From the NCBI GenBank assembly GCA_019633985.1, contig JAHQWE010000135.1, positions 1 to 37,074 on the forward strand: a DNA stretch of 37,074 bases, written 5' to 3'. The DNA is from Acidiferrobacterales bacterium. Its GTDB lineage: Bacteria > Pseudomonadota > Gammaproteobacteria > Arenicellales > Poriferihabitantaceae. The translations under genes were made by a program, and so were the position numbers. Of the stretch, positions 1-37,074 are shown piece after piece. Positions within the stretch are counted from its first letter, which is position 1. Each line of letters opens with the position of its first letter. The notes below the pieces were generated by a model. That model worked only from the letters and a program-made list of their open reading frames with translations, was not told where the DNA came from and did not search any database.

Positions 1-433
1 AAGTATATGTGTACAAAAACTATTGAAGCTAAAACAGAGAGAACTATCCCGTACCTGCGTTTCACCTTCATCCTATAAAATATAACAGCTAGTTATATGA
101 CTGGGCGTCACATTAATTGAAAATGTTTTCGGACTCTCTGTCATACTAATTCATTCTAGTTTGTGTTTTTTTTTACGATTTTCCTTCTGTCGGTCTTATT
201 TTACCGACATTTCCTTTCCATAAACACTATTAACGCGACACTACTTCATATAAGTTTTGAGCTAATCATTGTTTTCACTCTCACACCCCTTTTTAATCTA
301 ATAAAAATAATGTTGGTGTCGTAGCGAAATCTCGCTGCTCAGCGCAATTACCGCATTTGCTTTCAACATTGCGTCGTTTCAACAGTTTTGTCTTGTAAAA
401 AATCAGAAACTCTCGAAAGCAGGATTTTTTCTA

Positions 434-748
434 TCATCCTTCTCTTTTCAACTTAGCTCTCTTTAAAGATCGCTCAAACTCCAATTCATCCTCCCAATTT
501 TCCAGCTGTTGACTTAGTGCTGATTTGGATCCTTGCCTGAGAGCCGACATTGATTTTTCATGCACTCCGCCTTTTTTGAGAAGTGGGGATGTGGCGACCG
601 GGTTTCGTCTTCTTATTGGTTCTAATGTTACCTTCACTTGTTTCATGGCTCGTGCTGTGTTGCTGAATTCTGGGCTAATGGGATAAGTAAAAATGACATT
701 CAACGACAATGGTGTTTCTCCGATTGAAAGTAAGAAAGCGCTTATCAA
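434..748 (-). CDS. hypothetical small basic protein downstream of rtcB (104 codons from a TTG; more likely about 70 aa from the ATG at 646)
   Basis: Open frame 107 nt downstream of the rtcB stop on the same strand. The product is K/R-rich with no recognisable domain. No clear Shine-Dalgarno at either candidate start. Weak resemblance to the ArfA KKGKG region (see finding). Confidence 0.3.
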   Translation of the reverse strand: MISAFLLSIGETPLSLNVIFTYPISPEFSNTARAMKQVKVTLEPIRRRNPVATSPLLKKGGVHEKSMSALRQGSKSALSQQLENWEDELEFERSLKRAKLKREG

Positions 749-855
749 TTCTCAGGTAAAAGCCCTGTTGATACTTCTCTTAAATATAATTTGTACGTAT
801 ATGCTTTTACAAAAACGGATAAAGCGATCCTTCGCTCTACCCGCGATTGCACGAT

Positions 856-2055
856 CTAACCCTTGATGCAAATGACCTGCCTCAGGGTGTGGACAATGTC
901 CACTAGATCGGTCTGGTTTTCCATTACGACATCGATATCCTTGTATGCCGCCGGAATTTCATCGATTACCGCTTTATCTTTACGGCACTCAACACCATCC
1001 GTTTGCGCTTCCAGATCTTCCTTTGTGTAGCTTTTTCTAGCTTGGGTTCTACTCATCACCCTTCCTGCGCCGTGGGCACATGAGTGAAATGAATCAGCGT
1101 TACCCTTACCGCTTACAATGTAAGACCTAGCGCCCATGCTACCGGGGATAATACCCAGCTCGCCTTCGCCCGCGCGAATGGCGCCCTTTCGAGTGACGTA
1201 CACCTCTTCTCCAAAGTGCAGTTCCTGTGTCACATAGTTGTGGTGGCAGTTGATCGCTTCCTTAGTCACCGTAAACGGCGGCAGTTTGCGATGCAGCACC
1301 GCCAGGATCAGACGCATCATTTCTCGCCTGTTAGTCATCGCGTAGTCTTGCGCCCAGCCAACCGCGTCAACGTAGTCGTCAAAACCTTCGGTGCCTTCTT
1401 TGAAGTAAGCAAGGTCGCGGTCTGGAAGTCGAATATCCTGACGTTCCATTTCGCGCCTCGCCCTTTCAATAAAGTACCTGCCGATAATGTTGCCAATACC
1501 GCGGCTTCCCGAGTGCAGCATCACCCACACATCGTCCTTCTCGTCGAGACAAATTTCGATAAAGTGATTTCCGCCTCCCAGCGTCGCCAGCTGGCGAATC
1601 CAGGTTTCATAGGTTTTCTTCCTGGCGATCTTGATACCCGGATGCTTCTCCTGAATACGCTTCAGCCCTGGGACTAACGCGCGCACTGTTGAATCAGCAA
1701 CGGGATCTTTACGCCTGTGAAGATTGAAACCGACCGGAACATCACGCTCGATCGCACTTCGCAGGCCGCGCAGGTTATCGGGTAGTGCTGACGCTGTCAG
1801 ACTCAGCCTGATTGCGTTCATACCACAACCAATATCTACACCTACCGCTGCGGGCACCACAGCGCCTTTCAAAGGTATGACCGAACCTACCGTTGCGCCG
1901 ATCCCCATGTGTACATCGGGCATTGCGGCAATGTGCGAGTGCACAAAAGGCAGAAAGGACATTTTGAAAAGCTGCTCTTTCGCACGCTCGTCGATATCGT
2001 TGGTAAAAATCTTAACCGGGAATCTCCCAGTATCTATTGTTTGCCTGATTGGCAT
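856..2055 (-). CDS. rtcB: RNA-splicing ligase RtcB (3'-phosphate/5'-OH RNA ligase)
   Basis: Near-collinear with E. coli RtcB, with matching motifs throughout. Examples: MPDVHMGIGATVGSVIPLKGAVVPAAVGVDIGCGMNA, GGNHFIEICLDE, HSGSRGIGN, INCHHNYV, GSMGARSYIV, CAHGAGR. Length about 399 aa. Confidence 0.93.
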   Translation of the reverse strand: MPIRQTIDTGRFPVKIFTNDIDERAKEQLFKMSFLPFVHSHIAAMPDVHMGIGATVGSVIPLKGAVVPAAVGVDIGCGMNAIRLSLTASALPDNLRGLRSAIERDVPVGFNLHRRKDPVADSTVRALVPGLKRIQEKHPGIKIARKKTYETWIRQLATLGGGNHFIEICLDEKDDVWVMLHSGSRGIGNIIGRYFIERARREMERQDIRLPDRDLAYFKEGTEGFDDYVDAVGWAQDYAMTNRREMMRLILAVLHRKLPPFTVTKEAINCHHNYVTQELHFGEEVYVTRKGAIRAGEGELGIIPGSMGARSYIVSGKGNADSFHSCAHGAGRVMSRTQARKSYTKEDLEAQTDGVECRKDKAVIDEIPAAYKDIDVVMENQTDLVDIVHTLRQVICIKG

Positions 2056-2112
2056 TTTCTCTTCTCCCGTCGGGGCAGCCCCATTGCCACCCCGATCTAT
2101 TCATTTCATTGG

Positions 2113-3288
2113 TTACAACTGCAACTTCACAGTGTCTTGAAGCAAACCGTCGAGACCACCGTAAACGGTGAGTCGTTCCACTTTCTCAGTGACCTTTTCC
2201 AGGGCCTCAAGCTCTTTCAGTCGCATTAGCGTCGGATGTTCATCCATCAATTTTGCGGTATTGAGTAGCGAACGTGTTGCCGCCGTTTCTTCGCGTCTGC
2301 GAATCACGTTGGCCTGCGCCGCTTTTTCCGTTGCCACAACCTGGTTCAAAATATCTTTCATCTCCCCAGGCAAAATGATGTCTTTCACACCCACCGTGTC
2401 TACCTGCATACCGTAGTCAGCGAGATGCGAACCCAGTGCACCGAACACATCCGTGTTCAAGGAAGATTTATCTGCCAGCAAGGCATCCAGTGTTCGCGTA
2501 CCGACTGCTTCACGCAAAACAAACTGCAGCTTACGATATAGATAGTCCTGGAAGTCACTCAGCGACAGCCTGGCTTTCACCGCATCTACGACACGATAGG
2601 TCGCAGAAAGGTTGATTCGCAAGCTAACACGGTCGCGGGTCAAGATCTCTTGACCACTCACGTCCAGGCTTTGCAAACGCATTTCTACATGCTCAACTTT
2701 GACTGATCGGTTACACAACCAGAATACATGTACGCCTGACCCAAGTGTGTCCACCAGCTCTCCGTCAATCCAGAGCAAGCCCACAGTTTGCGACTTGATT
2801 TCAGCCGGGTAGATCAGTGAAGCCATAGCACCTTCGATATTGCGTCTGGTGACGATCGCAGCAACTTCAGGCGACACGCGATAGTCTTCCCGCGTATCCA
2901 TAACTTCGATCTCCAGCTCCGGATAGTGCTTCCAAAACACGTATCGGGATGCAGACGGCAATACCCGCACCAGGTTTCCACGTTCGCGAACAAGACCAAC
3001 CTCATACTCAGCAAGATCAACAACGCGAAATACGGTTTCTACCAATTCCGGCTTTTCACTGAGCAATGAATCCAGCAATGTGTTACTGAATTCTGCCTGC
3101 CGTGTATCAACCCGAGTGACTGTCACTCGCGGATCAACCACCCAGTAAACACCTGGCGTTAAAATTCGCTGAATGCTTCGGTCTTTGATATATAGACCAC
3201 GCTCGTACTGCGCGATGACCATTCTCTTTAACATTTTCCTTCTCCGTTTTTCTTCATTTAATTTCGCAACAGTCTTATCCGGCCCCAT
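2113..3288 (-). CDS. slipin family protein (SPFH/Band 7 domain, C-terminal coiled coil)
   Basis: C-terminal half matches the SPFH/Band-7 core: DVSGQEILTRDRVSLRINLSATYRVVD...DTVGVKDIILPGEMKDILNQVVATEKAAQANVIRRREETAA. N-terminus is basic with no obvious TM segment. Lies immediately upstream of rtcB (57 nt gap) on the same strand. Confidence 0.8.
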   Translation of the reverse strand: MGPDKTVAKLNEEKRRRKMLKRMVIAQYERGLYIKDRSIQRILTPGVYWVVDPRVTVTRVDTRQAEFSNTLLDSLLSEKPELVETVFRVVDLAEYEVGLVRERGNLVRVLPSASRYVFWKHYPELEIEVMDTREDYRVSPEVAAIVTRRNIEGAMASLIYPAEIKSQTVGLLWIDGELVDTLGSGVHVFWLCNRSVKVEHVEMRLQSLDVSGQEILTRDRVSLRINLSATYRVVDAVKARLSLSDFQDYLYRKLQFVLREAVGTRTLDALLADKSSLNTDVFGALGSHLADYGMQVDTVGVKDIILPGEMKDILNQVVATEKAAQANVIRRREETAATRSLLNTAKLMDEHPTLMRLKELEALEKVTEKVERLTVYGGLDGLLQDTVKLQL

Positions 3289-3645
3289 TGGGCGTTGCTT
3301 ACCGGTTTAAACGATTCGCCATTTATTCATCATCATTCTTCTCCAGAGATTCTCTAACTAAATCGATACAGAAAACCTGCCACACAGATTCCACGGGCAT
3401 CGAAGCAGAGGATTTCTCCGATCGATGATGCGCCTGCATCGCTTCCCAGCTTTATTCACTATCCTGGTTAGCAGGTTTATCATCGATGTAAAAATCTTGC
3501 ATCGACGCACAGGTGCTACCTGTGCTGTCACTTCACTTTCATTGCAATCATGCATATGCCTGTTGCAAGTTCAACGAACCGACTGGCAGGCTTCCTGCCG
3601 ATATTTTAAAACCGTGCTTTCAGCACATTGGTCAACTAACACGTT

Positions 3646-3719
3646 GAGAGTGTGCAGGAGTCGAACCTGCGACCGACAGATTATGCGTCTGCTGCTCTAC
3701 CCGTCTGAGCTAACACTAC
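3646..3719 (-). tRNA. tRNA-like sequence with a Met/Ile2-type CAU anticodon, apparently degenerate (possible pseudo-tRNA)
   Basis: Minus-strand read GTAGTGT-TA-GCTC-AGACGGGTA-GAGC-A-GCAGA-CGCATAA-TCTGT-CGGTC-GCAGG-TTCGACT-CCTGC-ACACTCT-C. D-arm and T-arm (GGTTCGAnTCC) are canonical and overall layout resembles ileX/metT. Position 33 is G rather than U, the acceptor stem has a U2:C71 mismatch and G1:U72, and no CCA is encoded. Confidence 0.45.
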
Positions 3720-3923
3720 GGTGTTCGATCTATTGCATTGCACGTGGTACACCCTACTTCAGTGAAGCGGATGCCAGACCGGATTCAACGAACCGGCTAT
3801 CGCTACATACAAGCAACCCAATCAAACGCTTTCATCAGATTTGGGAGAGTGCATCCCTGCGCCCCTGGCCGTCATGGCACCCACATCTGATTGTTCAGTT
3901 TAGGCTGTTTTTATAGGCCTAAA

Positions 3924-3962
3924 CGCAAAAAACCCCGGTTGGCCAGCCAACCGGGGTTTGTA
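3924..3962. terminator. bidirectional rho-independent terminator-like hairpin
   Basis: A-run, then a 13-bp stem AACCCCGGTTGGC/GCCAACCGGGGTT with a 2-nt loop, followed by TTTG. Confidence 0.55.
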
Positions 3963-4316
3963 ATCCCTTCTTCGGTAGACTGGCTTTGCAGTCTTCCGAA
4001 TAAATTCTTCCGACTACGTAATCAAATCAGCATCTATTGCTCTCAACGACACAACGGGGCCGTGAGAAAAATTATGTGCCCGCGCATTTCCCTTGCCGCT
4101 GAATTGGCAATGTTGTGCGTTCACGAGATTTTGAAATTGAGTTTTCATAGCGGGCGCGATTATAGGGATTCCAAATAAAGTGTCAACAGTTTGTTGGGTT
4201 TTAATTGTTTTGTTTTCTTAAAATTGTTGCAAAACGAATGAAATGCAAAATATAAACAAGAAAAAGTCCACGTAGAGATGTGCGCTAACGACTCATGAAC
4301 ACAAGGACATCGACCA

Positions 4317-4353
4317 ATAAAAAAGCCCTGCTCAGAGAACTGGCAGGGCTTTC
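4317..4353 (-). terminator. intrinsic terminator of the OmpA-family gene
   Basis: 8-bp stem AGCCCTGC/GCAGGGCT immediately 3' of the CDS stop. On the minus strand it is followed by a T-run (AAAAAAA on plus at 4317-4324). Confidence 0.55.
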
Positions 4354-4377
4354 ATGTAACAAACAGATATACGATAT

Positions 4378-4959
4378 CTATTTCGGTATTGAAATGATCT
4401 CTACTCTGCGATTTTGTGCGCGTCCCTCTTCGGTGTCATTCGATGCAATCGGATGTAGCTCACCAAAAGATTCCGTGCTCAACCTACTTTGCTGCACACC
4501 ATTTCGAGTCAAAAAATTCAACACTGAAACCGCTCTGCGATAACCCAGTGACTTGTTGTAATCTTCACTCCCCACAGAATCAGTATGACCTACAATTTCA
4601 TAGTTGGCAGTTGAATTGGAAGAAATAATTGCCGCGGCTTCAGTCAGTCTTTGCGTCGCCTCTGGTCTCAATGTACTTTTGTTGGTGTCGAAGTTGACCC
4701 CCTGCAGTGTAAAGACAATTTCACAACCTTGCGCATCCACCTTCACACCAAGAGGAGTGCCAGGGCAGCGGTCCACTGAATCAAGGACACCATCTCCATC
4801 GGTATCTAAATCTACCGCCGCAGGTGCGGGTGCTGGAGCCGGTGTCGCTTCCTCTGCGAGTTCAACAGGACGACTCTTGGCGGAGATACAACCACTAAGT
4901 GCAATAGCCACTGAGGAGATAATCAGCGCTCGAGTGAAAACAGGATTCATGAGATTCAT
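4378..4959 (-). CDS. OmpA family lipoprotein with a thrombospondin type 3-like Ca-binding repeat
   Basis: Signal peptide plus lipobox (LSGC), a PAPAPAPA linker, and a DTDGDGVLDSVDRCP (TSP3) repeat. C-terminal OmpA_C peptidoglycan-binding domain: NFDTNKSTL...GHTDSVGSEDYNKSLGYRRA...RRVEI. Confidence 0.85.
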   Translation of the reverse strand: MNLMNPVFTRALIISSVAIALSGCISAKSRPVELAEEATPAPAPAPAAVDLDTDGDGVLDSVDRCPGTPLGVKVDAQGCEIVFTLQGVNFDTNKSTLRPEATQRLTEAAAIISSNSTANYEIVGHTDSVGSEDYNKSLGYRRAVSVLNFLTRNGVQQSRLSTESFGELHPIASNDTEEGRAQNRRVEIISIPK

Positions 4960-5242
4960 AGTCGGGAGTAGGGAAAGTGGGATGAATTGGAATCAAACGT
5001 TGCGACACAATCGCATTTTGCGTGGACGTTTAAATGAATACGAAATACTGAAATGTAATGCGGCAAGATTAACCTCTACTGAACACACTGAATTGCGCTA
5101 ATAACAGTCGCTTTTTGGAGACTCTTTCCGCCACAGCGACAGCATACTCTAAATATTGGTTTTATCAGCTCCTGTGCACATCTCTTAGGTATACTGAAAT
5201 GCGATTAATCATCAAAATGACGCCAGTCTTCGCCACTCTCCA

Positions 5243-6817
5243 ATGAGCAAACCAGCCACTCGCCGCGGACGACGCAGCAAAAATCAGAAAGCCACAGAGC
5301 AGAACAACACCAGAATTCCTCAGCTCGATCGCGCCAAACTCAATCCTCTGGCAAACCATCTTTCGCCTGTGGAACCACTGGACACCGAACAGCTGGAGAT
5401 ACTGCACAACGCCTCGATGGATATTCTGGAGCAGCAGGGGATAGAAGTCCTGGGTGATATTGCGCTGAATACATTTCGCAAAGCGGGAGCTGAAGTCAGT
5501 GACGAGGGCATCGTGAGAATGGACCGTAACCTCGTCATGGAGGCCATTTCCACGGCGCCCGCCACTTTTACACTGACCCCGAGAAATCCGGAAAACGCAC
5601 TGGAATGCGGGGGTAAACACATTAATTTTGGTTTGGTTTCAGGCCCGCCCAATGTTCACGACTGCATTCATGGTAGACGTGCGGGAAATCTAGAGGACTA
5701 TAAAAAAATCATCAGTTTGGGGCAGTATTTCAATGCAGTAGATTTTATCGGCACTCAAGGAGTAGCTGTACAGGATCTGCCTGCGAACACCCGACATCTA
5801 GATACCACCCTTTTGAATCTCACACTATGTGATAAGCCTTACTTTGCAATTGGGATTGGCGCTGGTCGTATCCACGACTCTATCCAGATGGCAGCAATTG
5901 CCAAACAGATACCAATGGATGAAATGGTGAATCACCCCAGTTTGATGACCAACATCAATGTCAACTCACCACGCAAGCTCGATGACTCTATGGCTTATGG
6001 CGCTATGCAAATGGCGATGCTCGGCCAACCTGTTTCAGTAACACCCTTCACGCTGATGGGTGCAATGACACCGGCGACCATGGCAGGGGCGCTAGCCCAG
6101 CAAAATGCGGAAGCTCTACTCGGCATCAGTCTCCTCCAGTTTACCCGTCCAGGGGCGCCTGTGGTCTACGGGGGGTTTACCTCGAATGTAGACATGCGAT
6201 CCGGCGCCCCGGCTTTTGGTACGCCTGAAAACTCCATTGCCAATATGGCGGGCGGGCAATTCGCAAGAAAATACAACCTCCCCTATCGGACCAGCGGCTG
6301 CAATGCGTCAAATGCTGTAGACGGTCAGGCTGTCTGGGAGACTCAGATGGCGCTATGGGGTGCAGTAATGGGCCACGGCAATTTTATCTATCACGCTGCA
6401 GGTTGGCTTGAGGGCGGTCTGGTCGCTTCACTTGAAAAGATTGTGATGGATTGTGAAATGATCCAGCACATGGCATCCATGTTACAGCCCATTCGAGTCA
6501 ACTCCGAAGAAATCGGGCTTAGCGCGATGCAGGAAGTCGGCCCAGGTGGGCACTTCTTCGGTTGCGACCACACTATGCAGCGCTATAAATCTGCATTTTA
6601 TGAACCATTTTTGAGCGACTGGCAGAACAACGAAAACTGGCAAATGTCGGGAAGTAAGTCGGCCACCACACGGGCTACCGAAATCTGGCAACAGGCGCTG
6701 AAGGAATTTGAGCCGCCTGCCATCGATCCCGCGATCGCCGAAGAGCTAGAAGCATTTGTGAAAAAACGAAAAGAGGTTCTTGGAAGCAACGAACCGCAAT
6801 TGGAAGTGTTTTCTTAA
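5243..6817 (+). CDS. trimethylamine methyltransferase (MttB) family protein, non-pyrrolysine type
   Basis: Length of about 520 aa and Arg-rich N-terminus (ATRRGRRSK) typical of the non-Pyl MttB/MtgB family. TIM-barrel family blocks are present. No in-frame UAG. Confidence 0.8.
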   Translation: MSKPATRRGRRSKNQKATEQNNTRIPQLDRAKLNPLANHLSPVEPLDTEQLEILHNASMDILEQQGIEVLGDIALNTFRKAGAEVSDEGIVRMDRNLVMEAISTAPATFTLTPRNPENALECGGKHINFGLVSGPPNVHDCIHGRRAGNLEDYKKIISLGQYFNAVDFIGTQGVAVQDLPANTRHLDTTLLNLTLCDKPYFAIGIGAGRIHDSIQMAAIAKQIPMDEMVNHPSLMTNINVNSPRKLDDSMAYGAMQMAMLGQPVSVTPFTLMGAMTPATMAGALAQQNAEALLGISLLQFTRPGAPVVYGGFTSNVDMRSGAPAFGTPENSIANMAGGQFARKYNLPYRTSGCNASNAVDGQAVWETQMALWGAVMGHGNFIYHAAGWLEGGLVASLEKIVMDCEMIQHMASMLQPIRVNSEEIGLSAMQEVGPGGHFFGCDHTMQRYKSAFYEPFLSDWQNNENWQMSGSKSATTRATEIWQQALKEFEPPAIDPAIAEELEAFVKKRKEVLGSNEPQLEVFS

Positions 6818-6846
6818 ATAACATACACACTGGGAGTAGAGAGTAC

Positions 6847-7824
6847 TTAGTACCCCAATGCAACATCAACTTCATGCTGCAGCGGCTCCCCACTCAGTAC
6901 CGCCAAATAATTTTGGGCAACGACTTCCATACCGCCATCTAAATGCCAGCCAGACACATGCGGTGTCATGGTAACGTTGCTGTGTTGCCAAAAAGGGTGA
7001 TGCTGATCGAGCGGTTCCTGTTCGAAAACATCCAAAACAGCGCCGCGAATGACACCGGCATCCAGGGCATTGAGTAAATCTTTTGTATTCACCAAATCTC
7101 CTCTGCCGACGTTGATCAGTACGGCGGTGGAGCGCATCTGCGAGAGCGTGCTTTGATTGATCAAGTGTCGAGTTGCTGGTGTTGAGGGAAGAATGGAAAC
7201 CACATAATCCGCCGCCGACAGCACAGAACCGAGAGCAGCATCACCCGCTTCGCACTCGATATTCTCCATCTGCTTCCTACTTCTACTCCATCCCACTACT
7301 CGAAAACCCAGCATGGAGAAGTAGTGTGCCACCCTGGAGCCGATATGCCCTAATCCCAATACCGCAACGGTTGTCTCTGCGGTTTTAATTGGTGCGAGGG
7401 GTTTCCAAATTTCTTCACTCTGTTGAGCGGCATAAATTCGATGGTGTCGCTGCTCTCCAAGCACATACGCAAGACAGTATTCCGCTATCTCGTGGGCGGG
7501 AATATCTGGCTTCAGTCGGCAAACCCGAATCGAATCAGTGAGATCTGGATCGCCCACGATGGAATCCACACCAGCTCCCAACTTTTGCACCACTTTCAAA
7601 TTGGGAAGCGCTTGCAGAATTCCCGGGCGAAGCCGGGCTGCCGCCAACATGAGTATTTCGTTCGCATGATTTTCAGGTTCACGACAGTAAATCGGAACTC
7701 CCGGCAACAATGGTTGCAAAGTATTTCTCAGCTGCTCCTCACTGATCCAATCATCCATTTGGATGTCTATTAATATGGCCATAATTGCTCGTACGAGTTC
7801 ATTCGATTCGTTCTTTTGCATCAA
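6847..7824 (-). CDS. D-isomer specific 2-hydroxyacid dehydrogenase family protein (GhrA-like NAD(P)H reductase)
   Basis: Rossmann motif VAVLGLGHIGSRVA and catalytic-domain blocks RGAVLDVFEQEP...TPHVSG. Start may lie at a downstream Met. Confidence 0.85.
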   Translation of the reverse strand: MMQKNESNELVRAIMAILIDIQMDDWISEEQLRNTLQPLLPGVPIYCREPENHANEILMLAAARLRPGILQALPNLKVVQKLGAGVDSIVGDPDLTDSIRVCRLKPDIPAHEIAEYCLAYVLGEQRHHRIYAAQQSEEIWKPLAPIKTAETTVAVLGLGHIGSRVAHYFSMLGFRVVGWSRSRKQMENIECEAGDAALGSVLSAADYVVSILPSTPATRHLINQSTLSQMRSTAVLINVGRGDLVNTKDLLNALDAGVIRGAVLDVFEQEPLDQHHPFWQHSNVTMTPHVSGWHLDGGMEVVAQNYLAVLSGEPLQHEVDVALGY

Positions 7825-7914
7825 CCTATCGTTTGCACAACAGGCCTACAGTCAATTTTACATCACCTGATTATGCTGTCCGATTTTTACAATCAATGAT
7901 CTGATCACGGCGGT

Positions 7915-8739
7915 ATGGTGTCTTTATCGCCATTCAAATGTAAGAAATCGACCATGCCAAAACACAAGAACGTCAAATACTACTTTGATGCTGAACTCGC
8001 CTCTCTGCTGAGCATCAAAATTTCGCGGGTATACGCGCAGTTTGACGCCGGATCATTTGAAGAAAGCACCACGGGGTGCGTTGGCCACCTGGAATACAAA
8101 GCCCGAGTCGCTGTTTTTGCTAGAGAGCTCAGAGCACATTTACCTGGCAGCTATCGCGATGCGCTAAAGGTGTTACTGGAAATACTCGGCCCCGAGAACA
8201 CCAAAGAAACGGGGATGTTTACAGAGGGATATTGGATCGCTCCTATTGCCTTTTTTGTCGAGACGTATGGCCTTAACGACTATGCAAGCTCCATGAAGGC
8301 AATTTCTGAAATCACAAAGAGACACACTAGCGAGTACGCTGTTAGACCGTACTTGCAGAGGCATCCAGATAGAACACTAGCGCAGATGATCCGATGGTCG
8401 AAAAGTAAAAACTTTCATCTTCGACGTCTCGCTTCGGAAGGTGTCAGGCCGCGTTTGCCATGGGCGAACATGCTTCCTCAATATGTAGAAGACCCTACTC
8501 CGATCCTTCCAATTTTAGAAAATCTAAAGGCGGACCAGGTGAAATACGTACAAAAATCGGTGGCTAACTGCATCAATGACATTCTCAAAGATCACCCCAA
8601 AACGGGCTTGAGCTTGGTCGGGAGATGGGCATCGAACTCTCCCACTGCAGAAACCCGGCGGATCCTACGACACAGTTTGAGAAGGTTAAAAAAAGCAGAA
8701 GATAAAAATGCCTTGCGGATTCTAAGAAAGATTGGTTAG
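7915..8739 (+). CDS. HEAT-repeat protein, possibly DNA alkylation repair (AlkC/AlkD-like) family
   Basis: All-helical repeat protein with RRLASEGVRPRLPW-type motif, recalled as resembling the DNA_alkylation family. Uncertain. Confidence 0.4.
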   Translation: MVSLSPFKCKKSTMPKHKNVKYYFDAELASLLSIKISRVYAQFDAGSFEESTTGCVGHLEYKARVAVFARELRAHLPGSYRDALKVLLEILGPENTKETGMFTEGYWIAPIAFFVETYGLNDYASSMKAISEITKRHTSEYAVRPYLQRHPDRTLAQMIRWSKSKNFHLRRLASEGVRPRLPWANMLPQYVEDPTPILPILENLKADQVKYVQKSVANCINDILKDHPKTGLSLVGRWASNSPTAETRRILRHSLRRLKKAEDKNALRILRKIG

Positions 8740-8752
8740 CCCGGTTTCTTGT

Positions 8753-9988
8753 ATGAGGTATTGCGGAATACAATGCACAGAGTATGGTCGACATCAATCG
8801 GAAGAGAGGTCAAGCTTGAAGCGTAATCCACAATCTGCAACTCCTGTAAAAGAAGTACTGAAGGATCTGGACATCGCCAACGGTCATTGTTTTGAAGACG
8901 CCGCGCCGATTCCTGCTTCCGCGAAGCATTCTTTGGATTTTTGCCAGCACGAGATTGATGCCATCTTTTCGAAGGAATGGATATGCATCGGGCGGGCGGA
9001 CGAATTACCAGATCCGGGAGACTACCTGACCCAAGATATCGCTGGCGTGTCCGTGATTATCGTCAAACAACGCTCTGGCGAAATTGCCGGATTCATTAAC
9101 GCTTGCGCGCATCGCCAAGCCTGTTTACTCGACAACAGCTCTGGTCACGCTAAAAAGATCACCTGCAGATACCATGCATGGAGCTACGATCTACAGGGAA
9201 AACTGATCTCCGCACCCTACATGGAGATGAAAGAAAATTTTGATCCGTCCAAGCATGCATTGCAGTCAATTCCGACTGAGATATGGGAGGGGTTTATCTA
9301 CGCCACATTATCTCAAAACCCGCAAACCAATTTGAAAAAATCGTTACTCCCCTTCAAACAAAAGGTGGTCGGACGCTACGGCATGAATTGCTATCAGACG
9401 GTTTTTCGCCGAACAATGAAATGGCATTCCAATTGGAAAAATCTGATCGAAAACTTTACTGAAAGCTACCATGTGCCGATGGTACACGGTGACACGTTTG
9501 CCAAACATGAAAAGCCCTTGCAGGCCTATGTATGCGGTGAAGATAGTGACTACTACGGATACCACTACGCTCCGCAAAAGTCTGACTCAGGTTTAGGTGC
9601 AGCGCATGCTAATAATAGCCGTCTGGAAGGGGAATGGAGAAGGACGATGGTAGATTTTTGCATATTTCCCTGTCACCTAGTGACCTTGATGCCAGACTAT
9701 CTCTGGTGGATATCTGTGCAACCGAGAGACGTAGACCAGCTGACTGCTCAATGGGGTGTTGCGCTACCGCCAGAAGTGCTCACCGACATTCCAGAAAATG
9801 ATTATCAACGATGGATTCGTGATTTCGAAACGTATATGGATGTGGCGAATGAAGAAGACAAAGAAATTGTGGAAGCTTTGCAAATTGGTACCGCCTCGCC
9901 AACTCTACCGCAGGGTTCACTCCATCCCCTTGAGCGCAATCTATGGCAATTCAATCAATATCTCGCTAAGAAATGTATACTGCGATAA
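8753..9988 (+). CDS. Rieske (2Fe-2S) non-heme iron oxygenase alpha subunit (GbcA/CntA/Stc2-like N-demethylase-type)
   Basis: Rieske motif CAHRQA...CRYHAW (CxH-x17-CxxH). Alpha-only size class of about 400 aa. The ORF track starts at a TTG (8732) that overlaps the upstream stop. The first ATG is at 8753. Confidence 0.85.
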   Translation: MRYCGIQCTEYGRHQSEERSSLKRNPQSATPVKEVLKDLDIANGHCFEDAAPIPASAKHSLDFCQHEIDAIFSKEWICIGRADELPDPGDYLTQDIAGVSVIIVKQRSGEIAGFINACAHRQACLLDNSSGHAKKITCRYHAWSYDLQGKLISAPYMEMKENFDPSKHALQSIPTEIWEGFIYATLSQNPQTNLKKSLLPFKQKVVGRYGMNCYQTVFRRTMKWHSNWKNLIENFTESYHVPMVHGDTFAKHEKPLQAYVCGEDSDYYGYHYAPQKSDSGLGAAHANNSRLEGEWRRTMVDFCIFPCHLVTLMPDYLWWISVQPRDVDQLTAQWGVALPPEVLTDIPENDYQRWIRDFETYMDVANEEDKEIVEALQIGTASPTLPQGSLHPLERNLWQFNQYLAKKCILR

Positions 9989-10079
9989 CAGCCTTGCCTC
10001 CGATTCAAACCCTGTCATGTGAGCCGGAATCGAAATATCAACATGCACTTTTCAGTTTCAGTCTCCACAAACAATAACG

Positions 10080-10817
10080 ATGAAGCTCGCTATTGATACA
10101 GTATGGTTCAATACTCAGCAAATTGCTGAGGGTCTAGTTTACTTCTATGAAAGACACTTACATCCCAAAGGGAGCGGCAACATCTGGTTAATAGAGGGGA
10201 GCGAAAGCTGTCTGTTATTTGATACTGGAACTGGAATTGGAGATCTTTCTAAGAAGGTATCAGAAATAACCCAAAAGCCACTAACCGCTGTTGCCTCGAC
10301 CGGGTACTACGACCACGCGGGCGGGCTTTATCAGTTTCAGAATCGTGCTGTGCATACCAATGAAGTGCATCGCATCAAAAGCCCCACTCCCAGAAACACC
10401 GTCTCGGATAAATATCTTGTTAGAGATTCTTTTAGCGCATTTCCTGACAACCACTTTAGTCCTGACAATTATGTGATGACCGGTTGCCACCCAACACAAA
10501 TTCTCCACGATGGCGACTATCTGGATATCGGAGATCGCGTCTTCGAGGTGCTCCATACACCTGGTGTCACAACAGGTTCCATCATGATGTACGAAAACAA
10601 AACTGGAATACTATTCAGTGGCGAATCCTTTTTCGACTCTACTCCTTTGTATGACGGAGAGCCAAAAGACGAAACTGATGATGCCGATCGCGACACTTAT
10701 AGAAGTTCAATGCAACGTTTACTCGGGTATGAAGTGACGACGGTCTACCCTGGCCATGGTGCACCAATCGACGGCATTCGAATGCGTCAGCTAATCCGGG
10801 GCTATCTCAACCGCTAA
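10080..10817 (+). CDS. MBL fold metallo-hydrolase
   Basis: Beta-lactamase-fold blocks LFDTGTG, YYDHAGG, HTPGVTTGS and a terminal PGHG. Confidence 0.7.
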   Translation: MKLAIDTVWFNTQQIAEGLVYFYERHLHPKGSGNIWLIEGSESCLLFDTGTGIGDLSKKVSEITQKPLTAVASTGYYDHAGGLYQFQNRAVHTNEVHRIKSPTPRNTVSDKYLVRDSFSAFPDNHFSPDNYVMTGCHPTQILHDGDYLDIGDRVFEVLHTPGVTTGSIMMYENKTGILFSGESFFDSTPLYDGEPKDETDDADRDTYRSSMQRLLGYEVTTVYPGHGAPIDGIRMRQLIRGYLNR

Positions 10818-10961
10818 GCGAGCGCCAGCTCTTCATTCGATTTTGTCTTCAGGTTTTCAGCAGTACGACCTTTTTAAAAATTTCACGCTCTTTTTGATTG
10901 AGAAAACGAGGAGTAAAAACGTCACTTATTGTCTGCGGTCTATCAATTCATTTCTACTCAA

Positions 10962-10997
10962 GTGTAACCCTCAGTCTGTCTTGACTGAGGGTTACAC
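10962..10997. repeat. perfect 15-bp inverted repeat (GTGTAACCCTCAGTC-6 nt-GACTGAGGGTTACAC) between convergent genes
   Basis: Seen directly. No flanking U-tract, so it may be a REP-like element, a non-canonical bidirectional terminator, or a protein-binding palindrome. It shares TGTAACC/GGTTACA ends with the palindrome at 22767. Confidence 0.6.
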
Positions 10998-11029
10998 ATA
11001 TAAATCACAATTAATCAATTTCCCTGTAA

Positions 11030-12139
11030 TTAAGGCGTCGCAAATTCAATTCTGCGGTTCCGTCGCTTGTTTTCGGGAGAATCATTTGGCACAAATGGAC
11101 GTGACTCTCCGTAGCCGATGGTGGAGATTCTTGCCGCATCGATCGATTTCGCTACAAAGTACGCTTTCACCGACTCAGCACGCTTCTCAGAAAGAGCCTG
11201 GTTCAATGCTTCGCCGCCGTCAGAGTCCGTATGTCCTGATACTTCAATCGCCATTCCAGGGCAGCGGGAAATGATATCGACAATACTATCGAGAATAAGT
11301 TGACTCCTCGGGTCGAGTATCGCACTGCTCGGTTGAAAATATATGTTGTCGGTACGGGAGAGAATTTCGAACCTCCCCTTGCACGCCTCGATACTGAAAT
11401 TACCCTCGGCTTCTAACGCCGCGCTTGCTGGAGCCTGCTGAACCGTCTCTGTCACTGCCGCGACACTCTCACTAGCGCCTCCGCTATCTCGTGCGAACAG
11501 AAGATCAAGAGAAACATTCGTAGAGGGCAGGATCGTCACATTGGCCGCTTCCATCAGCTTTTGCAAACCGCCACCCAAATTGAAGTCGTCCACCGCCAGG
11601 ATAATCGGGGAGCTCGTGGTCACAGAGATTAGATCATCACTGATGAGCGTGAACGCCAGCTCCGCTTCTAGGTTTGCTTTGACACCATGCAAGTCCAGCG
11701 TATAGGGAACTGAGGCAGTTTTCCTTCTGACGCTGGGTAGTTCTTGAAGAATCGCTGGGTCTAACTGTAGCGACACAATAGCCTCTGGGTATTGAAATGT
11801 CTCGAAGAAGAGGAAACGCATTCGGACGTTTCTCAAATCCACTTTGGTATCGATAGAATCCAACAGAATCTTCATCTCAGCGTTACCATCGGTACCGAGA
11901 GACCCAGACATGGTGGCAAACGAACTGGTTTCGATTTTGTTATTGTTCTTAATCGACTGAAATTGGATCGAAGATCCATTTGCCTGCAGCTGCCAGCTTG
12001 ACGCAGAAAGATCAGCGGTCGCCATGGCCGAAAATCCTAGCATTGCTGAAATCGTGAGGAACAGCGCCAGGAACCGCCCGCTATTGGAAATTCGGGAGAA
12101 ATTGCCCCCGCAGATTGGAAAAATAGCTATCACCTTCAT
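11030..12139 (-). CDS. OmpA family protein with an N-terminal YceI-like domain
   Basis: C-terminal OmpA_C motifs: NIYFQPSSAILD...GHTDSDGGEALNQALSEKRA...RRIEF. The N-terminal ~180 aa is YceI-like. The true start is probably an internal Met (MLGFSAMA signal peptide). Confidence 0.8.
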   Translation of the reverse strand: MKVIAIFPICGGNFSRISNSGRFLALFLTISAMLGFSAMATADLSASSWQLQANGSSIQFQSIKNNNKIETSSFATMSGSLGTDGNAEMKILLDSIDTKVDLRNVRMRFLFFETFQYPEAIVSLQLDPAILQELPSVRRKTASVPYTLDLHGVKANLEAELAFTLISDDLISVTTSSPIILAVDDFNLGGGLQKLMEAANVTILPSTNVSLDLLFARDSGGASESVAAVTETVQQAPASAALEAEGNFSIEACKGRFEILSRTDNIYFQPSSAILDPRSQLILDSIVDIISRCPGMAIEVSGHTDSDGGEALNQALSEKRAESVKAYFVAKSIDAARISTIGYGESRPFVPNDSPENKRRNRRIEFATP

Positions 12140-12329
12140 TTTTACCCCCTAGATAAGTATTTTGACGGCAAGTATAGCCACCTAAATCGATGTTGCAACG
12201 TGCAAACGTCACATCTTCTGACTTTCCGTGTAAAATAGCGCGTGGGGGAGCGTCTGTGGAACCGGCAATCATCGCAACTGGGAAGTTCAGTCGGTGTCAG
12301 ACGAAATCAACAAAATTCGAGACAATTCC

Positions 12330-13901
12330 ATGAATAAACGGATCATTTACTCCGTGGCATTGACTATCGCTATGATAGCAAGTGCTACAACCGGTATCGC
12401 TGCGGCATCAGATAAAATCGCTCTGATCGTTGGCAATAGTGCCTATTCGGCAGTAACGCCATTAGACAACCCAGTCCCGGATGCTGAGCTGATTTCAAGC
12501 AAGCTCGAATCGTTGGGGTTTGAGGTCACACTTCTCAAAGATTCCAGTCTCAATGACTTACGAGCAGGGATATCAGCGTTTGGCAAAAAATTGCGTGCTG
12601 GCGGCAAGGAAACCACCGGATTATTTTACTTCGCCGGACATGGGGTACAGTCCTTTGGAAACAACTATTTGTTGCCCGTCGATACCGAGCTAGAAGATGC
12701 CGCTGATCTGGATTTGGTGGCGTTGGAAGCGGGTTCTATTTTGCGACAAATGTTTTCCGCCAAGAACAAAACCAACATAGTGATTCTGGACGCATGTCGA
12801 AATAATCCTTTTGATCATATCCCTGAGTTCGGTGACAACGGTCTTGCGGAAATGAAGGCGCCGACCGGTACTTATCTCGCATACGCCACCAGTCCGGGAA
12901 ATGTTGCGCTCGATGGTTCAGGTGCAAATAGTCCGTTTACTTCGGCTTTGGCCAATGCGATGTCTACGCCTGGGCTGCCGATTGAACAGGTGTTTAAGCA
13001 GGTTCGGGTCAGCGTGTTGGAGCAAACTAACGGGATGCAAACACCATGGGATACCTCTTCATTAACGAACCAGTTTTATTTCAATGAGCCCATTGTCTTG
13101 AGCGAAGAGGAATTGGTTGAAAAAGGTTTATGGGAATCAGCCAAGTTATCGGATGATATGCTGCAAGTCATGCTGTTTCTCAGAAATTATCCGGAAGGCA
13201 GTTATTCGGACGAGGCGCGCCTGCTGCTTGCAGAAAAAGTCGCGGAGCTCCAAAAAGAGCCGCAGGATGGCACTGTCGCGCAACGAACGGCGAGCGAGAC
13301 TGAATCAGCGTCGGCCGCCAGTTCAACACAATCAGATCAATCCGCCGCATCCATTCCCTCGCAACCAGATCAATCCGAGCAAGCATTGATCGACAAGGCC
13401 CAGTCATCCGGGGCGTTGGAAGATTATCAAGCGTATGCGGATGCCTATCCGAATGGCGTCTATATTGAATTGGCGAAAACAGAAATCGTGTCCATGCTGG
13501 AGAAACTGCAGCCACAACAGGTTGAAGATCCTGACGCCAAAGACAAACCGGAAATAGAGGTTGCCGCGATAGAACCTACCTCAACGTCCGCCACACCGTC
13601 CGCCGCAGAGGCGATACGTTTTGATACCCCCATCTCGAGTGGGGAAGACGTCATCAGGGGCTTATCTCTTGCTGAACTGATTAAGGGAAAACCGCTGCAT
13701 TCTCCTATTGAAGGCTTACCGGAAGCGGCCTGGAAGGAACAAAGCTGCAGTGGCTGTCATCAGTGGAATAAGGACGCGCTATGCGCCCAAGCCAAGGTCT
13801 ATACGACTCCCAAGGGAGAAACGGCCCTGGCGAAGAAACATCCCTATGGGGGAGGCTTCAAACAATCCATGCGTATATGGGCGGCCGGAGGCTGTAGCTA
13901 G
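12330..13901 (+). CDS. secreted caspase family (peptidase C14) protein with a low-complexity linker and a C-terminal CXXCH cytochrome-c-like tail
   Basis: Signal peptide MNKRIIYSVALTIAMIASATTGIAAA. Caspase His/Cys dyad blocks IALIVGNSAYS...FYFAGHGVQ...IVILDACRNNPF. Q/S/D-rich linker. C-terminal CSGCHQW...KQSMRIW (CXXCH plus a downstream Met). The ORF track start (12294) is a GTG. The ATG lies at 12330. Confidence 0.85.
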   Translation: MNKRIIYSVALTIAMIASATTGIAAASDKIALIVGNSAYSAVTPLDNPVPDAELISSKLESLGFEVTLLKDSSLNDLRAGISAFGKKLRAGGKETTGLFYFAGHGVQSFGNNYLLPVDTELEDAADLDLVALEAGSILRQMFSAKNKTNIVILDACRNNPFDHIPEFGDNGLAEMKAPTGTYLAYATSPGNVALDGSGANSPFTSALANAMSTPGLPIEQVFKQVRVSVLEQTNGMQTPWDTSSLTNQFYFNEPIVLSEEELVEKGLWESAKLSDDMLQVMLFLRNYPEGSYSDEARLLLAEKVAELQKEPQDGTVAQRTASETESASAASSTQSDQSAASIPSQPDQSEQALIDKAQSSGALEDYQAYADAYPNGVYIELAKTEIVSMLEKLQPQQVEDPDAKDKPEIEVAAIEPTSTSATPSAAEAIRFDTPISSGEDVIRGLSLAELIKGKPLHSPIEGLPEAAWKEQSCSGCHQWNKDALCAQAKVYTTPKGETALAKKHPYGGGFKQSMRIWAAGGCS

Positions 13902-14040
13902 CTTATTTATTCGCCTGCTCTCGCAGATTGGATGACGAATGTCAGTAAACCACAAAGATTGTTCTAATCCTGCTCTGAAACAAACACGACATTTTATTCG
14001 GAGGGCATAATATACCCGCCTTTCAAAGCAGACATGCCCA

Positions 14041-15174
14041 ATGAACAAGCAATTCGAACGACCGGATAAGTCGCTGGATCAATTTGACCCCAACGCCGAA
14101 CAGTCATTCACAATGCCCGCACGGATCTATTGCGATCCTGATTTCCTGGAACAGGAAAAACGACAGGTGTTCTGGAAATCCTGGATTTATGCCGGACACA
14201 TTAGTGCGTTAAGAGAACCTGGCGATTACATTACCTTAGATCTGACTGGCCAAAGGCTCTTTGTAATCCGCCAGGCAGACGGCGAGCTCGGCGGTTTTTT
14301 TAACGTATGCCAACATCGCGGTCACTCGCTCCTCAAAGGTAGCGGGAAAGCCCATCGACTCATTGTTTGCCCTTATCATGGCTGGTCCTATGACCAGACC
14401 GGCAAACTGATAGCCGCCAACAACTGCGATCAGGTCGCCCAGTTTCGACGAGAGGATTTCAGTCTGCCTTCAATCCATGTCGATCAAATCGCCGGGTTTG
14501 TCTTTGTGAATCTTGACCCGCAGGCGAAGCCAATGCGAGAGGTCTATCCAGGTGCTGAAGATAAGCTGAGGGAATTTTGTTTGAAGCCTGAGACTCTCAT
14601 TGCCGACGAAAACGTCGATTTTGATATCAAGGGTAACTGGAAAAACGTGGGCGATAATCTACTAGAGTGCTATCACTGCTCCACCGCGCACAAAGCCTTC
14701 GTCGATTTAGTGGATATGAATACTTATAAAGTGGAAACTCATCGGTACTGGTCTATTCAGTATGGCACATGCAGGCCAAACAACACAGCTTATGCTTATG
14801 ATGGCGACCATGAGCGACAAACTTTTGTCACACTTTATCTCTGGCCCAATATGTCTTTCACGCAATTCCCGGGCACGAAAGGCCTCTCTGTTTTTGCGTT
14901 CTATCCAACTGGCGCCGAGGACACCCATCAGATTTTTGCCTATCATCGCCCGCAATCGGAACCCACAAGCGCGGAGAAAGCCGCATTGAAATATTTTGCT
15001 GATGTGCTTGGCCCGGAAGATGTGGATCTCGTTGAAGATGTGCAGAAAGGCTTACACTCTCTGGGCTACCATCAAGGTCGTATTATGGTGGATGCTAAGC
15101 GAAGTGAAATCAGCGAACACGCGCTACACCACTTTCAAAATCTGGTGATGTCAGAAATGACTGAGTTTATTTAG
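14041..15174 (+). CDS. Rieske (2Fe-2S) non-heme iron oxygenase alpha subunit (second paralog)
   Basis: Rieske motif CQHRGH...CPYHGW. Mononuclear-iron catalytic domain of about 377 aa. Confidence 0.85.
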   Translation: MNKQFERPDKSLDQFDPNAEQSFTMPARIYCDPDFLEQEKRQVFWKSWIYAGHISALREPGDYITLDLTGQRLFVIRQADGELGGFFNVCQHRGHSLLKGSGKAHRLIVCPYHGWSYDQTGKLIAANNCDQVAQFRREDFSLPSIHVDQIAGFVFVNLDPQAKPMREVYPGAEDKLREFCLKPETLIADENVDFDIKGNWKNVGDNLLECYHCSTAHKAFVDLVDMNTYKVETHRYWSIQYGTCRPNNTAYAYDGDHERQTFVTLYLWPNMSFTQFPGTKGLSVFAFYPTGAEDTHQIFAYHRPQSEPTSAEKAALKYFADVLGPEDVDLVEDVQKGLHSLGYHQGRIMVDAKRSEISEHALHHFQNLVMSEMTEFI

Positions 15175-15269
15175 CCTGGTCGATTGCTTCACGCAATCAG
15201 ATACAACTCTGAAAATCAATCCAGTGAAGTTGCGAGTAGTCAGCCCCTTTGTTTTCCGATGATGCGTGA

Positions 15270-16808
15270 TTAAATTCCTGCATCTGACGCCAATAGCTTA
15301 CCCAGCAGTCGCTCTACCGGAGCAAAGTTGTCCGTTAGCAATGGGGATCGCTTCTTTTTTACCTGCGTCTGTACGAATTCGTTAATCTGGTACCACTGGC
15401 TGTCTTGTGGTGAATCAATCATGATAGTTTCAACCGCAAAGGGTTTATTGGATGCGGTCAACACAAAGGTCAATCTTGTTTCCTCTTGCGCTGGTGGGGC
15501 AATCCAGACGCCAACATAGCTAAATTCCTGCTGCAGAGTGTGCAGCATCGCCGCAACAAGATTGTTATCGGGGAACACGTCGATCACGTTTGCAAGGTAG
15601 AGACCATGGTCAGCGAGTTTTGTCGAAACAAGTTTGACGTATTCTTGCGTTGTCAGATGAAAAGGGATACCAACGTCGTGAAAAACATCGGTCACAATCA
15701 CATCGAAAGCACTGCCCTCATATTGCTCAATCACTTTTCTGGTGTCTCTGTGGTGAATCTCCATTCCACTGGCATCGAGAAACAGGGCATCCTCAGCCAA
15801 TGCTGTGACGACAGGATCGATCTCACTCACCACAATATCTGAGTGGGGAAAACGATAAGCCACTGACCGTGGATGGGTATAGGCGCCACCGCCGGCAAAA
15901 AAATACCGCAGATTGGAGCGATCAGGAAAGCGTTGGTCGATCAATGCATCCATAACCTGAATATACGGCGTGATCAATAGACCGGGGTTATTCACCACGT
16001 TGGTGCTATGTACCATATGATCAAGAATCAGAGTGCGTGCAAACGTCTGGTTGTTACCATCTCGCTCGTCGACCACTCTCAAACAATAGAAACTGCTTTC
16101 CTTATTGCATGGACTGGTCAATCCATTGATGCCATAGGTAAAAGAAATCAAGGCGGTGAAAATCACAACGCTCGATAGGATATTGGCCTTATATCGGGGG
16201 CCCAAAAAAAAATACGGAATCGCTAACAGCAAAAGAATGATTCCAATCAGTAGCACAATACTCCTGGTTCCCAACCATTGAATGAGCACAAGGCCCGTTG
16301 CAAATGTGCCAATAATACTGCCAAAGGTCGCCAATGCATGCATCTGCCCAACGATCCTTCCGGTGCGATCACTGATTCGCAAATACAATGTCGTGACCAA
16401 AGGCGCGATCACACCCAACAATACCGCGGGCAGAAAAAACAGTATCAGAACATAGAAAAAACTGGCACTAATCAGATTCATATTCCGTAAGGCCTGACTA
16501 TTTCCGACTCCTACCAGTAGCGGTAGAACCAGTACCGAGGTCAATGAAGACGCCAACAGAAAAAAACCTGTTGCGCGATGGCCATACCCTTTTTCTGCCA
16601 TCACTCCTCCCCACCAGTTACCGAGAGACAAACCGGCAAGGATGACACCAATAATGGACGTCCATGTGTAAAGTGACACGCCAACATAGGGAGCAAGTAG
16701 TCTTCCCGCCACGATTTCCAGCGCGAGCAACATCGCTGACGAAGCGAATACGGTCAGGGAATACAAATACCCGAGATGATTCTTCTCTTCCGGGAGTGCT
16801 GTCGTCAC
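15270..16808 (-). CDS. fused membrane (MFS-like)/spermidine synthase-like protein
   Basis: N-terminal multi-TM region (LLALEIVAGRLLAPYVG...). C-terminal aminopropyltransferase/SAM-MTase-like fold (FFAGGGAYTHPR...VSEIDP...IVTDVF). Confidence 0.7.
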   Translation of the reverse strand: MTTALPEEKNHLGYLYSLTVFASSAMLLALEIVAGRLLAPYVGVSLYTWTSIIGVILAGLSLGNWWGGVMAEKGYGHRATGFFLLASSLTSVLVLPLLVGVGNSQALRNMNLISASFFYVLILFFLPAVLLGVIAPLVTTLYLRISDRTGRIVGQMHALATFGSIIGTFATGLVLIQWLGTRSIVLLIGIILLLLAIPYFFLGPRYKANILSSVVIFTALISFTYGINGLTSPCNKESSFYCLRVVDERDGNNQTFARTLILDHMVHSTNVVNNPGLLITPYIQVMDALIDQRFPDRSNLRYFFAGGGAYTHPRSVAYRFPHSDIVVSEIDPVVTALAEDALFLDASGMEIHHRDTRKVIEQYEGSAFDVIVTDVFHDVGIPFHLTTQEYVKLVSTKLADHGLYLANVIDVFPDNNLVAAMLHTLQQEFSYVGVWIAPPAQEETRLTFVLTASNKPFAVETIMIDSPQDSQWYQINEFVQTQVKKKRSPLLTDNFAPVERLLGKLLASDAGI

Positions 16809-16849
16809 AGGACTTTTAGTCTGTTTCGTTGAAAGAACTCAACAAGATA

Positions 16850-17416
16850 TTACACAAGCGGCATGCCGGTAAAATAACGATGCGCCCAGAACAAAACCAG
16901 ATAGACAATAACGACGACCACGACAAACCCAAGTTCAGCAAACAGTGGCGGTCTTTTCTCTAACGCGGGCTTCATCCCCCTGGCGTTACCCGTCATTATA
17001 CTGATCAGAGAGAAAACCAAGAAGCTTGCAAACAAAATCACATGGGCTTTATCGCCGTTGGCGAGCAAATGACCCGCAGACCAGACAACCACTCCCCAGT
17101 TCATCGGGTGGGCGCTGATCACTTTAGCAGAGGAAGGCGCAGGGCCGATCGAGGTAGAAAAAAACAGGTAGAGCGCTGGAAGCATGAGCAACATGTTCAG
17201 TCCGCGCCCCCATTCTGGTGGTGAGTAAATCACTTCAAATGGCGTACTCTTGAGACCGTAAACAATGAGAACCAGTCCTACCAAAGACAATAGGCTGAAC
17301 AACCCTTGATACATACCGCGACCGCCAGCGTCGATACATTTTTGCCGCAATGTTGGAAAGGATGGAACCAGATGCACAATAAAAAAGATCAATAACCCAC
17401 TCAGCAACAGACTCAT
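16850..17416 (-). CDS. NnrU-like integral membrane protein
   Basis: Hydrophobic protein of about 188 aa with five predicted helices. Resemblance to NnrU/DUF1295-type proteins is from recall only. Confidence 0.45.
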   Translation of the reverse strand: MSLLLSGLLIFFIVHLVPSFPTLRQKCIDAGGRGMYQGLFSLLSLVGLVLIVYGLKSTPFEVIYSPPEWGRGLNMLLMLPALYLFFSTSIGPAPSSAKVISAHPMNWGVVVWSAGHLLANGDKAHVILFASFLVFSLISIMTGNARGMKPALEKRPPLFAELGFVVVVVIVYLVLFWAHRYFTGMPLV

Positions 17417-17664
17417 GCTCTACTCTCCTAAAGATGTTTAATTCGTCTTTGTGCACCTATCTTATCGGGTATTTAACAGCGCCTCCAGCGAACTAAAAAA
17501 TACGCTCTCTTGAACGAACGGCAAGACTAGAGAGAAGTAGGCGCACTGACCTTAGTCAGACCAGGTGAAAATCGCACATCAAAATATATCCGCTCGAATT
17601 TTTCCCGCGGATAAAAAAATGTCACAATTCGCTTTGGTACCGCCCCCTCAATCACCACATCAAG

Positions 17665-18792
17665 ATGAAGATTACAGATATTCGAGTCACGCCAATTCGG
17701 TTACCACTGAAAACACCCTACATCTGGTCACAGGGTGTGGAAGAGGCGTTCACGGTCAACCTCATCGAAATGGAAGCGGCTGACGGCACAATCGGATATG
17801 GTGAGACCACAACCGCCCCAGATGCTAATGCACAAAAACTGGTTATCGAAAAACTGACGCACCATTTCATTGGCCACTCCGTTTTTGACTATGCACAATG
17901 TGAACAAACCGCATTCCGCTCCCATTTTCTCACCTTCGGCGCCAATATGCCGCGCTATGCGAATCAGATGTTTTGTGGATTGGAAATGGCATCGCTGGAT
18001 TTAATCGGAAAGATCTTGCAAAGGCCGGTATGGGATTTGCTCGGTGGACAAAGGCGATCTGCGGTTAGCTATTTCTACTTTCTTCAAGGCAGTACTGTCA
18101 AAGCACTTGCAGACGACGCCAAAACCGCAGTGCAATCCGGCTACCCGGTGTTATATCTCAAAGTCGGAGTTAACGAAGCGCACGATATTAGCGCTGTGAC
18201 CGCCGTTCGAGAGATTGTTGGAAAACATCGCCTTCGCCTGGATGCCAATGAAGCCTGGGATCCTGCTACTGCACTGCGTATGATGAAGCTGCTCGAACCT
18301 TTTGATGTTGAATATATTGAGCAGCCAACCCCGAGCTGGTCCCTACAGGCCTTAAAACAGGTTAAGGAGCGAACGGCCGTTGCGTTGGGTGCGGACCAGA
18401 GTGTTTTCACGCTTCACGATGTTTATCAAGCATGTGCTACGGGCGCCGCAGATATGATTGCGGTAGGACCGCGAGAAGTGGGTGGACTCAAACCGATGAT
18501 CAAGGCCGCCGCGATCGCAGAAGGCGCAGGTCTGAACATCTGTATTCATTCGAGTATGACCACGGGTATCACTACCTGTGCAGAGCATCATGTTGCCCGA
18601 GCCATTCCGAATCTTGATGATGGCAATCAAATCATGTGGCAATTGTTAAGCGACAATATCGTAAGCTCACCCGAGCTCACGCCAGTAAGGGGCGTTCTTT
18701 CACTGGATCCAAAACCTGGGCTGGGCTTTGAATTGGATATAGACGTCCTCAAAAACGCCGCTGAGAGGCACCGACGTTTTGCTGGTGGATAA
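17665..18792 (+). CDS. mandelate racemase/muconate lactonizing enzyme family protein (enolase superfamily; HpbD-like betaine epimerase candidate)
   Basis: Capping domain MKITDIRVTPIRLPL...GYGETT. Barrel domain with LKVG, RLDANEAWD and IEQP metal-ligand-type blocks. About 375 aa. Confidence 0.85.
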   Translation: MKITDIRVTPIRLPLKTPYIWSQGVEEAFTVNLIEMEAADGTIGYGETTTAPDANAQKLVIEKLTHHFIGHSVFDYAQCEQTAFRSHFLTFGANMPRYANQMFCGLEMASLDLIGKILQRPVWDLLGGQRRSAVSYFYFLQGSTVKALADDAKTAVQSGYPVLYLKVGVNEAHDISAVTAVREIVGKHRLRLDANEAWDPATALRMMKLLEPFDVEYIEQPTPSWSLQALKQVKERTAVALGADQSVFTLHDVYQACATGAADMIAVGPREVGGLKPMIKAAAIAEGAGLNICIHSSMTTGITTCAEHHVARAIPNLDDGNQIMWQLLSDNIVSSPELTPVRGVLSLDPKPGLGFELDIDVLKNAAERHRRFAGG

Positions 18793-18920
18793 AGTTGCGT
18801 ATTGAGGTCGGTTGTTTAAAGAATGTGGGATTCCGCTATTTAGACAGGTTTAGAATCCGCGTTCGCCCATGATCCGCAAGATATATCGGTATTGTGACAA
18901 GCTGGAAGCCCAGAATGAAT

Positions 18921-18951
18921 GATGCCCACAGAGCACGCTCATGTGGGCATC
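18921..18951. repeat. 10-bp inverted repeat hairpin (GATGCCCACA-11 nt-TGTGGGCATC) between convergent genes
   Basis: Seen directly. No clear U-tract. Confidence 0.4.
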
Positions 18952-18973
18952 CAGACAAACAGAAAAACCAGAA

Positions 18974-19921
18974 TTAATTAATCCAGCCGTTTACCGTATC
19001 CATATTGGCTTCCACCCAGGCCTCTGCAACATCTGCAGGATCTTCACCGTCACGACCAATCTGTAAAATCCAGCCATTGACTACCGCTGGATCCAACTGG
19101 ATTTGCGACAGAAATTTCGCGGCTGCTGGATTTCGAGTTTCCAGCGATTTAGAGTAAGCGACATAGACATTCGCATCTTTGTTTTCACAATTGAAAGTGG
19201 ACGCTTCCAGCCAGTCTTCCTGGTCCAGTTTGACATCTTCACAACCTTCGGTCCGCGGTGACTCTGACAAGGGGCTTAGCTCGTAAGCCGCATGGATCCA
19301 CTCTGGTGTCCAGTAATAAAAAATAATTGGTTCTTCACCGGCGATAGCGCCTTTTAGCTGAGCAAGAAAAGTCGCCTGGGGAACAATTTCAGGCTCCCAT
19401 AATTCACCAAGGTCGTAACTCTTAAACTTGACCTGCCACATCTTGGTTGATTTCCAACCAGCGTCTCCAGCCCAGTACTCGCCTTTTCCGTTACCATCTT
19501 TATCAAACAAGGCGGCAATTTCCGGTTTTTTTAAGTCATCAAAGGAAGAGACTTTATCCGCCATATAAGAAGGTACATACATCATCTGCGTACCAGGATA
19601 GGGCTGATTGTGGGCAACAGACTTTGCGTCGTCGATGTACTTGTCCCAGATCGCTTGCTGGTTAGGCATCCACATATCCGTGTACACATCGACTGAACCA
19701 TCACCTTTATCCATACCTGCGGCAATTACTGCCTGTTCGGATAGACCATCGACTACCTCGGCTTCCGACCCCATCGGGCCGTTAATGACGGCGGCGATTA
19801 CGTGACCAATTGCTTTTGCGCCAGTCCAGCTCAAATCTGAGATCGCCACTTTTTCCTGTGCGTGTACGACACTAGTCGACACTATCAGCGCGGTGGCTAA
19901 CAGGGTTTTTTTCAAGATCAT
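18974..19921 (-). CDS. glycine betaine/proline betaine ABC transporter substrate-binding protein (ProX/OpuAC-like)
   Basis: Signal peptide MILKKTLLATALIVSTSVVHA, preceded by a GAGGA Shine-Dalgarno. ProX-like fold blocks throughout. The ORF track's upstream extension is unlikely. Confidence 0.85.
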   Translation of the reverse strand: MILKKTLLATALIVSTSVVHAQEKVAISDLSWTGAKAIGHVIAAVINGPMGSEAEVVDGLSEQAVIAAGMDKGDGSVDVYTDMWMPNQQAIWDKYIDDAKSVAHNQPYPGTQMMYVPSYMADKVSSFDDLKKPEIAALFDKDGNGKGEYWAGDAGWKSTKMWQVKFKSYDLGELWEPEIVPQATFLAQLKGAIAGEEPIIFYYWTPEWIHAAYELSPLSESPRTEGCEDVKLDQEDWLEASTFNCENKDANVYVAYSKSLETRNPAAAKFLSQIQLDPAVVNGWILQIGRDGEDPADVAEAWVEANMDTVNGWIN

Positions 19922-20013
19922 AATGAATTCCTCATGTTTTTGGTTTAGCAGTAATATCTGGTCAGAGCGACACCCCAACCCTTCAATCGTTTTAGTTTCT
20001 CTTGGATGATCAA

Positions 20014-21645
20014 TTAGCTTCCGCTACGGTTGGCGCGTTGCACGATTCGGTCGATCACCATGGCGATCAAGGCAATAGCAATACCAGCGAGCATGCCGCG
20101 TCCAACTTGACTCTGTCCCAACGCGTCAACAACGATAAAGCCCAATCCACCTGCCCCGATAATCGCGGCGATCACCGCCATAGACAGACTCATCATCACC
20201 ACCTGGTTTACGCCAGCCATGATGGAGGGCGTTGCCAGTGGCAATTCAACCCGCGTTAACAATTGGCGAGGGCTGGCACCGAATGCCAACGCCGCTTCCT
20301 TGGTTGATTCGGGAACCTGCTTGATTCCAAGAGCCGTTAGTCTGACCATGGGCGGCATGGAAAATATCACCGTTGCAAGAATGCCCGGCGGCTTACCAAT
20401 GGAGAAAAACGCCACAGCGGGCAACAGATAGACGAACGAGGGAATCGTCTGCATCACGTCTAAAATGGGGGTAACAATGGCGGAGCCGCGTCGCGATTTA
20501 CCAACCCATACTCCCAGTGGGAGACCAACCACAACGCAGATGATTGTCGAAGCGATCACGATTGATACCGTGCTCATCGCCGTCTGCCAAAACCCAAAAA
20601 TACCTAGATAGATCAAAGTAGCTGCTGTAAATATCGCGACTCTCGGCCCTGCAAAATGAAAGGCAATCAATAAAAACAGCCCGGCAGTAACCAACCACGG
20701 CGTACCGACAAATACCGCTTCGATGGCATTTAACAGCGTCCGCAACCACTTGGTAATTCCATCAAAGATATAGCCATAAAATGCTTTCGCATAATCAATT
20801 CGTTGATCGATCACCTCAGACAACCAGACGTTCAGATTGACGGGTCGCTTCGCAGTTGATTCTTTCACCACCATAGTTCTTGTGCCATCTTCCGCTCGCG
20901 GGAATGAGAATTGTGGAGGGCGTTTTAACCACACCACGGTAGGCACTTCAGAAATTGTCAAACAATCAAATCGGGATTTGAAATCGACCGGCTTTCCGTC
21001 CTGCATCGCCCGGGCGACCTTAATACATGCGCGTGCTTCAGGCGCTTCCTGGGTGGATCGATACAACGTTAGCGGTGCGACTAAAACAACAATTAAGGCT
21101 GCAACCATCCATCTGCTTTTACTGACGCCTGAGTTCACCTTTGGGTTGATTCGCCAGGCACTGTATTGGCGATAGTAAAATCGATCGGCGAGCCAACCGA
21201 TGAGTAGTCGACCAATCACAAACAATAATACGGCCGCAAGCAGGTGCAACATCGTCCAATTGGAAAATCGCTCGATTAGAAAGCTCTTATCCGCTTCTAT
21301 CGCTGCCGCCTTGGCGACCGAAAAACGATAAACCAGACCAAGGTTTGCCGCCGCCATCATGTCGGTGGCAAATCCAATCCAGAACAGTAACCAGTTGCCA
21401 CGCAATGCCGCCCAGACAAAGCTTCCCACCAACGCTGCTTTATTAAAATGTAAGAAGGGTAGCTTCGATTGTTGAATTTTTAAAAAGGTACGAGAGTAGT
21501 ACTCTTCGTTTTGTTCGGCGAAGGTTGCAAACGCACGATTGACCTCGCGGTCTGCTGCTCCAGAAGCTTGAGCCTCTTTTTGCGCAGCGGCGACCTCTGC
21601 AAGGCTTTCGGTCTCTTGAGTGGTTGACTCGGAAGATGTGCTCAT
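20014..21645 (-). CDS. glycine betaine/proline ABC transporter permease (ProW-like) with a long N-terminal extension
   Basis: Canonical ProW C-terminal half: PPMVRLTALGIKQVPESTKEAALAFGASPRQLLTRVELPLA... plus about 190 extra N-terminal residues. Confidence 0.9.
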   Translation of the reverse strand: MSTSSESTTQETESLAEVAAAQKEAQASGAADREVNRAFATFAEQNEEYYSRTFLKIQQSKLPFLHFNKAALVGSFVWAALRGNWLLFWIGFATDMMAAANLGLVYRFSVAKAAAIEADKSFLIERFSNWTMLHLLAAVLLFVIGRLLIGWLADRFYYRQYSAWRINPKVNSGVSKSRWMVAALIVVLVAPLTLYRSTQEAPEARACIKVARAMQDGKPVDFKSRFDCLTISEVPTVVWLKRPPQFSFPRAEDGTRTMVVKESTAKRPVNLNVWLSEVIDQRIDYAKAFYGYIFDGITKWLRTLLNAIEAVFVGTPWLVTAGLFLLIAFHFAGPRVAIFTAATLIYLGIFGFWQTAMSTVSIVIASTIICVVVGLPLGVWVGKSRRGSAIVTPILDVMQTIPSFVYLLPAVAFFSIGKPPGILATVIFSMPPMVRLTALGIKQVPESTKEAALAFGASPRQLLTRVELPLATPSIMAGVNQVVMMSLSMAVIAAIIGAGGLGFIVVDALGQSQVGRGMLAGIAIALIAMVIDRIVQRANRSGS

Positions 21646-21648
21646 TAC

Positions 21649-22749
21649 CTATTCCCCCTGGATACCGCGTAATAGTGCGTCTTTTGTGACAACGCCCACA
21701 AGCTTGCCATCCTCACGAATTGCTACAGGTTGCTCTCGATTCACCGCCATGCTGATTAATGAATCCAAATCAGCTTCAGGGGAAGCCTCGGGCCATGTTT
21801 CAGTGCCCTCTAGTGAATGCCCCTGTTGTGAGTACTGCTCGGGATCTTGCATCACCGTGTGAGCGAAGACTAATTTCAGTCGAGAAATGCCCTGCACGAA
21901 ATCCGCGACATAATCATCTGCTGGACTAGTGACGATATCTTCGGGTGTTCCAATTTGAACGATGACTCCGTCTTTCATAATCGCTATCCGCGACCCCATT
22001 CGGATGGCTTCATCAAGATCATGGGTGATAAATAAGGTTGTTTTTCCCATCACCGCTGAGAGCTCTAGAAACTCATCCTGCAAACCGCGCCGAATCAGTG
22101 GATCCAGTGCTGAGAACGGTTCATCCATTAACAATATCTCAGGATCTGCTGCCAGCGCTCGCGCCAACCCTACTCGTTGTTGCATACCGCCAGATAATTC
22201 TGCCGGCATTCGGTCTCCATAACCCTGCAAGCTCACGGTTTCAATAACTTTATCCGACAGCTGCATGCGGGTGAAGGCGTCAACATTTCTGAGCTCCAAC
22301 GCAAAGCCAATATTGTCTCGCACAGTGCGATGGGGGAGGAGCGCCATATTCTGGAATACCATGCCAATACGGTCGGCTCTCAATAGTCGTAATTCTTTGG
22401 CATTCAAACCGCCGACATCGACACCCCCTACCTTGATTTCTCCATGGGTCGGTTCGATGAGTCGGTTGATATGACGGACCAGGGTGGACTTTCCCGAGCC
22501 GGACAACCCCATAATGCAAAAAATCTCGCTCTCATGGACGTCAAACGAAACCTCTCTCACACCCACTACCGCCTCGAAACGATCCAGCACCTCTGCCTTG
22601 CTCAGGTTTTCCTTTCGAATTGCTTCCAGGGCTTCGGCGGACCGATCGCCAAATATTTTCCAAACATCTCGCACCTGAATGACAGGCGAGACATCAGGGG
22701 GAGCAGTTGCGTCTACGGTCATGGTGTTGTCTTTTCCAGACTGCATCAA
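21649..22749 (-). CDS. glycine betaine/proline ABC transporter ATP-binding protein (ProV-like) with tandem CBS domains
   Basis: Walker A GLSGSGKST, signature LSGGMQQRV, Walker B LLMDEPFSALD, and a C-terminal CBS pair. Confidence 0.92.
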   Translation of the reverse strand: MMQSGKDNTMTVDATAPPDVSPVIQVRDVWKIFGDRSAEALEAIRKENLSKAEVLDRFEAVVGVREVSFDVHESEIFCIMGLSGSGKSTLVRHINRLIEPTHGEIKVGGVDVGGLNAKELRLLRADRIGMVFQNMALLPHRTVRDNIGFALELRNVDAFTRMQLSDKVIETVSLQGYGDRMPAELSGGMQQRVGLARALAADPEILLMDEPFSALDPLIRRGLQDEFLELSAVMGKTTLFITHDLDEAIRMGSRIAIMKDGVIVQIGTPEDIVTSPADDYVADFVQGISRLKLVFAHTVMQDPEQYSQQGHSLEGTETWPEASPEADLDSLISMAVNREQPVAIREDGKLVGVVTKDALLRGIQGE

Positions 22750-22766
22750 ATCGGAGAATTATTAAA

Positions 22767-22782
22767 ATGTAACCGGTTACAT
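22767..22782. promoter_or_regulatory. 16-bp perfect palindrome ATGTAACCGGTTACAT in the proV promoter/leader (candidate operator)
   Basis: Seen directly. Centre lies about 25 nt upstream of the proV start codon, between the putative promoter and the GGAG Shine-Dalgarno. Confidence 0.45.
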
Positions 22783-23048
22783 ATGGGTAAATTATGTGTT
22801 TTTCTCAAATTCAGGTCAAGACATCAGGGGAAATTCGGGATTTAACTCCTCGCAGCAGAGCGGGGTTATTGATTGAGATGGCCCATATTGAATAAGAATT
22901 CATCCGTGGTCTCGCCCTGAAGTGCATATCTGAGCAATCAAACCGCTTTGCGGCAAGACAGTGTTGCGATGTTTCCAGTTTTACGCAGAGCGCCATACTG
23001 CAATTTTCGAGCGGAGCCTGGAGTTTCCCCAAATGGGTAGTTGGACAA

Positions 23049-23555
23049 CTAGCAGCGGTCGATGGACGCTAACTTGAGTAGATCTTCATACAGCGGGAAT
23101 ATATTATTTTCCAACGCAACAAAATAGCGCAGCAACCCGACATCAATCGCGCGCATTTCATGCAAAAGCGCTTCCTCCTGCCACTTCTCAAGATTATCAC
23201 CCATCTCCAAGAGTCTTTCTGAGGATCTCTCTACTGATTTCAGGGCTACCTGTATTTTTCTGAACTGTGAACTGGTTTTAAGTTCGACAACATAGTTGTC
23301 GAGCAGACGATAAAGCTCCACCTCCTCCATTTCAAGATACGCAATCAACCCTGCGCTAAAACCAAGAAAGTGTGACTTAAAACTTTCAAGGTCGTCGTTT
23401 TGTAGTGCGCCGGTTGCGATCATCCCCCTCTTTCTCGTGATGTAAAACTGCCTCTTTATTTTGTCAACGAGATCGACATCCAAGTGATCGAGCCGTTTAC
23501 TCGAAATATCAAACTGCGTCTCTGAACGCGTGTTGGAATGAGTTCCCAAAAACAC
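23049..23555 (-). CDS. hypothetical alpha-helical protein (paralogous to upstream ORF; GTG start immediately after the upstream TAA)
   Basis: No recognised domain. Shares a YRLLD(N/D)xV motif with the 23556-24131 product. Confidence 0.4.
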   Translation of the reverse strand: MFLGTHSNTRSETQFDISSKRLDHLDVDLVDKIKRQFYITRKRGMIATGALQNDDLESFKSHFLGFSAGLIAYLEMEEVELYRLLDNYVVELKTSSQFRKIQVALKSVERSSERLLEMGDNLEKWQEEALLHEMRAIDVGLLRYFVALENNIFPLYEDLLKLASIDRC

Positions 23556-24131
23556 TTACCCAGCTTGTGCGAAGCTCAATGCATCTGAATTTTCACCCAC
23601 ATCAGTATTCAGTAGATCATGGCAGCAGGCGTGCAGCGCCCGCCTTTCTCTCTCGTAATGTGTGGAAACCTGAAAATCAATTTCGTAAACGGCAGATTCA
23701 AAAAACTGACAGCTCACATCGTCGACTGATTGATACTTGGCGAGAAATTTACTGACGTTTCTGTTTAGTTCGTACGCGCCCTTCTCCAGATGGAGAAACG
23801 CAGTATCAGTCTTTTCATACTTAAACTGCTCCAAGTTCAAGTACATACCAACGCTTACTAACTTAAGGTGATTCTTCAGCGCGGTACGATACAAAATAAA
23901 TCGACCCTGAATGGTATGTAACTCTTCTGAAGCGATCGCGCGTGCCAAGCTAGAAAAACTGGAAGATAAAAAAGTCTTGCTTGCGACAATGTCATCCAGC
24001 AATCGATAAACGTTTTGGGCCGCGTTTAACGCATCACCTTTGTTTACTTCCTGCCACCCTGGCGAACGGAATTGAGGTTGTATGTACATCTTTTTTCTCG
24101 TTTTATAATTTGTGAAAATGGATAACTGCAA
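23556..24131 (-). CDS. hypothetical alpha-helical protein
   Basis: No recognised domain. Shares a YRLLDD motif with the downstream in-frame ORF. His-rich HxxxE-like spacing (HLEKG...HYERE...HACCHD), reminiscent of but not diagnostic for a hemerythrin-like fold. Confidence 0.45.
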   Translation of the reverse strand: MQLSIFTNYKTRKKMYIQPQFRSPGWQEVNKGDALNAAQNVYRLLDDIVASKTFLSSSFSSLARAIASEELHTIQGRFILYRTALKNHLKLVSVGMYLNLEQFKYEKTDTAFLHLEKGAYELNRNVSKFLAKYQSVDDVSCQFFESAVYEIDFQVSTHYERERRALHACCHDLLNTDVGENSDALSFAQAG

Positions 24132-24320
24132 ACATCGCTGTTCACATCACCGTGTTAATTCTCTAACTGTCTGGTTTTTTTTGCTTTTCGGGTAACATTC
24201 AAAGATAGACTACTCAAGTTGAAGTGAGTCGTTCGAATAGTTGAACTCACATTAACAAATCCAACAAAGCCACACCGAACACTAGTCACCGTCGCATTAA
24301 CCGCTGCTGAAGACACGTGA

Positions 24321-24794
24321 TTATTTAAAAACAAGCACTCCACCATGTGCCCGACAGACAATCAATTCCGATTTTTTTTCTACCACTGATCGACTCACTC
24401 TTCTTTTTAATTTGTTCCAGATATCCATCGCCTGCATGGCATTGTCTTCAGCTACTGCGATAGCAATGACAGGAAGATTATCTGGAATATGATGGGAGAG
24501 AAGTCGACGGACTAGACGACCAAGCTGCTCTGCGTTTTTAAAATCACAGCCCTGGACTATCATTGATAGTCTGTTGTTTTGAACGTATACGCTAGCGCGT
24601 TCACTAACGTGTGCAGTAGAAGTCGCCATGGCGATTACCTCGCGCCAGTCTGTGCCTGAGTCAGGCACAGACTGGTGACGCGGATCAGAAACCGATCGGC
24701 AGATATGTACGATGGTAAATGGATAATTCGCCCCCAGTTGAATTGAATTAAGGAGCTTTAGGAATGCGCTGGCGGAAATGTTGTTGTTTTCCAA
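24321..24794 (-). CDS. hypothetical protein (157 aa) downstream of the two-component operon
   Basis: Open frame with an ATG start. No recognisable motif. Confidence 0.4.
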   Translation of the reverse strand: MENNNISASAFLKLLNSIQLGANYPFTIVHICRSVSDPRHQSVPDSGTDWREVIAMATSTAHVSERASVYVQNNRLSMIVQGCDFKNAEQLGRLVRRLLSHHIPDNLPVIAIAVAEDNAMQAMDIWNKLKRRVSRSVVEKKSELIVCRAHGGVLVFK

Positions 24795-24887
24795 ATTTTA
24801 TTATTCACCGCCCTTGCAAACTATAAGCTCTGCAAACCATCTCCTTACCCTCAATTCATCGGGAGATCGTCAGAGTGTGAACGAAAA

Positions 24888-24934
24888 GTGAAAAAAGAAA
24901 AATCCGTATGATTACCACCCGTAAGTCTACGGGT
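24888..24934 (-). terminator. intrinsic terminator after the response-regulator gene
   Basis: 7-bp stem ACCCGTA/TACGGGT with a 4-nt loop. On the minus strand it is followed by a U-run (GAAAAAAGAAAAA on plus). Confidence 0.5.
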
Positions 24935-24958
24935 TATGGATTCATAGGCAGAAGATGT

Positions 24959-25576
24959 TCAAGCGGAATGAATGTTACAGATTTTTGCGAGCTCGACCAG
25001 ATGAGTGATAGACGCCGCATCCATTTTTGACATTACCCGAGCACGATATTCATCGACGGTCCGATGGCTGATCTTTAGCTTACGCGCAATCTCTTTGTTC
25101 GACTGAGTTGCTACCCCTGCAACCAGTTCAGCCATAACCTGACGCTCGCGCTGGGTGAGCGTTTCGAACAATTGCAACGTATGTTGCTTAAGTTTTACCT
25201 GGTGCTGGGTGGCCTCATCTTTCGCTAACGCTTCCTTTAATCGATCCAGCAATGTATCCGTTGCGTAAGGTTTTTCCAAAAACTCGATGGCCCCACTTTT
25301 AATTGCATGTACGGAGGTTGGAATATCTCCATGACCGGTGACAAAAATTATGGGTATTTCCTGGTTGCGCTCGCCAAGTGCCGCCTGCACCTCCAAACCA
25401 GACATACCGGGCATGGCAATATCCAAAACCAAACAGCTCGGATGTACTTGTGAAAAGTTATCCAGAAAATCGTTTCCGCTCTCATACTCTTCGACCAGAT
25501 AGCCATGATGTGTCAGCGAGCGGGCCAGGCTTTTCCTGACTGCGCTGTCATCATCAACTACGTATACGGTATGCAC
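24959..25576 (-). CDS. two-component response regulator, FixJ/LuxR family (REC plus LuxR-type HTH)
   Basis: REC motifs VYVVDDD...LVLDIAMPGMSGLE...IIFVTGHGD. C-terminal LTQRERQVMAELVAGVATQSNKEIARKLKISHRTVDEYRARVMSKM. Confidence 0.92.
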   Translation of the reverse strand: MHTVYVVDDDSAVRKSLARSLTHHGYLVEEYESGNDFLDNFSQVHPSCLVLDIAMPGMSGLEVQAALGERNQEIPIIFVTGHGDIPTSVHAIKSGAIEFLEKPYATDTLLDRLKEALAKDEATQHQVKLKQHTLQLFETLTQRERQVMAELVAGVATQSNKEIARKLKISHRTVDEYRARVMSKMDAASITHLVELAKICNIHSA

Positions 25577-25580
25577 TGTT

Positions 25581-27164
25581 TTACTCCATTGCTGGCTTGT
25601 TTCTCACTGGAATTCGAATATGAAATGTTGTTCCTTTATTTTTTTCTGTCTCGCACTTAAGCGTACCACCGAGGTTCTCGACAATAGATCTACATATCGA
25701 CAAACCAAGTCCCATCCCCTTGGATTTGCCGGTAACGAACGGTTGAAAAAGATCTTTCATCACGTTCTCGGCAATTCCCGGCCCTGTATCCAAAACCGAA
25801 ACCAAAATAGTATTGGGCTTAATGTGTTGGGTACGAATGGTCACCAAACCCCGGTTGGTTTTTGCATCTGAGATCGACTCTATTGCATTTCTGCACAGGT
25901 TGACAAGCACTTGCTGCATTTGAATGGAGTCCAAAACGGTTTTCGGTAAATCTTGCGCTGGGAAAAAGTGTATGCCCACATTGGCTGCCCGTGCTTCAGG
26001 ACGGATAAGCTTTTCTGTAGAAACGATCAAACTATTGAGATCACAGAGAGTGATGTCACCAGGTTCTTTACGAATAAGATGGCGTAATCCACGAATGATT
26101 TCTCCTGCGCGCTGAGCTGAATCATTATTCTCATTGAGAATTTCTACGATCTCCAGATCAGGTGAATCTTTGCTTTTTTCAATAGAAATAGCAGTCTCAC
26201 AGTTATGACTGATGACGGTAAGAGGCTGATTCAATTCATGTGCCAAACCCGAAGCCATTTCCCCTAATGTGTTAAGTCGGGCCACATGGGCGAGTTCCAT
26301 TGATCGTTTTCTGTTTTCCTCCTCCAGTCTCTTCCTCGCACTGATATCATTTACGGTCGCCAAGACCACTCTCTTCTCCGGAAAATCAATCGGGATCAAA
26401 CTGATTTCCACAGGGAAAGCAGAGCCGTCTTTACGTATAGCAGAAAGTTCCTGTTCGATTCCCATTGGACGCACATTTCCATGCGCAAAAAAACCCTCCC
26501 TGTCCGCTGAGTGATGATTCCGCGTTTCTCCAGGCACCAAAGAATCTACATTGAGATCACACAATTCATCAGAAGTATATCCAAACAACTTCTCCATCAT
26601 ATCGTTGGCATATTCAATTTGGCCTTCTTTATTCACAATGACAATTCCGTCAGGAGCTTGTGCCAGAAAGGTACGAAGCTGACTCTCAGTTCTCTTGAGG
26701 TTTTCAGTGACAGTTTGCTGCGCCACAATCTCCGCCTGTAGTTTTGCGTTTAGTGCCTGTAGTTCTGCAGGAGATTTAAGTTCCGCCAGCTTCGGCAAAG
26801 TCGGCCATAATAGTGCCGCCGTGCCGGTAGAAATCAATGCGGTAAACCCTTTGGTGATTCCATGAATACCATAGCTGCCAGACCAAACCGTCCAGATTCC
26901 CATAAAGTGGGTCACTCCACAGGCGGCGATAAACAGCGAAAACATGATCATCATTGATCGAAACGGTAATAAAGGCCGCTGCCTGTAGAACAGATATAAC
27001 GTAATCGGAATCGAAAAATAGGCGATTGCAATGACACCGTCGGATAAAACGTTTAACCACAAGATATCTGGCCGCCAAAGGTAGCATTGACCATGGGGCA
27101 TATAGTTTGTCCAGAAGTTCAGATTGCCAGTTTCCATCGATATTTCCTCGGTCAGATATCGCAT
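25581..27164 (-). CDS. sensor histidine kinase with an N-terminal ethylene-binding-domain (ETR1-like, Cu-dependent) transmembrane sensor, PAS domain, and HisKA/HATPase
   Basis: The N-terminus aligns with the Arabidopsis ETR1 ethylene-binding domain: LSDGVIAIAYFSIPITLYLF...PFR...FIAACGVTHFMGIWTVW against ISDFFIAIAYFSIPLELIYF...PYR...FIVLCGATHLINLWTF. The Cu-ligand Cys-x3-His (ETR1 C65/H69) is conserved. A PAS domain follows (PDGIVIVNKEGQIEYAN), then an H-box ELAHVARLNTLGEMASGLAHELNQP, then HATPase N/G boxes. Sits 4 nt upstream of the FixJ-type regulator gene. Confidence 0.9.
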   Translation of the reverse strand: MRYLTEEISMETGNLNFWTNYMPHGQCYLWRPDILWLNVLSDGVIAIAYFSIPITLYLFYRQRPLLPFRSMMIMFSLFIAACGVTHFMGIWTVWSGSYGIHGITKGFTALISTGTAALLWPTLPKLAELKSPAELQALNAKLQAEIVAQQTVTENLKRTESQLRTFLAQAPDGIVIVNKEGQIEYANDMMEKLFGYTSDELCDLNVDSLVPGETRNHHSADREGFFAHGNVRPMGIEQELSAIRKDGSAFPVEISLIPIDFPEKRVVLATVNDISARKRLEEENRKRSMELAHVARLNTLGEMASGLAHELNQPLTVISHNCETAISIEKSKDSPDLEIVEILNENNDSAQRAGEIIRGLRHLIRKEPGDITLCDLNSLIVSTEKLIRPEARAANVGIHFFPAQDLPKTVLDSIQMQQVLVNLCRNAIESISDAKTNRGLVTIRTQHIKPNTILVSVLDTGPGIAENVMKDLFQPFVTGKSKGMGLGLSICRSIVENLGGTLKCETEKNKGTTFHIRIPVRNKPAME

Positions 27165-27434
27165 CGCTAAAAATAAACGTGCGGTACTCTATCATGTCGC
27201 CCGAAACCGACGTCGACGGGAAATAGAACTAAAGCAAACCATGCCTTAGTTCAGCACCAGGCATTATGAAATCAACTGGATGATCCGTTTCCGTCACGAA
27301 TGTGAGCTATCTCGACACTTATATATTTTTGCGAGACTTAGATACAAAGAGAAAATGTCGTCGGGAGTCTGAGGGCAGGGTTAAGACGGTCGCTCACTAA
27401 TCACTCGAAATGCGATTGGAATAAAACTCCTACG

Positions 27435-28640
27435 CTATACATCTGCTTTTTTGGGTAAGGTTAAATTCAACACAACATATGCGGCAATCGCTGACAATAC
27501 CGAGCCAATTAAAATCCCCATGCGATCCTGACCATAGTATTCGCCACCGCCATGATCGAAAGCCAAGCCTGCGATGAAGAGACTCATTGTGAATCCAATA
27601 CCACAGGCAAACGCGACGCCAAGAACATTCCACCAGTTAATATTCTGCGGCAATCGAGCCATGCCCAATATGACAGCCGCACCGACAAACAGCATCACTC
27701 CTATCGGTTTCCCAACCACCAGGCCAATAATAACGCCTAGGGTCACCGGGTCAGTGACCGTATGCAGCGTCACTCCGCCCAGTGCAATACCTGCATTCGC
27801 CAGAGCAAACACAGGCAGAATTCCGTAAGCGACTGGTCCATGCAAGTCGTGCTCCAGACTGCGAAGAGGCGAGCCATCGTCGTGATCTCTCATTGGTACA
27901 CAGAGAGCGATTAACACCCCAGCCAGCGTCGCATGCACGCCGGATTTCAGTACCGCTACCCATAGAATGATGCCGACCAACACATAAGCTGATACCCGCT
28001 TGATACCGCGCTTATTCATTATCAATGCAAAAACCAGCGCGGCAAACGACACCCACAAAGCCTGAACTGACAGATCACCGGAATAGAACAAGGCGATGAT
28101 GATGATCGCAGCGAGGTCGTCAAAAATTGCCAACGTCAGTAAAAACACTTTTAACGCTGTGGGTACTCGGGTTCCAAACACGCTCAGTAACCCAAGTGCA
28201 AACGCGATATCTGTCGCCACTGGTATCGCCCAGCCCTCAAGCGCAGCGCTATTTCCCCAATTCATCCAAATATAGATACCGGCAGGTACAACCATTCCAC
28301 CCGCAGCCCCTAAAGCCGGCAAAACAATCTGCGAGGGGGAAGACAACTCCCCTTCCACAAACTCACGCTTGATTTCCAATCCAATCAGAAAAAAGAAGAT
28401 CGCCATCAATCCGTCATTGATCCATAGCAGCAACGGTTTATGTATTTCAAGTTCACCCACTAATACCGCGACCGGGGTATTCAACAATAATGCGTACTGA
28501 TCCGCCAACGGAGAGTTGGCAATCAACATGGCAAACATCGCAGCACACAGCAAGAGAATGCCGCCGGCTGACTCAAGACGAATAAACTCGGTTAACGCCT
28601 TTCGCAGTTTTGGCTTGGCGCCTGAGATACCGGATAACAT
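27435..28640 (-). CDS. nhaA: Na+/H+ antiporter NhaA
   Basis: Family-typical sequence along the full length of about 400 aa (LESAGGILLLCAAMFAMLIANSPLA...), 12 TM segments. Confidence 0.93.
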   Translation of the reverse strand: MLSGISGAKPKLRKALTEFIRLESAGGILLLCAAMFAMLIANSPLADQYALLLNTPVAVLVGELEIHKPLLLWINDGLMAIFFFLIGLEIKREFVEGELSSPSQIVLPALGAAGGMVVPAGIYIWMNWGNSAALEGWAIPVATDIAFALGLLSVFGTRVPTALKVFLLTLAIFDDLAAIIIIALFYSGDLSVQALWVSFAALVFALIMNKRGIKRVSAYVLVGIILWVAVLKSGVHATLAGVLIALCVPMRDHDDGSPLRSLEHDLHGPVAYGILPVFALANAGIALGGVTLHTVTDPVTLGVIIGLVVGKPIGVMLFVGAAVILGMARLPQNINWWNVLGVAFACGIGFTMSLFIAGLAFDHGGGEYYGQDRMGILIGSVLSAIAAYVVLNLTLPKKADV

Positions 28641-28761
28641 AGAGGGAATTCCCGAACAGTGTGGAGATATTCGTCATATCTGTTCTATTTTCTTTTTATC
28701 AAGACTTGCATTACATGAAATAAATGTCATAAATTACAGGTAGCTCAGTAAGCCAGAATTC

Positions 28762-29094
28762 ATGCAAACCGCCGCACCACATTGGACTTTTCTTTCCAAC
28801 CACGCCCATGTGCTGATTTGTATCGCGGAGAATCCCGAAATCCGGTTACGGGATATCGCAGACAAAGTTGGCATCACAGAACGCTCCGCCCAGAGAATCA
28901 TTAACCAGCTGAGGGAAGCAAACATTCTAGTCACAGAGAAAAATGGCCGTAGGAACCATTATCTTGTTGATGTAGAGCAAGAATTAAGACACCCTATTGA
29001 AGCGCACTGTAAAGTCGCCACATTGTTATCAGGGATATTAAGTCCGCAAAAAGTCTCTCACATTCGCAAGATGTTTCTTGAGGCTGTGACATAG
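28762..29094 (+). CDS. winged helix-turn-helix transcriptional regulator (small, divergent from nhaA)
   Basis: wHTH-like block IRLRDIADKVGITERSAQRIINQLREANILVTEKNGRRNHY. Family is uncertain. Confidence 0.55.
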   Translation: MQTAAPHWTFLSNHAHVLICIAENPEIRLRDIADKVGITERSAQRIINQLREANILVTEKNGRRNHYLVDVEQELRHPIEAHCKVATLLSGILSPQKVSHIRKMFLEAVT

Positions 29095-29149
29095 ATATGT
29101 TGACCACATTGCCACTCAATCAAATTAACCAAACTTTTTAGACTCAAGC

Positions 29150-30151
29150 GTGACACTCCTCGTCGTTTTTGTAGCGTTAGCTATTATCGTGTCGTTTTAC
29201 TGCTCTTTATTAGAGTCAGCTTTCCTGAGCATTACCCCGGCTTCGGTTCAGGTCTATCTGAAAGAACACCCAAAGAAAGGCGCTAAACTGGTGCAACTAA
29301 AAGAGGAAGTCGACCGCCCGCTGGCGGCGATTTTGAGCTTGAACACGATCGCGCACACACTCGGTGCAACAGGAGCAGGAGCACAAGCGGCCATACTCTT
29401 TGGCAATCAGTGGATTGCTATTTTTTCGGCATTGCTGACGCTTGCCATTCTCATTCTGAGCGAAGTCATTCCAAAAACACTGGGCGCCGTTCACTGGCGC
29501 AGGCTCATTGGCTTCGTAGTAAACACTCTGCCCCTTTTAATCGCGCTCACCTACCCCCTCGTTTGGCTCTCGGTTGCGATAAGCTCATTGCTTCGTCACA
29601 GGAAACCTCGACAAATTATGCGCAGCGAAATCCACGCGATTGCCGAATTGGGCGAACAGGAGGGGGCAATTTCGAAAGAGGAGTCGGCATTTATCCAATC
29701 ACTGCTCAAATTTAAGGATATTACCGTAGACGAAGTGATGACCCCCATCAGCGTGGTCGCTTCCGTGCAGGAATCTGAAAAAGTGGAACAAGTACTAGAT
29801 CAGGACATCCCGTTCTCCCGCATTCCGCTGTACCGCAATGAGTCGAACCAAATTACGGGTTATATTCTGAAAGATGATCTTCACGAGCTGGTAGAGGACA
29901 ACGAGACCGCTGTGCCGGTTGCGGCATTCAAGCGATCTATTTTCAGTATGGACTCTCGCTCAGATCTCCCTCACGCGATCAACTACTTTTCCAAAAACCG
30001 CGACCATATCGCGGTAGCCACAGATAAATCAGGGCAAGCTGTAGGGATCATTACTCTGGAAGATGCGGTGGAAACCCTTTTGGGGTGGGAAATCGTTGAT
30101 GAATTTGATCCGGTTCCCGACATGCGCAAGCTCGCGAAGAACATTGACTAG
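29150..30151 (+). CDS. CNNM (DUF21) transmembrane domain plus CBS-pair protein (HlyC/CorC-like transporter lacking the CorC_HlyC C-terminal domain)
   Basis: N-terminal DUF21 with four TM helices (ILSEVIPKTLG). A CBS pair (VDEVMTPISVV...) follows. GTG start in the ORF track. Confidence 0.8.
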   Translation: MTLLVVFVALAIIVSFYCSLLESAFLSITPASVQVYLKEHPKKGAKLVQLKEEVDRPLAAILSLNTIAHTLGATGAGAQAAILFGNQWIAIFSALLTLAILILSEVIPKTLGAVHWRRLIGFVVNTLPLLIALTYPLVWLSVAISSLLRHRKPRQIMRSEIHAIAELGEQEGAISKEESAFIQSLLKFKDITVDEVMTPISVVASVQESEKVEQVLDQDIPFSRIPLYRNESNQITGYILKDDLHELVEDNETAVPVAAFKRSIFSMDSRSDLPHAINYFSKNRDHIAVATDKSGQAVGIITLEDAVETLLGWEIVDEFDPVPDMRKLAKNID

Positions 30152-30209
30152 CCCTGGCTGTATACTGAAATAGCCAGCCGGTGCAACTGACCTAACCGGG
30201 CTCAAATCT

Positions 30210-30992
30210 TTACCGCATATTGCGCCCACCATCAAACATGATCGTTTGACCAGTGACAAAGGCCGTTGACTCCGACGCCAGCAACTTTACAAATTGCGCA
30301 GTTTCCTGATTCGAAGTCATACGCCTTAAGGGAGTACTCTCGACCACGGATTGGATCTGCTCCTCGCTGTACAGCGCTTGTACCAAAGGAGAGTCAACAA
30401 AACCAAGACCAACGCCGTTTACTCGAATCGTCGGACCGAGTTCCAAAGCCATACACTTGGTCAACATATTCAACCCAGCCTTCGAAGCGCAGTAGTTCGC
30501 CGCATTTGCTCGTCCTTGTGTGGTAGTGGTTGCAGAGATATTCACAATCACCCCACCCCGACCTTTCACCATCTGCTTGGCCACACGTTGAGATACTAAA
30601 AATGGCCCTTTCAAATTAGCAGCAATCACTGTATCCCAGGCATTTTCTGTCATCTCAAGAAATGATCCGTCCCTGCTTAGCCCCGCATTATTGACGAGAA
30701 TATCGATGCCGCCGTAGTGATCCATAATTTGCTCAATCATCGATTTCACTTCAGTCACATTGGAGATATCTGCTTTACACGCAAACGCTTTTCCTCCACT
30801 AACCTCTATTTCTGAGACCACCTGATTCGCGCCCTCTTCAGAATGGGCATAGTTTACGCATACGCTTGCGCCCTGAGCGCCAAATGCCCGGGCGATATAG
30901 CATCCAAGGCCTCGCCCGGCACCTGTGACCAACACGGATTTATTTTTAAATTCTGTCATTTTATTGTTTTCTATTAGTACTCGCCTATTCAT
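30210..30992 (-). CDS. SDR family NAD(P)-dependent oxidoreductase
   Basis: TGAGRGLG cofactor motif, NNAG, and a YCASK catalytic block. Start is probably the internal Met (MTEFKNKSVLVTG). Confidence 0.9.
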   Translation of the reverse strand: MNRRVLIENNKMTEFKNKSVLVTGAGRGLGCYIARAFGAQGASVCVNYAHSEEGANQVVSEIEVSGGKAFACKADISNVTEVKSMIEQIMDHYGGIDILVNNAGLSRDGSFLEMTENAWDTVIAANLKGPFLVSQRVAKQMVKGRGGVIVNISATTTTQGRANAANYCASKAGLNMLTKCMALELGPTIRVNGVGLGFVDSPLVQALYSEEQIQSVVESTPLRRMTSNQETAQFVKLLASESTAFVTGQTIMFDGGRNMR

Positions 30993-31007
30993 TGAGTAAC
31001 AGGCGAA

Positions 31008-31919
31008 TCATTGATGGGGATTAACCAAAGATTGCAGGTTACAGATGTGTTCCCTGCGGACACCGCAGCAACCACCAATTACCTGCACACCACGTGCCAG
31101 CCATTTCTTGGAATTCAACTTGTAGTCTTCGGGCGATATGTTATCGTCAAACACTGCGTTGCCGCCTTCAAAGCGACAGGTATGGGCGTACACCCCAATT
31201 TTCCCCTGCCAATGTGTTTGCAAAATATCCAGGCACGCTTCGATATGCTCCACCTCTGTGTGCATAATATTGATCAGTGGAACATTCTTGTCTTTGATCA
31301 CACGCACCGCTTCGATCAGAGATTCACCACCCAACAGTCGCATTTCACCATTGATGGGTTTCAAGGAAAGGCCTGCCCATACCGGCAGTCCTGCGGCTGC
31401 TGCACCGTCAATACAGGCAATTAATTTGTCAATATGGCTCAACATCTCGAGTACGATCAGGTCGCATCCTCCCTCGGCCATGAGCATCGCCTGATCTTTA
31501 CTATTTTCCTCGAGCTCCTTCAGTGAAGGCGGGTTATCAGTCCAAATCCAGTGGGTGATTCCGCCAGCGATCAGCACCTCAGGTTTACCCTGATTTCGTC
31601 GGGCATCCTGTGCCAACTGCACCGCAGCCCTGGTCAGCGATTCGAATCGATCCTCTATCCCTGCCGATCTCATCGCATGTCGGGAAGAGCTGAATGTGTT
31701 GGTGATAATCATTTCAGCACCGCACTCAATGTATTCCTCATGGATAGTGCGGACGATCTCCGGATGGGACAACGCGGCGCCGCTGTTCCAAATATTCATC
31801 ACATGAGGAACGCCGCGTCTCTCGCACTCGGTTCCTGTGGCGCCGTCAATGAGTATGCGTTCTCCATTCTCAATTCGAGTAATTAACGCATTGTATGCAG
31901 CTGTCGGCATGTGACTCAA
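31008..31919 (-). CDS. homocysteine S-methyltransferase family protein (Zn-dependent; BHMT/MmuM-like)
   Basis: S-methyl_trans blocks ILIDGATGTE...IITNTF...GGCCG (zinc-binding Cys motif). Confidence 0.85.
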   Translation of the reverse strand: MSHMPTAAYNALITRIENGERILIDGATGTECERRGVPHVMNIWNSGAALSHPEIVRTIHEEYIECGAEMIITNTFSSSRHAMRSAGIEDRFESLTRAAVQLAQDARRNQGKPEVLIAGGITHWIWTDNPPSLKELEENSKDQAMLMAEGGCDLIVLEMLSHIDKLIACIDGAAAAGLPVWAGLSLKPINGEMRLLGGESLIEAVRVIKDKNVPLINIMHTEVEHIEACLDILQTHWQGKIGVYAHTCRFEGGNAVFDDNISPEDYKLNSKKWLARGVQVIGGCCGVRREHICNLQSLVNPHQ

Positions 31920-32066
31920 AGAATTCGGCAGTTAACAAAACATATAGCGACATTCGCCTCTGCTATTTCAGCCTATCTGTCACGGAAACACAAATGCGCC
32001 GAATTGGTCACAGTTAATTCAAAACCGACTTACACCGTGAATCGAGCAAGCAAAGTGCAGGTCGAA

Positions 32067-32642
32067 TTATTGCAGGCCGCGCACAAGCGCTGAGAGTTGG
32101 TCTACAGAAGCGCCAAAAGGCGATATTGCCTTGAACTGCCCGTCGCGATCCAAAACCACAATGTGAATAGAGTGATCAATTGTGTAATTCTCTCCTGCTG
32201 TTCGGCGGTATCGGATGTTGTACTGTTCGGCGACTCGAGCGATGTCTTCATCAGACCCCGTTAACCCAATGATATCTGGATGAAAGAACTGTACATACTG
32301 CCCAATTTTATCAGGGCTATCTCGTTGCGGATCCAGAGTGACAAAAACACCGGCGACCTGATCAGCGCCCACCTCTCGAATCGTCTTACCTATGGTATTT
32401 AATTCCAACGGACAAATATCGGGGCAATTGAGGAAGCCGAAATAAAGCAGGACTTTGCGACCGCGTAACTGTTCAAGTTCAAACAAGTCGCCGTGTTGAT
32501 CAGTGAGCGTAAAATCACCGCCCAGCTTTTTCTCTGCGTTCGCTGAAAAGAAAGGTGTGATGAGAAAAATGAAAATCAGCCAGAAGCGCGGTATCCATGC
32601 CGTCGCCACAAAGTACAAGCCAGTTGGTTCAGCTTGATTCAC
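32067..32642 (-). CDS. SCO1/SenC family copper chaperone (thioredoxin fold)
   Basis: CPDICP (CxxxC) motif plus a downstream His. N-terminal TM anchor. Overlaps the upstream gene by 4 nt (ATGA). Confidence 0.85.
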   Translation of the reverse strand: MNQAEPTGLYFVATAWIPRFWLIFIFLITPFFSANAEKKLGGDFTLTDQHGDLFELEQLRGRKVLLYFGFLNCPDICPLELNTIGKTIREVGADQVAGVFVTLDPQRDSPDKIGQYVQFFHPDIIGLTGSDEDIARVAEQYNIRYRRTAGENYTIDHSIHIVVLDRDGQFKAISPFGASVDQLSALVRGLQ

Positions 32643-34555
32643 TGCGCCTGATAGCCGGGATCGCCAATGGGAGCCGTAAAGGCATCTGATACCAGTATAT
32701 CGATATCGTGGCTGGTCAACGAATTCAAAAACGCTTCAATCGCATTCAATTCGCTTTCTGCGAGCCCCAATGGTCGAATTAGTGGGCTTTGCAATTCATG
32801 GGGCACACCACCCTGGTTATAGAATTCGAGAACTTCCCTTAACGTCCCAAATTCACCGTTGTGCATGTATGGGGCGGTCAACGCGATATTTCTGAGCGTT
32901 GGGGTTCTGAACTTCCAGCGGTCCGCGGGGTTTTCTGTGACCTCATATTGACCAACATCTGATGGTTTCTTTTCTCCGACGGTTGCAATGTATTCCGGGT
33001 CAACGTCTAGAAACACGCCAGGGGCAAGGGTGATGCGTTTGGCAATTTCATTTTTCTGAATGGAGTTCTTGTAACCCAGACCGGTGTTGTGAAGCAGGTT
33101 ATCACTAAACAGAGCCTGGTTATTCTGCACCAGGTGACAGCCAGAGCAACCTGCCTTGCCATCAAACAATTCGAAACCTTGTTTTGCTTCTGCACTCATC
33201 GCGTTCGGCTGATTGTCATATAACCAGCGATCAAACGGGGAATCTGCGGCGATCAACGTTCTTTGATAACTCGCCAGGGCCTGCCCTAGATTCTCCATTC
33301 CAACTTTTTCCCCATCAAATGCCTCTTCAAATAGGCCGTCGTAGTCTGCAAAGGAACGAATTTTTTTCAACACATATCCCACAGAAGGATTTGCCATTTC
33401 ATTCCTGGCAAGCAACGGGCTCCATACCTGTTGTTCCAGATTCTCTTCCCGGCCATCATGAAACAAGGTCGACAAATATCCAACGTTGTATAAGGTTGGT
33501 GAATTCCTTCTGACAGATCGGCCCTCAACACCAACGGCGGTTGAAATCTCATTGCTGGTAAAACCCTGCTCGGGGATATGACACATCGCACAGGAAAAGG
33601 TGTCGTTAATCGATAGCCTCCTGTCAAAAAACAGTTTCCGACCCAGCTCTATTTTTTTCTGCGTTAGCGGATTATTTTCAGGAACGGGGAGTTCAGGTAA
33701 TCCATTCACTTTCCTCTGAGCCAACTTAAACAAATCTGCCTTGACCCCCAACCGACTTTCTAATGCCAAGCTTTTCGTCGTATAACTCTTTGACTCATAA
33801 CCTTGTTTGTAATCCCCAGGTTGAGAAAGTGTGCTGCCCGCAAGTTGCATCTGCGGCTGATCAGATTCTCCCTCGAGCATCAGTGTTTTGACATCTGCAA
33901 TTAGTAAATCCGCATGCAAAAAACTGACGCTGTAGATATTTCGTATAGTGAGGGATTCGTCTATCAAGAAAACTTTGAGCAGATGAGACAACTCTACAGT
34001 TTCCTCACCATCGCTCACGATAAACTGTCGCTGCACATCCTGATCGTAGTCAATCAAAATCGGTGCAAGCTCTGTGATCGAATCCGTCGTTAGAAAATGC
34101 CAACTCCCCGCACTGCCAGCATATTTAAAATTGTCTGCGTAAAGTCGCATGACTTCAGGGGTGTCAACTTCAGGATCAAAACTTAAACTCACAAGCTGAA
34201 GCTGTTTAGATAGCGCTTCATCCGCTTCCATTGCAGATTTGATCTTGTAAAACACATAGGAAGACAGAGGGCAACCGTTGATATCGTTGCAGCTGCTGTA
34301 CATAAAACTGAGCAGCGTCAGCTTGCCAGAAAACACCTGATGTAAAGTGGTCTCGCCGCCGTTAGAATCCAGTACCCTGCCATCAGGTGCAACGCCAATA
34401 TTTGACAGATCATAACTGCCGGGGGTCGGAGGAGCGTAATCCAAAGCGCCATACCCTATTGCAGACTGCTGGGCGAAAGCGCTTGAACAAATTGCGATAA
34501 GACCTAGGCAAAGCCTGATCTTAGCTATGCAGCTTTTCAGAATGAATTGGTGCAT
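32639..34555 (-). CDS. fusion protein: N-terminal SCO1/SenC-like domain plus C-terminal di-heme cytochrome c peroxidase/MauG-like domain
   Basis: Signal peptide. A thioredoxin-like N-terminal half (~230 aa) resembling SCO/SenC but with Cys spacing CNDINGC. Two CXXCH heme motifs (CAMCH, CSGCH) lie in a CCP/MauG-type C-terminal half (~330 aa). Confidence 0.8.
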   Translation of the reverse strand: MHQFILKSCIAKIRLCLGLIAICSSAFAQQSAIGYGALDYAPPTPGSYDLSNIGVAPDGRVLDSNGGETTLHQVFSGKLTLLSFMYSSCNDINGCPLSSYVFYKIKSAMEADEALSKQLQLVSLSFDPEVDTPEVMRLYADNFKYAGSAGSWHFLTTDSITELAPILIDYDQDVQRQFIVSDGEETVELSHLLKVFLIDESLTIRNIYSVSFLHADLLIADVKTLMLEGESDQPQMQLAGSTLSQPGDYKQGYESKSYTTKSLALESRLGVKADLFKLAQRKVNGLPELPVPENNPLTQKKIELGRKLFFDRRLSINDTFSCAMCHIPEQGFTSNEISTAVGVEGRSVRRNSPTLYNVGYLSTLFHDGREENLEQQVWSPLLARNEMANPSVGYVLKKIRSFADYDGLFEEAFDGEKVGMENLGQALASYQRTLIAADSPFDRWLYDNQPNAMSAEAKQGFELFDGKAGCSGCHLVQNNQALFSDNLLHNTGLGYKNSIQKNEIAKRITLAPGVFLDVDPEYIATVGEKKPSDVGQYEVTENPADRWKFRTPTLRNIALTAPYMHNGEFGTLREVLEFYNQGGVPHELQSPLIRPLGLAESELNAIEAFLNSLTSHDIDILVSDAFTAPIGDPGYQAQ

Positions 34556-34608
34556 ATCGACTTTTAGACCAATGAAGTGTGCTGGCTTTGTGTGAGACCA
34601 ACACGAGT

Positions 34609-34635
34609 TGAAGTGCCCTGATTCAGGGCACTTCA
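34609..34635. repeat. 27-nt near-perfect palindrome (TGAAGTGCCCTGATTCAGGGCACTTCA) between the SBP56 gene and the SCO-MauG gene
   Basis: Seen directly. An intra-operon hairpin without a U-tract. Candidate attenuator, RNA-stability element or operator. Confidence 0.5.
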
Positions 34636-34649
34636 GTCTGCCGTGACGG

Positions 34650-36050
34650 CTAGTCGGTCACGCTGGTTGCAGCCAGGTGTTTTTGATCATCCAGAATAGA
34701 TGAATTGGCGTACAGAGAGTAAGCACCAAATCGCATTTGATGTGAACGCCCCAGTTTCTCGGCATAAAAATCGATAGCGAACTCTTCTTTCAGTTCCTTA
34801 CCGTCCCAGGTATAGGCTTTGAAATACTGCTCATCCGCATCGTCCTTTTTGTCCCAGTTCGCCAGCAAAGAACTCGTATAGTACTGCCGCTTACCATCCC
34901 AGCTGCCAGAGACCATGTTGATTTGGCTACCGATTACCTTCTCATAAACCTGCTTCGGGTTCTCCGGATCGCTCATATCAAAGAAACGGGTTTTTCCATC
35001 GCTGAAGGTGTTCACAAAGAAACCAGAATCATCCGACAGAATCGAAAAGTCTACTGGCAAAGGTACTTTAGATGGATCACCAATCGTACCTATGGACTTC
35101 GCCTGCCATTCACCGGCACTGTCTTCATAGATCATCCAGATTTGTGAAGTCAGTGCTGTGGTCGTCAAACACCAGTTATGATTTGGCTGCCATGCACAGC
35201 GAAGCTCCAGTGGCGCTCCCGGTACGTCGAGCACCTTCTTAGGCTTACGCGCGTGCAAATCCCAGACGACGACAGTATTGCCGAAGCGCTTCATTGCTTC
35301 AGCGTCTCCCAGCATCTGCCCAAAATCCATCATGTAGTTTGACCATCCGGTAAAGGAGGAAGTTACCATGATGTTCTTGCGCGGCAGCGCACGAACGTCA
35401 TAACCATAGCCATCTGCGAATTGTCCACCCTTCACAGCGCCCTGCAGGTTTTCATCGGTAGGCATCCAGTGGGTTGCAACGTATTCACCTGCATTGGTGT
35501 ATTCCACCATCGCAGTGCGACCACCGTTGTCTTTATTGTTCGACAACCCTGTAATCATCATCCGACCGGGCAAGGCGTATGTGGTATGTGGTCCAACGAC
35601 TCCACCACTGTCAGAGACAAACGTGTCGATCGTCTGGCTCAAGGTTGGTTTTGCCGGATCTGTATGAACGTCAAATATAAAAATCTTGTTGGTATCCAGA
35701 CCGCCAGCCCAAAGGTACTTTCGATCATCGGTGAACCCAGAGTGATGGGCTTCATTGCGGCCGCCAACGGATAAGCTGTTGATCACAGTACCATAAGAAG
35801 CGGAAGATGGATTGACATCGATCGTCACCAGCTTGTCTTGCCCGTCTCCGAGGCCCTCTACACCGAGAGTCCAAACGTAGACAAAATCTTCTTGCCCCGT
35901 GATCTTCGCCATATACGGCGACATGCAGGTTTCATCTGCATATGCAGTGTTGGAAATCCCAACAGCGGCGGCAGACAGTCCAAATAATCCTGCGAGAATA
36001 GTGCGCCCTAGGAGAGCGCTAGGTGGTTTTCTAAAGGTGTTCAATTTCAT
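34650..36050 (-). CDS. mtoX: selenium-binding protein (SBP56) family, putative Cu-dependent methanethiol oxidase
   Basis: Clear homology to SELENBP1/SBP56: TIDVNPSSASYGTVINSLSVGGRNEAHHSGFT against human [34 protein letters not shown], and YYTSSLLANWDKKDD against ITTSLYSAWDKQFYPD. Signal peptide present. Encoded directly upstream of SCO1-MauG and SCO1 genes, which is the published mtoX genomic signature. Confidence 0.8.
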   Translation of the reverse strand: MKLNTFRKPPSALLGRTILAGLFGLSAAAVGISNTAYADETCMSPYMAKITGQEDFVYVWTLGVEGLGDGQDKLVTIDVNPSSASYGTVINSLSVGGRNEAHHSGFTDDRKYLWAGGLDTNKIFIFDVHTDPAKPTLSQTIDTFVSDSGGVVGPHTTYALPGRMMITGLSNNKDNGGRTAMVEYTNAGEYVATHWMPTDENLQGAVKGGQFADGYGYDVRALPRKNIMVTSSFTGWSNYMMDFGQMLGDAEAMKRFGNTVVVWDLHARKPKKVLDVPGAPLELRCAWQPNHNWCLTTTALTSQIWMIYEDSAGEWQAKSIGTIGDPSKVPLPVDFSILSDDSGFFVNTFSDGKTRFFDMSDPENPKQVYEKVIGSQINMVSGSWDGKRQYYTSSLLANWDKKDDADEQYFKAYTWDGKELKEEFAIDFYAEKLGRSHQMRFGAYSLYANSSILDDQKHLAATSVTD

Positions 36051-36071
36051 TTTTTATTACTCCATGTTTCT

Positions 36072-36785
36072 TTAAGGCTTTACAGTGCTAAATCCAAGGA
36101 TTTCCCACGCCTGCATGCCGTCTCGGTACCATTTGATATTTTCAGCCGGATACCCAAACTTCAGCAACGTACGAATACTGGCAGGTGACTGACCACACCA
36201 CATGCCATTACAGAACAGAACCAATGTTTTTGCATTTCCATAGTCGAATACTTCGGAAACTGTGCCATTGGCAATCGCTTCGTCAATCGCTATTTCATCC
36301 GCTCCTGACGCCAGACCAACATTGAAGTCTTCTGTCATTACTTTGGTAATACCCTCAGTCGTAGCACCTTTGGCCGGCGTTAATTCGGTCCAGGAGATAT
36401 TGACTGCTCCAGGTATGGTCCCTTTCGCTACCCAGTCAGGGGTACGGGAGTCGATCAGCATAATATTTTTGTCGCCTGCTTCCATTTTCTTGACATAGTC
36501 AATGAGCTCTAACTCTCCAAGTGTTTCCACACCTTCGGCCAGCGTCATAGGCTGAATACAAAAAGGCGGACAAGGTCGTGAAGTTTTCGCAAATGCATCG
36601 ATCACGGTGTTGCCGTTATCCTGATTTCGCACAATTTCGGTTTTAGCGCCGTTATGGGTCACTGAGACCGACATCATATCTGGGGTAATACCCACCGGTT
36701 TGGCATCCGCTGCGAACGCGGAAGGGGCTGACAAAGTAAAAGTCAGTAGTGTTGATAGTAGTATTGCTTTGTTTTTCATTCTCAA
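36072..36785 (-). CDS. periplasmic rhodanese-like domain protein (sulfurtransferase)
   Basis: Signal peptide. Rhodanese blocks LIDSRTPDWVAKGTIPGAVNI and an active-site loop FCNGMWCGQS. 21 nt upstream of the SBP56 gene. Confidence 0.8.
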   Translation of the reverse strand: MRMKNKAILLSTLLTFTLSAPSAFAADAKPVGITPDMMSVSVTHNGAKTEIVRNQDNGNTVIDAFAKTSRPCPPFCIQPMTLAEGVETLGELELIDYVKKMEAGDKNIMLIDSRTPDWVAKGTIPGAVNISWTELTPAKGATTEGITKVMTEDFNVGLASGADEIAIDEAIANGTVSEVFDYGNAKTLVLFCNGMWCGQSPASIRTLLKFGYPAENIKWYRDGMQAWEILGFSTVKP

Positions 36786-36817
36786 TTCCTCTTGGGTTCA
36801 GTTATATTTTTAATTCA

Positions 36818-37006
36818 TTAACATTCCGGATCTTCATCATCACCGGATTCGGTTTCGTCATCCCCTTCAGTTGACTGAAAATCAATCATGGCAGACCCAG
36901 ATATTGGGACTGATACATCCGCGGATGAAACAGCAACGTTAGTGCTAAATATAAAAAGCACTAACAAAAAGAGAAGATTCATCCGTTTTATGGCTTTACT
37001 GTACAT
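36818..37006 (-). CDS. small secreted protein with an acidic Cys-terminated tail (62 aa)
   Basis: Signal-peptide-like N-terminus and a GDDETESGDDEDPEC tail. First gene of the putative rhodanese-mtoX operon. Could be spurious. Confidence 0.3.
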   Translation of the reverse strand: MYSKAIKRMNLLFLLVLFIFSTNVAVSSADVSVPISGSAMIDFQSTEGDDETESGDDEDPEC

Positions 37007-37074
37007 AGTTAACTCCTGAAATTGGTTCTAGTGACGCACCAACGGAAATTTTCCGAACTCCCCTGTACGTTGAG

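Follow-up and report, generated by a model that had tools for sequence, protein, structure and literature searches.

The window analysed here is a 37,074-nt stretch of DNA from an Acidiferrobacterales bacterium (GCA_019633985.1, JAHQWE010000135.1:1-37074). Its minus strand carries a tRNA-like sequence, a gene for an SPFH/Band-7 protein, a gene for RtcB and an open reading frame for a basic protein of 70 amino acids, so that every part of the module described in a sequence-only reading of this DNA was recovered. RtcB (positions 856-2055, minus strand, 399 aa; Pfam RtcB, 7.5e-129), a 3'-phosphate/5'-hydroxyl RNA ligase, shows 55% identity with its E. coli counterpart in an alignment of 411 columns. 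It contains the conserved motifs DIGCGMN, GNHFIE, HSGSRG, NCHHNY and SCAHGAGR with the active-site cysteine and histidine, its metal-binding and guanylyl-histidine motifs align with those of the E. coli enzyme, and on the basis of its sequence it is predicted to be catalytically intact. The gene for the SPFH/Band-7 protein, a 'slipin', resides on the same strand at a distance of 57 nt (2113-3234, minus strand; Pfam Band_7, 4.4e-30). An in-frame ATG further upstream at position 3288 would give a product of 391 aa, which is the length that had been read from the sequence. While the SPFH domain is indeed present, the real gene most likely spans 3234-2113 and encodes 373 aa, because the database protein has this length, homologues comprise 372-383 aa and a Shine-Dalgarno sequence, GGAGAAGGA, precedes the ATG at 3234. 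No 19-residue window of the protein exceeds a mean Kyte-Doolittle hydropathy of 1.07, and it therefore lacks a transmembrane anchor, as had been proposed. With two N-terminal beta modules, the SPFH domain and a long C-terminal helix, it is a soluble protein whose fold is shared by SPFH proteins that assemble into rings and cages and by the shell protein of the vault. The canonical rtcBA arrangement, in which a divergently oriented rtcR gene for a CARF and sigma-54 AAA+ activator is combined with the cyclase gene rtcA, is not present: tblastn searches of the whole 37-kb window with E. coli RtcA and RtcR yielded no such genes (best E values of 0.74 and 2.3, respectively), in full agreement with the initial observation that neither accompanies the module.

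The tRNA-like sequence (3646-3719, minus strand), an RNA of the b7a-tRNA type, folds into a cloverleaf with a CAU 'anticodon'. ARAGORN reads positions 3719-3646 as tRNA-Met(CAU), and the Rfam tRNA model assigns 47.8 bits against a gathering threshold of 29 bits. A functional tRNA-Met or tRNA-Ile2 would be expected to have a fully paired acceptor stem, a U at position 33 and a CCA in the gene itself, the last of which is usual in tRNA genes of Gammaproteobacteria. The element in the window instead has a U2:C71 mismatch in the acceptor stem, a G at position 33 and a 3' end that reads ...CUCUC|AACG without CCA. As far as can be judged from its sequence the RNA would be unable to decode.

Directly 5' of the tRNA-like sequence lies a further structured RNA, a three-way junction which we term the U-element (3723-3827, minus strand) and which was recognized by alignment covariation and a covariance model. 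Its closing stem P1 is formed by positions 3827-3805 and 3745-3723 (mean duplex z-score of -2.1 in 78 loci), and two helices make up the core in between (3804-3746): P2 is a hairpin of 5 bp whose loop resembles a T-loop (CCGG-UUCGUUGAAU-CCGG), and P3 has 6 bp and ends in a variable hairpin. When 30 sequences were aligned (A6), 97.6% of the cells proved paired, as compared with 25-55% in slid controls, and 87 double-sided changes were counted versus 22 in shuffled alignments, none of 500 shuffles reaching 87. A covariance model (R1) matched the window at 3806-3743 (E 4.5e-6) and gave exactly one same-strand match per locus in 75 of 80 SPFH loci, with no stray matches in 877 kb. It also matched L081 and L083, two loci in which the U-element and the tRNA-like sequence occur without any SPFH gene. 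No Rfam family matches the U-element. The spacing to the tRNA-like sequence amounts to 18-27 nt, except for two loci with 45 nt, and in 11 loci the U-element is immediately preceded by a long array of 3-24 tRNA genes. The covarying U-element can serve as a handle for finding the system in other genomes.

The leader of about 410 nt between the tRNA-like sequence and the SPFH start contains further conserved blocks (3369-3611, minus strand), whose relative positions are retained when 5 or 30 loci are aligned with MAFFT. These are the hairpin D1 (GGCAGGAAGCCUGCC, 3611-3583), a degenerate T-arm-like repeat of the P2 motif (3584-3570; direct repeat 3570-3584/3784-3798), D2 (CAGCACAGG...CCUGUGCG, 3527-3506) and D3 (GCCCGUGG...GUGUGGCAGG with a U-run, 3398-3369). 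The U-run after D3 is seen in several loci. Profiles of the short blocks D1-D3 gave no matches with nhmmer. Taken together with the U-element, the RNA of the module greatly exceeds a solitary tRNA mimic in size and in extent of structure. Scans for terminators on the minus strand gave none within the leader, and no promoter of the module was found in the window. Upstream of the U-element, a sigma-54 (-24/-12) pattern had no match with three or fewer mismatches at a sensible position, and its 169 matches are at chance level (179 expected). A GG-N10-GC look-alike at about 3870-3855 was rejected, as only 2-3 of 6 bases fit the -24 element.

The SPFH gene with its upstream tRNA-like sequence recurs in nearly all of 80 related loci from many genera, and carriers include Xanthomonadales, Pseudomonas (among them P. 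aeruginosa PaFlo8), Competibacter and many marine Gammaproteobacteria. In 45 of the 80 loci a same-strand gene for RtcB lies 3' of the SPFH gene. This linkage had indeed been noted before (bioRxiv 10.1101/312249, citing Burroughs & Aravind 2016; PMC13086221 for P. aeruginosa PaFlo8). Another 27 loci possess the SPFH gene and the RNA with no RtcB within about 5 kb, so that the ribonucleoprotein may have an RtcB-independent role. In three Pseudomonas loci (L068, L069 and L077) both RtcR and RtcA are present, and the module RNAs and the SPFH gene reside inside rtcR...rtcB-rtcA operons with a sigma-54-type promoter ahead; P. aeruginosa PaFlo8 likewise sits in an rtc locus (PMC13086221). A tRNA-like sequence was called by ARAGORN 3' of the U-element in 65 of 76 loci. 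The 'anticodons' of these 65 b7a-tRNAs are of 39 kinds, whereas their D and T arms are conserved, and about a third of the anticodon loops are tetraloops or of abnormal length. A second, abutting copy is found in 21 loci. The structured region always lies on the same strand as the SPFH gene, at a conserved distance of 300-500 nt from the SPFH start. PADLOC returned no match for the SPFH protein, RtcB or the small protein of the window.

Because the tRNA-like sequence is constant upstream of the SPFH gene while its anticodon loop varies freely and is often non-canonical, we conclude that it is a component of the module and neither an attachment site nor a landmark of a genomic island. A classic island position had been proposed, with the module as cargo inserted at a tRNA gene, and at first sight the tRNA-like sequence at one end and the AT-rich contig edge at the other (35% GC for bases 1-500) speak for it. 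We nevertheless judge this exceedingly improbable. The element is found together with the SPFH gene in about 75 of 80 loci, across many genera and with differing anticodons, and is itself predicted to be non-decoding. Positions 1-3719 contain no integrase ORF, the only ORFs of that size being the three genes, the 22-nt tRNA 3' end occurs once in the window (up to three mismatches allowed), and no att-like repeat was found in the window, although the far border may lie past the contig end. In addition, neither the SPFH nor the small protein has relatives among the 2.9 million viral contigs of IMG/VR.

Comparative genomics had earlier predicted an RNA-repair gene cluster that consists of a structured tRNA-like RNA, a soluble SPFH scaffold protein and RtcB, and the region represents one copy of it. 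According to a preprint (bioRxiv 10.1101/312249), the system was predicted by Burroughs & Aravind (NAR 2016), and the preprint calls b7a-tRNA unvalidated. In the window an SPFH/Band-7 gene stands beside a same-strand rtcB and is adjoined by an apparently non-decoding tRNA-like RNA, and a stand-alone Band-7(SPFH)/b7a-tRNA/RtcB RNA-repair module without RtcR or RtcA is the best explanation, which we hold to be likely. The order ahead of the SPFH gene on the same strand is U-element, tRNA-like sequence and further conserved blocks. Leader and both genes would form one transcript, from which the U-element and the tRNA-like sequence would be released as a stable RNA; we infer co-transcription and leader processing from a single feature, the absence of terminators. 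Ro60 is known to bind Y RNA, and the vault-associated protein TEP1 binds vault RNA. By analogy, an SPFH oligomer may bind the released RNA, and the resulting particle could either present broken tRNA or rRNA to RtcB or soak up the attacking nuclease. RtcB would then reseal breaks with 2',3'-cyclic phosphate and 5'-OH ends that arise from ribotoxins or translation stress. In an Anabaena mutant lacking trcR, the slipin gene alr0740, rtcB and a tRNA array are co-derepressed (PMC10272220, PMC8421152), TrcR being a repressor that is relieved under translation stress (PMC10272220). In A. baumannii exposed to tigecycline, rtcB and an uncharacterized downstream gene are induced 252-fold (PMC7652931). 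Both observations fit this picture.

In principle, the RNA could serve two other functions. The main role of the tRNA-like sequence might be that of a decoy, a sponge or a sentinel against anticodon nucleases rather than that of a cofactor of the scaffold: the anticodon loop would diversify to fit the threatening tRNase, and cleavage followed by resealing through RtcB would protect the cell or serve as a signal. [quoted passage not shown] However, the third of the loops that are tetraloops or abnormal would be poor mimics of an anticodon loop, and the conserved U-element and the SPFH cage protein are left unexplained. We consider such a role possible but doubtful; it is compatible with our main explanation as far as the proteins are concerned. 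Alternatively, the structured region of about 600 nt might act in cis, as a 5' leader that senses or attenuates SPFH-rtcB expression, instead of yielding a trans-acting RNA. The invariable strand, the conserved distance to the SPFH start, the U-run following D3 in several loci and the lack of a terminator between the structured region and the SPFH gene in the window would agree with this function. On the other hand, the U-element and the tRNA-like sequence exist without an SPFH gene in L081 and L083, tRNA-like RNAs are natural substrates of RNase P and RNase Z and hence would be released from the transcript, and its analogue YrlA acts in trans as a stable RNA (10.1101/312249). Purely cis-acting function is accordingly distinctly unlikely.

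The small ORF (434-646, minus strand) encodes a 70-aa protein with a pI of 10.3, and phmmer, profile and dN/dS analyses identify it as a member of an unnamed family. A single-sequence word-indexed search returned nothing; the family emerged only from an exhaustive phmmer search, with 163 representatives at E≤1e-3. A profile search then yielded at least 2,891 proteins, without any Pfam match and named only 'hypothetical'. The family shares the core motif RNPVARSPLLRKGGVHEKS..R......L.DWREELEFER and has dN/dS values of 0.10-0.26. The N-terminal half is basic and extended and the C-terminal half forms one helix; for the protein of the window AF2 predicts an extended segment (residues 1-32) and a helix (33-69). 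In 8 of the 9 SPFH loci that possess a member it is encoded 3' of RtcB. When loci were sampled without this bias, 21 of 39 had it just downstream of RtcB and/or an unknown protein of about 320 aa, and 18 were unlinked to RtcB. The ORF is a real conserved gene that recurs downstream of rtcB and is often linked to RtcB, and we regard its product as an optional accessory that belongs with RtcB within the module. In this genome the gene may be transcribed separately, as consensus scans predict a hairpin with a U-run resembling a terminator 12 nt past the rtcB stop (815-844, minus strand) and a weak promoter-like site ahead of the ORF (812-783, minus strand). Its N-terminal motif, extended and basic, most likely serves to contact RNA or the ribosome.

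A faint resemblance to the ribosome rescue factor ArfA had also been noted. ArfA occupies the vacant mRNA channel of stalled ribosomes and brings in RF2. Both ArfA and BrfA are small rescue factors that recruit RF2 and are translated from non-stop mRNA (PMC6881298). Many members of the small family share a related gene architecture: a perfect hairpin of at least 8 bp lies inside the ORF before the stop codon in 23 of 84 members (27%) but in only 122 of 2,366 control ORFs (5%; p 1.2e-10). These measures, perfect stem and hairpin plus U-tract, replaced the local folding energy of ORF 3' ends, which does not separate the family from controls (≤-15 kcal/mol in 73% and 78%, respectively). Since the mRNA would end inside the ORF, synthesis of the small protein is probably gated by trans-translation in many relatives. 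The copy in the window has a longest in-ORF perfect stem of 4 bp and an ordinary stop, and thus lacks the RNase III hairpin or terminator that truncates arfA mRNA within its ORF. Note that a divergent ArfA homologue is highly improbable, even though the protein is small and basic, shows a superficial motif likeness (SPLLRKGG versus DPLFRQR...KKGKG) and belongs to a family with in-ORF hairpins as in arfA. The suggested PF03889 search and NCBIfam gave no match at E≤10 for the protein of the window or for any of 47 scanned sequences (two overlapping family sets of 10 and 37), the family profile retrieved no ArfA, ArfB or BrfA from all PDB chains at E≤10, and hhalign against a single sequence, E. 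coli ArfA, returned a probability of 0.3% over 2 columns. Furthermore, the polarity is opposite, the basic segment being N-terminal and the C-terminus an acidic helix. No arfA gene was detected by tblastn with E. coli ArfA in the fetched loci except in the E. coli control locus. Homology is therefore dismissed, whereas a functional analogy with arfA/brfA gains some support from the hairpins of the family, the copy in the window lacking one.

PrfH-RtcB2 pairs a rescue factor for damaged ribosomes with an RNA ligase (PMC9223846, PMC13166195, PMC6514570). The likeness to this system and to ArfA/BrfA lies in a gene for a small translation-related factor beside RtcB and in the in-ORF hairpin or terminator of 27% of the family; the family has no sequence or profile similarity to ArfA, BrfA, ArfB or PrfH, and the small protein has no GGQ motif. 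It is conceivable, if on balance unlikely, that the 50-90-aa family (RNPVARSPLLRKGGVHEKS...DWREELEFER) is a new stress-gated factor that binds ribosomes or RNA ends, is produced from non-stop mRNA and, with RtcB and the partner of about 320 aa, recognizes nuclease-damaged ribosomes or tRNAs. If true, the protein would be made when trans-translation is saturated and would parallel PrfH-RtcB2 in the form of a small protein, and the regulatory trick of arfA and brfA would have arisen independently a third time. The analysis provides a fuller parts list for a widespread Band-7/tRNA-like/RtcB module, including a scaffold protein with the fold of soluble cage formers and an unnamed small family with a statistical tie to RtcB, whose genes are often built like those of back-up ribosome-rescue factors. 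These parts matter for the question of how bacteria withstand ribotoxins and antibiotics that target the ribosome.

In Salmonella, the RtcR-activated rsr-yrlBA-rtcBA operon combines the Ro60 protein Rsr, a Y RNA with a tRNA-like domain, RtcB and RtcA. A common logic may be seen by analogy, namely an RNA-binding scaffold, a tRNA-mimicking non-coding RNA and the RtcB ligase. The scaffold is a TROVE ring there and an SPFH protein here, however, and the window is devoid of RtcR, RtcA and a convincing sigma-54 promoter. The YrlA model (Rfam RF02553) had no match in positions 1-6000 of the window at E≤1 and reached 28-34 bits in L069 and L081, below the gathering score of 69. In the Pseudomonas loci the pair of SPFH protein and tRNA-like RNA takes the place of Rsr and YrlA within an rtcR-controlled operon. 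The resemblance to the vault particle, in which a shell of MVP is associated with vault RNA, is one of fold: the SPFH protein is with 373 aa far smaller than MVP (about 890 aa), and stomatin and HflK/C are closer structural matches. Of the Band-7/b7a-tRNA/RtcB system, all three components are present in the window in the canonical order. As RNA of that system, its summary in the preprint names a tRNA-like RNA only. To this the window adds the U-element, the leader blocks and the small protein; of these, the U-element 5' of the tRNA-like sequence and the small ORF as a real, unannotated family may be new.

All features of the module are encoded on the minus strand and inside the first 3.9 kb of the window. 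Behind the strong terminator that ends the upstream unit (3959-3930, terminator scan) follow a structured RNA region, here designated U-element (3827-3723; covariance model plus closing stem P1), a tRNA-like element (3719-3646; tRNA-Met CAU according to ARAGORN, 47.8 bits with the Rfam tRNA model), a leader of ~410 nt, the gene for an SPFH/Band_7 protein (Pfam, 4.4e-30), the gene for RtcB (Pfam, 7.5e-129), a terminator-like hairpin (844-815) and an ORF for a basic protein of 70 aa (646-434). The tRNA-like, SPFH, RtcB and small-protein components named in the sequence-only reading are thus all present. The length of 391 aa stated there for the SPFH protein is obtained from the first ATG; the database protein has 373 aa, homologues have 372-383 aa and a Shine-Dalgarno sequence (GGAGAAGGA) precedes the ATG at 3234, so that the gene most likely spans 3234-2113 and specifies the 373-aa form. 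In agreement with the proposed lack of a membrane anchor, the SPFH protein is devoid of hydrophobic segments (highest Kyte-Doolittle mean over 19 residues, 1.07). RtcB shares 55% identity with the E. coli enzyme and retains all active-site motifs, as expected for a close E. coli-type orthologue, and tblastn detected neither RtcA nor RtcR across the 37-kb window, just as had been noted for the surroundings of the module. The locus is very probably a Band-7/b7a-tRNA/RtcB module (b7a-tRNA, Band-7-associated tRNA-like RNA), and the description of this combination in 10.1101/312249, which cites Burroughs & Aravind 2016 (NAR 44:8525), agrees with it. The core finding is a system that had already been predicted and that the earlier reading spotted correctly and misread in part. 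The present analysis contributes the U-element, the extended leader, the assignment of a cage-former fold to the SPFH protein and the definition of an unnamed small-protein family with a link to RtcB and a non-stop-mRNA signature.

For comparison, 80 loci were fetched via alignment of SPFH homologues, using contigs from one genome per species. Nearly all of them have a tRNA-like element in the same orientation as the SPFH gene and 300-500 nt ahead of it. The 65 elements that ARAGORN could call directly after the U-element carry 39 different "anticodons", including stop and SeC anticodons and loops of abnormal length, with GNRA-like tetraloops in Xanthomonadales; their D and T arms are conserved. 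A second tRNA-like abuts the first in 21 loci. In the element of the window, position 33 is occupied by G and not by the near-universal U, U2 and C71 are mismatched, and CCA is not encoded. The tRNA-like is a component of the system and not a landmark. Its interpretation as the mark of a genomic island had to be abandoned because it recurs upstream of the SPFH gene in nearly all of the 80 loci, no integrase is encoded among the ORFs at the module end of the window and no repeat of its 3' end was found in the window. Relatives of the SPFH protein or the small protein were not detected in 2.9 million viral contigs.

Alignment of the loci revealed that conservation of the upstream regions reaches well past the tRNA-like, and the U-element is situated directly 5' of it. 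Its helix P2 is a 5-bp hairpin with a T-loop-like loop and P3 is a 6-bp helix that ends in a variable hairpin. Across 30 diverse sequences, 97.6% of the cells are paired, compared with 25-55% in control registers slid by 1-3 columns, and 87 cells show double-sided changes versus 22 in column shuffles, none out of 500 shuffles reaching 87. In 75 of the 80 loci the covariance model yielded exactly one match, invariably in the orientation of the SPFH gene (for three of the five missed, the upstream sequence is too short), and it additionally matched the window (3806-3743) and L081 and L083, two loci without an SPFH gene, with no further matches across 877 kb. The gap between the motif and the start of the tRNA-like amounts to 18-27 nt in 63 of the 65 ARAGORN-called loci and to 45 nt in two. 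The flanks pair as a closing stem, P1 (mean duplex z-score -2.1 for 78 loci, 55% below -2), and since P1 encloses P2 and P3, the U-element is a three-way junction (3827-3723 in the window). No matching family is present in Rfam. In L081 (3716-6204) and L083, which have the U-element and two tRNA-likes and lack an SPFH gene anywhere in the locus, the order is a gene for an RNaseH_like protein (PF04308), the U-element with the tRNA-likes, a 52-aa RtcB remnant, a gene for a ~320-aa protein and the small ORF.

Downstream of the tRNA-like, many loci contain a T-arm-like sequence (GCGGUUCGAAUCCGC), which is degenerate in the window. There, a 15-nt direct repeat (3570-3584 and 3784-3798, 93% identical) brings the arm-plus-loop motif of P2 (AGCCGGUUCGUUGAA) back at 3570-3584. 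As other loci have the clean T-arm in this place, the repeat suggests a decayed second tRNA-like. Further blocks recur in the leader, namely a GGNAnnnCCNCGG-type hairpin, GCAGC...CCUGUGC, and CCCGY-N9-GUGGGG followed by a U-run.

The pairing of SPFH and rtcB genes proved syntenic elsewhere: 45 of the 80 loci have rtcB behind the SPFH gene in the same orientation, 35 of them at a distance of at most 400 nt, and three have it elsewhere in the locus. In 27 loci (L007, L009, L013-L018 and L020 from Competibacter plus 18 others) no RtcB is encoded within about 5 kb, although their sequence continues downstream for 1.5 kb or more; the remaining five are truncated. Cultured carriers of the module include P. 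aeruginosa PA14 (PA14_60630 locus), Dyella marensis, Lysobacter niastensis and Arenicella xantha. Because the 27 loci combine the SPFH gene and the RNAs with no nearby RtcB, the SPFH/RNA ribonucleoprotein may act independently of RtcB or together with a distantly encoded one. Gene context, protein fold and the analogy to Ro and Y RNA tentatively point to a scaffold function, in which an SPFH ribonucleoprotein carrying the leader RNA would assist ligation by RtcB; we consider this possible, at somewhat less than even chances. It is rather unlikely that the tRNA-like, hypervariable as it is, serves as a decoy or sensor, and a role of the leader RNA as a cis-regulatory element appears less probable still. 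Both readings are compatible with the scaffold mechanism, and the three do not exclude one another.

The sequence of the small protein itself is absent from an index of 5.8 billion proteins. An exhaustive phmmer search returned 163 cluster representatives, and a family profile matched at least 2,891 proteins, none of which has a Pfam domain and all of which are named only "hypothetical". The family core reads RNPVARSPLLRKGGVHEKS-x-R...L..DWREELEFER. In the AlphaFold prediction the N-terminal half (pI 11.6) is basic and extended, and the C-terminal half (pI 5.2) forms a single helix. As pN is far below pS in 8/8 pairs and dN/dS is 0.10-0.26 in the four computable pairs (synonymous sites are saturated in the others), the ORF is a real gene. 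It occurs in nine of the 80 SPFH-anchored loci, in eight of them downstream of RtcB, either directly or after the ~320-aa gene. When 39 metagenome loci with at least 1.5 kb of upstream sequence were anchored on the small protein instead, RtcB was located just upstream in 15, only the ~320-aa gene in six and neither in 18, and seven checks against called genes showed similarly mixed contexts. The proposed neighbourhood with rtcB is thus found again in relatives, and the small protein is a frequent, non-obligate RtcB accessory whose invariant basic motif most likely serves to bind RNA or the ribosome. The ~320-aa protein has no Pfam match and features a conserved EALIEEVQSD motif. Its gene (L001:7461-8447, L031:7550-8533, L085:5018-5971, L083:5051-6013) separates RtcB from the small ORF, except in L027 and L028, where it separates SPFH from RtcB; the window does not contain it. 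In L083 its stop overlaps the start of the small ORF, which suggests translational coupling.

Homology of the small ORF to the rescue factor ArfA, suggested by a faint resemblance, is not supported. Of 47 sequences scanned, drawn from two overlapping sets of the family, none matched an ArfA model at E<=10, a PDB profile search with the family returned no rescue-factor chains at E<=10, hhalign put the probability of a match to E. coli ArfA at 0.3% and the charge polarity is opposite to that of ArfA. Many family members nevertheless resemble arfA and brfA in gene architecture: the conserved core is directly followed, still within the ORF, by a strong hairpin, often with a U-tract behind it, and the frame runs on into a non-conserved tail. 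Members of types L028, L091 and L130 have such an in-ORF terminator. This architecture restricts the expression of arfA and brfA to conditions in which trans-translation fails (PMC6881298). We compared 84 distinct small-protein genes with 2,366 3' ends of long ORFs that came from the same loci and were matched for length. Perfect Watson-Crick stems of at least 8 bp situated entirely ahead of the stop were present in 27% of the genes versus 5.2% of the controls (odds ratio 6.9, p 1.2e-10), and those of at least 9 bp in 20% versus 2.4%. A looser hairpin-plus-U-tract measure gave 13% versus 5% (p 0.005), and raw folding energy did not discriminate between genes and controls. The signature appears across all genomic contexts of the gene. 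In the copy of the window, as in L001 and L002, which are closest to it, the stop is ordinary and the in-ORF hairpin is lacking, and for this locus the non-stop-mRNA lead is therefore only indirect. That the small protein is a new stress-gated rescue-type factor and partner of RtcB is the boldest reading and a rather improbable one.

A small unit (3930-4186) precedes the module on the same strand. It consists of a perfect sigma-70 promoter (TTGACA-16-TATAAT, 4186-4159), a 44-aa ORF (4148-4014) and the 13-bp terminator at 3959-3930, and it shares 76% identity with the corresponding position of L001, where promoter, terminator and the beginning of the ORF (MK...N...Q.C..SGKGN) are retained but the remainder of the ORF is not conserved. 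Its only Rfam match is a sub-threshold one to P15 on the terminator. The unit could be an sRNA or encode a leader peptide. At the other end, the contig of the window and that of its closest relative, L001, run for only 190-430 nt past the small ORF and stop in sequence rich in AT (35% GC; window 1-433, L001:8644-8831), which may reflect an assembly break at a repeat or mobile element.

In the Pseudomonas loci L068, L069 and L077 the RNA and the SPFH gene are placed between divergent rtcR and rtcB...rtcA. A sigma-54-type site, TGGCAC-N5-TCGCT (TGGCACGCCCCTCGCT), is located ~30 nt before the U-element core (L069:4472-4487; likewise in L068 and L077), and the structured RNA would therefore be the 5' end of an RtcR-dependent transcript. 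The embedding of P. aeruginosa PaFlo8 in the rtc locus was noted independently by a 2026 survey (PMC13086221). In A. baumannii exposed to tigecycline, rtcB and the uncharacterised gene directly behind it, AB57_3343, were the most induced, 252-fold (PMC7652931). In eleven loci the U-element is immediately preceded, in the same orientation, by a long array of 3-24 apparently ordinary tRNA genes; arrays of 5-24 genes are those of L012:533-3746, L030:124-3718 and L078:19-3034, as well as L010, L019, L021, L025, L026 and L052. The window has no such array. These arrays resemble the "L-arrays" of cyanobacteria and thereby link the module to tRNA arrays co-regulated with rtcB: those of Anabaena are co-regulated with rtcB under translation stress (PMC8421152), and a slipin gene, rtcB and the array are derepressed together upon deletion of the repressor TrcR (PMC10272220).

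What the first reader, a model, noticed from the sequence alone, without database searches (positions are those of the whole stretch)
25581..27164. Plant-type ethylene-binding domain on a gammaproteobacterial PAS histidine kinase paired with a FixJ regulator
The N-terminal transmembrane sensor matches the Arabidopsis ETR1 ethylene-binding domain block by block: SD..IAIAYFSIP, PFR/PYR, and the copper-ligand CG(V/A)TH. Bacterial EBD proteins are known mainly from cyanobacteria, with a few predicted in proteobacteria. Here it is wired as EBD-PAS-HisKA-HATPase, then a FixJ/LuxR regulator, with three uncharacterised ORFs (24321-24794, 23049-24131) immediately downstream. That suggests an ethylene- or other small Cu-binding-ligand-responsive regulon of unknown output.
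Basis: partly seen in the sequence, partly recalled or inferred. Interest (0 to 1): 0.72.

Follow-up and report, generated by a model that had tools for sequence, protein, structure and literature searches.

The report
Bacterial ethylene-receptor-type two-component system
This gene pair in an uncultured gammaproteobacterium encodes a membrane sensor kinase with the copper-dependent ethylene-binding domain of plant ETR1, plus a DNA-binding partner; it is a real but fairly ordinary member of a widespread bacterial family, one member of which was shown to bind ethylene in 2025.

Summary
ORF 25581-27164 (-) matches Pfam ETR1_N over the whole domain model (E 1.3e-34), followed by PAS, HisKA and HATPase_c. 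Four bases downstream lies a REC+LuxR-HTH (FixJ/NarL-type) response regulator.

All seven ETR1 residues needed for ethylene binding are kept: D42, Y49, I52, P53, I79, C82 and H86. So is the signalling lysine, K105. An AlphaFold model (pLDDT 89) gives three long helices, with Cys and His on helix 2.

It is not rare. The protein is collinear with AzoEtr1 of Azospirillum brasilense (30% identity over the full length), an EBD-PAS-kinase shown experimentally to bind ethylene. At least 587 species genomes carry this bacterial type of the domain; about half of the 80 best matches are Gammaproteobacteria.

What differs from AzoEtr1 is the partner: a DNA-binding regulator, conserved next to the closest orthologues, in place of a bare receiver.

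The three downstream ORFs are orphans. A terminator-like hairpin separates them from the operon, and they are not conserved beside the orthologues, so the proposed regulon is unsupported.

Verdict: new member of a known kind. Ethylene as the ligand is inferred, not shown.

The parts
25581..27164 (-). Sensor histidine kinase ORF: 527 aa from the first ATG, probably 518 aa starting at ATG 27137 (M10). Architecture is EBD-PAS-HisKA-HATPase_c.
   Evidence: A 100% identical 518-aa protein, P0001, lies on an independent Logan contig (L001, 99.94% DNA identity).
27075..27101 (-). N-terminal motif M22-PHGQCYLW-30 (H24, C27, W30). It lies upstream of the Pfam domain boundary and is conserved in the bacterial family, including AzoEtr1 (LPHGVCLFW).
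   Evidence: It forms a short helix at residues 24-27 in the AlphaFold model. MAFFT places C27 opposite an N-terminal Cys of ETR1: C4, apparently C6. Its role is unknown.
26781..27065 (-). Ethylene-binding domain (Pfam ETR1_N, residues 34-128). Three predicted helices at about 32-62, 69-95 and 99-127. D42, Y49, I52 and P53 are on helix 1; I79, C82 and H86 on helix 2; K105, T108 and A116 on helix 3.
   Evidence: Pfam E 1.3e-34. BLASTP against the ETR1 EBD: 37% identity, E 1e-20. Three-way alignment with AzoEtr1 and ETR1. AlphaFold model, pLDDT 89.1, pTM 0.77. Hydropathy profile.
26340..26681 (-). PAS domain (residues about 162-275). H218 aligns with the proximal haem histidine of FixL and EcDos. 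Q238 sits where FixL has its distal Arg.
26061..26267 (-). HisKA dimerisation and phospho-acceptor domain (residues 300-368). H309 lies in the motif LAHELNQPL.
   Evidence: H309 invariant in 24 homologues; closest solved kinase core is that of B. japonicum FixL.
25602..25931 (-). HATPase_c catalytic domain (residues 412-521). N422, N426, G461, G463, F473, G483, G485 and G487 are invariant among homologues.
24959..25576 (-). Response regulator, 205 aa. REC (residues 4-113; D8, D9, D52, T80, K102 in place) plus a GerE/LuxR-type HTH (139-197). It starts 4 nt after the kinase stop codon.
   Evidence: Orthologues of 58-60% identity lie directly after the kinase orthologues in L082, L083 and L085.
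24891..24948 (-). Terminator-like element just after the regulator's stop codon: an extended hairpin (24904-24948) followed by A-U5-C-U6 (24891-24902).
   Evidence: RNA fold -16 kcal/mol, z -2.85, with 1 of 200 shuffles folding as well. The simple terminator scan did not flag it.
24321..24794 (-). Orphan ORF 'orf157' (public gene calls use a 102-aa version). It is adjacent to the system; whether it belongs to it is unproven.
   Evidence: No Pfam or NCBIfam hit. Only a self hit in 5.8 billion proteins. Only self plus spurious hits in 1.84 billion representatives. Residues 83-146 weakly match the ORF at the same position in the closest orthologue's locus (tblastn E 1.5e-4, local database only). 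Codon score is best in this frame but below the range of the window's confident genes.
23049..24131 (-). Orphan ORFs 'orf191' (23556-24131) and 'orf168' (23049-23555), in the same frame and split by one TAA. They are adjacent to the system; whether they belong to it is unproven.
   Evidence: Codon scores are typical of genes in this frame. No homologues were found. The single-sequence model of orf168 is a four-helix bundle (pLDDT 67) with no significant PDB match.

Best explanation
This is a two-gene operon for an ethylene-receptor-type two-component system, of the same kind as Azospirillum AzoEtr1.

The kinase sits in the membrane through a three-helix domain. By homology with ETR1, this domain holds Cu(I) through C82 and H86, with D42 assisting, and binds ethylene at that copper (inferred). 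Ligand occupancy would be passed to helix 3 through the D42-K105 polar bridge, then through a helical linker and the PAS domain to the kinase core (inferred).

The kinase autophosphorylates on H309 and transfers the phosphate to D52 of the regulator. The regulator's LuxR-type helix-turn-helix then changes transcription of targets that remain unknown (inferred from intact catalytic motifs).

By analogy with ETR1, and with what is proposed for SynEtr1 and AzoEtr1, ethylene most likely lowers kinase output.

Shown here: the domains, the residues, the predicted topology, and the conserved kinase-regulator pairing. Inferred: copper, ethylene, the sign of the signal, and the regulon.
For: Full-length Pfam ETR1_N match, E 1.3e-34. 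BLASTP to the ETR1 EBD: 37% identity, E 1e-20.

All seven residues reported as essential for ethylene binding in ETR1 are present, plus K91, T94 and A102 equivalents. The seven are D25, Y32, I35, P36, I62, C65 and H69, taken from PMC6586836, PMC8879215 and PMC11819568 together with my recollection of Wang et al. 2006. They are invariant or nearly so in 82 aligned EBDs, and D42, I52, C82 and H86 are invariant in 24 homologues.

The AlphaFold model has pLDDT 89 and three long helices, with C82 and H86 on helix 2.

The protein is collinear with AzoEtr1 over its full length (30% identity, E 1e-70). I recovered the AzoEtr1 sequence from A. brasilense Sp7 plasmid p1. It matches the paper's primers and its numbering of D35, C75, H79 and K98. 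It has the same Pfam architecture and binds 14C-ethylene (PMC11819568).

The kinase boxes and the receiver residues are intact. The two genes are 4 nt apart. REC+GerE regulators of 58-60% identity directly follow all three orthologues examined.
Against: No binding data exist for this protein or for any gammaproteobacterial member.

The organism is an uncultured MAG. Its gene content (betaine, methylamine and methanethiol metabolism, NhaA) suggests a saline, non-plant habitat, so the source of ethylene is conjectural.

The PAS domain's nearest solved relatives are haem-PAS oxygen sensors, and H218 aligns with their proximal His, so a second input is possible.

The sign of signalling is only by analogy. 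No copper-delivery gene linked to the system is visible on this 37-kb contig.
Confidence: 0.7

Rival explanations
1. The domain binds Cu(I), but the physiological signal is not ethylene. It could be another small ligand of Cu(I), such as other alkenes or CO, or copper or redox status itself. 'Ethylene receptor' would then be a misnomer in this non-plant-associated bacterium.
For: The contig's gene content points to a saline, free-living lifestyle. The same type of domain is found in many marine Alteromonadales, Bdellovibrionota, Myxococcota and Verrucomicrobiota, most of which have no obvious plant link.
Against: Every residue known to be needed for ethylene binding is retained, and these residues are almost invariant across the family. 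Every member tested so far (ETR1, SynEtr1, AzoEtr1) binds ethylene (PMC11819568, PMC10266040). Ethylene is formed photochemically in seawater, according to references cited in PMC6682694.
Confidence: 0.18
2. The PAS domain is the main sensor: a FixL-like haem domain sensing O2, CO or redox state. The transmembrane domain would be only an anchor or a secondary input.
For: The best PDB sequence matches of the PAS region are haem-PAS domains: RmFixL 1d06 (E 2.3e-12), EcDos/DosP and BjFixL. H218 aligns with their proximal His. The kinase core is closest to that of FixL. Many other EBD kinases keep both the FixL His and the distal Arg in their first PAS domain.
Against: The distal Arg is Q238, and EcDos Met95 is I236. 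The closest orthologues lack the His altogether. The FixL equivalog score is 247.9 against a cut-off of 850. A mere anchor would not keep D42, C82, H86 and K105 invariant.
Confidence: 0.07
3. The three downstream ORFs (24321-24794 and 23049-24131) are the dedicated output of the system.
For: They lie on the same strand immediately downstream. Their codon usage is best in the annotated frames. Residues 83-146 of orf157 weakly resemble the ORF in the same position after the regulator in the closest orthologue's locus (E 1.5e-4 in a small local database).
Against: They have no true homologues in very large protein collections. They are absent from the other orthologous loci and from 80 related genomic loci. 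A terminator-like hairpin plus U-tract follows the regulator gene. The region's GC is 0.43-0.45, against about 0.48-0.50 around it. The neighbours of the orthologues differ from locus to locus.
Confidence: 0.1

Closest known systems
AzoEtr1 / AzoRR(etr1) of Azospirillum brasilense Sp7 (PMC11819568)
   Same: The architecture is collinear: three-helix EBD, PAS, HisKA, HATPase_c, in 525 aa against 518-527 aa. Identity is 30% over the full length and about 41-43% in the EBD. Both share the N-terminal PHGxC..W motif and the same seven ethylene-binding residues plus the helix-3 Lys. In both, the response-regulator gene lies immediately downstream on the same strand.
   Different: AzoEtr1's partner is a 135-aa stand-alone receiver with no output domain (PMC11819568). 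Here the partner is a 205-aa REC+LuxR-HTH transcription factor. The host is an uncultured gammaproteobacterium with marine-type gene content, not a root-associated alphaproteobacterium. The PAS domains belong to different subtypes: PAS_4 scores best in AzoEtr1, PAS_9 with a FixL-like His here.
Arabidopsis ETR1 ethylene-binding domain (Pfam PF25487 ETR1_N)
   Same: The three-helix transmembrane domain is 37% identical. D25, Y32, I35, P36, I62, C65, H69, K91, T94 and A102 all have equivalents.
   Different: ETR1 continues with GAF, a kinase and a receiver, and signals mainly through CTR1 independently of phosphotransfer. Here the domain is followed by PAS and a canonical kinase with a cognate regulator. 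The ETR1 sequence I used was recalled from memory; its numbering agrees with the published allele positions.
FixL/FixJ oxygen-sensing two-component system
   Same: The PAS-HisKA-HATPase_c core is most similar to FixL: NCBIfam FixL is the top model, and the best PDB matches are FixL-kinase chimeras. The regulator's best model is FixJ. The proximal His position is occupied by H218.
   Different: Both scores fall below the curated equivalog cut-offs (247.9 against 850; 214.6 against 255). The distal Arg is replaced by Q238. An ethylene-binding transmembrane domain is present, which is not part of the FixL definition.
SynEtr1 (slr1212) / slr1213 of Synechocystis sp. PCC 6803
   Same: It is a bacterial EBD-containing histidine kinase that signals by phosphotransfer to a DNA-binding response regulator (as described in PMC11819568).
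   Different: SynEtr1 also carries a light-sensing module, and its output is a small RNA. I did not have its sequence, so no direct comparison was made.

Membership tests
Ethylene-binding domain (Pfam ETR1_N, PF25487) | Significant profile match covering the whole domain | tested here: met
   E 1.3e-34, 118.8 bits against a cut-off of 27; model positions 2-96 of 97.
Ethylene-binding domain (Pfam ETR1_N, PF25487) | Three transmembrane helices, with the Cu ligands Cys65 and His69 on helix 2 | tested here: met
   AlphaFold model (pLDDT 89.1) has helices at about 32-62, 69-95 and 99-127; C82 and H86 lie in the second. Hydropathy shows two strong peaks and a weaker third.
Ethylene-binding domain (Pfam ETR1_N, PF25487) | The seven residues required for ethylene binding in ETR1 (D25, Y32, I35, P36, I62, C65, H69) and the D25-K91 bridge | tested here: met
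   D42, Y49, I52, P53, I79, C82, H86 and K105. They are near-invariant in 82 EBDs. Residue roles are taken from PMC6586836, PMC8879215, PMC10266040 and PMC11819568.
Ethylene-binding domain (Pfam ETR1_N, PF25487) | Cu(I)-dependent, saturable, high-affinity ethylene binding | not testable with these tools
   This needs a 14C-ethylene binding assay and a Cu(I) titration.
Ethylene-binding domain (Pfam ETR1_N, PF25487) | N-terminal cysteines forming a disulfide-linked dimer (ETR1 C4 and C6) | tested here: inconclusive
   C27 aligns with an N-terminal Cys of ETR1 in MAFFT, but the region is short and gapped. Several close homologues lack the Cys.
AzoEtr1-type bacterial ethylene-receptor two-component system | Collinear EBD-PAS-HisKA-HATPase_c kinase homologous over its full length | tested here: met
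   30% identity across residues 19-527 against 12-518, E 1e-70. The Pfam architecture is the same.
AzoEtr1-type bacterial ethylene-receptor two-component system | Cognate response regulator encoded immediately downstream | tested here: met
   The gap is 4 nt. The pairing is conserved in three orthologous loci. The regulator type differs, however: REC+GerE here, REC only in Azospirillum.
AzoEtr1-type bacterial ethylene-receptor two-component system | Ethylene-dependent physiological response | not testable with these tools
   The organism is an uncultured MAG.
FixL (haem-PAS oxygen sensor kinase) | NCBIfam equivalog score | tested here: not met
   247.9 bits against a cut-off of 850. The match covers only residues 145-521.
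FixL (haem-PAS oxygen sensor kinase) | Proximal haem His and distal Arg in the PAS domain | tested here: not met
   H218 aligns with RmFixL H194 and EcDos H77, but the distal Arg position is Q238. The closest orthologues lack the His. Haem binding as such is not excluded.
FixJ (NarL/FixJ-family response regulator) | REC plus LuxR-type HTH, and the NCBIfam FixJ equivalog score | tested here: inconclusive
   The architecture is met (Response_reg E 3.2e-28; GerE E 2.3e-17). FixJ is the best model but scores 214.6 against a cut-off of 255. The protein is FixJ-like, not a FixJ equivalog.
Catalytically competent HisKA-type histidine kinase | Phospho-acceptor His and the N, G1, F and G2 boxes | tested here: met
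   H309, N422, N426, G461, G463, F473, G483, G485 and G487 are invariant among 24 homologues.

The most novel reading that the evidence does not exclude
The family may be a tandem gas sensor. In this reading, a Cu(I) ethylene-binding membrane domain (with an extra conserved His/Cys motif, PHGxC, ahead of helix 1) is coupled to a FixL/DosP-like haem-PAS domain. Ethylene and O2/CO/redox signals would then be integrated into one transcriptional output, through a FixJ-type regulator, in free-living marine bacteria with no plant partner. The window's protein keeps the proximal His (H218) but not the distal Arg. Many Alteromonadales and some alphaproteobacterial EBD kinases keep both.
Probability: 0.15. 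Interest if true: 0.55.

Novelty: new member of a known kind. Interest (0 to 1): 0.3.

Why it matters
Experimental work on ethylene perception outside plants covers Synechocystis, Geitlerinema and Azospirillum, plus some fungi. This locus extends the family to an uncultured, apparently marine gammaproteobacterium.

It also shows a sub-clade in which the receptor is wired to a DNA-binding FixJ/NarL-type regulator. That would make the regulon directly mappable, for example by DAP-seq. AzoEtr1's bare receiver does not allow this.

It supports the view that ethylene, which is formed photochemically and biologically in water, could be a general environmental cue for bacteria. But it does not change the concept: the domain family, its spread among bacteria and the EBD-PAS-kinase architecture are already described.

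Tried and rejected
- **Exact look-up of the 527-aa protein.** It found nothing. The 518-aa form is on record, which supports M10 as the start.
- **Genome scan with a divergent 18-sequence EBD alignment.** A closer 6-sequence alignment worked.
- **Downstream ORFs.** Pfam and NCBIfam gave no hits, even at E up to 10. tblastn against 85 loci gave one weak hit for orf157. The word-indexed search of 5.8 billion proteins gave only the self hit for orf157 and nothing at all for a fused orf191+orf168 query. Full HMMER against 1.84 billion representatives gave only self plus eukaryotic zinc-finger and low-complexity proteins, which I judged spurious.
- **My visual impressions of the ORFs.** orf157 looked like a degenerate GGDEF fold, and orf191/orf168 like hemerythrin-type (HHE) four-helix bundles. 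Neither could be substantiated. The orf168 model is a generic four-helix bundle (pLDDT 67) with no Foldseek PDB hit at E <= 0.001; the DcrH hemerythrin-like domain appears only at E about 0.3.
- **Window against the Logan contig L001.** Only 8 differences in 12.4 kb, too few for any dN/dS test.
- **Fold search of the EBD model.** The AlphaFold database library was unavailable. By sequence, PDB holds no solved EBD relative.
- **Simple promoter and terminator scan.** It gave no more sites than shuffled sequence and missed the post-regulator hairpin, which a direct fold revealed.
- **Literature.** The review of non-plant ethylene receptors (Small Methods 2020) is not held. No paper in the held library combines ethylene receptors with Gammaproteobacteria.
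- **FixL/FixJ membership.** Considered and rejected on the curated cut-offs and the missing distal Arg.
Full report
**Observation**

The ORF at 25581-27164 lies on the minus strand and encodes 527 aa.

Pfam places ETR1_N (PF25487, 'Ethylene receptor 1-like, N-terminal domain') on residues 34-128. The match covers model positions 2-96 of 97, at E 1.3e-34 and 118.8 bits against a gathering score of 27. PAS_9 (171-275), HisKA (300-368) and HATPase_c (412-521) follow.

Four bases after the stop codon begins a 205-aa protein with a receiver domain and a GerE/LuxR helix-turn-helix. Its best NCBIfam model is FixJ, at 214.6 bits, below the 255-bit equivalog cut-off.

The true start of the kinase is probably M10 (ATG at 27137, 518 aa). 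A GAGGA lies 8-9 nt upstream of it, and nothing comparable precedes M1. The homologues start at the equivalent position, and the public gene calls give 518 aa. Residue numbers below count from M1.

**Source**

Exact look-ups show that the window is a complete 37,074-bp contig of an NCBI metagenome-assembled genome. It is labelled 'Acidiferrobacterales bacterium', and the regulator is MBX2870195.1. The order belongs to Gammaproteobacteria.

A 99.94% identical stretch occurs on an independent Logan assembly.

The rest of the contig encodes:
- an OpuA-type betaine ABC transporter;
- an MttB-family methyltransferase;
- Rieske oxygenases;
- a homocysteine S-methyltransferase;
- NhaA;
- an SBP56 (methanethiol-oxidase-type) gene with SCO1/SenC and MauG-like genes.

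I read this content as that of a saline, free-living organism. That is inference.

**Is it an ethylene-binding domain?**

BLASTP against the first 141 residues of Arabidopsis ETR1 gives 37% identity over 95 residues, E 1e-20. I supplied that ETR1 sequence from memory. Its numbering reproduces the published allele positions C4, C6, D25, A31, Y32, I62, C65, H69, K91 and A102.

Seven ETR1 residues are reported as essential for ethylene binding, and all have identical counterparts here:

| ETR1 | This protein |
|---|---|
| D25 | D42 |
| Y32 | Y49 |
| I35 | I52 |
| P36 | P53 |
| I62 | I79 |
| C65 | C82 |
| H69 | H86 |

The evidence for these roles comes partly from the held papers. PMC6586836 covers C65, H69, I35, P36 and I62. 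PMC8879215 covers Y32, I62, C65 and H69. PMC11819568 covers D25 and C65. The complete list of seven is my recollection of Wang et al. 2006.

K91 is proposed to bridge to D25 and to carry the signal into helix 3 (PMC10266040); its counterpart here is K105. T94 and A102 also have identical counterparts.

In an alignment of 82 EBDs (79 genomic loci, the window, AzoEtr1 and ETR1), these positions are invariant or nearly so.

An AlphaFold model of residues 17-135, built on 18 homologues, has mean pLDDT 89.1 and pTM 0.77. It shows three long helices, at about 32-62, 69-95 and 99-127. D42 lies on the first, C82 and H86 on the second, and K105 on the third.

No solved structure of any EBD relative exists in the PDB by sequence search.

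**How unusual is it?**

PMC11819568 (2025) describes AzoEtr1 of Azospirillum brasilense. It is a 525-aa protein with a three-helix EBD, a PAS domain and a histidine kinase, and a response-regulator gene lies just downstream. Its first 130 residues bind 14C-ethylene, and it controls biofilm formation and root colonisation.

I recovered the gene from Sp7 plasmid p1 (L086:3962-5539). The translation begins MFGGVEAF, as the paper's forward primer encodes. It reproduces the paper's D35, C75, H79 and K98.

The window's kinase aligns with AzoEtr1 end to end at 30% identity, E 1e-70. Both have the same Pfam architecture.

Both also share a motif ahead of helix 1 that lies outside the Pfam model: MPHGQCYLWRPDIL here, LPHGVCLFWRPEIL in AzoEtr1.

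It returned 587 confirmed relatives. By my count of the record titles, about 39 of the 80 best are Gammaproteobacteria. These include Glaciecola, Catenovulum, Paraglaciecola, Pseudoalteromonas, Alteromonas, Bowmanella, Thalassotalea, Psychrosphaera, Allohahella, Saccharospirillum, Ketobacter, Granulosicoccaceae, Steroidobacteraceae and Thiomargarita. The rest are spread over Oligoflexales/Bdellovibrionota, Myxococcota, Verrucomicrobiota, Acidobacteriota, Bacteroidota and cyanobacteria.

The proteins carrying the domain range from about 380 to 1,500 aa. PMC10266040 had already compared 1,221 EBDs from eukaryotes and prokaryotes.

**What is specific to this clade?**

The nearest relatives in 5.8 billion proteins are only 41-54% identical. 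All come from metagenomes or MAGs.

In the three orthologous loci I examined, a 206-208-aa REC+GerE gene follows the kinase directly. It either overlaps the kinase gene or lies 2-4 nt away. The kinases are 50-54% identical to the window's, and the regulators 58-60%.

A Granulosicoccaceae MAG pairs a PAS-less EBD kinase with a 46%-identical regulator.

So the sensor and the FixJ/NarL-type transcription factor form a conserved pair. This is the main difference from AzoEtr1, whose partner is a 135-aa receiver without an output domain (PMC11819568).

**The kinase core and the PAS domain**

H309 (in LAHELNQPL) and the N, G1, F and G2 box residues are invariant in 24 homologues. The regulator has D8, D9, D52, T80 and K102 in place.

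The closest solved kinase cores are FixL-derived (8a7f and 4gcz, E about 1e-48).

The best PDB sequence matches of the PAS region are haem-binding PAS domains. These are RmFixL 1d06 (E 2.3e-12), EcDos/DosP and BjFixL. H218 aligns with their proximal histidine.

The position of FixL's distal arginine is Q238, and that of EcDos Met95 is I236. The closest orthologues have Ile or Leu in place of the His. The FixL equivalog score is 247.9 against a cut-off of 850.

I therefore do not file this protein as FixL, and I regard haem binding here as possible but unsupported.

In passing, many other EBD kinases keep both the FixL histidine and the arginine in their first PAS domain. They include several Alteromonadales and three alphaproteobacterial proteins with the full HDGYL...RIIGIGR signature.

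**The three downstream ORFs**

All three score best in their annotated frames with a codon model trained on the window's confident genes. orf191 and orf168 score within the normal range, and orf157 below it.

orf191 and orf168 share one frame and are split by a single TAA.

None of the three has a Pfam or NCBIfam hit. orf157 finds only itself in 5.8 billion proteins. In 1.84 billion representatives it finds only itself plus spurious eukaryotic hits. A fused orf191+orf168 query finds nothing.

Among 85 related loci, the only signal is a weak match of orf157 residues 83-146. It is to the 182-aa ORF that occupies the same position after the regulator in the closest orthologue's locus. The tblastn E-value of 1.5e-4 applies to a small local database only.

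The single-sequence model of orf168 is a four-helix bundle (pLDDT 67) with no significant PDB match.

The region's GC is lower than its surroundings.

The RNA just after the regulator's stop codon folds into an extended hairpin followed by A-U5-C-U6. The fold is -16 kcal/mol, z -2.85, which looks like an intrinsic terminator.

The downstream neighbours of the orthologous pairs differ from locus to locus. The proposal that these ORFs are the system's output is therefore unsupported, though it is not excluded for orf157.

**Mechanism**

Shown here:
- the domains and their order;
- conservation of all ligand-binding and signalling residues;
- the predicted three-helix topology;
- intact catalytic and phospho-acceptor residues;
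- a conserved, probably translationally coupled, kinase-regulator operon.

Inferred from ETR1, SynEtr1 and AzoEtr1:
- the domain holds Cu(I) on C82 and H86, with D42 assisting, and ethylene binds that copper;
- the D42-K105 bridge passes the change to helix 3, and on through the linker and PAS domain to the kinase;
- phosphate moves from H309 to D52;
- the regulator alters transcription.

Ethylene inhibits ETR1 autophosphorylation and is proposed to do the same in SynEtr1 and AzoEtr1 (PMC11819568). My best guess is therefore that ethylene lowers regulator phosphorylation.

A plausible source of ethylene in water is photochemical alkene formation from dissolved organic carbon, according to references cited in PMC6682694.

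**Verdict**

This is a real, well-supported member of the bacterial ethylene-receptor family. It shares the AzoEtr1 architecture but has a transcription-factor partner, and it sits in an uncultured gammaproteobacterium.

It is a new member of a known kind. Its interest is modest, and lies mainly in being a tractable route to a regulon and an example from a host with no plant association.

Noticed in passing
L007, L008, L011, L012, L014, L021, L030, L031, L039, L040, L080, L002, L009 (first PAS after the EBD); proteins P0038, P0047, P0067; window residues H218 and Q238 (about 26451-26513): In many EBD kinases, the PAS domain next to the EBD keeps both the FixL proximal His and the distal Arg. 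Three alphaproteobacterial proteins have the full FixL haem-PAS signature (HDGYL...RIIGIGR). This suggests Cu(I)-EBD plus haem-PAS tandem gas sensors. The window keeps only the His.
   Followed up: partly
window 27075-27101 (-), residues 22-30: The conserved motif PHGxC..W (H24, C27, W30) lies ahead of helix 1, outside the Pfam ETR1_N boundaries, and is shared with AzoEtr1. It could be a dimerisation cysteine (compare ETR1 C4 and C6) or an extra copper-handling site. Its invariance across the 80 scanned loci is partly by construction, because the scan patterns were drawn from this motif.
   Followed up: partly
window 32067-36050 (-): An SBP56 (methanethiol-oxidase-type selenium-binding family) gene lies next to a SCO1/SenC-MauG fusion and a second SCO1/SenC gene. 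This looks like an mtoX-like cluster with its own copper chaperones. These are the only copper-handling genes on the contig, and they are more plausibly tied to SBP56 than to the ethylene-binding domain.
   Followed up: no
window 5243-6817 (+), 8732-9988 (+), 14041-15174 (+), 18974-22749 (-), 31008-31919 (-): These are betaine and methylated-amine handling genes: an MttB-family methyltransferase, two Rieske oxygenase alpha subunits, an OpuA-type ABC transporter and a homocysteine S-methyltransferase. They point to a marine or saline osmolyte-degrading lifestyle.
   Followed up: no
window 23556-23558 (-): A single in-frame TAA separates orf191 from orf168, and both halves score as coding in that frame. 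They could be two adjacent small genes or one gene of about 360 aa that has been interrupted. The same stop is present in the independent Logan contig L001.
   Followed up: partly
window 12294-13901 (+): A 535-aa protein with an N-terminal caspase-like Peptidase_C14 domain (E 1.7e-36).
   Followed up: no
window 856-2055 (-), 2113-3288 (-), 3646-3719 (-): An RtcB RNA ligase gene and an SPFH/Band 7 gene lie close to a tRNA-Met gene. The first 1 kb of the contig has markedly lower GC (0.39).
   Followed up: no
window 15270-16808 (-): A 512-aa ORF with typical codon usage but no Pfam hit at E <= 1e-5. The Logan annotation lists only a weak Spermine_synth hit.
   Followed up: no

Follow-up and report, generated by a model that had tools for sequence, protein, structure and literature searches.

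A methanethiol oxidase cluster and a peptide-rhodanese pair, a proposed periplasmic sulfur relay, lie end to end in an Acidiferrobacterales genome

In an Acidiferrobacterales genome, genes for a small acidic peptide ending in cysteine and for a periplasmic rhodanese directly precede the gene of an SBP56 protein of the methanethiol oxidase (MtoX) type. Do these genes and the helper genes behind them form one dedicated operon, or have two separate units come to lie side by side? The window (the whole 37-kb stretch of DNA that was analyzed) contains five open reading frames between positions 32067 and 37006, all on the minus strand (Table 1). Their coordinates and content as proposed by the first-pass annotation (acidic peptide, rhodanese, SBP56 protein, SCO-MauG fusion and SCO) were confirmed by the reading frames and by domain matches. 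The N-termini of all five products, as read from the translations, are basic and hydrophobic and resemble Sec signals. The spacers on the upstream side are short (21–38 nt). A gap of 38 nt separates the peptide gene from the rhodanese ATG, and a ribosome-binding site is the sole content of the 21 nt between rhodanese and mtoX. The SCO-MauG fusion starts 94 nt downstream of mtoX and the start of the SCO gene overlaps the fusion stop by 4 nt. Only 68 nt of the contig precede the peptide gene, which leaves the promoter side out of view.

Table 1. Features of the methanethiol oxidase locus and its immediate surroundings.
Feature	Position	Strand	Details
Small secreted acidic protein	36818..37006	-	62 aa; NCBI: hypothetical protein MBX2870206.1
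Periplasmic single-domain rhodanese	36072..36785	-	237 aa from TTG; Pfam Rhodanese
Methanethiol oxidase MtoX (SBP56)	34650..36050	-	466 aa precursor; NCBIfam NF052453
Hairpin 3' of mtoX	34610..34634	-	11-bp perfect stem, 3-nt loop
SCO-like / MauG-like di-haem fusion	32639..34555	-	638 aa; Pfam SCO1-SenC + CCP_MauG
Stand-alone SCO1/SenC copper chaperone	32067..32642	-	191 aa; Pfam SCO1-SenC
Homocysteine S-methyltransferase-domain protein	31008..31919	-	303 aa, ATG at 31910; Pfam S-methyl_trans

Judged from its sequence, the SBP56 protein is a genuine MtoX, and copper-dependent methanethiol oxidation is its predicted function. It scores 769.9 bits against the NCBIfam equivalog MthilOxMtoX (cut-off 650) and covers model positions 1–407 of 408; the match to the SBP56 domain is 152.7 bits. 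The sequence is 71.3% identical to the genetically validated MtoX of Ruegeria pomeroyi DSS-3 (SPOA0269) and 59–66% identical to other alphaproteobacterial MtoX proteins, but only 24–28% identical to all non-MtoX SBP56 matches. Thus, the comparison with characterized MtoX that the first-pass annotation had called for places the protein with the MtoX clade and not with other SBP56 clades, where grouping means pairwise identity plus equivalog score. In the MtoX of Hyphomicrobium VS, His89, His90, His140 and His412 are the proposed copper ligands (PMC5739008), and a role in methanethiol oxidases has been described for the cysteine of the TCQSPYM motif (PMC10936201). All four proposed ligands are present in the window (H102, H103, H155 and H437) and the catalytic Cys42 is part of a TCMSPYM motif. 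The histidines and the TC(Q/M)SPYM cysteine are retained in 77–80 of 80 relatives, with ETC[QM]SPYM kept in all 80. Score, identity and motifs agree in identifying a methanethiol oxidase locus of the SBP56, SCO1/SenC and MauG type.

The 638-residue fusion matches CCP_MauG with 168.7 bits and SCO1-SenC with 45.6 bits (cut-off 22.8). Two CxxCH haem motifs are present, CAMCH at 322 and CSGCH at 470. The SCO-like half carries C89-N-D-I-N-G-C95 (C-x5-C) instead of the canonical CxxxC, and all homologues of the fusion share C-x-D-[VI]-N-G-C-P-L. As a MauG or MbnH orthologue the fusion was rejected, since it misses both equivalog cut-offs (TIGR03791, 197.6 versus 443.85 bits; TIGR04039, 251.2 versus 362.85 bits); it is MauG-like only. 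The stand-alone SCO (SCO1-SenC, 138.6 bits) has the canonical C73-P-D-I-C77 and a distal histidine in D156-H-S. The first-pass annotation regarded the fusion and the second SCO as peculiarities of this locus. Both have been published for Methylophaga thiooxydans and the gene order mtoX, SCO-MauG fusion, SCO is already in the literature (PMC5739008, PMC6548844). This is also the majority form: in 60 of 62 loci of gammaproteobacterial relatives mtoX is directly followed by the fusion, behind which a homologue of the stand-alone SCO occurs in 39 of the 60. This part of the locus is an ordinary, already described methanethiol-oxidation cluster. MtoX would be exported to the periplasm, where the fusion and the canonical SCO chaperone presumably mature it and load it with copper.

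A hairpin with the sequence GAAGTGCCCTG-aat-CAGGGCACTTC lies 15 nt downstream of the mtoX stop, and the spacer 3' of mtoX folds at -36.4 kcal/mol. Of 69 related loci, 60 have a hairpin stronger than -20 kcal/mol behind mtoX, and in 46 of the 69 the folding of this spacer has z < -2 relative to shuffled sequences. The hairpin is probably an intra-operon attenuator or an mRNA stabilizer that holds the mtoX message above that of the helper genes.

About 150 nt downstream of the SCO gene, on the same strand, lies the S-methyltransferase-domain gene, which had been taken as a link to methionine and methyl-sulfur metabolism. Its product matches Pfam S-methyl_trans with 163.8 bits and is below every NCBIfam equivalog cut-off (130.4 versus 453, 111.7 versus 215 and 80.9 versus 338 bits). 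This link is not conserved: no homologue of homocysteine methyltransferase occurs within 8 kb of mtoX in 80 related loci. The gene is adjacent to the conserved mtoX system and outside it.

On the other side of mtoX, the better start of the rhodanese is the ATG at 36779, which is preceded by an AGAGGA site and yields 235 residues, as annotated by NCBI. The Pfam Rhodanese score is 45.5 bits (cut-off 22.2) and the best structural matches are single-domain sulfurtransferases with weak E-values (0.025 and above). Sulfur-transfer activity is predicted. An N-terminal extension carries C72-P-P-F-C76, and the active-site loop reads C192-N-G-M-W-C197. Both motifs are invariant in 26 homologues with 67–78% identity; the structure model is poor at residues 30–80, the stretch that contains CPPFC. 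At 50% identity, the wider family has 807 representatives within E ≤ 1e-3, of which 84 reach E ≤ 1e-30. Distant homologues keep CPPFC in at least 90% of cases and sometimes lose the rhodanese cysteine. Accordingly, the CxxxC motif rather than Cys192 may be the core of the family.

The 62-residue peptide has a signal-like hydrophobic N-terminus and an acidic tail (...GDDEDPEC) with cysteine as the last residue. An AGGAG site precedes the start ATG of its gene by 7 nt. The peptide matched no family in Pfam or NCBIfam, and within the window its open reading frame is the only one ending in [DE]P[DE]C. Rhodanese loci were collected with the DNA patterns [LM]FCNGMW and DSRTPDWV and therefore cover the close subfamily only. 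In 67 of these 84 loci the rhodanese has a secreted neighbor with an acidic cysteine tail, ...E-P-(D/E)-C(D/E), a partner class that was set up in this analysis, uncurated, as secreted, rhodanese-adjacent proteins whose C-terminus is an acidic run, then P-(D/E)-C and at most one further acidic residue. An open reading frame ending in [DE]P[DE]C[DE]? is present in 52 of the 84, two more have a DEDDC ending, and in thirteen a Sel1-repeat protein ends in EDPEDDC. Neither definition of the tail motif gave a match in 1.01 Mb of six-frame-translated control loci. In the tail consensus (n = 51) position -3 is Glu in 48, position -2 is Pro in 49 and position -1 is Asp or Glu in all sequences. The same acidic tail is borne by three unrelated protein bodies, which argues that the tail is the selected part; nothing else is conserved in the small secreted partner. 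At six further places, distant homologues of the rhodanese are missing C192 and/or C197, and no acidic-tail partner accompanies them. Both proteins are acidic (pI 4.65 for the rhodanese, 4.05 for the peptide), so there is no overall charge complementarity between them. The pair is present in many marine Gammaproteobacteria, and no family model or paper was found that describes it. Peptide and rhodanese form a conserved two-gene module of their own that is apparently undescribed.

The arrangement in the window could nevertheless be read as a single operon dedicated to methanethiol oxidation, with rhodanese and peptide disposing of sulfide or persulfide. The common strand of all five genes, the short upstream spacers and the secreted appearance of every product fit this reading. 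Furthermore, sulfane sulfur, the natural substrate of rhodaneses, has been reported as a product of MtoX-type oxidases, released via the same N-terminal cysteine (PMC10936201). However, the rhodanese-SBP56 linkage, which the first-pass annotation had marked for comparison across genomes, is not conserved. Neither the rhodanese nor the peptide is found near mtoX in 80 related loci (flanks of plus or minus 8 kb), and no mtoX, SCO or MauG gene is found near the rhodanese in the 84 rhodanese-centered loci. The pair has its own conserved neighborhood elsewhere, and the units are kept apart in genomes with both; in OZ241878.1 they are 1.4 Mb apart. The word rhodanese does not occur in the papers on mtoX clusters (PMC5739008, PMC6548844, PMC10936201). 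A single dedicated operon is thus unlikely. The earlier view that rhodanese and peptide stand outside the described core was correct, whereas its treatment of the five genes as one dedicated operon is not supported. The two are not part of the mtoX system in general and form an independent module in unrelated neighborhoods. We rather favor the reading that the locus consists of two adjoining units, each conserved independently of the other, the mtoX cluster and the peptide-rhodanese pair as a proposed periplasmic sulfur relay.

Judged from spacing alone, the pair is probably co-transcribed with mtoX in the Acidiferrobacterales genome. Since it lies 21 nt upstream of mtoX in this presumed transcript, it could receive sulfur from MtoX, and the rhodanese is a plausible sink for the sulfur product of MtoX in this one lineage. 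The coupling is specific to the Acidiferrobacterales lineage and no general property of either unit.

Most likely, the pair is a periplasmic sulfane-sulfur relay, as suggested by fold, motifs and neighbors; the rhodanese fold, the invariant Cys192 in the partner-bearing subfamily, the lack of a partner beside the distant homologues that miss C192 and/or C197, and the ArsR-type regulator, peroxiredoxin and thioredoxin-fold neighbors in the closest relatives fit this function. Cys192 would take up a sulfane sulfur atom, either handing it on to the cysteine that ends the acidic tail or obtaining it from there. In a compartment that lacks glutathione, the tail would be a mobile carrier of persulfide. 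In the Acidiferrobacterales genome the sulfur accepted by the pair could be the atom taken from methanethiol by MtoX. A sulfane-sulfur product of methanethiol oxidases is disputed (PMC13603461). More tentatively, the proteins ending in E-P-(D/E)-C may be new periplasmic persulfide carriers that are loaded by a two-cysteine-loop rhodanese and are wired here to MtoX for methanethiol sulfur. If so, this wiring would speak, on independent genomic grounds, for the contested release of sulfane sulfur, not H2S, by methanethiol oxidases.

The pair might instead handle metal. CPPFC looks like the CxxxC copper site in SCO proteins, and an acidic tail with a terminal cysteine could bind copper or another cation; beside mtoX, the pair would aid the copper supply. 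CPPFC is the most conserved motif of the wider family, above the rhodanese cysteine; copper chaperones and a copper enzyme adjoin the pair in the window, and a cation-efflux gene lies near it in Cocleimonas flava. Against this, genes for copper or other metals are not a recurrent feature of the neighborhood in the 84 loci, the partner is found only with homologues that retain the rhodanese active-site cysteines, and no histidine- or methionine-rich metal motifs were seen in the peptides. A metal function is therefore quite improbable.

Similarly small is the probability of a periplasmic device for thiol redox or peroxide defense, in which the peptide, rather than carrying sulfur, would provide a thiol to be sacrificed or recycled and the adjacency to mtoX accidental or directed against H2O2 from the oxidase. 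H2O2 is a product of the classical methanethiol oxidase reaction (PMC5739008, PMC13603461). Among the closest relatives, an ArsR-type (HTH_5) regulator gene precedes the pair, with a peroxiredoxin and a thioredoxin-fold protein encoded beside it, and a TlpA-like thioredoxin is encoded upstream in 11 loci. But the redox neighbors are confined to the closest relatives; beyond these, the pair is set among housekeeping genes. Additionally, the rhodanese fold is not known for peroxidase activity.

Compared with known systems, the mtoX part is closest to mto-clusters 1 and 2 of M. thiooxydans, which comprise mtoX, a sco1/mauG fusion, a SCO1/TlpA-like gene, pdo, sqrB and sulP (PMC6548844, PMC5739008). 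The first three genes and their order are shared (MtoX precursor, SCO-MauG fusion, SCO/TlpA-like), all with signal peptides. In contrast, the window has homocysteine-methyltransferase-domain and SDR genes downstream in place of persulfide dioxygenase, sulfide:quinone reductase and SulP, and a peptide-rhodanese pair before mtoX; this pair is not reported for Methylophaga. Operons of mtoX, SCO1 and mauG are also known (PMC5739008), in R. pomeroyi DSS-3 at SPOA0268-0272 and in Hyphomicrobium sp. VS; the chemistry of the product is treated in PMC10936201. An IclR regulator upstream of mtoX is a roseobacter feature (PMC5739008) that differs from the window. The R. pomeroyi and Hyphomicrobium loci share with the window the orthologous enzyme, the copper-ligand histidines, the TC(Q/M)SPYM cysteine and the linkage to SCO and MauG, which are separate genes there but fused, with a second SCO, in the window.

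BigR-Blh, SqrR and CstR-CstA/CstB represent ArsR- or CsoR-controlled operons for persulfide detoxification, which are cytoplasmic and include a persulfide dioxygenase or sulfide:quinone reductase (SQR). The regulator that precedes the pair in its closest relatives recalls such rhodanese-containing sulfide-stress operons, whereas persulfide dioxygenase and SQR are not seen in the window and the contig ends before any regulator. SoxY of SoxYZ (GGCGG) and DsrC are sulfur carriers whose cysteine sits on a flexible arm at the C-terminus, and Sud of Wolinella succinogenes is a periplasmic polysulfide carrier with a rhodanese fold. The resemblance to these proteins is one of working principle only: a single cysteine at or near the C-terminus is offered to a partner enzyme. 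There is no sequence relationship; the tail found here is poly-acidic, E-P-(D/E)-C(D/E), on its three different bodies, and the partner is a rhodanese that carries CPPFC in addition and has two cysteines in its active-site loop.

Five closely packed genes, called as open reading frames (ORFs), occupy positions 37006–32067 on the minus strand of the window, which represents an entire 37,074-bp contig from an Acidiferrobacterales metagenome-assembled genome. All domains of this locus score well above the curated Pfam and NCBIfam cut-offs. The five-gene layout proposed in the first-pass annotation is borne out in every detail. Only 68 nt of the contig precede the peptide gene, so the promoter side is out of view. 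The NCBI model of the rhodanese begins at an ATG (235 aa), whereas the mechanical ORF begins at a TTG.

Features of the contig, in window coordinates
Feature	Position	Strand	Spacer to next gene	Basis
Acidic peptide, 62-aa ORF	37006–36818	minus	38 nt (to rhodanese ATG)	ORF
Rhodanese	36785/36779–36072	minus	21 nt	ORF, Pfam
MtoX (SBP56 protein)	36050–34650	minus	94 nt	ORF, Pfam/NCBIfam
Perfect 11-bp hairpin just 3' of the mtoX stop codon	34610–34634	minus
SCO-MauG fusion, 638 aa (SCO1/SenC N-terminal, di-haem CCP_MauG C-terminal)	34555–32639	minus	4-nt overlap	Pfam
Stand-alone SCO1/SenC protein, 191 aa	32642–32067	minus	~150 nt (to homocysteine S-methyltransferase-domain gene)	Pfam
Histidine kinase with ETR1-type N-terminal domain and PAS	25581–27164	minus
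LuxR-type response regulator	24959–25576	minus
512-aa ORF and three consecutive 157–191-aa ORFs	15270–16808, 23049–24794	minus
MttB-family methyltransferase, two Rieske-type oxygenases, OpuAC-type betaine ABC transporter	5243–6817, 8732–9988, 14041–15174, 18974–22749

A scan of positions 30000–37074 returned fewer promoter-like sites than shuffled sequences (4 versus 9.0) and terminator-like sites at chance level (8 versus 7.4), and is thus uninformative on transcription units. The hairpin behind mtoX recurs elsewhere. Within the first 90 nt after mtoX, a hairpin below -20 kcal/mol is present in 60 of 69 related loci, with no conservation of its sequence. It probably serves as an attenuator within the operon or stabilises the transcript, and its generality fits unequal expression of the enzyme and the helper genes.

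The SBP56 protein reaches 769.9 bits on the NCBIfam MtoX equivalog (cut-off 650). Its best match among all plasmids in PLSDB is the annotated mtoX on the megaplasmid of Ruegeria pomeroyi DSS-3 (71.3% identity, residues 36–442), inactivation of which showed that it is needed for methanethiol removal (PMC5739008). Five more alphaproteobacterial homologues in PLSDB follow at 59–66% identity and all remaining SBP56 proteins at 24–28%. This distribution is bimodal, and judged by identity the window protein falls on the MtoX side and does not group with the other SBP56 clades. The proposed copper ligands of MtoX, four histidines (PMC5739008), correspond to H102, H103, H155 and H437. The methanethiol-binding residue reported for the R. 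pomeroyi enzyme, the cysteine of TCQSPYM (PMC10936201), is represented by Cys42 in TCMSPYM, four residues past the likely signal-peptide cleavage site. These histidines and the TC(Q/M)SPYM cysteine are kept in 77–80 of 80 relatives. Four proteins (P0273, P0275, P0277 and P0278) are at least 90% identical to the window MtoX. The SBP56 protein is thus predicted to be a methanethiol oxidase (MTO), which bears out the earlier assignment and extends a known system to one more lineage, the Acidiferrobacterales. In the public database the protein is named 'selenium-binding family protein', a name that this assignment corrects.

For comparison, 80 related mtoX loci (8 kb on each side; MtoX 71–85% identical) were taken from species-representative genomes, including Candidatus Poriferihabitaceae, Thiodiazotropha, Sedimenticola, Cocleimonas and methanotrophs. 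Neither rhodanese, peptide nor homocysteine methyltransferase has a homologue in any of them. Conversely, mtoX, SCO and MauG genes are absent from all 84 rhodanese-centred loci. Genome OZ241878.1 has both units, with mtoX and the rhodanese gene 1.4 Mb apart. Thus, the rhodanese-SBP56 linkage is not conserved across genomes, and the first reading of rhodanese and peptide as parts of one dedicated mtoX operon is not supported. They are outside the mtoX system and form an independent unit, in line with the remark in the same annotation that neither belongs to the described core. On present evidence, attachment of the pair to mtoX is unique to this lineage, and literature searches gave no relevant account of a rhodanese adjoining mtoX. 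The pair is probably co-transcribed with mtoX here; in a rival reading it lies beside mtoX by accidental juxtaposition.

In the first three other genomes compared, a small gene without a Pfam match lies ~100 nt upstream of the rhodanese gene, and the products end in EEEEEEPDC, EEDEEPDCD and EEEEEDPDC. An ORF ending in [DE]P[DE]C[DE]? accompanies the rhodanese in 52 of the 84 loci and an ORF ending in DEDDC in two. In 13 further loci the partner is a Sel1-repeat protein ending in EDPEDDC, encoded immediately downstream or else on the other strand. Altogether 67 of 84 loci have a partner, and ten of the 17 partner-less loci have truncated flanks. Control DNA (mtoX loci, 1.01 Mb, translated in six frames) gave no match to either definition of the tail motif, and the whole window contains exactly one match, the 62-aa ORF. 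The rhodanese-partner pair and the tail motif are statistically real. That the 62-aa ORF might be spurious is rejected, given its conserved tail, its ribosome-binding site and gene calls made independently.

With the cysteine as reference position, the tail has Glu at -3 (48/51), Pro at -2 (49/51) and Asp or Glu at -1 (51/51). The cysteine is followed by Asp (33), by Glu (10) or by no residue (8). Selenocysteine variants (E-P-D-TGA) were found in none of the 84 loci. The bodies that bear this tail are of three unrelated kinds, one a disordered acidic stretch, one a four-cysteine motif (WCExNxDxCxxWCESNPExEIC) and one a Sel1 repeat. Its presence on unrelated bodies argues that the tail is the selected part. 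The four-cysteine partner (~60 aa, WCExNxDxCxxWCESNPExEIC[KQ]EPECD) is encoded upstream of the rhodanese in open-ocean metagenomes (loci L146, L147, L149, L150, L153, L155, L156, L159–L161, L164 and L165) and is presumably a disulfide-stapled hairpin carrying the same tail. Pfam and NCBIfam have no model for the partner proteins and returned only noise, save for the Sel1 repeat in one body type. No description of a periplasmic rhodanese with a C-terminal-cysteine partner was found in the literature searched. The pair is a separate, apparently undescribed two-gene module, widespread and strongly conserved in marine Gammaproteobacteria.

The rhodanese has thousands of homologues at 56–82% identity and belongs to a distinct family; of 1.84 billion cluster representatives, 807 match at E<=1e-3 and 84 at E<=1e-30. 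Two cysteine motifs are invariant in 26 close homologues, C72-P-P-F-C76 in the N-terminal extension and C192-N-G-M-W-C197 in the rhodanese active-site loop. Among homologues down to ~30% identity, at least 90% retain CPPFC, and several have lost C192 and C197. In a rival, less likely reading the CxxxC motif would serve metal handling, and its retention where the active-site cysteines are lost is compatible with such a role. In six places, homologues lacking C192 and/or C197 have no acidic Cys-ended neighbour, which weakly suggests that the partner goes with the two-cysteine loop, as these homologues are also more distant. One family member, P0121 (449 aa), contains two stretches that match, as a tandem duplication.

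A PDB sequence search with the rhodanese gave nothing below E = 0.18. In the AlphaFold2 model (mean pLDDT 73.8) the rhodanese domain is predicted with confidence. Residues 30–80, which include CPPFC, have a pLDDT of 50–60 and give no reliable placement of that motif with respect to the active site. The best Foldseek matches are single-domain sulfurtransferases, among them yeast RDL2 and Bacillus halodurans BH2092, but the statistics are weak. Overall charge complementarity between tail and rhodanese is ruled out, as both are acidic.

In the closest relatives (rhodanese 71–78% identical) one gene order is shared: thioredoxin-fold protein, peroxiredoxin, ArsR-type regulator, then the Cys-ended peptide, the rhodanese and a CBS protein (L174, 1158–4019; L085, 6532–8705; L086–L088; L082). 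The corresponding upstream side lies beyond the end of the window. In more distant loci the pair is found among housekeeping genes, with a TlpA-like thioredoxin upstream in 11 loci. In another less likely rival reading the pair would be a thiol or peroxide defence device, and the peroxiredoxin neighbour is consistent with this. ArsR-type regulators beside rhodaneses are typical of sulfide/persulfide stress operons, e.g. BigR and SqrR, which offers a lead to function but no more.

In the mechanism proposed here, a persulfide formed on Cys192 of the rhodanese would be exchanged with the terminal Cys of the acidic tail. Resolving or regenerating thiols would be provided by Cys197 and/or the CPPFC pair, and the tail protein would act as a mobile periplasmic persulfide carrier. 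Co-transcribed with mtoX, the pair could here take over the sulfur removed from methanethiol. MTOs of the R. pomeroyi type are reported to release sulfane sulfur, with an enzyme-S-S-CH3 intermediate on the TC(Q/M)SPYM cysteine (PMC10936201), which is conserved here. This report makes sulfur transfer from MtoX to the pair more plausible. In a 2026 study, H2S and H2O2 are once more the MTO products (PMC13603461), and MTO chemistry is thus in dispute. Joined directly to the mtoX cluster, the pair is a natural test case for this dispute. With persulfide sulfur carried on the tail cysteine, the pair would be a simple, testable periplasmic sulfur-carrier system.

The homocysteine S-methyltransferase-domain gene downstream scores below every NCBIfam equivalog cut-off. 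The link to this gene made earlier is not conserved, as all 80 mtoX loci lack a homologue within 8 kb. With an MttB-family methyltransferase (635.6 bits), two Rieske-type oxygenases and a betaine transporter, the contig resembles a region for the catabolism of quaternary amines or onium compounds, and the methyltransferase-domain gene may serve such catabolism instead of the mtoX cluster. An SDR as conserved mtoX neighbour was rejected (weak matches in 2/80 loci, 27–30% identity). The N-terminal domain of the histidine kinase matches that of the ethylene receptor ETR1, a copper-dependent ethylene-binding domain, at 118.8 bits, and the response regulator gene follows. The 512-aa ORF and the three 157–191-aa ORFs have no Pfam match at E<=1e-5.

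A full-length fusion lies directly 3' of mtoX in 60 of the 62 loci with enough downstream sequence, and a stand-alone SCO is next in 39 of these 60. A divergent SCO lies upstream in five other mtoX loci. The SCO-like half of the fusion (residues 89–95 of the fusion in the window) has C-x-D-[VI]-N-G-C-P-L (C-x5-C), never the canonical CxxxC, in all fusions (L002–L081); the stand-alone SCO keeps the canonical CPD[IV]CP. The fused domain is perhaps no classical copper chaperone. The C-terminal half has both CxxCH motifs and scores below the NCBIfam equivalog cut-offs for MauG and MbnH; it is MauG-like and an orthologue of neither. The public name of the fusion is 'SCO family protein', with a shorter 601-aa model.

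Fusion of SCO1/SenC and MauG in a single gene has been described for Methylophaga thiooxydans (Eyice et al., PMC5739008). Kröber and Schäfer found that both clusters of this organism comprise mtoX, a SCO1-MauG fusion and a stand-alone SCO1/TlpA-like gene, that all products have signal peptides and that all are induced on dimethylsulfide (PMC6548844). The fusion and second SCO, first taken for peculiarities of this locus, are therefore standard. The main gain is the peptide-rhodanese pair. The methanethiol-oxidase core is a known system correctly identified in a new lineage, with the same gene order as in M. thiooxydans: mtoX, SCO-MauG fusion and stand-alone SCO.
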